64,000 nt of DNA, taken from assembly GCF_001194135.2 (NCBI RefSeq), contig NC_068995.1, positions 19,336,764-19,400,763 of the forward strand, in the 5' to 3' direction. The first letter of the stretch is position 1. The number at the start of each line of letters is the position of its first letter. Both the position numbers and the translations under genes were made by a program. The notes beneath the pieces were generated by a model. It saw only the letters and a list, made by a program, of their open reading frames with translations, had not been told where the DNA came from and made no database searches. The stretch comes from Octopus bimaculoides (lineage: Eukaryota). This document shows positions 1-64,000 of this stretch, piece by piece.

Positions 1-50
<50 letters not shown>

Positions 51-204
51 CATATATACATATACACGCGCGCGCGCACACATATATTAGACACAATATA
101 TGTGGATTGTGCCTGATGATTATTTCTGAGATATTTCTCAAGATATGAAACTGTTAATAGCAGTTCGGTAAGAGTACGATAGAATAATTATTAGGATTCA
201 AAAA

Positions 205-300
205 TATTTGCTGGGGTCGATTTTTTCGACTAAAATCCTTTAAGGAAGTGCTCCAGCATGACCTCATTCAAATGATCGACAAAGTAAAACAAAAAAAAAA
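205..300 (+). mobile_element. SINE family B, 3' end fragment
   Basis: ggggtcgattttttcgactaaaa..gtgctccagcatg..caaatga plus A-rich tail; matches the 3' end of the copy at 23330-23719 (reverse complement). Confidence 0.7.
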
Positions 301-368
301 GTCTATTCATATAGGGAAATATCTAAATATATATCCGTAATATACTTAAATATATGCATATATATCTA

Positions 369-433
<65 letters not shown>

Positions 434-1529
434 ATGTATGTTTATATATTTATATATATGATATAATAAATATACAAACGTGTGTAAATAGATATAGATA
501 CATATATATGTGTATGTATGTGTGTATGAGTGTATGTGTGTGTGTGTGTGATTGTGGGTATCTATGTACCTGGGTTTGGCGGATTGTAGGTAGATTGATA
601 GAAACATAGATCGAAAGTAAAAAAAAATTGAAAGAGAGAGGGAGATGGAAATAGAGAGAAAGTCATGATAAATGTGACGGAGATAGAGTCCACAATGTTT
701 TCTCCCCAAAATATATGCGGCTTTATTTTCTCTCTGAAATCTGTATATTCTTTGTTCTTCAAATATTATTTTAGATATATTTATTTTTACCGTGTTTTTA
801 TTGAACTTATCGTAACTATATTTTCTGCTGGGATGGGCATGACCCTTTAAATAACATACAAAAGATTAAAAGGATTTCATATAAGATTATCGGAAGATAT
901 ATTTGTTTTTGCGTTACTTAATGTATGCATTAAGACACAGAGACCTAAATATATAAATTAAAGTAAATATTGACGACCATACCCCTGACGCACATATATA
1001 CAAATTAGCAAATATAGAGATAGGCGTTCATGAAGAAACGCACGCACACACACAAACATACAAACACAAACATACAAACATACACATTCAATGGATTTCA
1101 AAAACACACAAATACTAACATAACTACGTACATATTTATATGTAAATGCATATTCCTATGTGCATGCTTCTTTTTGCTTTGCGTAATGTAAATTTATATT
1201 ATGTATACACGCACGTGCATGCATACATATATACGTATATACATATACGTACATATATACAGATACATATAGGCAAATACATAAGAACATACAAACATAG
1301 ATATTCATGTAATATACATATATACATATATATGTGCGTGTGTATATATGTGTGTGTGTATCTTTGTGTATATATATATATGTGTGTGCGTATGCATATA
1401 TGTATATGTATGACATATATATGTATGTATATATATATATATATATATACATTTATATATATATATATGCGTGTGTGTCTAAGTGTGTACATAGCGATTT
1501 AATACATGCATTGTGAGCTTTAAATCAAT

Positions 1530-1564
<35 letters not shown>

Positions 1565-1744
1565 NNNNNNNNNNNNNNNNNNNNNNNNNNNNNNNNNNNN
1601 NNNNNNNNNNNNNNNNNNNNNNNNNNNNNNNNNNNNNNNNNNNNNNNNNNNNNNNNNNNNNNNNNNNNNNNNNNNNNNNNNNNNNNNNNNNNNNNNNNNN
1701 NNNNNNNNNNNNNNNNNNNNNNNNNNNNNNNNNNNNNNNNNNNN

Positions 1745-1797
<53 letters not shown>

Positions 1798-2895
1798 GTA
1801 AACATGAACGTATATTTATATATAGTCCATAGCATGTGTCTGTATAATCTCATGCCCAACGTCGTGCAAATTAGCATCCCCATTTTTCTCGAAGTTATTG
1901 AATTTTTTATCACTCTCTATGCATATTGCATTCCATGAAAAATGTGTGTGTCTCTGTGTGTGAGTATGTGTATGCGTGTGCGTATTCATGTAAAGGAGAA
2001 TATACCCAATAAATCTTAGGAAAACATGTGATAGACGGGCCTACCTAGTGAAATTTTTGTTTCTCAGGAGAACGTAATATAAATGAGTTTGCTGGGATTA
2101 TAGTGGCTATTGGGAGGGAAATACTGTATGAATGTATACACTACATCTACAACCAAAAGTAGAAACACATCCACACATTTCTGCCCTATCACACGCACAC
2201 GCAAACGCATATATGCTCATATATGTAGGCAAACGCATACATAAACACAACCGCACGCTTCTGACTTGAAAGCGCTCAAGAGGTAACAAGAACACGCCCA
2301 TCGAACACTGAAAGATATACACGTACATACTTGTTCATATGCATTTGCATATGAATAGCATATATAAATATACATGCATACATACACACAAACACATAAA
2401 TACAAATACACGTAAAAATTACGTGCATGCATATATGAATGGATGTGTGTGCGTGTGCGAGTATATAAATATATATATATATATTTGTGTGTGGGGGGGG
2501 GGTGAATCATGATGAACATGCAGATACAAAGAAAGAGAAATTTGGTGAATGGGACCTAGAAAAAATAGGAAGAGACCGATGGAAGGAAGGTTGTTGCTAT
2601 ATCTGTGGAGTTGGTGAGTTGTTAGATAAAGCTCTGAATGCAGAGAAACATTAAAGAGGTAAATTGACGATTGACGATCAATATAATGCTACAGTCTAGT
2701 GCATATATCGAACCACACAAAATAGTGTGTGTGTATGTATGTGAGTGTGTGTGTATATGCGATGTAAATTGTAATTTATATAATTACATGTTTGTGTATA
2801 TCATATACACTCATGCATATATATACATATAAATAAATATGGGTGCGTGTATTTGTGCGTGTGTATGTATGCATGCATGTATATATACATATATA

Positions 2896-2947
<52 letters not shown>

Positions 2948-4805
2948 CATATACTTATATAACATACATACACATTCATACGCACAAGCATATATGTCTC
3001 TGTGTGCATCTGTGTGCAGATGCACCAATATATAATTCGATATGTGCATAACATACATATATATTTGCGTGATTATGAATATATGTATGCGCGTGCACGT
3101 TTACATGCACATGCGCATACACATACAAAAAAGCGCCACTACTGAATGTCTGTTATACACGCATGCGCTTCAACAAACAGTAAGTTGAAAGGTTAAATCG
3201 TTCTCACCGAGTTTCTCGTACTTGTAAATAAATGCTCCCTAAATGCTTAACCTTTGACATGCTTTAGTTGCTTTTGTGTATCCATATTTGCCTGTTTGTT
3301 TTTCCTGCTTCCTCGTGTATTTTCTTTATCTTTTGTTTGTTTTTTTCTTTTCTTTTTCTCCATTTACCAGTCTTTGTTATCGATTTGTGTATTCATTGAT
3401 ATTTTATTTATTTTTAATGAATTTGCGTGAGTCTTTGAATATATAGACATGGATGTCTGACTGTGTTGTGGCGAGGGGGATTAGATGATGTTTGTTTCTT
3501 CATCTTCCTCTCACTTAGATAATAAGTTTTGTCTGTGAAGAATCCAATTCTAAATAAAAAATTACAACGTTTTTCTTTCTCTCTCTTTTTCCTTTCCCTC
3601 TCACCTCTTCTTTCCTCTCCCCTTTTCTCTTCCAGCCTCTTTGTCATTGTATTCATATATATATGTTGCTCTTTTGTGATTTTCGGTTTTTATTATTATT
3701 ATCATTCTTGTTATTGTTCTTCTGCTGTGTGTTCGATTTCAGTTTTCGAATGTTTGGTTGGCTGTACGTGTCATTGTTTTTGCCTTCTTGCTTTATTTTA
3801 TATGCTTTCAGGCTTTCTTGGTTTCATTGTTTAATTTGTTTGCATCATGGTTTTCGTCTAAAATATTATTGTTTACATTAATTCATTCGCGCATATATAG
3901 ATACACTTAGAGGAAAAACAAGTCCACATACGGACACGCTCTAGCAACAGAGATGAATACGATCAGATATATTATTGAATAGCCGGCACATTTTACCTAT
4001 CCATGTTTCTGTGTGTTGTGTGCGAGTTGGTGAGCGCACATATTGTGTGTATGCATGAGTGTGTTTCTATTACTATGTATATTAAGTACATAATTATACT
4101 TAAGCCGTTTTCATGATGAGCTATCGATAAATAATCGCAATGTTTGAGAACTCTTTCAAAAGTTTCTCTCTTTCTCCAGTGATGTAAAGCTTTTTTTTTT
4201 TTATGCAGCCAGCATATGTTCTATTCCTTGGACCCAATATGTAGCAACCCGCTTTTCGTTTGATGTAAGCAACTGCTACAACAAATTAGCAGGAACTAAT
4301 CTACGACATCTCATATCTAATAGAAGATTCGAATGGTATTATACTCGTACCTTACCTCATACTGTAAATCCATTTGGATGTTTCATAGTTCCTCTATTCT
4401 AGTGTCCCCCAAAACTACAGTTAGGCAGATATGTTGTGTAGTAATATGTCAAAAAGACAGGGTACCAATAAATATTGCTACATGGCTATGGATTAAAAAA
4501 CACTGCTTCAAATCCATATCCACATTCTGTACATGAGAGAGTACATCCATTTCAGTTTTCATCTATTTTAAATTAATCCATAGTTACTTTGGTTTCTCGT
4601 GGAGGAAATTGAGAGAATGCTACTAAAAGTTGATCCTACATGTATTGATGCTACTATACTGTTACTTTGTCCAACGAAAGGACATCCACCTTTACATTCT
4701 AGAAGATGATTTGCGTGCTGCTACAATATACGCCAAAAATACGTAACATCTGCAAGGATAATGATACAAATAATTTTCCTCAGGTGAAGATAGAAACATT
4801 CCTTT

Positions 4806-5295
4806 ATGTGTGACTCCGGCCATGCCGGAGCACCGCTTTAATGGGTTTTTTTTTTAGTCGAAGAAATCGACACCATGACTTATTCTTCGTAAACCTAGTG
4901 CTTATAGAAGCAAATCTCCCGCCAAACCACTAAGTTACGAGGACGTAAACACACCAACATCGGTTGTCAGGTGATGGTGGGGAGACGAAGATACACAGAC
5001 ATTCATACACATATACATACATACATATATATATATATANNNNNNNNNNNNNNNNNNNNNNNNNNNNNNNNNNNNNNNNNNNNNNNNNNNNNNNNNNNNN
5101 NNNNNNNNNNNNNNNNNNNNNNNNNNNNNNNNNNNNNNNNNNNNNNNNNNNNNNNNNNNNNNNNNNNNNNNNNNNNNNNNNNNNNNNNNNNNNNNNNNNN
5201 NNNNNNNNNNNNNNNNNNNNNNNNNNNNNNNNNNNNNNNNNNNNNNNNNNNNNNNNNNNNNNNNNNTATATATATATATATATGTATGTATATAT

Positions 5296-5328
<33 letters not shown>

Positions 5329-5471
5329 CATACGACGGTCCTCTTTCAGTTTCCGTATACCAAATCCACTTACAAGGATTTGGTCAGCCCGAAGATATTG
5401 TAGAGGACGCTTGCCGAAGATACCACGCAGTGGAACTGAACCTGGAATGGAAGCTTCTGACCACACAGCCA
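4806..5471 (-). mobile_element. SINE family B (tRNA-derived, CORE/OR2-like), near full length, internal microsatellite expanded and gapped
   Basis: Both halves (4806-5000 and 5331-5471) align colinearly to 23330-23719; (TA)/(TACA) repeats and N-run 5040-5266 sit at the internal repeat position. Confidence 0.85.
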
Positions 5472-5493
5472 AAACCGAACCTGAACAAACGTG

Positions 5494-5548
5494 TTCCCAT
5501 GCGGAATCAAGCCCTCACTAGCTGGGTGAAAGCCAGGAATCCTAACCA
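5494..5548 (-). pseudogene. tRNA-Glu(TTC)-derived remnant, 5'-truncated
   Basis: Minus strand reads GGTTAGGATTCCTGGCTTTCACCCAG...GATTCCGCATGGGAA. The D-arm end, anticodon arm (CTTTCAC loop) and 3' acceptor strand match eukaryotic tRNA-Glu; the 5' acceptor strand is missing and the T-arm is degenerate. Confidence 0.7.
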
Positions 5549-6302
5549 TACACAATATTCTGCAAAATTTAAAACCTTTGATTTTCTACAGTATGCTTTC
5601 GTACTAGTTTACACTTATCTAACATGCTGTTAATACACATTGTCTCGTCCAAGCTACTAATTTATTTGCACAGAGAAATATGTGTATGTATACATGTTTG
5701 TATGTATGTGTATTGTGTATGCATGCATGTATAATGATGTTTTATGTTTGTATGTATGTATGTGAAATAGATAATTCGTGCATATATTGATAACTGAAAC
5801 ATTATATTTACTAAAATAGTTAATTTGTTTAGCTATAGTACTGCCATTGAAATTTCAAATTATCTTGCCAACACCTACGTAACACTAAATTAGTTACTCC
5901 TTGACTTTTATATAGAAATTAGCACCACGAATACCTTTTAATACATGTGTGCGAACTCTATGGAAGAGAAAAAGAAACGGGCCTTGTATTGCACGTTTTA
6001 ATTGCTCAGATCTTGATATTTATCTACTTAGAAATTATTTATAACTATAATCAATGTTTAAGTCCCATAAATGAAAAGAATAAATTAATCTCAGCTGTAT
6101 ACAAATAATGAAATTGTCTCTATATTTCCCACAGCGCAATTGTCTAGCATTAGCGTATCTAGGTGTATCGCCGAATATTCGCTGTTTCAATCTTTCTAGA
6201 AGGTGTCAGGTTTTTCAGCCACGTCAAGATGCACAGAACGTGCCAGAACCTATGACAGAACCTAGAAAATGCTCTCAGTACATAAGCGCAAGTGTATGAT
6301 TA

Positions 6303-6371
<69 letters not shown>

Positions 6372-7889
6372 TTGTACATATGTATGCGCGAATGCATGCG
6401 TATATTCAGAATTACTGAATATTTTGAGTTGTAAACTTTCAAATTTGGCCAAAGTTTTTACAGTGACAGGGTCGAATAAATTAGTAAGAAATTGAAGGCA
6501 AATCTAAAAAAAAAATCCCAACCAACGAAAATAGCAATGACAATGTGAACTGCGGCGTTGACGATGGAGGTGGTAGTGCGATGTTGACGATGATTATGAT
6601 GATAATATTTGTGTTGTTGTTGTTGTTGTTGGTTTCGGTGGTAGTGGTAGTTATGTTGGTGTAATGGTGGTAGTCCTAGTAGTTGTTTTAATAGTGACGA
6701 TGATATTTATAGCTCTCGTGATCTCGATTACGATGCGGGTCATGATGATGTAATTCAGCATCATTCTGATCGTGACACTGGTGATGGTGATAAAGAGTTT
6801 GATATATTACTACACTGCATCATTTTTTTTTTTTTTTTTTTTGGAGCATTGCGTCAAACTGTATTTTAGGAATGCATTCGTAATCCTGAAATGAAGACTG
6901 CGTAGCCCTACTTCCCCTTCCGTAACGGCTTGGAATTTATTATCGAGTCTATTGATATTTTCTTTAACCTGTCATAATATTCCATCATTCTCACTGTCAA
7001 TCAACATTGCCACTGATTCGGTTGCACAGTATATAAAAATACATTCTAACTGAATACGAAAAAAAAAAAAAATAGAAACAAAAAAATACGAAGTAGTCAT
7101 TGTAATGACCTCAGAGATCTATTGTCGTAAATTTTCCATAATTCCTTCGTGAGTTATTACTTCAGTTTTATTTTGGCTTGTATTTCTCCGGGAATTTTCG
7201 TGATGTCTTTTCCTTTCGTTTTCGATTTCGTTTTGGAGTCTCTGACGCTAGAGGAAGATAGAATGTATAATGCAAATTTATATGAGATGACAGAGAAATC
7301 ACAGAACTCCATTGCTTTCTGAGATTGCTAGTGTCACGCCACACTGAATTTATAATGAACTCACTTGCTCATCCATAGAGAACTTGGATTTTTTTCTGCC
7401 GGTTCTCCGCTATATTAAAGCGGAATGTCTCTATGAAACGTCATGCATGTCAATACAGTGATATAGATTCAGTCAAAACAACATGCAATGAGCAAGGTTC
7501 TGGAGTAGTAAACTTAGAAAGATTTGGGATATAATGATAAGGCATGAAGCGTATCTAAGATTAATATGTATAGAGTTACTGTAATATTGGGACCCCAAAA
7601 TGAATTCAGATATATGATATTTCAGTTGGGTATGGAATCTCAGAATCTTAAAAATAGTGAGCACACATGGGAATCATTAAATCGTTACGTACAATCTAAC
7701 TGGAATATTATAATAAATAAAAAGTGAAAACTATATAACCTGATATATATTTATATATAAAATCTGCATACATTCATTCATTCATAAATATTCATAGAGA
7801 AGGACAATAATTAATGATGCATTTGCCAACTTTATTAAACACTTAGTCACAATATGGAAACGTTAGTGTTTTCGGTGTAAGAAAGTGTT

Positions 7890-7920
7890 CGTTTAACACG
7901 CACTTGGTGCGTGTTAAACG
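7890..7920. repeat. Perfect 14-bp inverted repeat, 3-nt loop
   Basis: CGTTTAACACGCAC-TTG-GTGCGTGTTAAACG. Confidence 0.95.
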
Positions 7921-9114
7921 GGTGTTAAATAGGTGGGAAGAACATTCAAACGCTGGTAGGCATTTCTGTTGCTAATATAAACATTATTGCCTAAGGACCA
8001 CCGATAGAGTATTTTTTTTCTTTGGATGAAATTGAAACCAGCCCTTCTATTTAGCAAAATTTCCTAAGTCGATGCCTACAAACCTATAAATATTTATATA
8101 TGCGTACGTATGACTCAGTGTGAGTGTGTGTGTGTGTGAGTGTGTGTACTTACGTATGTATGTATGCATGAATGCATTGATATCAAATAGCGAATTCTTC
8201 TCTAATGACATCTTGTGTCCCAGCACACAATTGCTCTCGAAACATACAATGCATNNNNNNNNNNNNNNNNNNNNNNNNNNNNNNNNNNNNNNNNNNNNNN
8301 NNNNNNNNNNNNNNNNNNNNNNNNNNNNNNNNNNNNNNNNNNNNNNNNNNNNNNNNNNNNNNNNNNNNNNNNNNNNNNNNNNNNNNNNNNNNNNNNNNNN
8401 NNNNNNNNNNNNNNNNNNNNNNNNNNNNNNNNNNNNNNNNNNNNNNNNNNNNNNNNNNNNNNNNNNNNNNNNNNNNNNNNNNNNNNNNNNNNNNNNNNNN
8501 NNNNNNNNNNNNNNNNNNNNNNNNNNNNNNNNNNNNNNNNNNNNNNNNNNNNNNNNNNNNNNNNNNNNNNNNNNNNNNNNNNNNNNNNNNNNNNNNNNNN
8601 NNNNNNNNNNNNNNNNNNNNNNNNNNNNNNNNNNNNNNNNNNNNNNNNNNNNNNNNNNNNNNNNNNNNNNNNNNNNNNNNNNNNNNNNNNNNNNNNNNNN
8701 NNNNNNNNNNNNNNNNNNNNNNNNNNNNNNNNNNNNNNNNNNNNNNNNNTATGTTTATATATATATATATATATATGAGGAAAATATCGTTGTGTGTATG
8801 TGTGTGTGCACGCATGCATGTTTGTCCGTGTGTGAGTGGTCAATTGATCTATGTTTTTCCACCACCCTTGATTGAAAACCGGTGATGGCGTGTATACATA
8901 CCCGTAACTTAAAGTTGGAATAGAAAGCAAAATGTCGATTAAGATGATATGATATATAAGCAATAACAACTTCTTAAAGAGAGGAAACATTGAAAAAAAT
9001 TAGAACGAATCACCACGTTAATTTATCCTTCACTTTACAAACTCCCCAAAACAATTCACTTGCTTTCAGGTCAGATTCTTCAGCAAATATGGGTTGAATG
9101 AATCAAACTTATAA

Positions 9115-9495
9115 TCAGCGTATGATGATGATGATGTTGATGATGATGATGATGATGATGATAACGACGACGACGACGACAACGATGTTGACGACGATGA
9201 TGATGAGAAGGACGACGATGACGACGGTGGTAGTGGTTGTAATTATGATGGTTTTGGATATGAGGGTGTTGGTCGTGGTGGTCATGACGTGGAAGCCCAT
9301 GATGAGGAGAACGGAGCTGTGGCGGCGACGACGACGGCGATGATTATGAGGATAGCATTGGTGGTAGTGGTAGTGTCGGCGGCGATTGTTGTGGTGATGA
9401 TGACTGATGAGAATAATAACGATCGCGATGACACTATCAACAAAAATTTCGCTGATGCGATGGTGATGATGGTGACGATGATGTTAGATGGGTTG
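9115..9495. repeat. Degenerate (GAT/GAC/GGT)n trinucleotide array
   Basis: Direct reading; source of the poly-M/T/V ORFs. Confidence 0.9.
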
Positions 9496-11667
9496 ATGGT
9501 AAAGTTAAATTGCTGCTGGTGACATTGTCTGCAATGTTAATAGAAAGTGATGAATCTTGTGATAATAGTTATGGTGTTAATATGTCAGTGCAAGTTTTGT
9601 TAAGGTTCCGGGGAACTGTGAGGAATTCGATAATTGTTAGGAGTTGCTTGAGTTACTCGGCTAAATTCATTAGGAATGACATGAATAGCAGTTCGTCGTA
9701 ATTGTGATATTCTATAAATATTATAGATTATACTTATTTAAAGATGAGGTAACGCCGAGTAAGAATAATTAGGAAATGAACCTGAAATAAAATTGCCTCA
9801 AACATATTACACGCTGTATTCATAACAATCGGAATTCTATTCATATGAATGATGATACATTTAACATCAGAAGTTCCTGCACAAGAATACGCACCTGTGT
9901 CAATGTATATGCGTGTTTCTATGTGTGGAAGTGTATAATTTTGAGCATATGTACCTATAAGTTTTTGTGTATTTTTTCCTGGGTAACAGACTTCAGTGAA
10001 ATATTAAACAGAAATGTACATATTTTCATCATCGTATTTTGAACACAATCCAGGAAATTTAACAATGACAAAATACATCATATCTACTGAATGAAAAAAT
10101 ATACATGTGTATATTTAGAAACCGGTATGTTTAGTAAAAAAAAAAAACAACATAAGCACGATACGGAAGTCTCGGTGCTGTCGATTGACATGTTATAAGT
10201 ATCTGTCAAATAATTTTCAATTCATCTTGTTCAGTGAAGAAGAAGCAAGAACACGCTATGTAATATAAGCCAATATACCCTACACTATGTCTGAATCAAG
10301 ACAAGATCATAGGTCGTATTCCTTTGATGGTATAAAATCCTACCAATGCTCAATCAAATGTAAAGAAAGAGCACAACATAAATGTAACCGAAGTCAATCG
10401 GTCGCTGTAATAAGATATTATCACCATCTTGGTGTTCTGCAGTTCCAATATTCATCAAAAAATTAGTTGCAGGTCGTAGCTATATATAAATTTAAACTAC
10501 ATCTGTTCACTGAGATATTGGGAAGGTTCCCAAATAATATGAAGAAATTTTCAATTATGAAGGTCATTATAATCAATATATTTCGTAATTATAGAAATAA
10601 GAATCAATAAGCTTTGCAAATTTCACCTGGGGAATGATTTACTTTTTTTCTGCAACATATTCATGATCACTGTTTTTTGGACATTCATATTCAAAACCAT
10701 TCTCATCTAGATTCTGCAGATGCTTTTATTGCTGAAAAGGTTTTTGATGATTCTGTTGTTTAGTTGTTAGTCAACCCTGATGATACCAATTAATCAATGT
10801 TCTTTTTTTACACTGTGGTAGTGTCTGATTTGAAGTAGTTTGACTGTTATATCTAGCATATTCAGTGAGAAATTCGGGACACCCCCTGTAGCTGTTGGAT
10901 TGCAAGAGGTACGAGAAAAACACCAATGCAAGGACAAACGGACGATAGTTTAGGCCTTGTTGAGATACATTTACATTTGCTCCTGCAAAAAGAAATTTTA
11001 TATCAGGAGTAAATGATCGAAAGAGAATGATGCATTCGTATTATTAAAATCTTAGTGATATCCGATGCGAAAACAAATATCACACTTTCCTCTGTATCTG
11101 ATCGCAGCCTCGTTTCTTACAGAGAAAAAGATACGGATGACGGGAGAGTGAGGGAGAAGGAGGAGGAGGAGAGGAAAAATGAATGAGCAGAAAAAGAGAA
11201 ACAAGAAGGACAATAAATAGAAGAATGGTAAAAGACTCTTTCACTACTTTGTACTTCAGTTTCGTCTGTCAGGAGAAGAAAGCTAAGTATAACTAAAATC
11301 TGAAAGATCGTAAAAGAGTACTTTATTCCGATATTATAAAGTAAGTGTTTATGCGAATCTTCTACAACATACATGAGTATCCTGTTCTTCCATTATTCCA
11401 CTATGCTTTCAAATATAATGCAAGTGGTTGAGGCAATCGCTGACTAATGTACATTGCATGTAGTTGTCATAGGGAATAAGTGATACTATGAATAAGAGGG
11501 TTACTTTACATATCTAACTTTCTTCCAATGGCTTCATTTGATTTACAGCGTCTATAAACAGTAGCAAAAAAGAATTCAAATCACTTTGCAGTTACGCTGT
11601 CGAAGATGGCACGAGTTCATCGTCTTTAACGAGTATTTCACTACTAGAAATACAAAAGTCCATAGCT

Positions 11668-11712
<45 letters not shown>

Positions 11713-12896
11713 TCACACACACACACACACAAACACACACACATATATGTAATATATATATATATATATATTCACATATACATATATGTANNNNNNNNNN
11801 NNNNNNNNNNNNNNNNNNNNNNNNNNNNNNNNNNNNNNNNNNNNNNNNNNNNNNNNNNNNNNNNNNNNNNNNNNNNNNNNNNNNNNNNNNNNNNNNNNNN
11901 NNNNNNNNNNNNNNNNNNNNNNNNNNNNNNNNNNNNNNNNNNNNNNNNNNNNNNNNNNNNNNNNNNNNNNNNNNNNNNNNNNNNNNNNNNNNNNNNNNNN
12001 NNNNNNNNNNNNNNNNNNNNNNNNNNNNNNNNNNNNNNNNNNNNNNNNNNNNNNNNNNNNNNNNNNNNNNNNNNNNNNNNNNNNNNNNNNNNNNNNNNNN
12101 NNNNNNNNNNNNNNNNNNNNNNNNNNNNNNNNNNNNNNNNNNNNNNNNNNNNNNNNNNNNNNNNNNNNNNNNNNNNNNNNNNNNNNNNNNNNNNNNNNNN
12201 NNNNNNNNNNNNNNNNNNNNNNNNNNNNNNNNNNNNNNNNNNNNNNNNNNNNNNNNNNNNNNNNNNNNNNNNNNNNNNNNNNNNNNNNNNNNNNNNNNNN
12301 NNNNNNNNNNNNNNNNNNNNNNNNNNNNNNNNNNNNNNNNNNNNNNNNNNNNNNNNNNNNNNNNNNNNNNNNNNNNNNNNNNNNNNNNNNNNNNNNNNNN
12401 NNNNNNNNNNNNNNNNNNNNNNNNNNNNNNNNNNNNNNNNNNNNNNNNNNNNNNNNNNNNNNNNNNNNNNNNNNNNNNNNNNNNNNNNNNNNNNNNNNNN
12501 NNNNNNNNNNNNNNNNNNNNNNNNNNNNNNNNNNNNNNNNNNNNNNNNNNNNNNNNNNNNNNNNNNNNNNNNNNNNNNNNNNNNNNNNNNNNNNNNNNNN
12601 NNNNNNNNNNNNNNNNNNNNNNNNNNNNNNNNNNCGTTTTGTTTAAGTGTATTCGTATTTTTTTTTAAATTTGTTTTTCTTTATTTCTGTTGTATTTCTT
12701 TTTCTTAATTTTATGCTAATTGTCTGAACAAAGTGATCCAGAGCCTATTGATAAAAAGATAACAAGCAATAACAAGAACAAGAACAAAAAAAATGTATAC
12801 TCTTTGATATCTTTGTCCAGAGGAAGAAATACGAAAGAAAGAATTTTTTTTACAATACAACTAAAATAAGTTTAAATTAATAAATATAAAAATGAA

Positions 12897-12942
<46 letters not shown>

Positions 12943-13462
12943 GTAGTAATAATAATAATAATAACAATAATAATAATAACAACAACAATGAGCATAATGG
13001 TAATGGTAATAGTAACAGAATCGATCGGAAATTAGTCTAGTATGTTAGATTAATGTTTATGGGGGTGGGGAATGATGGAAAGTTGAGAAGTATTCGAATA
13101 TTAATAACAAATCATTTAGTTAGCGGCCATTTGCTACTGCTGCTGCCCTTACTACTACTACTACTACTACTGCGACTACTACCACTACGTCTGCTGCTGC
13201 TGCTGTTGCTGCTGCTGTTGTTGTTGCTGTTAGAAGTAATAATACATCCTATTACTTTTAGTGGCATTTAACAAGAACCTCTCGCATGAAGGAAAAACGC
13301 ATTTTCTAACAAATAAGGAAAAAAAACGCCAAATATCCAGTATTACCAATTATGATGATGAAATGCTAATACAAATTCTGGTATAACAATTACAGCAATA
13401 GCAACAAAAGCACCAGCAATTACTACTACAACCACCACCACTACTACTACTACAAATAATAA

Positions 13463-13534
<72 letters not shown>

Positions 13535-13540
13535 AATGGT
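12897..13540. repeat. (AAT)n, (CTA/CTG)n and (AAT)n microsatellite cluster
   Basis: Arrays at about 12897-12985, 13135-13230 and 13457-13540. Confidence 0.95.
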
Positions 13541-13986
13541 GATTCTAATTTTTGCTACATTATTTTGCCGCTAGCTCTAAAATGAACGACGTGTTTGATA
13601 TAATCCAATAATAATAAATCCAGCTAAAATGATTTCGTCCGAATTAACACAAGTCGTTCTATTATGTATATATCTTCCCATCTTTCTCGCAAACACACGC
13701 ACTCTCTGTCTCCATGTTTTTCTATCTCATGCACACACGTACATATATATATATATATGTATACATATATATGCATGTCTATTGAGTGATGTGCATTCTT
13801 GTTGCACATGCGTTTGTGTGTTTCTTAGTATATCTGTAAGCAATTATTTTTGCAGAACTCTGATTAGTGATAAAGAGTAAATTTCCACTGTAATAATTAT
13901 ATAATAATGTAACTTTTATTAATATTTTAAAATTCGGCTGAAATATATATATATATATATGTACATATATGTGCGTGTGTGTGTGC

Positions 13987-14086
<100 letters not shown>

Positions 14087-17000
14087 GTATATATGTGGAT
14101 ATTTACACACACACATATATATATATATACATACATAATCTCATACATACATAGCGCACTCGCACACAGACATACATTACTTTAGTGGGGAGTGAAGATC
14201 ACAATGATCATAATGATAACGTTGAGGATGATAGAATTGGAAGTAAAGGAATAGGAAACAAATAGCGCCACGGACGAGAATCATAAGGAAATGAATGTTA
14301 AGTTGTTGAGTTTCACTTGAAGAGAAAGAGACAGCCGCAGTAAATAGTCGATAGAATTTCAATATGGTATTTGGTACACTTTGTTATTTTACGATTCCGT
14401 GATGCAGCATAATTACAGATCTGGCGCCAACACAGACTGATTCGTTCGAATTTGAAGTAACCTCTCTCATTTGTTTTTTTGGGTTTTTTTCATTTATTTT
14501 TTGCATTTTGATTTTGCAGGCATTCACCATTCTATTCTATTTCTTTGATTCTTTCTATCTTTGATTCTCTCTTAATCTGTTTCTGTCTTTAATCTACGTC
14601 TCTCTTTCTTTCCTTAACTGTTTTTTTTTGTTTATGTCATCATTCTTCATTTCATTCATTTTGTCTGTTTCTCCACCATCCCCCATGTTTTATTTACTTC
14701 TTTTTGTTTCTTTATACATTTTCTTCAGATATTCATTTTTCTTCTTTCATTTCCTTTTATACTGTTTAAGATTTAAACACCTGTCTCATTTACAAAATAC
14801 AAAAAAATATATATATATACACACAAATATAAAATCACAAAATCGAAACGTTACATCTTAGAATGTATTCAAACGAAGAGAATTGAGTAAATAAATTGTA
14901 AATTTAAATAATTTTTCTATTTCTTCAGAAAGTGGGTCAATAGGTGAACTGATGCGCTCACAAGAATGAAATACGTGAAAACTCAATGAGTAAGTGAATA
15001 AATAAATAAATAAATAAAATATTAATTAGAATAGTAAATATAGTTATTGTACTTGTAATAAAATTATTGTTTTGTTACAACTGAATCAATGATAAATTCA
15101 ACTTCTCTTGCAAGATGAATTGTTTATTATATAATATATTAACACGGAAAGCAATAATAGTTTTGGTTGCGTTTATTGCTTAGTGATACACACTAAATGA
15201 TACAGGAAACAAACGATTGCCTGGGACCAATAAGATGTTTCTTTAAACCAGTCTAACATTACATCTCTTAGTAAAACTATGTACCAAATTCAACAAGTTG
15301 GTTTGAATGTAGTATGTTTAAATTTTGGCTTTTTAAATAATGCTCAAAAGAACAAGACATTCATTTGATCAAACTAACTCTTCCCCAAATTCCACACATA
15401 TATTCGTCCGTTTTATTTGCTATTTCTGATCTTATATCTTTGGCCAATAGGCCTTATAACTTGCTGACAATAACGTCAAAAGATCCCCATTCATTTACAA
15501 GGAAGGACATATGAGACAGTGGATCATGAAATCTTCCATAGACATTATGTCAAGAAATACTAGATGTTCATTACTGGAACCTTTTATTATATATCTACTT
15601 GTGCAGAGTAGATATAAAACCGCAGCAAAAGTTAATCCATAATACAACTAGACTAGTCCTGGTGAAAATTCACAGCCTAAGTAGAAGGTACCCCTCACGC
15701 CCTATAAAAACTTTTCTAGACCAGTTAGACAAATACATTTACTGATTCTCTTGTTACCCTCGATGTTCATTTATGGTTAAAGAGTAAACATGGCCAAAGA
15801 AAAAGGCACATATGAGTGCAATTATGGTAACGAAGTTTGAATAGTAAAACGTTTGAAATGAGGTAATGCATAAGCCGGCTATATTGCATATATGTTACGA
15901 TTTAAATAGATAATTTACCAATACTTTAAGAGTAGAAAAGAAAAGAAAGGGCGTGTCCTGAAACATTCGTATTCATAACGAACTTGAATATTTTAATTAA
16001 CTATTACTCCTTCATAAAAATGAATGGAATAAAACCGGTTTCGTAATATGAGTAGTGATTGAATTTTGTTCCTGATCAAGACGACTGTGTTCTGGGATCA
16101 AAATTGCATTATAATTCTCGGTTAGTTTTCCAGGAAAAGTCCTATGTGCTTCGAAGGTTAAAGGAAATGAAACGATGATGATATATGTGCAGTTATTTGT
16201 GTAATTAGATGTGGCGTCCTTAACACCGTCTACATGTGCACATTTACAAGAAAATTCCTTCTGCTGATACTCTTTGATAGTCTGTTCTAATAATCGTCTC
16301 TGAAGTTAAATATAATATTCTCTGATTTGTAGTCAGTTGCAATAATAAAGTGGTAATGAAGGCGAGATGCTCTGATAGAAAGACTTTGCTTATTTTCAAA
16401 TCAGAACCGTGGAATTTTGGCTCGCAAAAAATTAATTCTGGGAAAGACGTAAAAGAGCAAGAATTTGTATTAACACGAATATTTTACCGTCAAAGAGGTA
16501 AATGCATAGCTTGATTTGTTCTGCATTAGGACCTAAACAGATTACAAAACATCGTTAAAGATATCTTTTATTGCACATGAACTAGGCCATTTTCATTGAC
16601 TTAGCTACTGGACAGAATTTTAAGGTTAACGAGGTAAAAATTATCAAGTTTATGACTGATGACCTAAATGATTCTCGCAGTAAAATTTGTCCCCATGTAT
16701 TGCAAAATATTATCTTACAGGTATGCACCGAAGAAAATACGGACAGTGTTTCATAGTTCTCTGCCTCAGGGAATTTTAGCTATACGGCATTCTCCTCAGA
16801 TATCAACTAACAGATCGCACCACCAACAGATGATATACACCTCGTTGATTTCATTTATGACCATTTGAAAGTACCTAATTTATTATTTCGTCTGAATAAG
16901 AACCGGATCTTCTTTATAAGAAAATTCATAATCTCATATTTGAAAAGCTATACATTTAGACCAGTGTTTCCCAAACTATTTTTTTCCTTAGGCCTCACTA

Positions 17001-17440
17001 TAACTTTCCAGAAAATGTATGCCCTTCCCGTGGTTGGAATGAAAAAACTTTATTTTAAATATTTCATAATTATATAGTTTCCTTAAAGAAATATCCACAC
17101 TCGAGCATTAGAGTAGCGATATGCTGTAGCAAACAATCTTCACACAGGAAGGATTGGCTTGATTAGGCTAAGTTTAGGTGTAGTATGTTTGCTATGGAAA
17201 AAACTTTTCAGCTCCATGTCTCGCTACAAAATAAAAAAGAAAACGTCCCACTAAAATTTTCTCTATGAACAACTGTTATGTTACCCTTCCAAATTCTCTT
17301 CGCATTTCTGGTTAGTTCCAGATGTTTTTTAGTGTATTCCATTTCTTTGTTATCCACTCTGTTATCATATAATATCATATAATAACGTGAAGTCTACGAC
17401 CTTACACCTTTTTATTTCCTTTGTCTTCTTGCTTCAATAT

Positions 17441-17632
17441 TGGTTTCAGATTTTGGCACAAGGTCAGCATTTTCGAGATAGGAGGAAAACGATTACATCA
17501 ACCACAGTGCTCTACTTCTACTTATTTTATCGACCCCCATAAAAGGAAGGGCAGAGTCGACCTCGGCAGAATATGAACTCAGAACGTAAAGATGGATGAA
17601 AAACCCGGTAACCATTTTGCCAGCTCAGTGCC
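17441..17632 (-). mobile_element. SINE family A (tRNA head, gataaaataagtaccagttgagcactgggg body, ttgtgccaaaatttgaaacc tail)
   Basis: Reverse complement aligns to 48958-49168 and 56428-56628. Confidence 0.85.
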
Positions 17633-19627
17633 TATCTACTTGCTTCAATATTACGGTTAGTCTTCATGGGGTAGACCATTTATATTCTGGAATTCTTATA
17701 CTCTATCATAACCCCTCTTGTTCTTGAATACATTATTATTCTGCTATTTCTATACACTCGCTCAACATTCCATTGCACTTCATCTTATTTTTCATTACTT
17801 ACTTGTTACACATTACTCGAAGTAACTTATCAACACTTTGCAAGAGTGATTAGAATGTTACATCTATTGAATTTCTTTCTGTTGCAGAATAATATATTTT
17901 TTCTATTTAACCGCCCCCGTACATAAACTGATCCAAAACACGCGGCCCGAAAATTGTAGCGTTTGCGTGAAAGTTATAGTTAGAGAAATCAGTTGAGAGC
18001 GGCTTGTGTTTAAATATAAAATATACTATCATGTAAATAATGGATTTGAAAAATTTACAATGAAATTAAATGGTTATTTGTGTGAAAATCTGAAGTGTCT
18101 AAAAATTTCCATGTAAACTGATAATACGGAAAGAGAAATAGATGTGTCCTGAAAGAGAATCAACTGACTTCATGAATATTCACACCCATCTCAGAATTTT
18201 TGCATCGAACGCTTTCCGTTTCTGTTATTTCAATTAAAATTTCAATTAATTTCAAAAGAATACTGATTATTTCAGCGAATCTATAAGATGTTCCGAATGA
18301 ATAAGTTAGAAATACTCAAATATAAAAGGGTACAATAATACAAATAAAAACAAACAAAAATATCTGAAATTATTACAGCATAGACAGATGAATAGTGAAA
18401 TAATTAATGTCTGTTGTTAGGACTGATGTGGACGCTGGTGCTGATGGTGATATTTTTGTTCATGTCGCTGGTGTGTATTTTGGATTTTATTTAGTTTTTC
18501 TTGATTTAAATCATGAATGTTTTCTAATGATTTAAATTAGTTCATTTCTGAAATCGAAACAATGAAGAAAACTGAATGAGAAACATCGAATGAAAAACAA
18601 ATTAACAAGTAAAAAATTTACAAGAAAAAATATCACAATATTTTTCTCTTTTTACAATGGGAATACCTGATTTTATCGGTTTCTACTCTAGAAACTCTCT
18701 TTCAGATATGCATGCGCACATTCATACACTCACACTCTACATTTTAACACCCACTCGGTTTCCCATCTCATCGAAATATGCAATTCAGTGATGTAACCCG
18801 CCAAATAAATTAAATGGAAACCGTCTAAACATAGCAAATATCCGCTTATCGCTCTGCCATGCAACATTTGGAGGAGAATTACAGAGAAGATAGTAGATCA
18901 TTTTGAATGGGAACATATCTTCAATCGATTGACATATAAATTCCACCTGCTGAAATCCACAAATCTTAACGCATTTTCTGACAGATTCATGCTTTGGAAA
19001 GTTTCACTAAAAAGTGTTATTCTCCGAAATATCTGCTCGAAACAGGTCTTTTGGAAAGAAGTATAGTATTTACAATCACTACGTGGTTATTGGTTTTGTT
19101 TACCAACGGATGAGCCCTAGTAGCGCAAGCTTGTGATTAAAACGTAGCACTGATGAATATTTCACCTTTTTTATGTTTAATTTAGTATTTCAATTTCTAG
19201 AGAGGTGATGTGCAGTTTGAAGGAGATTTGGTAGCTATTTCTAGTAATTAATATTTCCTAATAATATGCTGTCTGACATCACTCAGCGCTCAATGAAAAC
19301 TTCACGATTAATGTTTTTGTTTTTGCTTTTATAAACGATCTTTGAAAGTCAGATTTTTACCAAAATTCCAGACGAAAACCAAATAGGATTGCGTATAGTT
19401 TCTATCAATCTGTGTCCCTAATTACAATATCTATGTAGAATTGTGATATTAAGAGTGAAGTCATTTGAGATTGTAAACACAAATAACGTAATACGAAGCG
19501 TTGAACCACTAACGGTTCATCCAGTTTTGTTTCGGTAAAAAAATATTAGAAATTAAAGAATCATACGGCTAAAGATTCCTAGAATTCATATAATTATTTA
19601 TTCCTTTACTTATTACGAAGCTCTGAA

Positions 19628-19659
<32 letters not shown>

Positions 19660-19676
19660 ATTTCATTCTTTTTCAG

Positions 19677-19697
19677 AAACCATCAGCTTGATATCAG
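19677..19697 (+). CDS. Candidate 21-nt microexon (unassigned; may be chance)
   Basis: tttcattctttttcag|AAACCATCAGCTTGATATCAG|gtatga; open in phases 1 and 2; no partner exon identified. Confidence 0.15.
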
Positions 19698-20738
19698 GTA
19701 TGACTTATTAATTAAATATTTTATGATATGAAACATATCATTAACGATAGAACTAATTACAGCATGGAGTAAATTCATAAAATGTGTCTGTGTGAATTGT
19801 TTTTCTCTCTCTTCACAGAGAATCAGCATAATAGCAATCCAAATAATAGTATTTTAAATCGTAGAACAACATTTACTATCATTTATTATCATCTCATTTT
19901 ACACAATTCTTTACAAAACATTTACTGGGCAGTGATTCTTTTAAAACGGGGAAGTGTTAACAATACTCAACCTATATTATTTCAAGAGACTCGTTAAAAA
20001 CTTCTGTGAGACTTTTCAGAGTGTTCAAGGTTAAATCAGATACCGTACCGTATTTGGTTTCAACTTGTCTTGATCGCTATTCACTTTTGCACTATAGGTG
20101 TTAGTAGCAGCTGTTGTTGTCCTGTTGTGCAGCTAGTATTACGTTACACAATGTAGCTATATTTAAGACGCTATGGTGTAATGGGAGAATATTTTCTTGC
20201 TATTTCTATCCAGTTGACTGATCACGTAGGGCCAGTTTTGAGGGTATGAATTCAATTTTATAGTTTTATACGACTGTAGATATATTTTAGGAATGATGTG
20301 TCAAATCATCAAGTGATGTTTATTTAATGTAAATTAACAATATCACATGGTTAACAGCTGTATTGCATTGCGGGATAAGATAAGAAAGAATTTTCATTAA
20401 GGAAGCAAACAATTTAAATGAAGAATCAGTATTCTCATTATCCAATATAGAGCATGAAAAATATCATGCTTAGTAGAAAGGCAAAATTAAATTTACGAAA
20501 GAAACTGGAATAGAGAAAGGAAACTGGAAAAGAATCAGAGTTCAAAAATATCACACAAAAGTACTCCAATACTTGAAAATATTGTCAATGATTGATATAA
20601 GGTATCGTCAATTTATTATAGCCAAAAATTCTCTGTATGAAAAGATTCCTGTAATACTTCCGAAATTTCTGAACAGCATAATTATTTGGACTGGTACTTC
20701 ATTATATTGAATAATTTGAAATAATTAATGAAGGAACT

Positions 20739-20917
20739 AAGGTGGTAAGCTGACGGAGTCGTTATCAGGCCAGGTAAAATTCTTACCGGTATTTCATTCG
20801 GCTTTACGTTTTGAGTTCAAAATCCGCCTAAAATGAGTACCAGTTGGGCAGTAGGATCGACATAATCGACTAGCTCTCTCAACTGTAATTTCTGGCGTTG
20901 TGTCAAAATTTGAAACC
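20739..20917 (+). mobile_element. SINE family A, internally deleted
   Basis: Head (ggtaagctgacggagtcgtt..gagttcaaaatcc) joined to agtaccagttg..gtcaaaatttgaaacc. Confidence 0.8.
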
Positions 20918-22272
20918 AGTAACTTATGAGGAAACTAATCAATTCTCTCTAAAACATGTTCTTCTTATCAAAATTGAAAACAAAATGCTTTTAAATTATT
21001 AAGTAGTTTGTAAAAAGAATAGCTACAAATCACAAATAGACATATCAGAGATTCCAAAATGTCCGAATTCTCTAAAGTCTTCCATTATTTACTCACAAAC
21101 ACATACATGAAGAAAAAAATCACATATACCAAAATGCATACACATAGAAAATTAAGAACGGGATACACATTCATTAAACTTTAAAATAAATAATAATCAT
21201 TATAAAATTGCCTTAGCAAATGAATTTAAATGGAATATGCTAGTGGGTGTAATTTAATTGTTATATGCTTTCAACGAACGGCTAAATCCACGGGAAACAG
21301 AGCAGGCATTTAGCCAAAAAATTTCAAGTGTAATCACCTCGACTTTTTTCATAAAAAGAGTCTAAACGTTTAATTTTCTCATCTCTTTAAACCATTCATT
21401 ATCAGGAGTATAAAAGTAAGGAAATTTCGCTTTCAGTTCAAGAAGTTTGTGGGCAAAAATTCCCTGCTATTTTGAAAAGTTTACGTTACTTCATCTAAGT
21501 GCAGAAGACAGTGTACTTTCTTTTTTTTTATCTAAACTAGCATGCACTGGAAAAGAATTTCACTCCACTAAAAATAACAAAAAAACACATTTGTATCTAG
21601 TACAATGAAACTATTATTTTATTGGTTAACTATGTGTAAGTCCTATACTATTAACAAAGCTCATAATAGGGTTCTCATGATCAGTTTAAGCTATATCACT
21701 ATATTTACATTCCAGTTACATTTGTATTAGCCTTACGTACTGTGACTAATTGTGTTCAATGTCCTTAAAAATTAGACCGAAGTGTCCACGATGGAATGTA
21801 GTAGCATTACTACAAACGTTGTAGAATCCGAGGGATATCTGCAGACATTCATTTGTAGAACAATTCCAATGAGAAAGTCTTTATCTTGCCAGTTGTTTTG
21901 CCAGAAATAGTAGCGAAATATCACTAAACCTACGGTAGTCCACCATCTTCAAGCATGATCCGATTTAAAATGTTCCATAAAGAATCTCACAGCTTTGATT
22001 CGAATTTGTTGTCAAACACTTGCCCAATCATGGCTCACCTGGAACGAAACGACAATTGTAGTACAATAATTTGAGGAATCATTACAAACTATTTCACTAG
22101 AATTATGAAAACAATGATAATGAAAAAGCAAGAATATTGCAATTTTTATTTAGACAACATTAAAATTCGGCCAAGTCAGATGAAGCCTGTATTATGATAA
22201 ATGTTGCAATAAATTCCATGTTGTATTTAGGTCTCACCCTTAACATTACTATTCAAATCCCGCTAGTGGCGA

Positions 22273-22318
22273 CAATAACATTCAGATTCTGGGCTCAATA
22301 ACATTCAGATTCTGGGTA
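22273..22318. repeat. 23-bp tandem duplication
   Basis: caataacattcagattctgggct / caataacattcagattctgggta. Confidence 0.9.
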
Positions 22319-23329
22319 CAATTTAATTATATTTCTTCCCCAGGAACATATGCAATGCGCAACAAATAAAACAATAAAAAAATAGTGACTTTTTAAAAAT
22401 CAATTGACCTATTTTAAATGCGACCCTGCTAGAATTATTTTGTCTTTTATTCAGATATAGTGAATCAAGGACCATATTAGTGTCTATTTTAGTGTACGTC
22501 CATTTTTAAGATGTTAGATGTAATCCGATAGAGATTTAGCGGCAAATTCTCGCATTTGTAGCAACCTTTTAGTCTCACTCCTTTGTTTTCTTACGATGTC
22601 AGTCGATTTTATATTTCTCTTCCCTCATTATTAATGGCAAAACTGATACGGCATATAGTTTGCTACAATCCCTCTCTCAATATATCGGGATTTCTCTAAT
22701 GAAAGCAACTTCTGATAGTTACATAAATGCACTTTATTTATCAGTTCACAGAATGATGCGATTTGAAATTTGTTCAACATAATTTTGTGCATTAGTATAT
22801 TATTATATTTATCTTTTATTTCAATATTTCAAATTCATTGAATTTGGTATTTGATATCTTCATTTGAAACCATCGATTTTGACCTAGGTCTGGTATGAAT
22901 CAACTGATTTGCATCCAGCAATACTATCTCCACTCTACAATTTTCAAGAAAATATTATACAAACTTACATATATACAGTGCATACACATTCTTACATACA
23001 TACATGCATACGTGCATATATTCACAAATATATTAATACATAAATGGATGTGTATACATATATTTGTATATCTGTATATGTCCATGTGTGTGTCTATGTG
23101 TATAAATGCATATATACACGTACAATTATACTTGTACAAATACAATGATTTTATGAAATCTGAAAATAGATGGTATGATTATGTCAGGTAGCAATAGACA
23201 TTTTTCATACACTAATATCCACTTGAAATATAATGTCTGCAGTAAGTAATCGACAGATAATGAACAGGCCTATCACCCAATGTAATTTTAGATAAACGAA
23301 CTAAAGCCGTCTCACTTCACTTAGCATTA

Positions 23330-23719
23330 TTTTATTCTTATTCATGTTTTACTCATTTGACTGCGGTCATGCAGGCGCACCGCTTTTTAGTCGAAGGAGT
23401 CGACCCCAGCACTTATTCTTTGTAAGTCTGATACTTATTCTATTGGTATCTTTTGCCGAAGCGCGAAGTCACAGGGACGTAAACACACCAAGATCGGTTG
23501 TCAAGCGATGGTGGGGGACCAAACACAGACACAAACACACATACACACGCACTCGTATATATGACAGGCGTCCTTCGTTTTCCGTTTAACAAATCCACTC
23601 ACAAGCCTTTGGTCGGTCCGAGACTATAGTAGAAGACAATTGCCCAAGGTGCTACGCAGTGAGACTGAACCAAGAACCATGTGGTTGGGAAGCAAGCTTC
23701 TTACCACTGAGCCACGCCT
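23330..23719 (-). mobile_element. SINE family B, full length (best copy in window)
   Basis: Minus strand has a tRNA-like head (ggcgtggctcagtggtaag..gttcagtctc), the CORE-like ccttgggcaa motif, a short internal (TG/TA) repeat and an A-rich tail. Confidence 0.9.
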
Positions 23720-24089
23720 ATGAACTATATATCCCCTCATGACTATGTTCCTTGATAATACTAACTAGGTGCTTCTACCTGATCCCACAATCTGCTTCAT
23801 GTAAGAAGAAACATTTTCAAATAACAAGGGAAATATAGTTCCAGATACACAGTATGTTCAGGACGACAATATCATTTGAGCATGTCTGTTTCATGAAGCT
23901 GACTACTCAAAATACTGGATTTGAGTACTTCTTATAAAAGAGTAGATAAGAAGTTACGATATTCATAAACTTCCTCAACTGATTGATTCTGGTGAAATAG
24001 TTTCAACCAGAAATATAGACACGGTTTTCTAGTTACCAACAGGAATTTGTTGCTTCTCGTTCAAGTCTCTGGATGTAAAGCAACATTTT

Positions 24090-24530
24090 CATTTCTTTCT
24101 CGCATCTTTTATAACATTTTTCTTTGCCAAATTTATTTGCGTTCTCAAACTTTTGCCTACGCCATCTTATATTCCACCTCCTTTACAGAGACTTCACGAA
24201 TTCTCTCACACAACATCTCTTTTATTCGAGAATACCTCTACTTCTTTCATTCTATTTCCCTCGTTTCTTTTTCTCTCCCGGTCTCGCCCTCTCTATTTAC
24301 TTCTCTATTCTTTTTTCTCTTCTCTTTCTCTCACCCCCATTCTCTTTCTGAATCCCTTTCTGTTGCTTTTTCAGTCTCACCCATTCTGTATCTCAATCAT
24401 TCCGATCAATTCTTCTCCATATTGCTTATTTAATTTTGGACTGTTTTTTTTCTTTCTTTTTTTTTTTTTTGCAAAGGATTTTTCTTCATTTTTTTTTTTT
24501 TCTACCTGTTATTATTTCTTTGATTAGTTT
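24090..24530. repeat. Pyrimidine-rich low-complexity tract
   Basis: C/T-dominated plus strand; the F/L/S-rich ORFs here are artefacts. Confidence 0.85.
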
Positions 24531-25009
24531 TTATTTCAGTGAATTAGAATTGCAGAAGAAATGTGTGTTCGAGACTGAAAATAACACAATCTACATTATA
24601 AATTGCCATCCGTAATAGAATGGGGGAGTGGGAAAGTAAAGAAATACAGCAGAAAGAAATAACCTCAACTGATTTACGTCAAACGAACTGCACCGTAGAG
24701 AAATAGTTTTCTCTGTTTGAAGGAGCGTGAAATAAAGCTAAGAGAGAAACAAAAAATAGAAATTTGAAAAAAAGAAATCAATATATACTACATAGTTGGT
24801 GGCAAAGTTGAATTAAAGAATAAATCCGTTTTATGGATGTTTGCTAATTAAGATGAATTCAATACCTGACTGACAAAGCTGCAACTGGCCAAGTCTCTGT
24901 TGGTTGTTTGTTGAAATACTAAACAAAATATCCTTTCATACCGATGCTGTGTTTAGTCCCAGGAACAAAAGACCCAACAAACACACAAGACTTTACACAT
25001 ATCTAACCA

Positions 25010-25061
25010 TCCGTTTATCTATCTGTCTATCTATCTATCTATCTATCTATCCATCTATCTG

Positions 25062-25148
<87 letters not shown>

Positions 25149-25200
25149 GACTGTCTGTCTGTCTATCTACTTACCTATCTACTTATCTATATAACTGACT
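25010..25200. repeat. (ATCT/GTCT)n tetranucleotide array
   Basis: Direct reading; related arrays at 365-410, 26800-26905, 35820-35960 and 62320-62380. Confidence 0.95.
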
Positions 25201-25366
25201 ATCTATATGAGTATTAATCCATTTATCTCTGTTTCCGTCGCTCGTTCTTTACATACATACACAGATACATAAACGCAAAACATACTTATACAACGATTGT
25301 GTATTGGAAATTCATGTTTTTGCGTCGCAAAGCACAATAAAGAATATGTGTGTGTTTGTGTATGTA

Positions 25367-25414
<48 letters not shown>

Positions 25415-25437
25415 CGTGCCTGTGTGTGCCTGTGTGC

Positions 25438-25476
<39 letters not shown>

Positions 25477-26862
25477 CATTAGTGTAAGCGTGTTTGTATG
25501 AATGTATGTATTTTCAAGGTGAGTTGAAGTCACAAAGTATTTCAAGCAATTAGGTTAGAACAGGAAATAGGTGTGGTAAAATATTTCTGTAACGCTGATA
25601 CATCTTATGTTTTGCGGTTCCGCTTTATTTGGTGAATTCTACAACAAATCTTTTGAATTTCTAATTTTAGCGGCCCATGATCAATTCGTGAGTTTGACGA
25701 CGTTTACATCTTTACTAATAAAAGAATGTTCTTGAGTATGGATGATTCAGACCGTAAATATGAAATGTATATGAAAAATATATATGAATCCCCGGATGAT
25801 ATTCAGTGCAAGAATGATCTAATGGTTCCTTCGTTTATGATCCTTCATGTGCTTAGGTTGCTTGGCTCACAACACACACACACGCATGATCTCATGCACA
25901 TACACATACAGAGCTCATATACACGCACACAAACGCAGACACACAAACACACACACAATGCATGAAAAAGCAGAGTGAAAGTTTGTCTCTCTGTATGTAT
26001 GTATGTATGTATGTATGTACGTACGTACGTATGTATGTAGGTACGCACGTATGTACGGATGTATCTATGTATGTACGTACTAGGGAGTGTGTCTATATAT
26101 CTCCGTATTCGGATAAACATACTTTAAAAAATACCGAAGATTAAAGCAAGGAAACCTTTCTCTTTAACCGTATATAAATATATAGGGAAATCATTGACGA
26201 ACAGCATCTTCAAGGACAAAAAGAAGAATAAAAGTCAAACGAACGTAGACAATAAATATATGAGTTTCACGCTACGTGAAAGTTCAGACGAAAAATTAGA
26301 AGTACAAAAATTACGTTTCGAGCACACCTCTTCGTCGGACAGTAAAAGGAAGTGCAGAGTTGAGAAGTAGATGGAAGAAAAGGCTACTCTAAATGAAAAC
26401 ATTTGGGTCACTTTATGGTATATTCCACTTTTATTGTTCTAGCTTTTGCTCTTAAATTGCCATTCGGGACCGTTTGCCTATTATCAAACGCTTGCGCTGA
26501 TATTCCACGCCGGTTCTTTACTATTAATATATAACCAGGACACGGTAACGTGGATCATTGACAAAAAGTGAAATATTACTCAGGATAAATGTTGGTGAAT
26601 CGCTTTTAAGTTCCGAGTATTGACATTGGTTTTTGGATCTCTCACATGGTTGATAGTATACCAAACAAGATTCTGTAATACACACAAACATACACAGATA
26701 CATACACATATACGCAGACAACACAGACAAATCTATCTGTTTATCTTTCTATCTAACTATATATATTAATGCTTGTGTGTAAGCGCGCGCAAGTATAGAC
26801 AGATAGATACAAAGATAGATAGATACATAGATAGCCAGATAGATAGCTAGACAGACAGATAT

Positions 26863-26904
<42 letters not shown>

Positions 26905-26959
26905 GCATACATACATACATACATATATAGAGGGATTTAAACATACATGCATACATACA

Positions 26960-27027
<68 letters not shown>

Positions 27028-28153
27028 CATAATACATAAATAGATAGACTGGCAGACAGAGTGACATAAATGTATGTAACGGGTGACCAGAATACATAAA
27101 GGTTTACTTGGAATGATACAAGAACGAGAAATAGGNNNNNNNNNNNNNNNNNNNNNNNNNNNNNNNNNNNNNNNNNNNNNNNNNNNNNNNNNNNNNNNNN
27201 NNNNNNNNNNNNNNNNNNNNNNNNNNNNNNNNNNNNNNNNNNNNNNNNNNNNNNNNNNNNNNNNNNNNNNNNNNNNNNNNNNNNNNNNNNNNNNNNNNNN
27301 NNNNNNNNNNNNNNNNNNNNNNNNNNNNNNNNNNNNNNNNNNNNNNNNNNNNNNNNNNNNNNNNNNNNNNNNNNNNNNNNNNNNNNNNNNNNNNNNNNNN
27401 NNNNNNNNNNNNNNNNNNNNNNNNNNNNNNNNNNNNNNNNNNNNNNNNNNNNNNNNNNNNNNNNNNNNNNNNNNNNNNNNNNNNNNNNNNNNNNNNNNNN
27501 NNNNNNNNNNNNNNNNNNNNNNNNNNNNNNNNNNNNNNNNNNNNNNNNNNNNNNNNNNNNNNNNNNNNNNNNNNNNNNNNNNNNNNNNNNNNNNNNNNNN
27601 NNNNNNNNNNNNNNNNNNNNNNNNNNNNNNNNNNNNNNNNNNNNNNNNNNNNNNNNNNNNNNNNNNNNNNNNNNNNNNNNNNNNNNNNNNNNNNNNNNNN
27701 NNATATATATATATATATATATATACATATAGATAGATAGATATATGTATATGTGTATATGTGTGCGCGTGTGTATGTATATGTGTACGTATGTGTGTAC
27801 GTATGCATGTATGTAAGTATGCATGTACATATATAATATATACATATGATTATAATCCCTTATGGTTGATTAAATAAATATTAGACTCCCGCAATCATAT
27901 CATTACTTCGAAATTACTGTTCTGTACAACATTGTATCTGTGAATATGTATATACGTACGAAATCATTGCCTGTGTATGTGTGTTCGTGTATCTGTGTGA
28001 GAATGCGGGTATGTATACACATATATTAGGGCACTTGCTTATACTCGCATATGAGTTAATAAAAGTGAGTAGTCATGTTCTTGTGATTATTGATGTGTGT
28101 GTTGATTGTACCCTATCAATATCCATGGAAATACAATATTGTTCTGTCCGTAC

Positions 28154-28276
28154 CCCCAGGCGAAGAAGTAGGATCTCCCAAGACATATAAATAGAGGTAG
28201 TCTGGCCGTGGTGGTAGTGTTGAGTAGCGGTCGAGTAGCAGTTGTGTAGTGTTTGAGTAGTGATCATCCGAAGGTG
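28154..28276 (-). CDS. Candidate 123-nt internal exon, unknown product
   Basis: High-complexity GC island; ctcttgctatctag| acceptor and |gtacgg donor. Phase-1 reading is (A)PSDDHYSNTTQLLLDRYSTLPPRPDYLYLYVLGDPTSSPG; phase 0 is also open; no family recognised. Confidence 0.3.
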
Positions 28277-28944
28277 CTAGATAGCAAGAGCTTGAGACAT
28301 AACAAACACTAAACCTCAAAACCAGTTGGGTGTGAATCCCAACAACTATTTCACCAATCATTCTCTCTGTTTGTTCTTTAAACCTTATTATTCACATTTT
28401 TTCCCATTCTCTTCCAACAGTTCATAACTTTCTCCATTAAACTGTTTCTTTATCCATTCTATAAATCGTCTTATTATGACAAGATTGTTCAACATCCCGC
28501 CATTTAGAAATTTGTTCAATTTTAGTGACCATATCTCACTTTCACACCAACCTCTTTGATAAAATTTATTTTAAATTTTGTTTTATGTTTTTTCGATTAT
28601 TGGGGATTCTTATTCTCCATATCTGTTTGTTTGTTTGTTATTTTTTTGTATTTTTACTTAACGACTCCCATATTCTCACTTACCTTCTTGATTTGTATTT
28701 TTGTATGGCCATTTCTCAATACAATAAATAACAACATGCTGAGTACATCTATTGCCTGTAGATAAATATAACAAGGTAGCTTATTCGATGTAGTAGAGTT
28801 GAAGTTTTCAACTACATTGTGTTATTCTGCAGACTGATCTGTAATTTCCCATAGCATTATATTTCCATGAATATACACACGCATATATACTTATTTATTT
28901 ATATATGTTTCAATATATATGTTTTAGAAGTCCGTTGATAATGA

Positions 28945-29075
28945 TGTAAGATCTATTATGAAACTAGAAAAATTATGAAACGGCTGTAAATGTATGGCAT
29001 AAACTTCTCTTGTGTATACTCTTTATCACACACACTGATACACACATACACACACACACAAACATACATACGTAC

Positions 29076-29151
<76 letters not shown>

Positions 29152-29356
29152 ATATGCATAAATATATATGTATATGTAAATATACATATATACATATATA
29201 CATGTATATATACGTATATACCTATACGTATGCATATATTTGTGTGTGTGTGTATGTGTGTATCAGTGTGTGTGATAAAGAGTATACACAAGAGAAGTTT
29301 ATGCCATACATTTACAGCCGTTTCATAATTTTTCTAGTTTCATAATAGAGATTACA
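28945..29356. repeat. Long inverted repeat: perfect 111-bp arms (28952-29062 / 29239-29349) around a 176-bp microsatellite spacer
   Basis: Arms compared base by base; outer 7 bp match at 5 of 7 (tgtaaga vs tgtaatc). Confidence 0.95.
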
Positions 29357-29595
29357 CGGGCAAAGCCATATATTGAGTAATTAACTTCATTAGTTTACAG
29401 TTGTTTCTGCTATACAGTGTAGTGGATTCATTACACTTGTATGTTCTGAAAATGAAGTGTACTTCATTTTGAAGGCTTCGTTGAAGCTATATGATATTAT
29501 CCTGGCACTGAGCTAAGAAGCTACTACATCTACAGAAGAATCAGCTGTAAGCCTAAAGAAGTTCATATAAACATATATGTACGCATATACATGAC

Positions 29596-29918
29596 TAGCA
29601 TTCCGTCGGTTACGACGACTAGTTTTCCAGTTGATCCGATCAACGGAACAGCCAACGCAACAAATTAACTTGCAAGTGACTGAGCACTCCACAGATACAA
29701 GTATCCTTAACGTAGCTCTCAGGGACATTCAGTGTGTCAAAGAGTCTGACAATGCTGACCATTTAAATTACAGGTATTACTCATTTTTGCTAACTGGGTG
29801 AACTGGAACCACGAGAAATAAAATGTCTTGCTCAAGGAAATAATGCATCGCTGAGAAATGAACTCACGACCTTAAAATCGTGAGCGAAATAACCTAACTA
29901 CTGAGCTGCGCGCATTCA
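29596..29918 (-). mobile_element. SINE with tRNA head, central domain shared with 62411-62733 and 3' tail shared with 57620-57943
   Basis: Minus strand: gcagctcagtagttagg..gtgagttc, then cttgagcaagacattttatttc..ccagttcac, then gtggagtgctcagtcacttgc..ccgacggaatgcta. Confidence 0.85.
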
Positions 29919-29959
29919 CGTGTATACACAGACACACAAGTATGTATATATTTATATTC

Positions 29960-30633
29960 TTTTATACTTTTACTTGTTTTATTCATTTGACTTCGATCAT
30001 GCTGGAGCACCTACTTAAAGGGTTTCAGTCGAAAAAATTGACCCCCAGAACTTATTCTTTGTAAGTACTTATTCTATCGATCTCGTTTGCCGAATCGGTA
30101 CGTTATGGTAACATAAACATGCCTACGTTTCTTTCGACTAATAAAGACAAATCAAGTTGAGCTGGCGTGTGTAGGGTGAAAATCTTGAAGCAGGGGCATA
30201 AGAGATGAACTTAAGAGATGAAAGTCACGAGACAGGAATATAAAAGATGCTTCGCGGTCGGCATTCAAGCCGAGAACGATGATGCTTGGCTGAACACCGG
30301 TCACGTGGAAGGAAAGGAGATAGGTTTGGGCAGAGGGTTTGAAGAATTAGGAGGACGACGAGAAAGAAATTAAAACAAAGGGACATAGAGAAAGTACAAG
30401 CGAGATAATCGAGGAAGAAAAATAAGGAGATTAAAGAAAGAGAAGGCCAAGAAATGTGAGAGAGGGGAAGCGACAAAAAGAAAAGAGTTAAGAAAGAAGA
30501 AAGTATGAGAGGGACGAAAAGACACGATGGGCTACTTTCAGATTCCGTCTACCAAATCCACTCACAAGTCTTTGGTCGGTCCGAGGCTATAGACCATGTG
30601 GTTGGAAGCAAGCTTCTTACCACACAGTCACGC
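29960..30633 (-). mobile_element. SINE family B split into a 3' part (29960-30120) and a 5' part (30527-30633) by about 400 bp of other sequence
   Basis: Both parts align to 23330-23719 in the same orientation and order. Confidence 0.75.
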
Positions 30634-31362
30634 CACGGACGTGTGCATAAATCGTTTATATTTACTCTTTACATGTTCTGACAGTTTCAGAACCAAAAGT
30701 TACTGGTCGCTAAAGTATATTTGTGTACGATGACACTCCTTTCGGCATTCTCCGCTTATTGTCGTCCGGGACTCTGGCACACCGAGGTTTCGCCGTGTAT
30801 GTCTCGTCGGCTTGACGCACCAAACCTTTATATAAACATGTGTGTATGTATGTATGTATGTATGTATGTATGTATGTATGTATGTGTACATCTATGTGTA
30901 TGTGTATATATAGATATATACATAAACTTTTTTTATTAAAACTGCAAAATTATCCTTGTTGCTCGGAGTATCACGTTCCCCTTCGTCGGATAGTTGTGAT
31001 AAATACTGAATTAAAATCATGATTACACGTGTGGGATGTGATTACAAATACACGAATAGGCATGTGAATTTTATAAGATGATAGTATTTTTCAACATCTA
31101 ACAGTATTCGCCAACTATTTTCCGACGTTGTTTTGCACTGTTGTACTCGAAATTTGATCTCATTTTAAATTACATTAAAAAAAAGCAAAAACTTTAAAAT
31201 CCACTTTTCATATTCGAAATAATATCTCACAGAAACTTTTCCTGCAAAGTTATTCAGTAAAGAGATTATAAATACATCCGTATTCAGAAGAATAATATAA
31301 TGATATAATGACATAAAGCTAATGGACGCTCCAACACAGACGTGTATGTGTGTGTGTGTATG

Positions 31363-31416
<54 letters not shown>

Positions 31417-32037
31417 CAGACAAACATACATACATACAGACATACATACGTATATATACATGCATATATATATAGAAATGTATATATGTATATATGTATG
31501 TGTAAAAAATTTCAAAGGAAAGGAAAAGATTTAATTATTTCCATTATACAATGTTCTCAAAGTTATTGCTTCAAAGCACGTGAAGTAATTCGTTAAGGTG
31601 CATAAGAACAACTTCTTGTTACCTCCGCCCATCATTACTATGACAAAACTATTAGCATTCATGCGAATGTGTCCTACCCAATATGAACTGTTGTATCTTC
31701 TATTGTTCAGCTTGGCTATTTTTCTTACTTTTGATTAATTAAATGTCAAATTTTGGCAATATAAATTGCCTGAAGTTCATAAAGTGTATAACATTTAAAT
31801 AACACACTAGATTCCTTGCCGCTTGTTCTTTACTTAGACAAAGATTTCCTCTCAATGGAAGGTCGCTTGTAGGCACGTGAAGCGATGCCTATGAAGGCAC
31901 TGCAGCGGATAATGATGATGATGATGATGATCATGATCATGATCATGATAATGATTGTAGTGGTGGTGGTGGTGGTGAAAAGGATGTAGTTGTTCTTAAT
32001 ATTATAAATGTTTTAGTCTCATTTTTAAAAACATGAT

Positions 32038-32125
32038 GGTGACGAGCTGGCAGAATCGTTAGCACGCCGAGCGAAATGCATAGCAGCGTTTCGTCCGTCT
32101 TGACGTTTTAGGTTCAAATTCCACC
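32038..32125 (+). mobile_element. SINE family A head only
   Basis: ggtgacgagctggcagaatcgttagcacgccg..ggttcaaattccacc. Confidence 0.85.
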
Positions 32126-32199
32126 GTTTTAAGGCACTGTCCCCATCTTAGGCACTGTCCCTGTTAACTACACTGCACAGCATGTACATTTCGTCTCTT

Positions 32200-32925
32200 T
32201 TCCCTCTTTCAGCCCATTCCGTCCGAAGTCATCGAAAATGGTACTATCTTAACCTTATATACATTCATCTGTTTTATCTCTTTAGCAAGTCTATTATACT
32301 TTTGTATTTCTGCCATTTCTACTTCGTTCAGTTTTTTGTCGATGCTATTTCGATTTCGATAATTATTGTTTCTTTTCTTTCGTGGTCAAATATTGTAATA
32401 CCGGGTTTATTGTTTTCTATGTGGTTTGGTATTTTTAGTGGGCTGGCTACTAAAATCTTAACCTTTTCATTTGTTACCTTTTCTATTTGCACGTTTCTGA
32501 TTTTCCGGTTTTATGATATGTTATACTGCTGTAGTAGGTTCTCAAAGATTATTTTGGTTATCTCATCGTGTCTCTCTTGATATTTCGTGTGTACTATTTT
32601 TCCTCATTGCATTGCCATACGTTCAATATTTCCTTTGTTTTTTTTTTACAATATTTGCATGCCTTTTTTGTTCCATAGTAATTGTTTCTGTCTTGTAAAT
32701 ACTGTAAAATATTTTTTATCTAACATTGAGCATTTGCTTTGTCTTATAATTTTTAACGTCTCTCTTTTTGACATTGCTTCCTCATCCCGGTGCTTACAGT
32801 ATTCACCGTGTATTTCTTTGTGTGATTGTTCCTTAATTATTTTTCTCCTCGTATTTTTTGTATTCATTGACATTATTGATTTTATTTTTTACGCATTCTC
32901 TTTTTTATTTCCGCAATATCGTAAC
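32200..32925 (-). mobile_element. Decayed RLE-type non-LTR retrotransposon C-terminus (R4/Dong-like): zinc knuckle plus restriction-like endonuclease
   Basis: With frameshifts: EIHGEY..., CKYC, YQERHDEITKII, NNKPGITIFDHERKETIIIEI, QKYNRLAKEI, VKIVPFSMTSDG. This is the CxxC / RHD / PD / E / KY-L motif order of RLE elements. Confidence 0.8.
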
Positions 32926-32932
32926 CCATACA

Positions 32933-32934
<2 letters not shown>

Positions 32935-33022
<88 letters not shown>
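32935..33022. repeat. (AAT)n microsatellite
   Basis: Direct reading. Confidence 0.97.
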
Positions 33023-33023
<1 letters not shown>

Positions 33024-33122
33024 TTTACCGATGGTGAAATTTACCATGGTGAGATATACAGTGGTGTAATTTACCTATGGTGAAATTTACTTGGTGGAAT
33101 TTTCCGTGGTGGAATTTACGGT
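33021..33122. repeat. About 15-bp minisatellite, about 7 degenerate units (aatttaccnntggtg)
   Basis: Units such as aattttaccgatggtg, aaatttaccatggtg, taatttacctatggtg, gaattttccgtggtg. Confidence 0.85.
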
Positions 33123-33278
33123 CATCCATTCATATATATATATATATATATATACACGCATACACGCACACACAGAGGCGCACGCGCACACACACGTACT
33201 TACGTATATATCTATGTATGAAAATATACAGACATACTATTATTGTTATTATTATTATTGTCATTATTATCATTATTA

Positions 33279-33340
<62 letters not shown>

Positions 33341-33911
33341 TATCATTATTATTCTGTCGTTTAGGTATAGTAATACTGAAAACCTGGCGTTAGAACTCAA
33401 TATACTTATGCATCAGAACAAAGCGTCTGTCGGGTAGAGAACAGAAACTAAAATGACAACAGAAAAGAAATAGTGATTAATTTTATTAGGTTACAGCTGC
33501 TTTTACTATATGTTGCAATGAACTCTTAGTTGAATAGCGTATAGCTTCAAAGATGAAAAGTACTTTTATTTGGGGAATGTATAAATGCAGAAAATGTTTA
33601 CCAACGAAAACCACATAATTGTATGTATGCAATGAATGCAAGGCGTTTACTTGGGAGAAGAATCTCTTATAAATGGAACAACATTTCATNNNNNNNNNNN
33701 NNNNNNNNNNNNNNNNNNNNNNNNNNNNNNNNNNNNNNNNNNNNNNNNNNNNNNNNNNNNNNNNNNNNNNNNNNNNNNNNNNNNNNNNNNNNNNNNNNNN
33801 NNNNNNNNNNNNNNNNNNNNNNNNNNNNNNNNNNNNNNNNNNNNNNNNNNNNNNNNNNNNNNNNNNNNNNNNNNNNNNNNNNNNNNNNNNNNNNNNNNNN
33901 NNNNNNNNNNN

Positions 33912-33970
<59 letters not shown>

Positions 33971-34085
33971 AGGATAAGTATATTAAGAATTCCTATGGAA
34001 AGAAGTAAAATTAAATTGGTAAAAATTATGTTCTGGGAATAATGATAGATCGAAAATGAGAGAAACCAAGAGAATGATATATATA

Positions 34086-34520
34086 CAGGGTGCGGTGAAT
34101 AAACTGTCTATCTCAATTTAACAGATATATTTAGCAAAATTACATAGAAATATCTTCAAATACTAAAGTGTAAATTTATTCAATAAAATCGCCATTGGCT
34201 TCAACTACAGCCTCTAGACGAGTTCGGAATCTTCTGCAACTCTTCTGTACCGTCTCCATTTTTTAAGTTGGTGAATGCTGTCATAATTCTTGCCTTCATT
34301 TCATCTTTGGTGTTACAAGGAATTTTGTTGGTCTCTTGCTCAACTGCACCTTTCACATAATAATGAAGTGGGTTGCAGTCTAGGGAGTAAGGTGGTCAGA
34401 TGTTAGAGGTGATGTGGTCGAAGAAATTGACTGAGAGGCCATGATTGTCTTCTCCTGATTGTGTAGAATGGTGCAGTCCTGCTGCCAGACATAGCGTCTT
34501 CCAACAGCCACATTTATGAC
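34086..34520 (-). mobile_element. Tc1/mariner DD37D (maT-like) transposase 3' fragment with right terminus
   Basis: Minus strand: VAVGRRYVWQQD...FDHITSNI*PPYSLDCNPLHYYVKGAVEQETNK...SCRRFRTRLEAVVEANGDFIE*. There are 110 nt between the second D and the degenerate third D position (37 codons less one nt). Terminus TA|CAGGGTGCGG at 34084-34095. Confidence 0.85.
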
Positions 34521-35412
34521 ATACACACATACATTCATACACACGCACTCACCTACACATCCATCCACCCATCCATCCATCCATACATACATACATACAT
34601 ACATACATACATACAAAGGATTGAAATATAACGAATAAAAGAAATGTATACGTATCCGCTTTACAATTTAATATAATATAAATATAAATGCATGTTTAAA
34701 GTTAAAGCGATTCTCTCCCCCTCAGTAGTACACAGCTACGCAAGTTTTCATACAGACAAGCATATAAATACATACGCATATACGTATATANNNNNNNNNN
34801 NNNNNNNNNNNNNNNNNNNNNNNNNNNNNNNNNNNNNNNNNNNNNNNNNNNNNNNNNNNNNNNNNNNNNNNNNNNNNNNNNNNNNNNNNNNNNNNNNNNN
34901 NNNNNNNNNNNNNNNNNNNNNNNNNNNNNNNNNNNNNNNNNNNNNNNNNNNNNNNNNNNNNNNNNNNNNNNNNNNNNNNNNNNNNNNNNNNNNNNNNNNN
35001 NNNNNNNNNNNNNNNNNNNNNNNNNNNNNNNNNNNNNNNNNNNNNNNNNNNNNNNNNNNNNNNNNNNNNNNNNNNNNNNNNNNNNNNNNNNNNNNNNNNN
35101 NNNNNNNNNNNNNNNNNNNNNNNNNNNNNNNNNNNNNNNNNNNNNNNNNNNNNNNNNNNNNNNNNNNNNNNNNNNNNNNNNNNNNNNNNNNNNNNNNNNN
35201 NNNNNNNNNNNNNNNNNNNNNNNNNNNNNNNNNNNNNNNNNNNNNNNNNNNNNNNNNNNNNNNNNNNNNNNNNNNNNNNNNNNNNNNNNNNNNNNNNNNN
35301 NNNNNNNNNNNNNNNNNNNNNNNNNNNNNNNNNNNNNNNNNNNNNNNNNNNNNNNNNNNNNNNNNNNNNNNNNNNNNNNNNNNNNNNNNNNNNNNNNNNN
35401 NNNNNNNNNNNN

Positions 35413-35447
<35 letters not shown>

Positions 35448-35872
35448 AATCGGTTATACAAGCTGCAAATATTCCCAATTACCATTTGCTTCTAACGGAA
35501 GTTCAAATGTCTGATTGCTATTCCTTCACAGATAACACAGTGTAACCGAATTGATACCCTTAGTTTATCAAATGCCTATCTCGTAAACTATTCATGCAGA
35601 ATTCCCTTCACCTCAGTGGATCTTTTATTTTAAACACGTCGATATAGGAAGCAACTATAATAATCCTCAACATTATTGAATGGAATCACACGGAACTCAA
35701 AGAGAACACTTACAAAAGACAATATTATCAGTATTCATACTCATTTTCATGGAAATTCAGAGAATCCACACAGATATGCACGCATACATTCATGAATATA
35801 TTTATAGGCATATATAAGTACATCTATCTGTCTATCTATCTATCTATCTATCCATCTATCTATCTATCTATA

Positions 35873-35920
<48 letters not shown>

Positions 35921-36008
35921 AATCTATCTATCTATCTATTTATTTATCTATCTATCTATCTATCATCATTATAATCGATTAACTTTCGCCTTTCATGCTG
36001 GCATGGGA

Positions 36009-36078
<70 letters not shown>

Positions 36079-36849
36079 NNNNNNNNNNNNNNNNNNNNNN
36101 NNNNNNNNNNNNNNNNNNNNNNNNNNNNNNNNNNNNNNNNNNNNNNNNNNNNNNNNNNNNNNNNNNNNNNNNNNNNNNNNNNNNNNNNNNNNNNNNNNNN
36201 NNNNNNNNNNNNNNNNNNNNNNNNNNNNNNNNNNNNNNNNNNNNNNNNNNNNNNNNNNNNNNNNNNNNNNNNNNNNNNNNNNNNNNNNNNNNNNNNNNNN
36301 NNNNNNNNNNNNNNNNNNNNNNNNNNNNNNNNNNNNNNNNNNNNNNNNNNNNNNNNNNNNNNNNNNNNNNNNNNNNNNNNNNNNNNNNNNNNNNNNNNNN
36401 NNNNNNNNNNNNNNNNNNNNNNNNNNNNNNNNNNNNNNNNNNNNNNNNNNNNNNNNNNNNNNNNNNNNNNNNNNNNNNNNNNNNNNNNNNNNNNNNNNNN
36501 NNNNNNNNNNNNNNNNNNNNNNNNNNNNNNNNNNNNNNNNNNNNNNNNNNNNNNNNNNNNNNNNNNNNNNNNNNNNNNNNNNNNNNNNNNNNNNNNNNNN
36601 NNNNNNNNNNNNNNNNNNNNNNNNNNNNNNNNNNNNNNNNNNNNNNNNNNNNNNNNNNNNNNNNNNNNNNNNNNNNNNNNNNNNNNNNNNNNNNNNNNNN
36701 NNNNNNNNNNNNNNNNNNNNNNNNNNNNNNNNNNNNNNNNNNNNNNNNNNNNNNNNNNNNNNNNNNNNNNNNNNNNNNNNNNNNNNNNNNNNNNNNNNNN
36801 NNNNNNNNNNNNNNNNNNNNNNNNNNNNNNNNNNNNNNNNNNNNNNNNN

Positions 36850-36888
<39 letters not shown>

Positions 36889-37963
36889 GTATAGTTTTGT
36901 CAAAGAACTGTAGCCCTTTGAGGTATGCTAGCATCGTAGCTCCCCGGTTTCTATTGGTGTTCAGTGAATACTAAGTATATTACTTTTCCATTGATATATA
37001 TAGGTATTTAAAATACCTATATATATCAAAGGAAATGGAGCCACACAAAATGAAGTCCCTAGCTCAAGACATAAAACGAGTCTTTTCCGTATATCGAACC
37101 AGTGACTATACTATCGCGAAATCAAAAGCTGAATTAATCTAATAAATCTCTGCAAGTTGTTTATGTTTAGAGTTGTGGCTATGCTTGTGTATATGTGAAC
37201 ATGTGTCAATATATTTTAAACATGTAATAACGCCTTTCATAAAGAGCCATTGACATAGTTTTGAAAATTGTCGTACTTAAATTAGCTGACGAATTTAACA
37301 AGCATTTGAAAACTGCGTATATTGCCTGTTTTACATCGAATATTTAAAAGTACATTGCATGATGTGTCACGCTAAAAAAGGATATATCAATAAAATTTCA
37401 TATAAGTTGAATTGATTTACTCAACATTTTAGCTTGAAATACATTTACATAATAATATTACTAGGCATAGCTAATTACATATACACAAGATCTAAAATCT
37501 ATATGTCCGTTTATACGAAGCATGTAGATGAATCCATGCATGGCATGTGATGAAGCATTGATGCTTAAATTTATGTATACAAATATATATGTATTTATGT
37601 GAATATATATATAATTTTCTATGTAGGTGTGTATAAGGTGTGTATATATGTGTTCAAATACACAGGAAATAAACACTCCCAAACCTTCTCCAAACATGTA
37701 TATTAAAGTTTCTCGTACATGAATGAATGTTCGGATGAATAGATCGTTTATGTGTGAGTGTGAGTGTGTGTACAAAAATATGTAGACACATTTATATACG
37801 TGCCTGTGTGTGTATGTTTATATGTCTGTGTATGTGTATGTGCGTAAGCATTTGTGATATGAGATGTGTGAATGTGGTTTTAAAATATTATATATGTATA
37901 TATATACTCATATATATTTAAATGTATATATCTTTCATAGTTAACAACAACAGCAACAGCAAC

Positions 37964-37982
37964 AACAACAACAACAATAATA

Positions 37983-38050
<68 letters not shown>
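37964..38050. repeat. (AAC)/(AAT)n microsatellite
   Basis: Direct reading. Confidence 0.95.
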
Positions 38051-38052
<2 letters not shown>

Positions 38053-38059
38053 ATGATTA

Positions 38060-38539
38060 GAGGGTTGCCGTGGACTTTTACAACTGGAATTAACATTGAA
38101 TATTGCCACAATTGTTTTAAACACCTAGCTGAAAAATTCTGATGACTGGATAGTGAAACTTGTCTCGAAGCGTTAAAATAAGAAAGAATCATATTCAGTA
38201 ATAAAGCAAGCAAAGGAATATATAAGTGAGTTCCAAATACAACAAAAACCAGTGTCAGTCGTACTAGAAACAAGCATACAAAAGGCTAATCGCATGGAAG
38301 CCCGTGCTCAAACGGTTGCCTTAGATATTCTTACTGATAAATGGCAAGAAAAACCTCTCAATGGCAAATACCAAAAGAGAGCCAATAGTGCCAAAGTTGA
38401 CAAAGCTCTTAGCCATCAATGGTTAGTTTGTTTTGTCTTAACATTAGAGGGGTTTATCGTAGCAGCCCAATATCAATGCCTACCTATAAGAAACTACCAG
38501 GCCAACGTATTAAGAACGGCCAGCAGTAGCCCAAAATGA
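38060..38539 (+). mobile_element. R4/Dong-like non-LTR retrotransposon fragment (RT C-terminal region up to the zinc knuckle)
   Basis: GCRGLLQLE..NSDDW..YSVIKQA..KWQEKPLNGKY..SHQWL..EGFIVAAQYQCLPIRNYQ, matching the GGRGL / WxxKxLHG / ETEGxIxAAQDQ pattern; one frameshift and one stop. Confidence 0.85.
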
Positions 38540-39678
38540 TGATCATGATCATGATATTCATTATCATAATAATAATAATAATAACAAAATAGTAATTTCC
38601 TCATTATTATCTTCATTAAAAGCCCTCTTTTAATTGTCATTTTCATTCTCGACTACTCTGGCCACGACGTCTTCGTCGTCATCATCCTTGTCAATAAACA
38701 TCATCATTGACTGCCTCAGCGAATGTCCGTTTAAGCCAGAGCTTTGTGAATGTATACTTTATAACAACATTATATCCTAGGAGGTTTTTTTTTCGTTTGT
38801 CTTACAGTATGCTTGGATTCAGTACAGTACTTTGGATAAAATTTGTATACATTTATATGTAGTTATTACCTGTATATTTTACAAATTAGACATTCAGCTT
38901 GTTCTTTCTGGTTTAAAAAATAAGTCGTCTGATGTAGAAGAAAGATGTACTAAAGATAATGGTTAAAGCGTTTACTTCAATAAAATCTCACGCACGCCCT
39001 ATTTCATTTTCAAGCAAATTTCGCAACAGATTTTATTTCAATAACACTTCAGAAAAGTATAATATGTCGTCTTTTCAAGCCCCAAACCATACACTTGCGC
39101 AATAGGAGACACTAGCGAATGAAGAAACATTTATCTGAAGACAAATTACAAATTAAAAAAATTAAGTATTGGATTTTCGACAAAAACATGTATATCACAC
39201 TTTTGTAAACATTGATGGGCATTAGATGTTTGCTAAAATAAACATATTAAAAAACAAAAAGAAATGCATGAAAAATATATTATCGGCAACAATGTTTCTT
39301 TGCTAACGAATTCATCCTGGAATGAGCAAAGAAGAATATGGGGTGTTGTTCTTTCTCGGAAACTTATAAATTACTCTGAGTTTCCGGAACGTAAAAAAAG
39401 ATCAGGTGTAGATCATCTAGAAAAATGTGCTTCGCATTATGACTGAAAATACCTGAAAATAGAACAACACGCCTATATAGAATTTGCTTCTACAGTACAT
39501 AGGGGGTGGAAAAAGATCAATAAGATGCAAGCCTCAGATGACTAGAAGCGTGGTATTACGTGTGACATCAATGTTTTCTAACCAGCAAAAGGAAACAGAA
39601 ATCCAGAGCTGAAGACACCAGGAGACACTGCAGAAACAACGGCATCCTCAAGAAATTTATACTGTTGCTGCTCTTTAC

Positions 39679-39789
39679 CTCTTTCAAGCAGCCAGTTAAC
39701 CGCATTGGTAGGAAAATAAATAAATTCATACTCGAAAGACGGACTCGATACATGATATTGAGAAGTGAGGGGTCGCTAACGCACATCAG
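39679..39789 (-). CDS. Candidate 111-nt exon, unknown product
   Basis: ttgattgcctcttgtag| acceptor and AG|gtaaag donor; open only in phase 0 (LMCVSDPSLLNIMYRVRLSSMNLFIFLPMRLTGCLKE); no family recognised. Confidence 0.2.
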
Positions 39790-40262
39790 CTACAAGAGGC
39801 AATCAACAGAAGGATTTTGGCGTAGTTAAGAGAAAAACGTGAATGAATCTAAAATAAGCAACCAAGAACCCGAGTCTACATCACGAAGATACACCTGAGC
39901 TATGCTGTAATTTCAAGATGCACTATAGTTAATTTCATTTAAAGCTGGTCTTAATGGGGATGGAACCAATTCGTACTGATTAAGAAAGGGACTATGGGCA
40001 AGTATCAGGTATTCCTATACAATATGTGTTTGTGTGTGTACAACAAGATACTATAACGATAAATTAATATGTCAAATACGTTATAATATACATGGCTAAA
40101 GCAATTAAAGACTCCAAAAGGTACAATACATAAATAAGGGGGCAAAAAACACCTACAACTGCTAGAAACCAGAGCTAAAAATACAACTCAAATAGCCACA
40201 CAAAGTCATTAACCTCATCAGATGTTCAATATATACACAACATTATTAGTAGCATAATTATT

Positions 40263-40478
40263 AAGGCGGTGAGCAAGAAGAATCGTTTGAACGCCCGGGT
40301 TGATGCTAAGCGGAATTTCGTCCGTCTTCATGTTCTGAGTTCAAATTCCAGCAACGTCCGCTTTGCTTCTGATCATTTCAGGGTCGATAAAATAAATACG
40401 ATTTCCATAATGGGGTTGACGTAACAGACTTATCCCTTCGCCCGAAATTGCTAGCCTTGCGCTAAAATTTGAAATCAT
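40263..40478 (+). mobile_element. SINE family A, full length
   Basis: aaggcggtgagc..gagttcaaattcc..gggtcgataaaat..gctagccttgcgctaaaatttgaaatc. Confidence 0.85.
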
Positions 40479-40679
40479 TATTATAATTCCATTAATATTA
40501 AAATAATTCCTGTTAAGTATCTAGCTTTTGTTCCTTTCCATTAAACAGCATTCTTTACTAAGACGCATTTTATACATCTGTTTATGTGAGTACTAATATA
40601 TATATATATATATATATAAGCAATGTTAATTCTCTAAATGAAGTATTAACAGTAACTGCACGATAAAGTGTAGTATATT

Positions 40680-40945
40680 GCCACTTAAGTGTGGCTGACC
40701 CCTAGGGGTGGATGTTACTGTTGCTTTTAGCCCCAGGAGGACATCTCCTCCAGCTGGCTTATCGACACACGACTGTGTCCTGTTTGCCAAGGGAAGTTAT
40801 CCCTCTCACCTCGATCTGCAGCACGAACGTATCCGGATTTCAGGGTTATTTCCCTTCGTCGGCGCCCGATTGCTTGTTTTCACCTTTTCGATATCAGTGA
40901 AGAATTTCACTGGAAAAGAAGATATAAGATTGCCAGGTTTTTGTC
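40680..40945. mobile_element. GC-rich interspersed repeat fragment running into a gap (possibly a LINE end)
   Basis: Resembles an octopus repeat as I recall it (gtggctgacccctaggggtggatg..tttagccccagg); single copy here, so it cannot be verified within the window. Confidence 0.4.
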
Positions 40946-41697
40946 NNNNNNNNNNNNNNNNNNNNNNNNNNNNNNNNNNNNNNNNNNNNNNNNNNNNNNN
41001 NNNNNNNNNNNNNNNNNNNNNNNNNNNNNNNNNNNNNNNNNNNNNNNNNNNNNNNNNNNNNNNNNNNNNNNNNNNNNNNNNNNNNNNNNNNNNNNNNNNN
41101 NNNNNNNNNNNNNNNNNNNNNNNNNNNNNNNNNNNNNNNNNNNNNNNNNNNNNNNNNNNNNNNNNNNNNNNNNNNNNNNNNNNNNNNNNNNNNNNNNNNN
41201 NNNNNNNNNNNNNNNNNNNNNNNNNNNNNNNNNNNNNNNNNNNNNNNNNNNNNNNNNNNNNNNNNNNNNNNNNNNNNNNNNNNNNNNNNNNNNNNNNNNN
41301 NNNNNNNNNNNNNNNNNNNNNNNNNNNNNNNNNNNNNNNNNNNNNNNNNNNNNNNNNNNNNNNNNNNNNNNNNNNNNNNNNNNNNNNNNNNNNNNNNNNN
41401 NNNNNNNNNNNNNNNNNNNNNNNNNNNNNNNNNNNNNNNNNNNNNNNNNNNNNNNNNNNNNNNNNNNNNNNNNNNNNNNNNNNNNNNNNNNNNNNNNNNN
41501 NNNNNNNNNNNNNNNNNNNNNNNNNNNNNNNNNNNNNNNNNNNNNNNNNNNNNNNNNNNNNNNNNNNNNNNNNNNNNNNNNNNNNNNNNNNNNNNNNNNN
41601 NNNNNNNNNNNNNNNNNNNNNNNNNNNNNNNNNNNNNNNNNNNNNNNNNNNNNNNNNNNNNNNNNNNNNNNNNNNNNNNNNNNNNNNNNNNNNNNNN

Positions 41698-41747
<50 letters not shown>

Positions 41748-43921
41748 ATGTATGTATGTATGTGTGTATGTATACATACATTTATATATAAATATACTTA
41801 GAGTTTAATAAACGTTTGTAGTGAAGCGATAAATTAGCAATTGGTTTCCAGGAAGATAGGATTTCTTTGAAACTTTTTAGCAATTCATCAAATTATATGG
41901 AAAATTTTCTCTTTTTGTTTTCTTTTTTTCCATATACTAAGTACATGTCACACTGAGTATTAGTTAATTTTGTTTTGCAATATGGAATTTTGGAAATACC
42001 TGGACTCAAATATGGCTTTTTCTTTTTTTATTTCTATTACGTGTAAATTATTTTATAGCTGATGCATATTTGTGTGGGTTAGTCACTCGTTTATTGTGTA
42101 CCGTCTGAGAACCAACTCTGAGCAATTCGATTTGATCTTATTTTCGTCGCTGTATCTAGTAATATATCATTCCGTGTGTCTTTTGTTGTTTCAATACGAT
42201 AGTCTACTTGATCTGCTGTTGATTTTGGTGGGCAGATAATTCTAAGTTCAATAGTTCACTAAGTGTTTCCTTCATTGCAGGCCGGTTTAAAATTCACAGT
42301 AAATTTGAATGTGCAGCATAGATTCATTTTTCGTTTGATGATGTTTCTCTTTGCTAACGTTCCTAAACATCTTTGGAAAAGTCATAACCGTCGCTATATC
42401 TAGTTCCTGTTTTGCATGACATGCCAGCTCTTTATGTCTCACAGCACAAATAAATAAATGAATAAATTTCGAAGTAACAGTTATAAATCTGTTGTTCGAG
42501 CAGTCATAGGTTATCTATTGTGAACACATATTGTATATAGTTAATCAATCGAACTTTTATGTACGATGTACGCATACATATCCACCAAAGTTCCTTTCAT
42601 ATGTCTGCTTGTGTATCATTGTGCACATTCTAACATTTAGCCTTTAATTGTACGTCGTGCAATGGCGTTCCTTATCCATGTATTCACAGGTATCTCATCT
42701 GTCTCTGGATTACAGTAGTAGTTGTATTAGTTGTTCTTGTCGTTACTTGGTCATGCAGTTGAGGAGTATATGTATTATTGCAATACCTAGTGTTGTTGTT
42801 GCGTGTGCAGTTTTTCATGATATCATTCTCGTTTTTGCTGTTTTTGTTCCAGTTTTGGCTACTTTTATTGTTGCACTTGTGCCTTTTCTAGTTGCAGTTA
42901 TTTTCTTTTCCACCCCACCTATAACGTCTTACTACTTGACACAGTTTCCTTCTTATTTTCCTCGTGAAATCGATGAAGCAGCGGGTGTAGTAAGGGATGA
43001 TGGTTACTGTATTTGGGTGTATATGTGAAGTTTCTGCGAATGCTAGTTTTTAGATTAATCAGAACAGTATGTATTGTAACAATTTACTATATTTATCTCC
43101 ATTTGTTTTCATAATTCCCAGCTGAACACTAACACTGGAAATTTAAACATTGTAGTGTATTATAAAAAAAAAATTACTTCATATATTATAAAGTTATAAA
43201 ACAAAAGTAAAGATAACAAAATTGTTAATTCTAAAAGAAGTAGCAAAAACTGAAGATAATTCAAGATCTGTACGAATGCAATCAAAATACCTCTCTGTTC
43301 TAAATAAGCAGACAGAAAAACTGCGAAGAAGAATTTCTTATATAATAAGAGCGAAGAATTGTTCGACAAAACACAGTGAAAGCCATAAATTACACTGCAG
43401 TTTCAGAGATCGGAATGTAATGAACTCGGTCCAACACAGGCAAACCGAATGGTAGGTCATTAACCGAAAGAATAACAATATATCTAGTACCAATAACGGG
43501 GAATCAGAAAATATGTAGAACTATCACGAGTTATCCTTTGAGGTGAGTAACAAAAGGTAAGGTTACGAGGTGAAGATTGCGCTATTTGTGACGGACTGCT
43601 TAAATGAACATAACTGAGAGAGGGGGAAAAAAGAGAAAGAGTCACAGACAACGCAGACAAAGAGAGGGTGGAGTTGAAGAGTGAGCAAAGCCATTAAAAG
43701 AGTTACGGAAGTAGACTGTCAAAAACGGAAACGCAAGTTGTATAAGTGCGCAACAATACTCAGGAGGCTATTATATAAAATTGACCAGACTGAATCAACT
43801 GAAAATACACAATTGAACGTATTCTATTCGCTGTGATTTTATTCACAAAGATGTGAACATTTAGAAAGCTGGTTCACTTTCAGTGTGATGCTGGTTACGA
43901 AGGAAAACAAAATAGTAATAA

Positions 43922-44135
43922 AAGTAATTTCGTAGTGATATAGATAGTAGGAAGACAGTTCTATGTGACTTTACATACTCACACATACACATATATACTA
44001 ACACATGCACATATATATATATATACATGCATAGTTAGAATTCCTCAAGAAAAACATTTTCGCGCAAGGTACCTAGCAAATGATCTATATGCGTTAGCGC
44101 GCGTGTACATATGTTTGTGTGTAAACATGTGTATA
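43922..44135 (+). repeat. Copy 1 of a diverged direct duplication (partner 46353-46630)
   Basis: Shared colinear blocks agtaggaagacagttctatgt.actttacatactcacacata, atagttagaat and gcgcgtgta..tgtgtaaac.tgtgtata. Confidence 0.85.
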
Positions 44136-44187
44136 TCTATCTATCCATACGCATATGCACACACACACGCACACGCACACACACACA

Positions 44188-44223
<36 letters not shown>

Positions 44224-44407
44224 TATATATATATATATCTACATATATGACTATGAAGAGAAACAGAGAGAGATAATCACTCTGAACCATATCTCTTCGT
44301 ACATTTTCGTTTAAATTTTACAAGTTAAGTTGTGACATTCTTATCTCTCTCTCTCTCTCTCTCACTCTCTCTCTCTCTCTCTCTCCCTCTCTTAATATAT
44401 GTGTGTG

Positions 44408-44446
<39 letters not shown>

Positions 44447-44818
44447 ACGTGCGTCTGTGTGTGTGCGTCACGTCTGGTGACATATATGTAATGGCTGTAC
44501 TACTGATTATATCTAATAATGTAGAAATAGTAGTTCTCATCAGTAACATGTCTCCCGCTAATCGGATGTCTCTTCCTGCACAGCGTATCTCTTTTCTTTC
44601 TAGTATTTCTTTTGCATGAGATTATCCGAACTCAACATATCACATTTGCCACAAGGATTTTGTTTATTCCTCTCCCAAAGGGAAAATAATATCAATAAAT
44701 TAATAATTTGGTTCGTATTGTATGTAAAACAACTTAATTTGCCTTTTTTTTATATTCATTTCACTGTCAACTACGATCTATCTCTCTTAGCTCATTCTAG
44801 TTTAAATTGTATGCATAC

Positions 44819-44866
<48 letters not shown>

Positions 44867-45510
44867 TTATATATGTATCTGTAAGCATGTATACATGCTT
44901 ACACACACACACATGCGCACATGCATATATATGGGTATACTTATCTGTGTGCGCGCACATCTATGTATACATGTACGGATGCATGTACGTATGCATGTTT
45001 GTATGTATGTATTATCAATGGAAATTGCGTTACGTGATTAAAGATTTTGTCATCTTCGCTACCCAAATGGGAATCGAAATTCTTTACGAACTTACCATAT
45101 ATTACAGAGATGCTAAAACTTCAACTATAACAAAACAATAACAGTAATGGTATCGATATTACTGATATTGCCGTTCTTAGAAGCGATGTTAGTGGCGGTG
45201 GCGCTGGTTAGTGTATAGTGGCGATGACACACTTCATGATGATGATGATGATGATGATGATGTTGATGATGACGACGACGATGATGACACTGATGATGAT
45301 TCTTATTGTATTATTACCAAGAGACAAGAACAATTACATATATATATATATATATATATATACTTACTTGATAGTGTCTATAGAAAAAGCAGCAATGGCT
45401 TTAACGCTACGTGGTTTATCGGAAAGTAGGAAGACATAAACATCACCCAATCTCATTTGCTCACATTTTATATAGAAGCTGAGGACTTCTAACTAATACG
45501 GGAAATCAAT

Positions 45511-45592
45511 CTATCGATCTTGGACGAATGAAAGGCAAAGCCACCCTACATATAGTTTTGAGACTAGATCACTGGCGTATACAGACAGATAT
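45511..45592 (+). repeat. Left arm of an 82-bp perfect inverted repeat (includes a SINE A fragment)
   Basis: Exact reverse complement of 46464-46545. Confidence 0.95.
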
Positions 45593-46024
45593 CGTAATTG
45601 TATACAATGACAATAAAAACAGAATTGAATTGAATACATACTGCAAAGCATTCAGTTTGTTTCTTTACCATTGACTGTGTCTGATAATATTTGCCACTAT
45701 GGCATGACACTTCAAACGTGCTTTGTTTTGTTTTGTGTTTTTCATGATAGGAAATAGAAATTCAAGATCGCTAACGGGGTTTCCAATCCCATGATGTCTA
45801 ACTTCCCGAATATTCCAATGCTATTTCATTAAATATTTGGGTTTTTTTTTTTATGTTTTAATATTTTACTCTGGAAGAAGAACCTTATAGTTCGCTTGAA
45901 GCATTGCAGCATAGAAGTAAAATAATGAACGGAAAGGTAAGGGGGAAAGCTACTAACACTGCAGAAAAGAGCCGTTATATATTTCAGGCAAAAGAAGGAT
46001 ACTTTCAAAGAAATGTGCGTCTAT

Positions 46025-46049
46025 GTAGATCCTGCCAGGCAGGATCTAC
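46025..46049. repeat. Perfect 12-bp palindrome arms, 1-nt spacer
   Basis: GTAGATCCTGCC-A-GGCAGGATCTAC. Confidence 0.95.
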
Positions 46050-46165
46050 TGAGTCACATATTTCTTTGACTGTATCCTTTATGTTCTTCAATTTCCTTCT
46101 CTTCATTTTGAAAACCTTTTCTTATGTCCTTTTCTGTTTATTACTTTATTAAAGATTAATAATAA

Positions 46166-46261
46166 TGGTGAGCCGTCAGGATCGGTAAAGCATCGAGAAA
46201 ATTGCTTGGCGATATTTATTTCAGACACTTATGCTCTGATTTTAAAATTCAGGCGAAGTCT
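46166..46261 (+). mobile_element. SINE family A head, degenerate
   Basis: ggtgagccgtcaggatcggtaaagcatcg..aaattcaggcgaagtct. Confidence 0.6.
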
Positions 46262-46352
46262 AAGTTGTTTTCATTCTTTCGGCCTCAATGGTGTCGACAA
46301 CGCCACTTTCCTCAAAATTGATGGTCTTGTACATAAAGCGGGAATATAATAG

Positions 46353-46630
46353 AAGTACTTTCGTACGGATAGACAGTAGGAAGACAGTTCTATGTAACTT
46401 TACATACTCACACATATACACACACGCTAACTCATGCACACACATATATACATATACATATACATATCTGTCTGTATACGCCAGTGATCTAGTCTCAAAA
46501 CTATATGTAGGGTGGCTTTGCCTTTCATTCGTCCAAGATCGATAGTTAGAATGCTTCAAAAAAGCATGGTTCAAGTATTCTAAATGCGTTTGAGCGCGTG
46601 TATATGTGTTTTTGTGTAAACTTGTGTATA
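46353..46630 (+). repeat. Copy 2 of the diverged direct duplication, carrying the 82-bp inverted insert at 46464-46545
   Basis: Aligns to 43922-44135 on both sides of the insert. Confidence 0.85.
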
Positions 46631-47216
46631 GCACCAATCTCGTTCAAAGCATTCAAAATATGTAAAGAGAAACAGTTGTAAGAATTCACGTGACATACGC
46701 AGTAGAGCACTATGAAGCGGTCCATGGAAATACCGAAACTGTAATTGAATGTATCAGCGTTTATTTTTGAACTTAATTATTCACAAATTACTAAACGTAA
46801 TGCAAAAAAATTTCTACGGTCATTTCCATTATTTGTGTTGGGCATCGACTAAAAGAAACGGATTACTTGTACTAATATATATTTATATGGATATAATAGC
46901 ACACACTCAAATTATCGATATACAAAAATGCATATATATATATATATGCATACCAATATGTATAAGTGAGGGCGAGCGAAGATATGTATGCGTACGGAAT
47001 GTGTTCCTTTTTTTAGTGCGTGAATTGTCATGTGTGTATTTGTTTGTGTGTGTATGCTGGCATGGTGGATATGGTTGCGTACATGTGTCCGTATGGTTGA
47101 TTACATCGCTCACAAAGTGAATGCATTAGTCTACCTTTAAAACAATGGAATAAATTTATACAAAGACATATTTTTATATACCAAATTAAGCAATATGGGT
47201 GTGTGCTCATACATAA

Positions 47217-47258
<42 letters not shown>

Positions 47259-48957
47259 TACAGTTATTTCACCCTATATCCACATTAACAATGAGAACTA
47301 CTCTATAATTCCAAATCCATTGTGAATTCTATTCCCGTTATTGATTGTGTGTGAGTAGGCGCCATCACGCACAGGTGTGTGTAAAACACGAATTATGGGG
47401 GAACCCGATCATACAGATGTAACAATTTGTCTGCGATCATTCGACCATACGGACATATTGCACCTACATATATACATACATACACAAACAAATTTATCCA
47501 TAAGGAACAAAACCCGAAAACGTGGTAAAAATAAAAACAAATAGGGTTTATGAGGCTGATCCTCCTGAAAATTTGAAGTCTTTAGCCTTTCGAGCGTATG
47601 TTCGTCTTCAAAAAGGATACATGAGGAAAGAAATACAGGGACACGTGCTTGCGCGCGGCGTGCGCATGCATTTGTGTGTGTATTGCTGAAAGGCTGCATG
47701 GAAAGACAACAACGGACCATTTAGAAAACAGAAAAATCTCACAGAGGACGTTTACACACTCATCACCCACCAATCAGTTATAGACAAAACGTCATCAGAG
47801 TTTCGATGCCTTATCGATAGCACTTATGCTTTTTAGTAGCATATGGCTTACCGTTTTAGTTTCGCTTGTTCAATATAGAAAAGTCTTCAAGAGTACCTGA
47901 AACGTTTTTATTTCACTTTCAAAGAATTCAAACATACTCACACAACAGCTAGTGGCTCTACCAAACAACAACGAATTTCTTCTGTATTTCACCCGGGTAG
48001 GACAAACTACTTAATCTCCTTCAAAGTGCATCATTATATCTTAAAAATAGAAGGTCGTATTCCACAACGTATGTAATACACTAAGAAATAAATCCAATTG
48101 ACTATCTCGGTTCAGTTACCTTTAAACATATTTCTTGTACACTAGGCAGCACTTAAAGGTAAATAATTACAGATGATTCTAAAACTCTGAGTGAGTCTTA
48201 AAGACTTGTATTCATATAAGTTTTAGGAGATGAAACAATTGAAGTCATTTTTGAAGCTACATCGGTCTGTTGATAGGGCTATTACTTGAGAAGAGCTGTG
48301 CAATACTCTTTATACATTAAGTACCTTGCCAAACATAATGCCATTTACGCTGTATCTATGAGTAACAAGCATTTTCTAGTCAAATAAGTCGGCCATTTTG
48401 CTTTTATATTTTACAAATAAACTGGGTGAAAAAAATAAATATGTATATAGGTTGAAAAATATTCAAAAACTAGAGCAAAATATGCCTAGGGAGAGATATA
48501 TTTCTTTTATACTGAAATATTTGTTATGTTTTCTTGTTGAGAGAAAACAAAGCTAAAAGCTAAAATAGAATGTTACGTATTAAAAAAAATGTCCGTGATA
48601 AATACAAACGTTAAATTTAAAAATAGACGTATTTTAGTTTATTGAATAGTTTTTATTTTTAACTTATCAAACATTCTTTGTGAAGATGAAATAAAATTGT
48701 CTCAGTCTTTCTCTAGAGGCTTCGATTTTAAATAAATATTGGAGAAACGCCCGAGGTTTCGATGTTCATTATGACTATGCGTATGTAAGGTAAGTATACG
48801 GCTTCTATGTTTGTAGCAATTCCTATTTATTTATTTTTTGTTTGCTTCAAAATTTACGATTTTTTCAATTTTATTGTTGTTGTTGTTGTTGCTGTTTTTA
48901 TTGTTTTTGTTGCTGCTGTTGTTGTTGTTACTTTTGTTCTCGTTATAGTTGTTCTTA

Positions 48958-49407
48958 GGGCAGCGAGGTGGCTGAATCCTTAAGCACGCCGGGCAAAATG
49001 CTTAGCGTATTTCGTCCAGTTTACATTCTGAGTTCAAGTCCCATCGCCTCCGACTTTGCCTATCATCCTTTCAGGGTTCATAAAATAATAATCAGTTGAG
49101 CACCGAGGTCAATGTAAACGAGGTAGCCCTCCCCAGAAGTTGCTGGCCTTGTGCCAAAATTTGAAACCATTGTTGTTGTTTTTGTTATTAAAGCAACGGG
49201 CTGGGTGAATAGTTAGGTATTGAACAAATTTCTGAACAGCATTTCTTTCGCCGCCTTAGATTATTAGATGAAATGCCAATGAATTCGACTTTTCCTTTAA
49301 TCTTTATAGGGTCGATAAAATAAGTGCCAATCAAGCAGTGGGTTCTCTGTTATCGACTAGCGCCTCTCTGTAAAAGTGTTAGCCTCGAGACAAAATTAGA
49401 AAGGCAT
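48958..49407 (+). mobile_element. Two tandem SINE family A copies (48958-49168 and a more diverged 49191-49407)
   Basis: Each has head, gggtcgataaaataag-type body and aaaatt[ta]gaaa tail. Confidence 0.8.
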
Positions 49408-51004
49408 ACAGTTATTATCGGAGTATTAGTTGTTTTGGTACTATTGTTGCTGCCGTCTTTGCCGCTGCTGCTGCTGCTGCTATTGCTGTAAAATGTTACA
49501 GTCCCTAGAACATCTTTACAAGATATGTTCTCTAAAGGATATTCGGAGGATTTTCTTTCCCTTTACAAATTGTTCCGAAATATTTTTACCCTCCACGATG
49601 TTGCTTCTGATGAAATAAAATTCTTTTATTTTTTTCGACAATTTTTGCGTGCGTACCTTTTGTTTTGTTCTTAGTAGTTCAGTAAGAACACTTCTGTAGG
49701 AGCAAGGTAAAGTAAAATACATTAGGGAATATCTCCACAGTATCAGTTTTCTAAGCCCCAAAATACAACAGAGAGAGTTACAATATTGAAAACAAACAAT
49801 TAAAAACAGTGTTAGCTTTAAACTGACAGATACAAATGAAAAAGAATAGAGTAGACGCAAACTTAATTTCTAGAATTCTCGGAAGTTCGAACACCTCAAC
49901 TTACATGGGCGATCGTAGTAGAATTGGGTAGATATCGCTTTCTTTCATTTTTACCATGTGGCGACTTTAACGTGCGGTGGATGCAGTTTCATTGTATTAA
50001 TTTCTGAACAACGATCAGTTTATTATAGTGATTTAGAACACAATTTTAGGAAGAATGTTATAGTTATATTAGGAAGACATTCGAAATCGAGAAATTTAAT
50101 ATGATGGAAATGAAACGGGGAAAATTCATAAAATGAACTCGAATAAAATTTACCCGTTGCCGAGAATAGAAAATAATTTCAAGTAGAAAAATCGCATAAG
50201 AATTACGGAGTGCTGGAGAGAGACTAAAAGTATAAACATAACAAAAGTTTTCTGTAAAGAATGTTTTCACACAATGAAATTTTTTTCATAATCGATATTG
50301 AATGTCATGAAAATCATTCAATCAATACAATTTTGAACTTCTTATATTGGAAAGTTGCAGACTTAAAAAGAGGTTTAATTTACGTCGGTGAGACAGTATA
50401 ACTAGAGAAAACATTTTCTCCAAGTTTGTTGATACTCAATGTAAGAAACGGAGAAATGCGGAAAATAAACTAAGCGAACTTTGAAAGACAGAAACTTCAT
50501 CCTTTGTTATTGAAAAGAACAAAGAAAATAGGGAATGGCAAGAAGAGTTCATCCTGGAGAGTTCATCCTGGAAAAGATAATTGAAGAAAAAGATGGAGGG
50601 AATAATTTTATGACCCCAGGTTGTAATTGTAGATTGGATGAAGCAGTACTGTTCGCCCAATGTTAGAATTTGGGAATATTCAAAGGTGGTTGCCTTTCAC
50701 GTTGTATCTGAGTGTCCATATTTTACATAGAAAGTACGCAAAAAACGTGGACATGACAATACTCTTGAAATAATTCTCTAGGATTGTTTCAAGTTATTGG
50801 GTTTTGCATACACAGAAAATAGTTATGGCCATTTTGTGAGCAAAAAAAAGTAAGTACACGAATGGAAGAACTCTAATTTAAAATCTGAGAAGACTATTAG
50901 ACATAACAAAGAGTATAATGCCCGAAAAATGCCACGAAGCATTTTCTCCAGGATTTTTTTTAAATGCCAGTTCACCGCAATATATAATAACAATAATTCA
51001 TTCT

Positions 51005-51495
51005 GTTATTGGCACAAAACCTGAAATCTTGTGGAAGAGATACTCGGTTACATCGACCCAGTACCTATCAATCGGTACTTAATTTATCGACCTCGAAATG
51101 ATGAAAAACAAAGTACACCTCAGTGATATTTGAACTCAGAACATAAAGGTAGAAGAAATGCCGCTAAACATATTGTGCGCTTCAGTCCAGTGTAGAGCTC
51201 ACTGCCTTAATAATCCTTTCAACATTAGCAAAAAGCCTGAAAGTCTGCAGAGCAGAGGTAATTGGGTACACAGACTCCAGTGCTCAACGAGTAACGAAAC
51301 ATAATTCTTTAAATTTCGGCAATAGTCCAGCAACTTCAGCAGAATGGGAAAATCAATTAGATCGAGCCCTGTACTGTACGATTACTTATTTTATCAACGC
51401 TTAAAGAATGAAATGTAATGTTCTGGGTAAAATTTCAACTAGGGACGATTCAAAGCCGCACGAAATACTGCAAAAGATTTTGTTCCATTTGCTAC
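51005..51495 (-). mobile_element. Cluster of degenerate SINE family A copies
   Basis: ttggcacaaaacctgaaat..tacttaatttatcgacc..atttgaactcagaac (51005-51210), followed by further tail and body fragments. Confidence 0.7.
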
Positions 51496-51544
51496 GAGCA
51501 AAATACCGCTAAGTATTTCTTCTGGCGCGCGTTGCCTTTACAAT

Positions 51545-51571
51545 GATTATGATGATTATGATGACGCTGAC

Positions 51572-51615
<44 letters not shown>

Positions 51616-51629
51616 TGATGATGATGATA

Positions 51630-51673
<44 letters not shown>

Positions 51674-51675
51674 AT
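51545..51675. repeat. (GAC)n/(GAT)n compound microsatellite
   Basis: Direct reading. Confidence 0.95.
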
Positions 51676-51679
51676 ATTA

Positions 51680-52210
51680 AGATCTTGGAAAAATTGAGCA
51701 ATGTTTAATAGGAAACTGGAGAAATGGGAAAAAGACCGACCGATAAAAATTAGAGAAGAAATATAAAATACGAAAGAACGGGCTTGATGCAGTAACAGCG
51801 TTAAAACAGAGGATCATGGCAAAAAGCCAGAAGATCAGAAGATTTATAAACAGAAATAAGTAGTTCAATGAGAACAGATTGTTCAAAAATAACCCGCAGC
51901 AATTCTTCCCAAAGTTATAAAGAGACAATGGGGAAAATGCTGCTCCTGATGCAAATCAAATCAAGGAGTTCTGGAGCAGATTATGGGGAAAATATGAGGT
52001 GCATAAAAGGGATGCAATATGGATAAGAAATATCATGACAGAATTACAAGGAGAAAAGAAACAAAGGAATATTTTCATAAGCACGGGTGATGTGAAAGAA
52101 AAGTGGATAAAGTACCTAACTGGAACAACCCCGGACCAAATGGGATTCATGGATTCTGGCTGAAGAGGTACCACGTGGTGCATGAAAGACTAGCAGACCA
52201 ATTGAGTGAG
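51680..52210 (+). mobile_element. R4/Dong-like non-LTR retrotransposon fragment (pre-RT region and RT domain 0)
   Basis: LKQRIMAKSQKIRRF..NENRLFKNNPQQFF..P..IKEFWSRLWG..VPNWNNPGPNGIHGFWLKRY, matching the NWKAPGPDxIxxFWLK motif; stops and a frameshift present. Confidence 0.85.
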
Positions 52211-52214
52211 GGGA

Positions 52215-52340
52215 GGCGAACAACAACAGGAACATGAGCAACAACAACAACAAGGAGGAGGAGGAGGAGGAGAACAACAGGAACAAGAGCAACAACAACA
52301 GCATCAACAACAACAACAACAATAATAATAATAATGATGA

Positions 52341-52399
<59 letters not shown>

Positions 52400-52400
52400 T
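52215..52400. repeat. (AAC/GAG/AAT)n compound microsatellite
   Basis: Direct reading. Confidence 0.95.
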
Positions 52401-52737
52401 TACAATTATGTATTTCCAACATTTTCTTAATATTATGGTTCATATTGTTATTGTTGTTATTTCTATTATGTTTCACGTTATGATGTCATTCAAAATGTTC
52501 CTGTTGCTATTATATTTTAGTTGTGATTCGTACTAACGTAACTTGTTTCATGTAATATATAGAAAAATATGCTATTCCTGTAAGCTATTTATTTATAGCA
52601 TCGCCAAATACAATTGGCATTTCCAACGATTAACATTTCCGACAAAAGAACAAAGAACAGAAAATAAAGAGAAACACTGATTTCATGTTGGCCTTCATTC
52701 AGGAAAAAAATTTAAAATACATTTTTGCGTGAATGTT

Positions 52738-52905
52738 TCATCATCACCATCATCGTCATCATCATCATCAGCAGCAGCAGCAGCATCATCTCCATCATCA
52801 TCACCTTCTTCTTCTTCTCCTTCTTCTTCTTCTTCTTCTTCTTCTTCTTCTTCTTCTTCTTCTTCTTCTTCTTTTTCTTCTTCTTCTTCCTTTTCCCCTC
52901 CTCCC
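52738..52905. repeat. (CAT)(CAG)(CTT)n compound microsatellite abutting a gap
   Basis: Direct reading. Confidence 0.95.
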
Positions 52906-53317
52906 NNNNNNNNNNNNNNNNNNNNNNNNNNNNNNNNNNNNNNNNNNNNNNNNNNNNNNNNNNNNNNNNNNNNNNNNNNNNNNNNNNNNNNNNNNNNNNN
53001 NNNNNNNNNNNNNNNNNNNNNNNNNNNNNNNNNNNNNNNNNNNNNNNNNNNNNNNNNNNNNNNNNNNNNNNNNNNNNNNNNNNNNNNNNNNNNNNNNNNN
53101 NNNNNNNNNNNNNNNNNNNNNNNNNNNNNNNNNNNNNNNNNNNNNNNNNNNNNNNNNNNNNNNNNNNNNNNNNNNNNNNNNNNNNNNNNNNNNNNNNNNN
53201 NNNNNNNNNNNNNNNNNNNNNNNNNNNNNNNNNNNNNNNNNNNNNNNNNNNNNNNNNNNNNNNNNNNNNNNNNNNNNNNNNNNNNNNNNNNNNNNNNNNN
53301 NNNNNNNNNNNNNNNNN

Positions 53318-53607
53318 GTGAATTATTCAAATACCAAAGAATTCCTCTCAACTCAAAACTATGATGACCTCATTACTTCTGCTCGTGATCAGAGATGCAC
53401 AAATCGTCAGCCATAAAGAGACATACTCAAGTGGTTAACTGACACGCTCAACTGACAAACAAATCTGTGGTATTGAGCAGAATATTTTTGTAAGACAAAA
53501 CAATGTACATGATAACACTTCCAATCATTTAAGATCAGAAGCCATGAGACCCAATGCCTGGTTCTGCATTAGGGCATAGCCTGTCCATCGTACTGTATCA
53601 TTATTAC

Positions 53608-53672
<65 letters not shown>

Positions 53673-54076
53673 GAGCAGTGCATGCCATCAAAGTGACACT
53701 GGGGTAAAATATACGAAGCCCACTATACCCATCATGACTACCCGTCTGATAAGGGTACACCAGCCACATGCATCACAACCATATGTGCGCGACATGGTGA
53801 TCTCATATGAAAATAAACAGCGCATGACCTCCCAGGCGGGGCCCACATAGAATTTTCTTCAGGTCGAGTAGCCCATCCAGCTCAAAAGGTCCTTGAATAA
53901 GGTGTGTTTAAGGATGTTGAGCAAAACAACCATGTTTCCAAAGGGGAATTATTTAAACCCCAAAGAATTCCTCCCAACACATGGCTATGATGGTCCCCTA
54001 CTACTTCTGTTGATAAGAGATGCACATATCGTCAGCCACCAAGACAAAAGAATGTACAGGATAACACTTCCAATCA
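53318..54076 (-). mobile_element. Two head-to-tail copies of a non-coding interspersed repeat (53318-53575 and 53672-54076) separated by (TAT)n
   Basis: Copies share gaattatt..ccaaagaattcctc..gagatgcaca.atcgtcagcca and aagacaaaa.aatgtaca.gataacacttccaatca; the right copy lacks about 70 bp present in the left. Orientation inferred from the (AAT)n-abutting end. Confidence 0.75.
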
Positions 54077-54524
54077 ATAAAATATACTAAGCCCAGTAAA
54101 TTTATTTAAATGTGAGTGAATATGTAGGCCAAATGAGTAGGTCTACGCTAAGCTGGTGCTTGTAGGATTGAGACAACGGATAGGAAAATGGCCCTTCCGA
54201 CGTTGCACCCCTACTGAATCTTCTGGATAGTCTGAGCTTGTGTATCATCAAGCAATATCTTTGTTCAATACTTTCGGTGAAAACGAAAATCTGGTAAGCA
54301 CGCACTACACCTCTATACTCTCGGCGTAATAGCCGGAAATTGACGAGGCATACCGGTGTGAAAATGTTCACGCATGCACAAGGAAGGCTGGTGTCACCTC
54401 TCACCAAATGAATTCTTGTCGTTATATTATTGTTCATTGTTATCGTTTTTATTCTTCACACGTATTTATGTAAATCCCCACTAACCTTTGTTTATTTGTA
54501 AACTCTCTGGCCAATAAGTGAATC

Positions 54525-54571
<47 letters not shown>

Positions 54572-54576
54572 TACTG

Positions 54577-54988
54577 AGGTGGTGAACAGTCAGAATCGTT
54601 AGCACGTCAGACAAAATGCTTAGTGGCATTACGTTCGTCTTTACGTTCCTAGCTCATATGCCGCCTAAGACGACTTTGAGGTTCATCCTTTCGGTGTCAA
54701 GTAATTAAGTACCAGCTGGGCACTGGTTTGATATAATGGACTAGTCTCCTCCCGCCAAAATTCGAGGTATTGTGCCGACAGCAAAAACAATAGCTATGTA
54801 TGTAAAGGCCAAGAAAGATCGTTAGCGTGCCACACAGATGTTTAGCGGCAGCTTCAGCTTCTCGGTTCAAATGCCAGAGAGGACAATTTTACCTTCCTTG
54901 ATAAAGAAGTATTTGAGCACTCAGTTCCATGAAATCGAATTATCACTGCCCTTAAAATTGCTGGCTTTGTACCAAAATTTGAAGCAAT
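54577..54988 (+). mobile_element. Two tandem SINE family A copies (54577-54788 and 54810-54988)
   Basis: cagaatcgttagcacgtc.. head, aagtaccagctgggcactgg body; second copy ends ttgtaccaaaatttgaagc. Confidence 0.8.
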
Positions 54989-55016
54989 AATTGTTATTAA
55001 TTATTCCTGCATATAC

Positions 55017-55115
55017 TCTGTTGTGCTTTGAATATCGCTCGCTTGTGCGCTCCGCTGAATTTATGACGACTCGTGTCAGAGTAGAAGCAGTGAACGGAAC
55101 CCAGGTTCGAGAACG
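55017..55115 (-). CDS. Candidate 99-nt exon, unknown product
   Basis: CpG-rich island after a very strong acceptor (cctctctaatttttcttcag|), donor AGA|gtatat; open in phase 0 (RSRTWVPFTASTLTRVVINSAERTSERYSKHNR) and phase 1 (FSNLGSVHCFYSDTSRHKFSGAHKRAIFKAQQ). Confidence 0.25.
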
Positions 55116-55124
55116 CTGAAGAAA

Positions 55125-56110
55125 AATTAGAGAGGAGGAAGGTAAAGATGGGGAAATAAGTGAATAAGAGAAATAACTAAATAACGAAGCATATTTAATG
55201 GGGTAAGAGAAAAGGAAGAAGGAAAGAGACACATGAAAGAAAAAGATAAAAAGAAGGAACAAAGAAAGTATAGTGTATTTATGGAACGAATGAAGCTGAT
55301 ACAGAAATGTTTGCATTAAAAAAAAAATTGAAAAGGAAGCTATAAGAGACGAGATATCTTTAAAGAAGAAGTGAGATTTTAGGGAAAAAGTCGGAAAAGT
55401 GAGGATGGACGAAAAGAAAAAAACAGAGAGAAAAATGATAAATAATCTACCAAGGAAAGAAATAGACATAAACAAAATTTAGAATAAAAGAAAATAAACA
55501 CAGAGAACAATATAAAAAAAATGAATGAACGAAGAGAGAAATACAAAACAACAAATATTGAAAGTAAGAAAATGATTGAGAGAATGAAGAAAGGAATAAA
55601 GAAGAAAAATAGAAAAAATGTAGCAGAGAAAGATGGCAGTATGAATGAACGAAAACCGAATAAGATGAAGAAAGAAAAATGAAACAGAATAAAGAAGTCT
55701 GAAAGAAAGAAAGCCGTAAACTACAATAGAACTGAAAGATGGAATGAATGTAATAAAGAAAAACGGAAGAAAGAAAGATAAAATGAAAGAAAGAGAGGTA
55801 GAAAGAAAATCAGAGGAGATAAGTTTACTACAATAGATGAAATAAATATAGAAAATGAGAGAAAAAATGAAGGAAAGAACACACAAAAAAGACACATTGA
55901 ACGAGAAAGAAGGAAGGAAATCTACGAAGAAGAGAAGAAACAGGAAGAGACGTGCAGGAAGAAATGGACAAAAAATAAACTAAGAAAATAACTAAAACCA
56001 CGGAAGGAAGTGTGTGTGAAAATATAAGGAAAAAATTATGTAGAGAAAGACAAAAAGAAAATGAATTGAAGGAAGAAACAACGGAATTGAAACAGAATGA
56101 CGAAATAATC
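55125..56110. repeat. About 1-kb purine-rich (A/G) low-complexity tract
   Basis: Plus strand dominated by A and G; the F/L/S-rich minus-strand ORFs are artefacts. Confidence 0.9.
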
Positions 56111-56158
56111 TAAGTTCATGGATTGACTCAACTCCAATTAATAGATCGCAACGATACT

Positions 56159-56199
<41 letters not shown>

Positions 56200-56247
56200 G
56201 TGTATATATACTGGTGTGTGTCATTCAGTTTGTGTTTGTAAGCTCAT

Positions 56248-56425
56248 CATCACCTGACAATCGGTGTTGGTTTGTTTACGTCCTTGTAACTTAGCAGTTC
56301 GGTATAAGACCGATAGAATAAATACTAGACTTTAAAAAAAGTACCGGGCGTGATCTGTTCGAATTAACCCTTCAAGTCGGTATCCTACTGTGGCTGTTGT
56401 CAAATAATCACAAGTAAATGATAAA
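56248..56425 (+). mobile_element. SINE family B, 3' half
   Basis: gacaatcggtgttggtttgtttacgtcc..aacttagcagttcgg..gaccgatagaataa, the reverse complement of the left part of 23330-23719. Confidence 0.8.
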
Positions 56426-56427
56426 AA

Positions 56428-56799
56428 TAGCAGAATGGTTAGCACACTGGTCAAATCGCTTAGCGGCATTTCGTGCAGCTTTATGTTCTGAGTTCAAATT
56501 CCACCGAGATCGACACTGCCTTTCATCCTTTCAGTGTCGATAAAATAAGTACCAGTTGAGCTCTGGGGTCGATGTAATTGAATTATACCCTCCGACAACT
56601 TGCTAGCCTTGTGCCATAATTTGTAACCAAAATGTAGATTTCCTAAGTTGTTGAGCAGGCAGAATCATTAGCACGCCGCTCAATATGCTTTTCGTCGTTT
56701 GTGTACCAATAAAAGATTGTACTGGCTGAACAATGGAATCAATCTAATCGACTTAGATCCTTCCTCGAAATGACTAACCTTGTGCCAAAATTTGAAAGC
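56428..56799 (+). mobile_element. Two tandem SINE family A copies (56428-56628 well preserved; 56648-56799 internally deleted)
   Basis: gcagaatggttagcac..gagttcaaattccaccgag..gtcgataaaataagtaccagttgagc..ccttgtgcc. Confidence 0.85.
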
Positions 56800-56929
56800 A
56801 ATATCTAGCTTTTCTGCGAACTATTTTCAAGCGTCATCGGTAACGAAAATAATGATATTTCAAGATATTCATTAAAAATAATCACCAGGATTGGCTTCCG
56901 CGAGTTCTCATATTTATTTATTTATTTAT

Positions 56930-57154
56930 TTATAACCTACATGGGACTAAACATAGAGGGAATAAACAAGGACAGACAAAGGGATTAAGTCGATTACATC
57001 GACCCTAGTTCGTAACTGGTGCTTAATTAATCGACCCAGAAATGATGAAAGGCAAAGTCGAGCTCGGCGGAATTTGAACCCTGAAAGTAACGGCAGACGA
57101 AACACGTTAAGCATTTCGCCCTTTTTGCAAACGATTCTGCCAGCTCGCCGCCTT
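56930..57154 (-). mobile_element. SINE family A head and body with an alternative 3' tail
   Basis: Minus strand: aaggcggcgagctggcagaatcgtt..gttcaaattccgccgag..gatgtaatcgactt then aatccctttgtctgtccttgtt instead of the ttgtgccaaaatttgaa tail. Confidence 0.85.
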
Positions 57155-57619
57155 CAGTTCAAATATTTTATTGATGGCTTAAAATATAATTTGTAGAACT
57201 CGTGGAAATCTAATATTATAAGTATTCTAATTTCTCTTTTAATTGTATTAATTCGTAGTCCTTCATGAATTTGTTTTATGTTAAGAATTTCGAATACTTT
57301 TCAATTTCGTTCTTAGTTTAAGATTGTTAGTAGCGTAACACTCGAACACATATGATGAGCAGCCGAATAATTATAGTTTAATTAATCTAAACGATTTTAA
57401 ACCAGTTCAGTTATTTATCAATAAGCATCGAATATATAGGTTAGTCAGGGAGAATTTTTTGAAGATTTACATCCCCACACATGGGGGGTGCTCCAGCGTG
57501 GCCGCAGACGCTTGGCCGAAATGAATAAAAGAATTAAAGAATATGAATGTAAGGAATTATTGAATGTCCAATTGCATATCTAGATATAAGAATATTTATG
57601 CATGTGTTTGTGTGTGTAC

Positions 57620-57943
57620 GATCGCGGTTTCGATTCCCAGACCGGGCGTTATGAGTGTTTATTGAGTGAAAACACCGAAAGCTTCACGAGCTTCCTGCAG
57701 AGGGTGGGGGGCGTGAACCCTGCTGTACCCTTTCACCACAACTTTCTCTCAGTTATTCTTCCTGTTTCTGTTGCACCTTTATTTTAAAGGACCAGCCTTG
57801 TCACATTCAATGTCACGCTGATTCTGCGTTAAGGATACATGTGTCTGTGGAGTGCTCAGCCACTTGCACGTTAATTTCACGAGCAGGCTGTTCCGTTAAT
57901 CGGATCAACTGGAACTCTCGTCGCCGTAGCCGACGGAGTGCCA
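57620..57943 (+). mobile_element. SINE with partial tRNA head, unique middle, and the tail shared with 29596-29918
   Basis: B-box-like ggtttcgattccc; tail ctgtggagtgctcagccacttgcacg..ccgacggagtgcca followed by (TATG)n. Confidence 0.85.
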
Positions 57944-58813
57944 CGAGTGTATGTGTAAGTATGCATGCATGTATGTTTGTATGTATGTATGGATGGATGG
58001 GTGAATGGATCGATGTATGCTTGCATGTTTGTAAATATGCATTCAAGCATGTATGTATACATGTGTGTATATATGTATGCATGCATGTATGTATGTTTGT
58101 ATGCATGTGCGTATGTATGTATATATGTATGTATGTATGGTTGCTTGGCATATTCTTGATGCAGAGACTGAAATACTGGTTACATAGTCCTGTTTTCTGT
58201 CACACATACGTGTATACGCACGTACGCATACACACACACTCACACACGCACGCACAGACTCTCTCCCACTCTCTCCCAGTCTCTCACTCTCTCTCACATT
58301 ACCCTTTCCCTCCCTCTCTTTCTTTTTTTCTGTATTTTTCTCTCCTTTTCAAATATCACCATGTCTGATATAAAATGTTTTGTAAAGCATTGAAATTTCA
58401 TAAATAAATATCTCTGGAGAAGGAGCTAAGAAGTTACTGATGAATTTAAAAGACAATTTTTTAAGAATATTATTATTTTTCTTTTTTTTATTTAAAGTGT
58501 TTGCAATATTTTTCATGTTGAAATATTTTACGCGAAATATTTAAATGGTTTATACAGCAAATCTGGAGCAGCGATGCACGAAAACGGCTCGTTCATTAAT
58601 TAGCAAGAAATATGAAATTTAATCAAATATTTACTTCAATCAAATTAAATATTCTGGTTAATGTAGTAAAGAAGTTCATCTAATCGATGCGGCAGCTTCA
58701 TAGATTCGCTTCTTAGAGGAATTCAAGAATTTAATGAATGTGGACATGGAAGAGAAAGAAATGATTTAAATGCAACCAATTTCGAAGATTTATAAATCAT
58801 TTGTATAAAAAAA

Positions 58814-59438
58814 TAAGTCCGGGCTATATGCTGGGTGGTGGTATTAGCTCCAATCACTCAAGTTCCAAGAGTTTATTCTTGGTTTATTGAGCGATGTGAA
58901 CTCTTGCGTTGTCTAACTGCAACAGAGTTTGGTTTCTGTTAACCAATGTTGGGTATTTTTCCTTCACAATGGCATAAATCACGGCCAACTTTTCATAGTA
59001 AAAGTTGGCATCAATAGTTCGGCCGGCCTGAAAGAATTCGTAGTGAATTATTATCTGATATTTCCACCAAACGCAGGGTGTCACCATTCCTTCGGTGAGG
59101 GGTTCTGGAAAGTGGCTCGTGCTTAGGCACTGATTAAGCATGTCAGGAATAAGAAAGAATTGTCTCAATCTGATTATTAGTTGCTCCGATCCATGCCTCA
59201 CATCCTAGGTTCGCGAAGCTTCATCAATCAAGAAAAGGTGGAATTTGCAGTGAAGGAGTTCTCCTCTGAAATGACAAGAACTAGTATAACTGTAGGATCA
59301 AAATAACTAGCAGAAAGATGGCTTCAAACGTCGCAACACGGTGGCCGTTACTTTAAATGTTAGGCTGTTTTTGTTGAAATTTGACGAATAAATCAAATAA
59401 GTTTCCAAAATATTGTAAACTTTTGATTCAACAGAATA
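58814..59438. mobile_element. Mariner (DD34D-type) transposase relic with internal inversion
   Basis: Minus 59150-58814: CVWW..IHYEF..TIDANFY..LQLDNARVH..HPAYSPDL. Plus 59160-59363: LSQSDY*LLRSM..SFINQEKVE..LAERWLQT...GRYFKC*. TIR-like aacttttgattcaacagaata at about 59418-59438. Confidence 0.9.
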
Positions 59439-60252
59439 ATACAGGTACAAAGCTGGCAGTTTTAGGACAATAACTGTACTGATATATATCGACTTTAGTA
59501 ACTTAGAAAGGATGGGATGCCAAGTATCGACATTTGAACTCACTGCTGAAAGAGAGAAAATAAAGCATTTTCTTGGACGCTCGGAAGACTTTCCCTAATC
59601 ACGAACGTTGAAAGACCAAAATAACGATTTCTGAAAAAGGCAAAACTGCAACAGATTTTAAGGAAGAAGATCAGTCGATAAATCGAATCCACTTCTTGTC
59701 CTGTATTTCATTTTATAACCTCCAGACGGAGGAAAGGTAGAGTGCCTAAGTAGGATGTAACTTCAGAAAGCAAAACAACTAAAAAAAATAATGCATGACA
59801 TTTTTGTGTCACGTTCTAATGATATTGCTACCTCGCAGCATTTAGAGAGACCAAGCTACAGCAAAAGGTGGTAAAGTTTAGGCAATAAGCATACACCATT
59901 GCACAGTTTAATACCAGAGAGACTGAGGGAAGAAATTAGGATTCAAACTATTGGCTGGTCTAATACAGAAACGAAGTAGAGGGAATGATGTGAAAGTGTG
60001 TTTTCAATCGGTATATTCCAAATTGCAGTCAAATATTGCTCCTGATATAGGACGAAACAAATATACTGATGTGTTACATGAACTGAAAACGACAACATGT
60101 GCATGTTTGTGCATCTTTTATCGAAATAAGTAGTGCTGGTACTAAAGAGCCACAAGAACTATAGCAAGAACAAAGTCTGCGTGTTCATCTTTTCTTTTTA
60201 TCCGGTTTAAAACCCCCAACTTTCCTTCGGATAATTTCAGAGGAGATCCCTC

Positions 60253-60480
<228 letters not shown>

Positions 60481-61127
60481 AGGCGTTGGTCGATTGGTAT
60501 AAAATGAAGTCCCTCCTTACTTGCCTCTGGTCAAGGAAGCCCGGATGTTTATGGCTTTACCCCTCTACTTCTGACTAAACAATGAAAAAAAAGAGAAAAT
60601 AAACAACGTCAAAAAATGTATCAATAACCATAATAATAATCTCTAGCTTGGGATGACTGTTGATTAGATCATTTGCAGGAATCCTGTTGTTATTAATTAT
60701 TTCTATCGATCCGGGATTGATTGGCGGTAAAGTTTGGGAAAGAGGGATTTAAACTGATTATATAAAAGGATGTAATTGAATTACTCAGTAATTTTTTCAT
60801 TGGTCTCCTAATTGTGAAATATATTCAGAAATGTTACGAATTTAAGAACCAGGTCAACAGTTTTTTTTTTTAAAGGGAGTTAATAAAATTGATAACACTA
60901 CATCATCTCTACTTCATTTTTATCGATCCCAGAGGAAAGAAAATCAAAGTTGACTGCAACGTAATTGAACTAAACGTGCAAAGAGTCATAACCATAACGT
61001 AACTTTCAAATTTTTGCACAGAGCCAGCAATTACATAGAATCCAGTGCTTAACTGATATTTATTTTATTGACCCTAATAAACCGATACATAGATTTCAGT
61101 GCTCAATTAGTACTTATATCAACCCTG

Positions 61128-61312
61128 AAGGCGGCGTGGTGGCAGAAACGTTAGCACGTCGGGTAAAATGATTGGCGATATTTCGTCCGTCTTCAGGTTC
61201 TGAGTTCAAATTCCGCCGAGGTCTACTTTGCCTTTCATTCTTTTGGGGTTGATGAAATAAGTACTAGTTGAGCACTGGGGACAATGCAGAATTTCAGAAA
61301 TTGTGCCTATTA
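61128..61312 (+). mobile_element. SINE family A with its tail interrupted by a MITE
   Basis: aaggcggcgtggtggcagaaacgttagcacg..gagttcaaattccgccgagg..aagtactagttgagcactgggg..ttgtgcctat, then the MITE, then gaaagaatt. Confidence 0.85.
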
Positions 61313-61314
61313 TA

Positions 61315-61524
61315 CAGGGTGTCCACAAAGTCTGGGTACTTGGAGTAAATAAAATCATAACATAAACAATTGAATATAAGAAATAATAATTTCTTAAAGT
61401 ATGTGTTATTCCCCATGTGGGTACATGGAGTAAATAAAATCATAACCTAAACAATTAATTATAAAAAAATAATTTCTTAAAGTATGTGTTTATCCCCATG
61501 TACCCAGACTTTGTGGACACCCTG
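61315..61524. mobile_element. Tc1/mariner-type MITE, 210 bp, 25-bp TIRs, TA target duplication, internal 85-bp tandem duplication
   Basis: TA|CAGGGTGTCCACAAAGTCTGGGTAC...GTACCCAGACTTTGTGGACACCCTG|TA; internal units start at 61334 and 61419. Confidence 0.92.
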
Positions 61525-61970
61525 TAGAAAGAATTGTAGCAACTCTGAAACACTGAAAGTCCAGTATTGGAAGTCAGAACTACCTCTAAGCAGTACTTTT
61601 ACGAAACGCTAAAGATTCTGTCAAATCGCCGCCTTTATAAATGTTTATAACTTCGACATAAAAACATATTTCGTGAAGATGAGTTACTGTACTGAATTTC
61701 ACACCGTTGAATAACAGTCAATACGCTACGTTCATTGAATCTGCGTAGAATATTTTATCTTACTTACCAACAATTAATTTCAATATCAAGTATATATATT
61801 AAAGGGGGACCTATAAAATCAGACACATAAAGAATGCATAAGAGTACGAATGCATAGATATCTGTTTGAATATATGTGTCTGAGTGTTTGCGCGAGCACA
61901 TAATATAATATATATAAATGTGTGTGCGTACCCACGCGTATATGCATATACGTGTGAGTGTGTGTGTGGG

Positions 61971-62001
<31 letters not shown>

Positions 62002-62266
62002 AAGCAAATGACAAAAAAAAATACCAGCGTTAGTTCTGACACAGCCTGACTGCTGGTGTAACTAGTATAACAACTGGCGTTGTTTTGATAAAATAGACCG
62101 GCTGAGTTAGAATAACATAATTACCAGGATTTAATAGGATCGATGGAAAATGAATATACCATTACAATGATGAAATCATGGGCTGTGTAACGTAGTCACG
62201 TCCACGGAATTATGCAATTATGCATACGTTTATATACCTGTAAATATATTGATGTATGTGTGTATG

Positions 62267-62302
<36 letters not shown>

Positions 62303-62320
62303 TACATATATATATAATTC

Positions 62321-62384
<64 letters not shown>

Positions 62385-62410
62385 CATACATATATACATA
62401 TACATACATA

Positions 62411-62733
62411 GCTCAGTGGTTAGAGCGTCGAGCTTACGATCTCGAGGTTGTGAGTTCGAATCCCGGACCGGGCTGCGTGTTGTGTTCTTGAACAAGACAC
62501 TTTATTTCACGTTGCTCCAGTTCATTCAGCTGTAGAAATATGTTGCGACGTCACAGGTGCCAAGCTGTATCGGCCTTTGCCTTTCCCTTGGATATCACTG
62601 GCGGCGTGGAGAGGAGAGGCCGGTATGCATCGGTGACTTCTGGTCTTCCATAAGCAGACTTGCCCGGACTTGTGCCTTGGAGGGTAACTTTCTAGGTGCA
62701 ATCCCTTGGTTAGTCATGACTGAAGGGGGTCTC
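62411..62733 (+). mobile_element. SINE family C: tRNA head, conserved central domain, distinct tail
   Basis: A box gctcagtggttagagc, B box gagttcgaatccc, then gtgttcttgaacaagacactttatttcacgttgctccagttc; no tRNA acceptor stem. Confidence 0.85.
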
Positions 62734-63472
62734 AGCAGCAATACATACACACATGCACATTCGCACACACGTATATGTGTGTGTGTGTGTATATATANNN
62801 NNNNNNNNNNNNNNNNNNNNNNNNNNNNNNNACGAATAACGGAAATACTCAATTCATGTAAAAGAACTTGCAATTTGGTTGTTGCATCGTACAGTTACTT
62901 GAAGTTTCTTCCATATAACTCAATCACAACGCAGCATGATAACGTATATATATAATATAGATAACATTCATTTATCAATACATTATTGCATATCTGTTAT
63001 TTCTTTCTTGCTTATCCACACTATAGTAAATTATCACATAATTCATATTCTTTTGGTTATTCTTGAATCTAAATATCAAATCCGCTCTACGTGCGGAATA
63101 GATCCAATATATTTTAGTAACCTATTGACCATAATGCATACATATAGATATTACGTAATACACTATTCCTTCTTACAACCTAATGATCTCCAATTTACAT
63201 ATTTGTATTGCTAGTAATTAATGATTACAAATAGAGTGTATAACTTATACCTAAATACCTGCTCCCTTATAATCTACTATTTTTTTTTTTTCATTTCATT
63301 ATATAATAGTTTTATGGTTCCTTTCCAAAACTTCGTTCAATTTTTCCTTTTCTAAAATATTAAGAGAACAATTCTAAACATTAAACTCCCCAAAACATAA
63401 CCCTAACAGCTTATCTTTTCTAATAGTGTTTATTTATTAAAAGCATTTAACTATGACACCATGCCTACTCAC

Positions 63473-63590
63473 AATCTTTGGTCGACCTAGAGCTTTCGTA
63501 ATCAACATTTGCCATAAGTTTCACGTAATTGGTCGGATTCTGGAACCATGTTGTCGAGAGAAAATCCTCTTACTATCCATACATGACAGC
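63473..63590 (-). mobile_element. SINE family B 5' part, highly diverged
   Basis: ctttggtcgacctagagct..ggaaccatgttg..cttactatccatac aligns loosely to 23605-23715. Confidence 0.55.
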
Positions 63591-64000
63591 GTCTAGTGTG
63601 TGTGGGGGGGGGGGTGTATGTGTGTGTGTGTTCAACAAATTCATAGCTCATTACGGAGATGCTCCATGCTCGAATGTAATTATTACTGTCGATTTTCAGT
63701 AGAGAGAGTTCCGGTACTTTCGGATGATACAGCAACATTGAGATGACATGCTGTGGGCTTCCTGTTGATTTCATCTGGTTTGTGAGTTGGTAAACTTCCG
63801 GCAGAAAGATGTAATCTATTTATCCTGTATTATTCTGCTTATACGCGTTTTGTTCACAGTTAAAAGCTAAACGCGTTGAAAGGGCTAAATATATTTACTC
63901 GTATGGCTTAACAATAGAACATCTCTGGTTTCAAGTAATATTTGATCTTTTGGCCCATTAGAGAGGCTCCAAATATTTATTCAGTCCATATATTTAAGGT

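What the first reader, a model, noticed from the sequence alone, without database searches (positions are those of the whole stretch)
45511..46545. 82-bp templated inverted insertion copied from about 900 bp upstream
Seen: 46464-46545 is the exact reverse complement of 45511-45592. It interrupts copy 2 of the older duplication between a (TACA)-type repeat and atagttagaat, where copy 1 has no insert. ATAG at the right junction belongs to both donor and flank (4-nt microhomology). SINE homology extends beyond the left arm, marking it as the donor. This geometry matches templated insertions from polymerase-theta end joining or microhomology-mediated template switching (established mechanisms; the assignment is inference). 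Perfect identity implies a recent event.
Basis: partly seen in the sequence, partly recalled or inferred. Interest (0 to 1): 0.7.

Follow-up and report, generated by a model that had tools for sequence, protein, structure and literature searches.

The report
Recent 78-bp inverted templated insertion
A short stretch of non-coding animal DNA was recently copied backwards from about 0.9 kb upstream and pasted next to a microsatellite; this is a clean but ordinary footprint of a known copying error, not a new genetic element.

Summary
46464-46545 is the exact reverse complement of 45511-45592 (82/82), and the 22-mer core of the 82-mer has only these two sites in the window. The right arm sits in the break of a roughly 225-bp older paralogous pair. 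Copy 1 is 43911-44135. Copy 2 is 46343-46463 plus 46542-46630. They are 85% identical. Deleting 78 nt (46464-46541) makes copy 2 collinear with copy 1. So only the right arm was inserted, which rules out a 1,035-bp transposon with terminal inverted repeats. The left arm is the donor.

Junctions carry microhomology: ATAG on the right (P=0.016) and ATA/ATAT on the left, in register with (ATATAC)n. I also found a pre-existing 9-nt inverted match (45487-45495 / 46543-46551, P about 0.006) at the acceptor junction.

An error-free 82-nt tract copied from 0.9 kb away, with no sequence lost, fits a replicative microhomology-mediated switch-and-return better than typical polymerase-theta insertions.

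The window is a gapped draft assembly, so an assembly artefact cannot be excluded without reads (about 0.13).

This is a known kind of mutation and of low interest. A second near-perfect inverted repeat (28945-29356) hints that the process may recur here.

The parts
45511..45592 (+). Donor (left arm), the template of the copied tract
   Evidence: It is the exact reverse complement of 46464-46545. Positions 1-37 resemble the local SINE consensus, 28/36. No paralogue shows this site empty.
46464..46545 (-). Inserted inverted copy (right arm). The net insertion is 78 nt (46464-46541). The last 4 nt (ATAG) are shared with the ancestral site.
   Evidence: Removing 46464-46541 restores collinearity with the empty paralogue, copy 1.
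46542..46545 (+). Right-junction microhomology ATAG. It matches the reverse complement of donor 45511-14 and copy 1 at 44031-34.
   Evidence: family D9. P(microhomology of 4 nt or more) = 0.016 for random donor ends in this contig.
46446..46467 (+). (ATATAC)x3.7 microsatellite. Its perfect register runs into the first 4 nt (ATAT) of the insert, giving a left-junction microhomology of 3-4 nt. It is the probable stall or break site.
   Evidence: TRF, 100% matches. The ancestral ATA of ATAG ends up on both sides of the insert.
45487..45495 (+). TTCTAACTA, one half of a pre-existing 9-nt inverted microhomology. It lies 15 nt outside the donor's outer end.
   Evidence: It is the reverse complement of 46543-46551. 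P(a common inverted 9-mer in random 30 x 34 nt window pairs) = 0.006.
46543..46551 (+). TAGTTAGAA, the other half of the 9-nt inverted microhomology, at the acceptor's right junction. It is ancestral, because copy 1 also has it at 44032-44040.
43911..44135 (+). Copy 1 of the older duplication, the 'empty-site' paralogue
46343..46630 (+). Copy 2 of the older duplication, interrupted by the insert
   Evidence: The unit HMM hits it in two pieces, 46345-46466 and 46537-46630.
45497..45676 (+). Possible very degenerate SINE remnant around the donor. This is weak evidence only.
   Evidence: nhmmer gives 45506-45542 against the SINE HMM at E = 0.043. The single-sequence hit to SINE copy 56557-56413 has E = 0.1. 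Flank shuffle tests give P about 0.13.
46153..46342 (-). SINE copy inside the spacer, abutting copy 2. It is not part of the event.
   Evidence: nhmmer hit at 46286-46167, E = 2e-9, envelope 46153-46300. The 5' part continues to about 46342 by eye.
45918..46148 (.). Older quasi-palindrome in the middle of the spacer. The core is 45995-46079 at 82%, with perfect 12-bp stems at 46025-36 and 46038-49. Its centre is 5-9 bp from the midpoint (46028) of the two arms.
   Evidence: The DNA fold has z = -4.9.

Best explanation
This is a genuine, evolutionarily recent, single 'switch-and-return' template-switch mutation.

Proposed steps:
1. A growing DNA 3' end stalled or broke at the (ATATAC)n / ATAG boundary inside copy 2 of an older duplication.
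2. It left its template and re-annealed by microhomology about 0.9 kb away, on the strand of the same sense.
3. It copied 78-82 nt (45592 to 45511, or the reverse direction).
4. It returned by microhomology to the very position it had left.

The product is a net 78-bp insertion in reverse-complement orientation, and therefore a new perfect 82-bp inverted repeat with an 871-bp spacer. No ancestral sequence was lost.

The landing sites carry more than minimal homology:
- Right: the minus-strand end 5'-TTCTAACTAT-3' can pair 4 nt terminally (CTAT, 45511-14). It can pair 6 further nt (TTCTAA, 45487-92) if 18 template nt loop out.
- Left: ATA(T), plus an imperfect 9/11 match after a 1-nt bulge.

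I favour a replicative origin, of the FoSTeS/MMBIR or long-range template-switch-mutation type, at a fork troubled by the microsatellite. I rank this above end joining of a two-ended break.

What is shown: the insertion, its polarity relative to the paralogue, the microhomologies and the youth of the event. What is inferred: the enzymology, the direction of synthesis and the replicative context.
For: - The exact 82/82 inverted identity is unique in the window.
- The empty paralogue shows a clean 78-nt insertion with collinear flanks at 85% identity.
- The ATAG microhomology has P = 0.016.
- The (ATATAC)n register continues into the insert.
- The 9-nt pre-existing inverted microhomology at the acceptor junction has P = 0.006.
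- Zero differences in 82 nt gives a 95% upper bound of 3.6% divergence, against 15-16% for the host duplication and 13-30% for all other repeats.
- Both arms and the spacer lie in one gap-free 11.2-kb contig, at least 3.8 kb from any N run.
- The geometry is exactly the reverse-complement 2-to-3 fragment of the four-point model (PMC5453318).
- The single long error-free tract and the distance are unlike polymerase-theta insertions (PMC7165422; PMC5068794).
- Local inverted repeats and palindromes of all ages occur in the window, which suggests a natural continuing process.
Against: - No reads, second assembly, other individual or sister species could be examined (all found nothing). The junctions are therefore unverified, and the ancestral state is inferred from an 85%-identical paralogue only.
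- The tract (about 80 nt) and the jump (about 0.9 kb) are much larger than typical short-range template-switch mutations, whose expected fragment is about 10 nt (PMC7954356).
- The jump is also larger than the 40-80 bp spacing favoured for leading-to-lagging switches in yeast (PMC10766183).
- The 9-nt match and the split-pairing model are post-hoc.
- The left-junction extended match is not significant (P = 0.09).
- Replicative and break-repair origins cannot be told apart from sequence.
Confidence: 0.72

Rival explanations
1. [quoted passage not shown] The resected plus-strand 3' tail snapped back in cis onto its own strand about 870 nt upstream and was extended for about 80 nt. It was then joined to the other end through ATAG.
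For: - The insert is inverted and lies on the same side, within resection range, which is what in-cis snap-back predicts (Pol theta templated extension in cis, PMC4912351, listed).
- Both junctions carry microhomology.
- The primer end and the donor's inner flank share an imperfect 12/15 match.
Against: - Primary synthesis tracts of TMEJ insertions are rarely longer than 10 bp, and the microhomology search is confined to about 15 bp from the ends (PMC7165422).
- In C. elegans the average insert is about 10 bp, 85% are primed within 10 bp, and errors are about 1 per 30 nt (PMC5068794). That gives P about 0.07 for an error-free 78-82 nt tract (my arithmetic).
- No deletion accompanies the insert, and the ancestral ATA is present on both sides. 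This is easier to explain with a nascent strand that returns to the same template position.
Confidence: 0.18
2. The right arm is an assembly artefact. It was placed wrongly in a short-read, gap-closed draft assembly at a hard-to-assemble microsatellite, for example from chimeric or mis-oriented reads.
For: - The window has 11 N gaps in 64 kb, so it is a draft scaffold.
- The left junction lies in a microsatellite.
- The insert is about one short read long.
- A second near-perfect local inverted repeat also lies beside microsatellites (28945-29356), and no perfect complex direct repeat exists. That pattern could be technical.
Against: - Two independent chimeric junctions would be needed, both inside otherwise collinear sequence. 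Nothing is missing relative to the paralogue.
- The right junction shares only 4 nt, far too little for an overlap or k-mer join without supporting reads.
- The locus is at least 3.8 kb from any gap.
- The other inverted repeat has differences between its arms (98%) and an asymmetric spacer, so it is not a simple walk-back artefact.
- Inverted repeats of all ages are present.
Confidence: 0.13
3. The inverted insertion is old and only looks young. The two arms have been kept identical by gene conversion between inverted repeats.
For: Inverted repeats can be homogenised by intrachromosomal conversion (established knowledge). The identity tract coincides with the whole homology block, as conversion would also produce.
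Against: - The arms are only 82 bp with an 871-bp spacer, which makes a poor conversion substrate.
- There is not a single difference, whereas neighbouring repeats are 13-30% diverged.
- It still requires the same templated insertion as the founding event, so it changes the date and not the nature of the event.
Confidence: 0.06
4. 45511-46545 is a 1,035-bp DNA transposon or MITE with 82-bp terminal inverted repeats. Alternatively, the 82-mer is the end of a multicopy element.
For: Formally these are perfect terminal inverted repeats. A real MITE with a TA duplication exists elsewhere in the window (61313-61526).
Against: - Sequence immediately inside the right arm (46343-46463) and immediately outside it (46542-46630) is contiguous in the paralogue, copy 1. 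Only the arm is inserted, not the 1,035-bp unit.
- There is no target-site duplication (flanks ...ATCAAT and TTAGAA...).
- There are no further copies in the window.
- The abundant SINE family matches only about 31-37 nt of the arm at about 80%.
Confidence: 0.01

Closest known systems
Short-range template-switch mutations (Ripley quasi-palindrome model; four-point model of Loytynoja & Goldman 2017, PMC5453318; Walker et al. 2021, PMC7954356)
   Same: One switch-and-return event replaces or inserts sequence with the reverse complement of a nearby fragment, creating a perfect inverted repeat at a stroke. Here the points are 1 and 4 at 46463/46542, 2 at 45592 and 3 at 45511 (or the mirror order).
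   Different: The typical copied fragment is about 10 nt and the template lies within tens to a few hundred nt. Here the fragment is 78-82 nt and the jump is 0.87-0.95 kb. The authors explicitly leave long-range switches to FoSTeS/MMBIR.
FoSTeS / MMBIR (fork stalling and template switching; microhomology-mediated break-induced replication)
   Same: Both involve microhomology-primed switching of a nascent 3' end to nearby single-stranded template, in either orientation. Both produce templated insertions of tens to hundreds of bp at the joins (established knowledge; named).
   Different: Those models were framed for copy-number variants and complex rearrangements with serial switches. Here there is a single excursion that returns to the same base, so no copy-number change occurs beyond the 78 bp.
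Polymerase-theta end joining: locally templated insertions (TINS), SD-MMEJ 'snap-back' (PMC7165422, PMC5068794, PMC4912351, PMC2943611)
   Same: Both show junctional microhomology, an insert templated from the flank, and an inverted orientation as in snap-back synthesis.
   Different: Here the tract is about 8 times longer, the template is about 60 times farther away, no errors are seen and no deletion is seen.
ODIRA-type leading-to-lagging strand switch at short interrupted inverted repeats (PMC10766183)
   Same: A pre-existing short inverted repeat (9 nt here; 2-14 bp there) lies at the switch point, and the context is a stalled fork.
   Different: ODIRA repeats are spaced about 40-80 bp apart and the outcome is a hairpin-capped amplicon or inverted triplication. 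Here the spacing is about 1 kb and the strand returns.

Membership tests
Template-switch mutation (four-point model) | The inserted or replaced fragment is the reverse complement of nearby sequence on the same chromosome | tested here: met
   82/82 exact reverse complement, with 871 nt between the arms.
Template-switch mutation (four-point model) | A single switch-and-return explains the whole difference from the ancestral sequence | tested here: met
   Using copy 1 as a proxy ancestor, removing one 78-nt block restores collinearity. The proxy is a paralogue and not an outgroup.
Template-switch mutation (four-point model) | The ancestral (empty) state is documented in a sister lineage or population | not testable with these tools
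   No orthologous DNA could be retrieved.
Template-switch mutation (four-point model) | Short range and short fragment (about 10 nt, local) | tested here: not met
   The fragment is 78-82 nt and the jump is about 0.9 kb, against an expected 2-to-3 length of about 10 (PMC7954356).
FoSTeS/MMBIR templated insertion | Microhomology at both joins | tested here: met
   ATAG on the right (P = 0.016). ATA/ATAT on the left, in microsatellite register. A 9-nt inverted match lies beside the right join (P = 0.006).
FoSTeS/MMBIR templated insertion | The template is nearby, in either orientation, with a tract of tens to hundreds of nt | tested here: met
   82 nt, inverted, 0.87-0.95 kb away.
FoSTeS/MMBIR templated insertion | Replicative origin (stalled or collapsed fork) | not testable with these tools
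   This is only suggested by the microsatellite at the join and by the absence of any loss of sequence.
Pol theta TMEJ templated insertion (TINS) | The template lies within the immediate break flank, with microhomology search within about 15 bp | tested here: not met
   The donor is 871-950 nt from the join, against PMC7165422 and PMC5068794.
Pol theta TMEJ templated insertion (TINS) | Short, error-prone synthesis tracts (rarely longer than 10 bp; about 1 error per 30 nt) | tested here: not met
   A single 78-82 nt tract with 0 errors.
Pol theta TMEJ templated insertion (TINS) | Dependence on POLQ | not testable with these tools
   This requires genetics.
TIR DNA transposon / MITE | Target-site duplication flanking the terminal inverted repeats | tested here: not met
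   The flanks are ...AAATCAAT and TTAGAATG....
TIR DNA transposon / MITE | The whole element is absent from the empty site | tested here: not met
   The paralogue lacks only the right arm. Sequence on both sides of that arm is contiguous in copy 1.
TIR DNA transposon / MITE | Multiple dispersed copies | tested here: not met
   No other copy was found in 64 kb. Genome-wide copy number was not testable.
Independent SINE retroposition as source of the right arm | Similarity to the family consensus comparable to other copies, with a tail and a target-site duplication | tested here: not met
   The right arm is 100% identical to the left arm. It matches the SINE HMM only over 31 nt (E = 0.13). It has no tail or target-site duplication.

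The most novel reading that the evidence does not exclude
The event may not be a one-off. This genome, or this region, may have an unusually active microsatellite-associated process that makes long (about 80-120 nt) perfect local inverted duplications.

In 59 kb of called sequence, the only two long exact complex repeats are both inverted and both abut microsatellites: 82 nt here and 111 nt at 28952-29349. Older palindromes of graded identity are also scattered through the window. The new 82-bp repeat is nearly concentric with an older quasi-palindrome.

If transcribed, such repeats would be ready-made long double-stranded RNA hairpins. They could serve as substrates for RNA editing or small-RNA pathways.
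Probability: 0.12. Interest if true: 0.55.

Novelty: new member of a known kind. Interest (0 to 1): 0.22.

Why it matters
As a single event it matters little. It is a tidy natural example of a long-range inverted templated insertion whose ancestral state can be read from a neighbouring paralogue. Both junction microhomologies and an extra 9-nt inverted match are visible.

It is useful as a worked case in three respects:
- Such events create perfect hairpin-forming repeats in one step.
- Length, distance and fidelity can be used to weigh replicative switching against polymerase-theta repair.
- It would matter more if the hint of recurrence at microsatellites (a second perfect inverted repeat 17 kb away) held genome-wide. 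That would point to a lineage-specific source of structural mutation and of double-stranded-RNA-forming loci.

It is also a flag for assembly quality control. Perfect read-length inverted repeats beside microsatellites in draft assemblies deserve checking against reads.

Tried and rejected
1. Transposon with terminal inverted repeats spanning 45511-46545. Rejected, because the paralogue shows that only the right arm is inserted and there is no target-site duplication.

2. Multicopy element end. There are no other copies in the window. The SINE HMM covers only about 31-37 nt of the arm.

3. SINE-based polarity. I built two SINE HMMs from 6 and 13 window copies. Flank-versus-consensus shuffle tests gave P = 0.13 and 0.14 for the left arm, and 0.65 and 0.98 for the right arm. 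The distal half of the arm itself is not SINE-like (P = 0.49). Single-sequence nhmmer gave E = 0.1. This is suggestive only.

4. Extended homology at the inner junction (BLAST's 94-column gapped alignment). It is not significant (P = 0.09).

5. Retrieval of an independent copy of the locus.
   - Two spurious ORFs spanning the right arm are not on record.
   - Exact-pattern scans of the metagenome collection (two) and the prokaryote genome collection (one) found nothing. This was expected for an animal sequence.
   - No convincing coding ORF lies within 10 kb.
   - The mariner fragment at 58887-59204 gave no homologue by word index.

6. Organism identification. There is no tRNA or Rfam hit. No paper contains the SINE motif. 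The SINE motif I used as bait came from my own memory of cephalopod (octopus-like) repeats. It does hit the window's SINE family, but the species remains unverified.

7. My first complexity filter for exact repeats was length-biased and hid the 111-nt repeat. I corrected this.

8. Apparent similarity between 29359-29380 and the arm (GGCAAAGCCA). It is a chance 10-mer.

9. Heterozygous-inversion or haplotype-merge explanations, and mate-pair junction chimeras. I considered these on paper. Neither reproduces an inverted block with two junctions in collinear flanks.

Full report
**What the window is.** The 64-kb window is AT-rich eukaryotic DNA full of microsatellites. It has 11 runs of N, so it is a scaffolded draft assembly. 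It has no tRNA or Rfam hits and no convincing coding ORF near the locus. It carries more than 20 copies or fragments of one SINE family. The finding lies in a gap-free contig, 41698-52905, at least 3.8 kb from any gap. I could not identify the organism. The SINE motif I used as bait came from my own memory of octopus-like repeats, and that identification is unverified.

**The observation.**
- 45511-45592 and 46464-46545 are exact reverse complements, 82/82 (pair I1).
- Identity stops on both sides. Three of 5 bases match outward, and nothing matches inward without gaps.
- A 22-mer from the core occurs exactly twice, with 0 expected.
- In a whole-window self-BLAST this pair is the only repeat of at least 40 bp and at least 95% identity. 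SINE copies and other repeats are 70-87% identical.

**The 'older duplication' is real.**
- 43911-44028 matches 46343-46459 (84%, E 5e-29). 44031-44135 matches 46542-46630.
- The right arm fills the break exactly.
- When 46464-46541 (78 nt) is removed, copy 2 aligns collinearly through the junction with copy 1...ACATGC|ATAGTTAGAAT against ...ATATAC|ATAGTTAGAAT. Identity is 85% excluding gaps.
- Hence only the right arm is an insertion, and the sequence just inside and just outside it was once contiguous. That disposes of a 1,035-bp transposon with terminal inverted repeats, which also lacks a target-site duplication.

**Polarity and age.**
- The paralogue makes the right arm the derived copy.
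  - Arm positions 1-37 resemble the SINE consensus (28/36), but the rest of the arm does not (P = 0.49).
  - The left arm's two flanks score P = 0.13 and 0.14 against shuffles. The right arm's flanks score 0.65 and 0.98.
  - nhmmer gives E = 0.043 for 45506-45542 and E = 0.1 for 45497-45676 against one SINE copy.
- Zero differences in 82 nt gives a 95% upper bound of 3.6% divergence. If the arms were as old as the host duplication, the probability of no difference would be 6e-7.
- Gene conversion between the arms could in principle reset this clock.

**Junctions.**
- Right: ATAG (46542-45) is shared by the donor (CTAT, 45511-14) and by the ancestral site (copy 1, 44031-34). Microhomology of 4 nt or more occurs for 1.6% of random donor ends in this contig.
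- Left: Tandem Repeats Finder shows a perfect (ATATAC)x3.7 from 46446 to 46467, so its register runs through the first four bases (ATAT) of the insert. The ancestral ATA of ATAG is therefore present on both sides of the 78-nt net insertion, and nothing ancestral is missing.
- New observation: TTCTAACTA at 45487-45495, 15 nt beyond the donor's outer end, is the reverse complement of TAGTTAGAA at 46543-46551. The latter is the acceptor's right junction and is also present in copy 1, so it is ancestral. A shared inverted 9-mer occurs in 0.6% of random window pairs.
  - A minus-strand 3' end 5'-TTCTAACTAT-3' could thus pair 6 nt (45487-92) plus 4 nt (45511-14) with an 18-nt template loop.
  - It could then be extended through 45515-45592 and return with its terminal TAT onto the same ATA.
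- The mirror scenario is equally allowed by geometry. In it, a plus-strand end from the microsatellite primes at 45589-92 and has an imperfect 9/11 further match after a 1-nt bulge. That extended match is not significant (P = 0.09).

- Polymerase-theta insertions fit poorly.
  - Primary tracts are rarely longer than 10 bp and microhomology search is within 15 bp of the ends (PMC7165422).
  - Inserts average about 10 bp, 85% are primed within 10 bp, and about 1 error per 30 nt is reported (PMC5068794).
  - Here there is one error-free 78-82 nt tract, 0.87-0.95 kb away, with no detectable deletion.
- Short-range template-switch mutations share the logic, but their fragments are about 10 nt (PMC7954356).
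- Yeast leading-to-lagging switches use inverted repeats of 2-14 bp spaced 40-80 bp apart (PMC10766183).
- The best fit is therefore a FoSTeS/MMBIR-like, microhomology-mediated replicative switch-and-return, probably triggered at the microsatellite. A snap-back end-joining event is the main biological rival. Sequence alone cannot separate them.

**Artefact.**
- I could not obtain reads or another assembly.
- An artefact would need two chimeric junctions placed so that nothing else is lost, one of them with only 4 nt of overlap. I consider this unlikely but not excluded (about 0.13).
- The question gains weight because the window has a second near-perfect inverted repeat beside microsatellites: 28945-29066 / 29235-29356, 122 nt at 98%, exact over 111 nt. 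An exhaustive scan found no complex exact direct repeat of 24 nt or more.
- Against a purely technical origin, that second repeat has differences between its arms and an asymmetric spacer. The window also holds local palindromes of graded identity, 94%, 90%, 82% and 76%, as a continuing natural process would leave.

**Unexplained detail.**
- The spacer contains an older quasi-palindrome. It spans 45918-46148 with a core at 45995-46079 (82%), and has perfect 12-bp stems at 46025-36 and 46038-49. Its DNA fold has z = -4.9.
- Its centre (46033-46037) lies 5-9 bp from the midpoint of the two arms (46028). By my estimate this is a 2-3% coincidence.
- I know of no physical reason why a central hairpin should favour symmetric positions about 320 nt out, so I leave it as noted.

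**Verdict.** This is a new instance of a known class of mutation, of low general interest (0.22). There is a modest chance (about 0.12) that it samples a recurrent microsatellite-linked inverted-duplication process worth a genome-wide look.

Noticed in passing
window 28945-29356: A second near-perfect local inverted repeat. The arms are 28945-29066 and 29235-29356 (122 nt, 98%, exact over 111 nt) and are mostly unique sequence. The spacer of about 170 nt is made of (CA)n, (TA)~32, (TG)n and TA-rich repeats. There is no target-site duplication. The one difference near the outer end is GA against TC, which is itself a 2-nt reverse complement. Together with the 82-nt pair, these are the only long exact complex repeats in the window, and both are inverted.
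   Followed up: partly
window 61313-61526: A 214-bp MITE with 25-bp terminal inverted repeats (CAGGGTGTCCACAAAGTCTGGGTAC), flanked by TA on both sides, so it is Tc1/mariner-like. It has an internal tandem duplication of about 85 nt (61333-61418 / 61418-61501, 90%). It sits against a SINE copy (61120-61348).
   Followed up: partly
window 58887-59204 (-): A degenerate mariner-type transposase fragment (Pfam PF01359 Transposase_1, E = 8.5e-7). The word-indexed protein search returned no homologue.
   Followed up: partly
window-wide, e.g. 17441-17641, 40256-40477, 48952-49402, 50997-51494, 54570-54987, 56410-56629, 56942-57159, 61120-61348: One SINE family of about 220-260 bp (core ...GATGAAAGGCAAAGTCGACCTCGGCGGAATTTGAACTCAGAAC...) has more than 20 copies or fragments in 64 kb. 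Copies are 70-80% identical to one another, so this was an old burst.
   Followed up: partly
window 45918-46148: A quasi-palindrome in the spacer with perfect 12-bp stems at 46025-36 and 46038-49 (DNA fold z = -4.9). It is nearly concentric with the 82-nt arms (centres 46033-46037 and 46028). I estimate this as a 2-3% coincidence, and it is unexplained.
   Followed up: partly
window 44146-44468: An inverted microsatellite block just after copy 1: (CA)33 at 44158-44223, (TC)24 at 44344-44392 and (TG)33 at 44400-44465. The CA and TG arms are up to 88% complementary over 58-72 nt.
   Followed up: no
window 44880-44903, 36985-37035, 7890-7920: Further short palindromes: a perfect 24-nt palindrome TGTAAGCATGTATACATGCTTACA, a 51-nt palindrome at 94% (136 nt from an N gap), and a 31-nt palindrome at 90%.
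   Followed up: no
window 53320-53527 / 53946-54076: A local direct duplication (100 nt at 79% and 36 nt at 94%, spacing about 0.5-0.6 kb) immediately after the N gap at 52906-53317.
   Followed up: no
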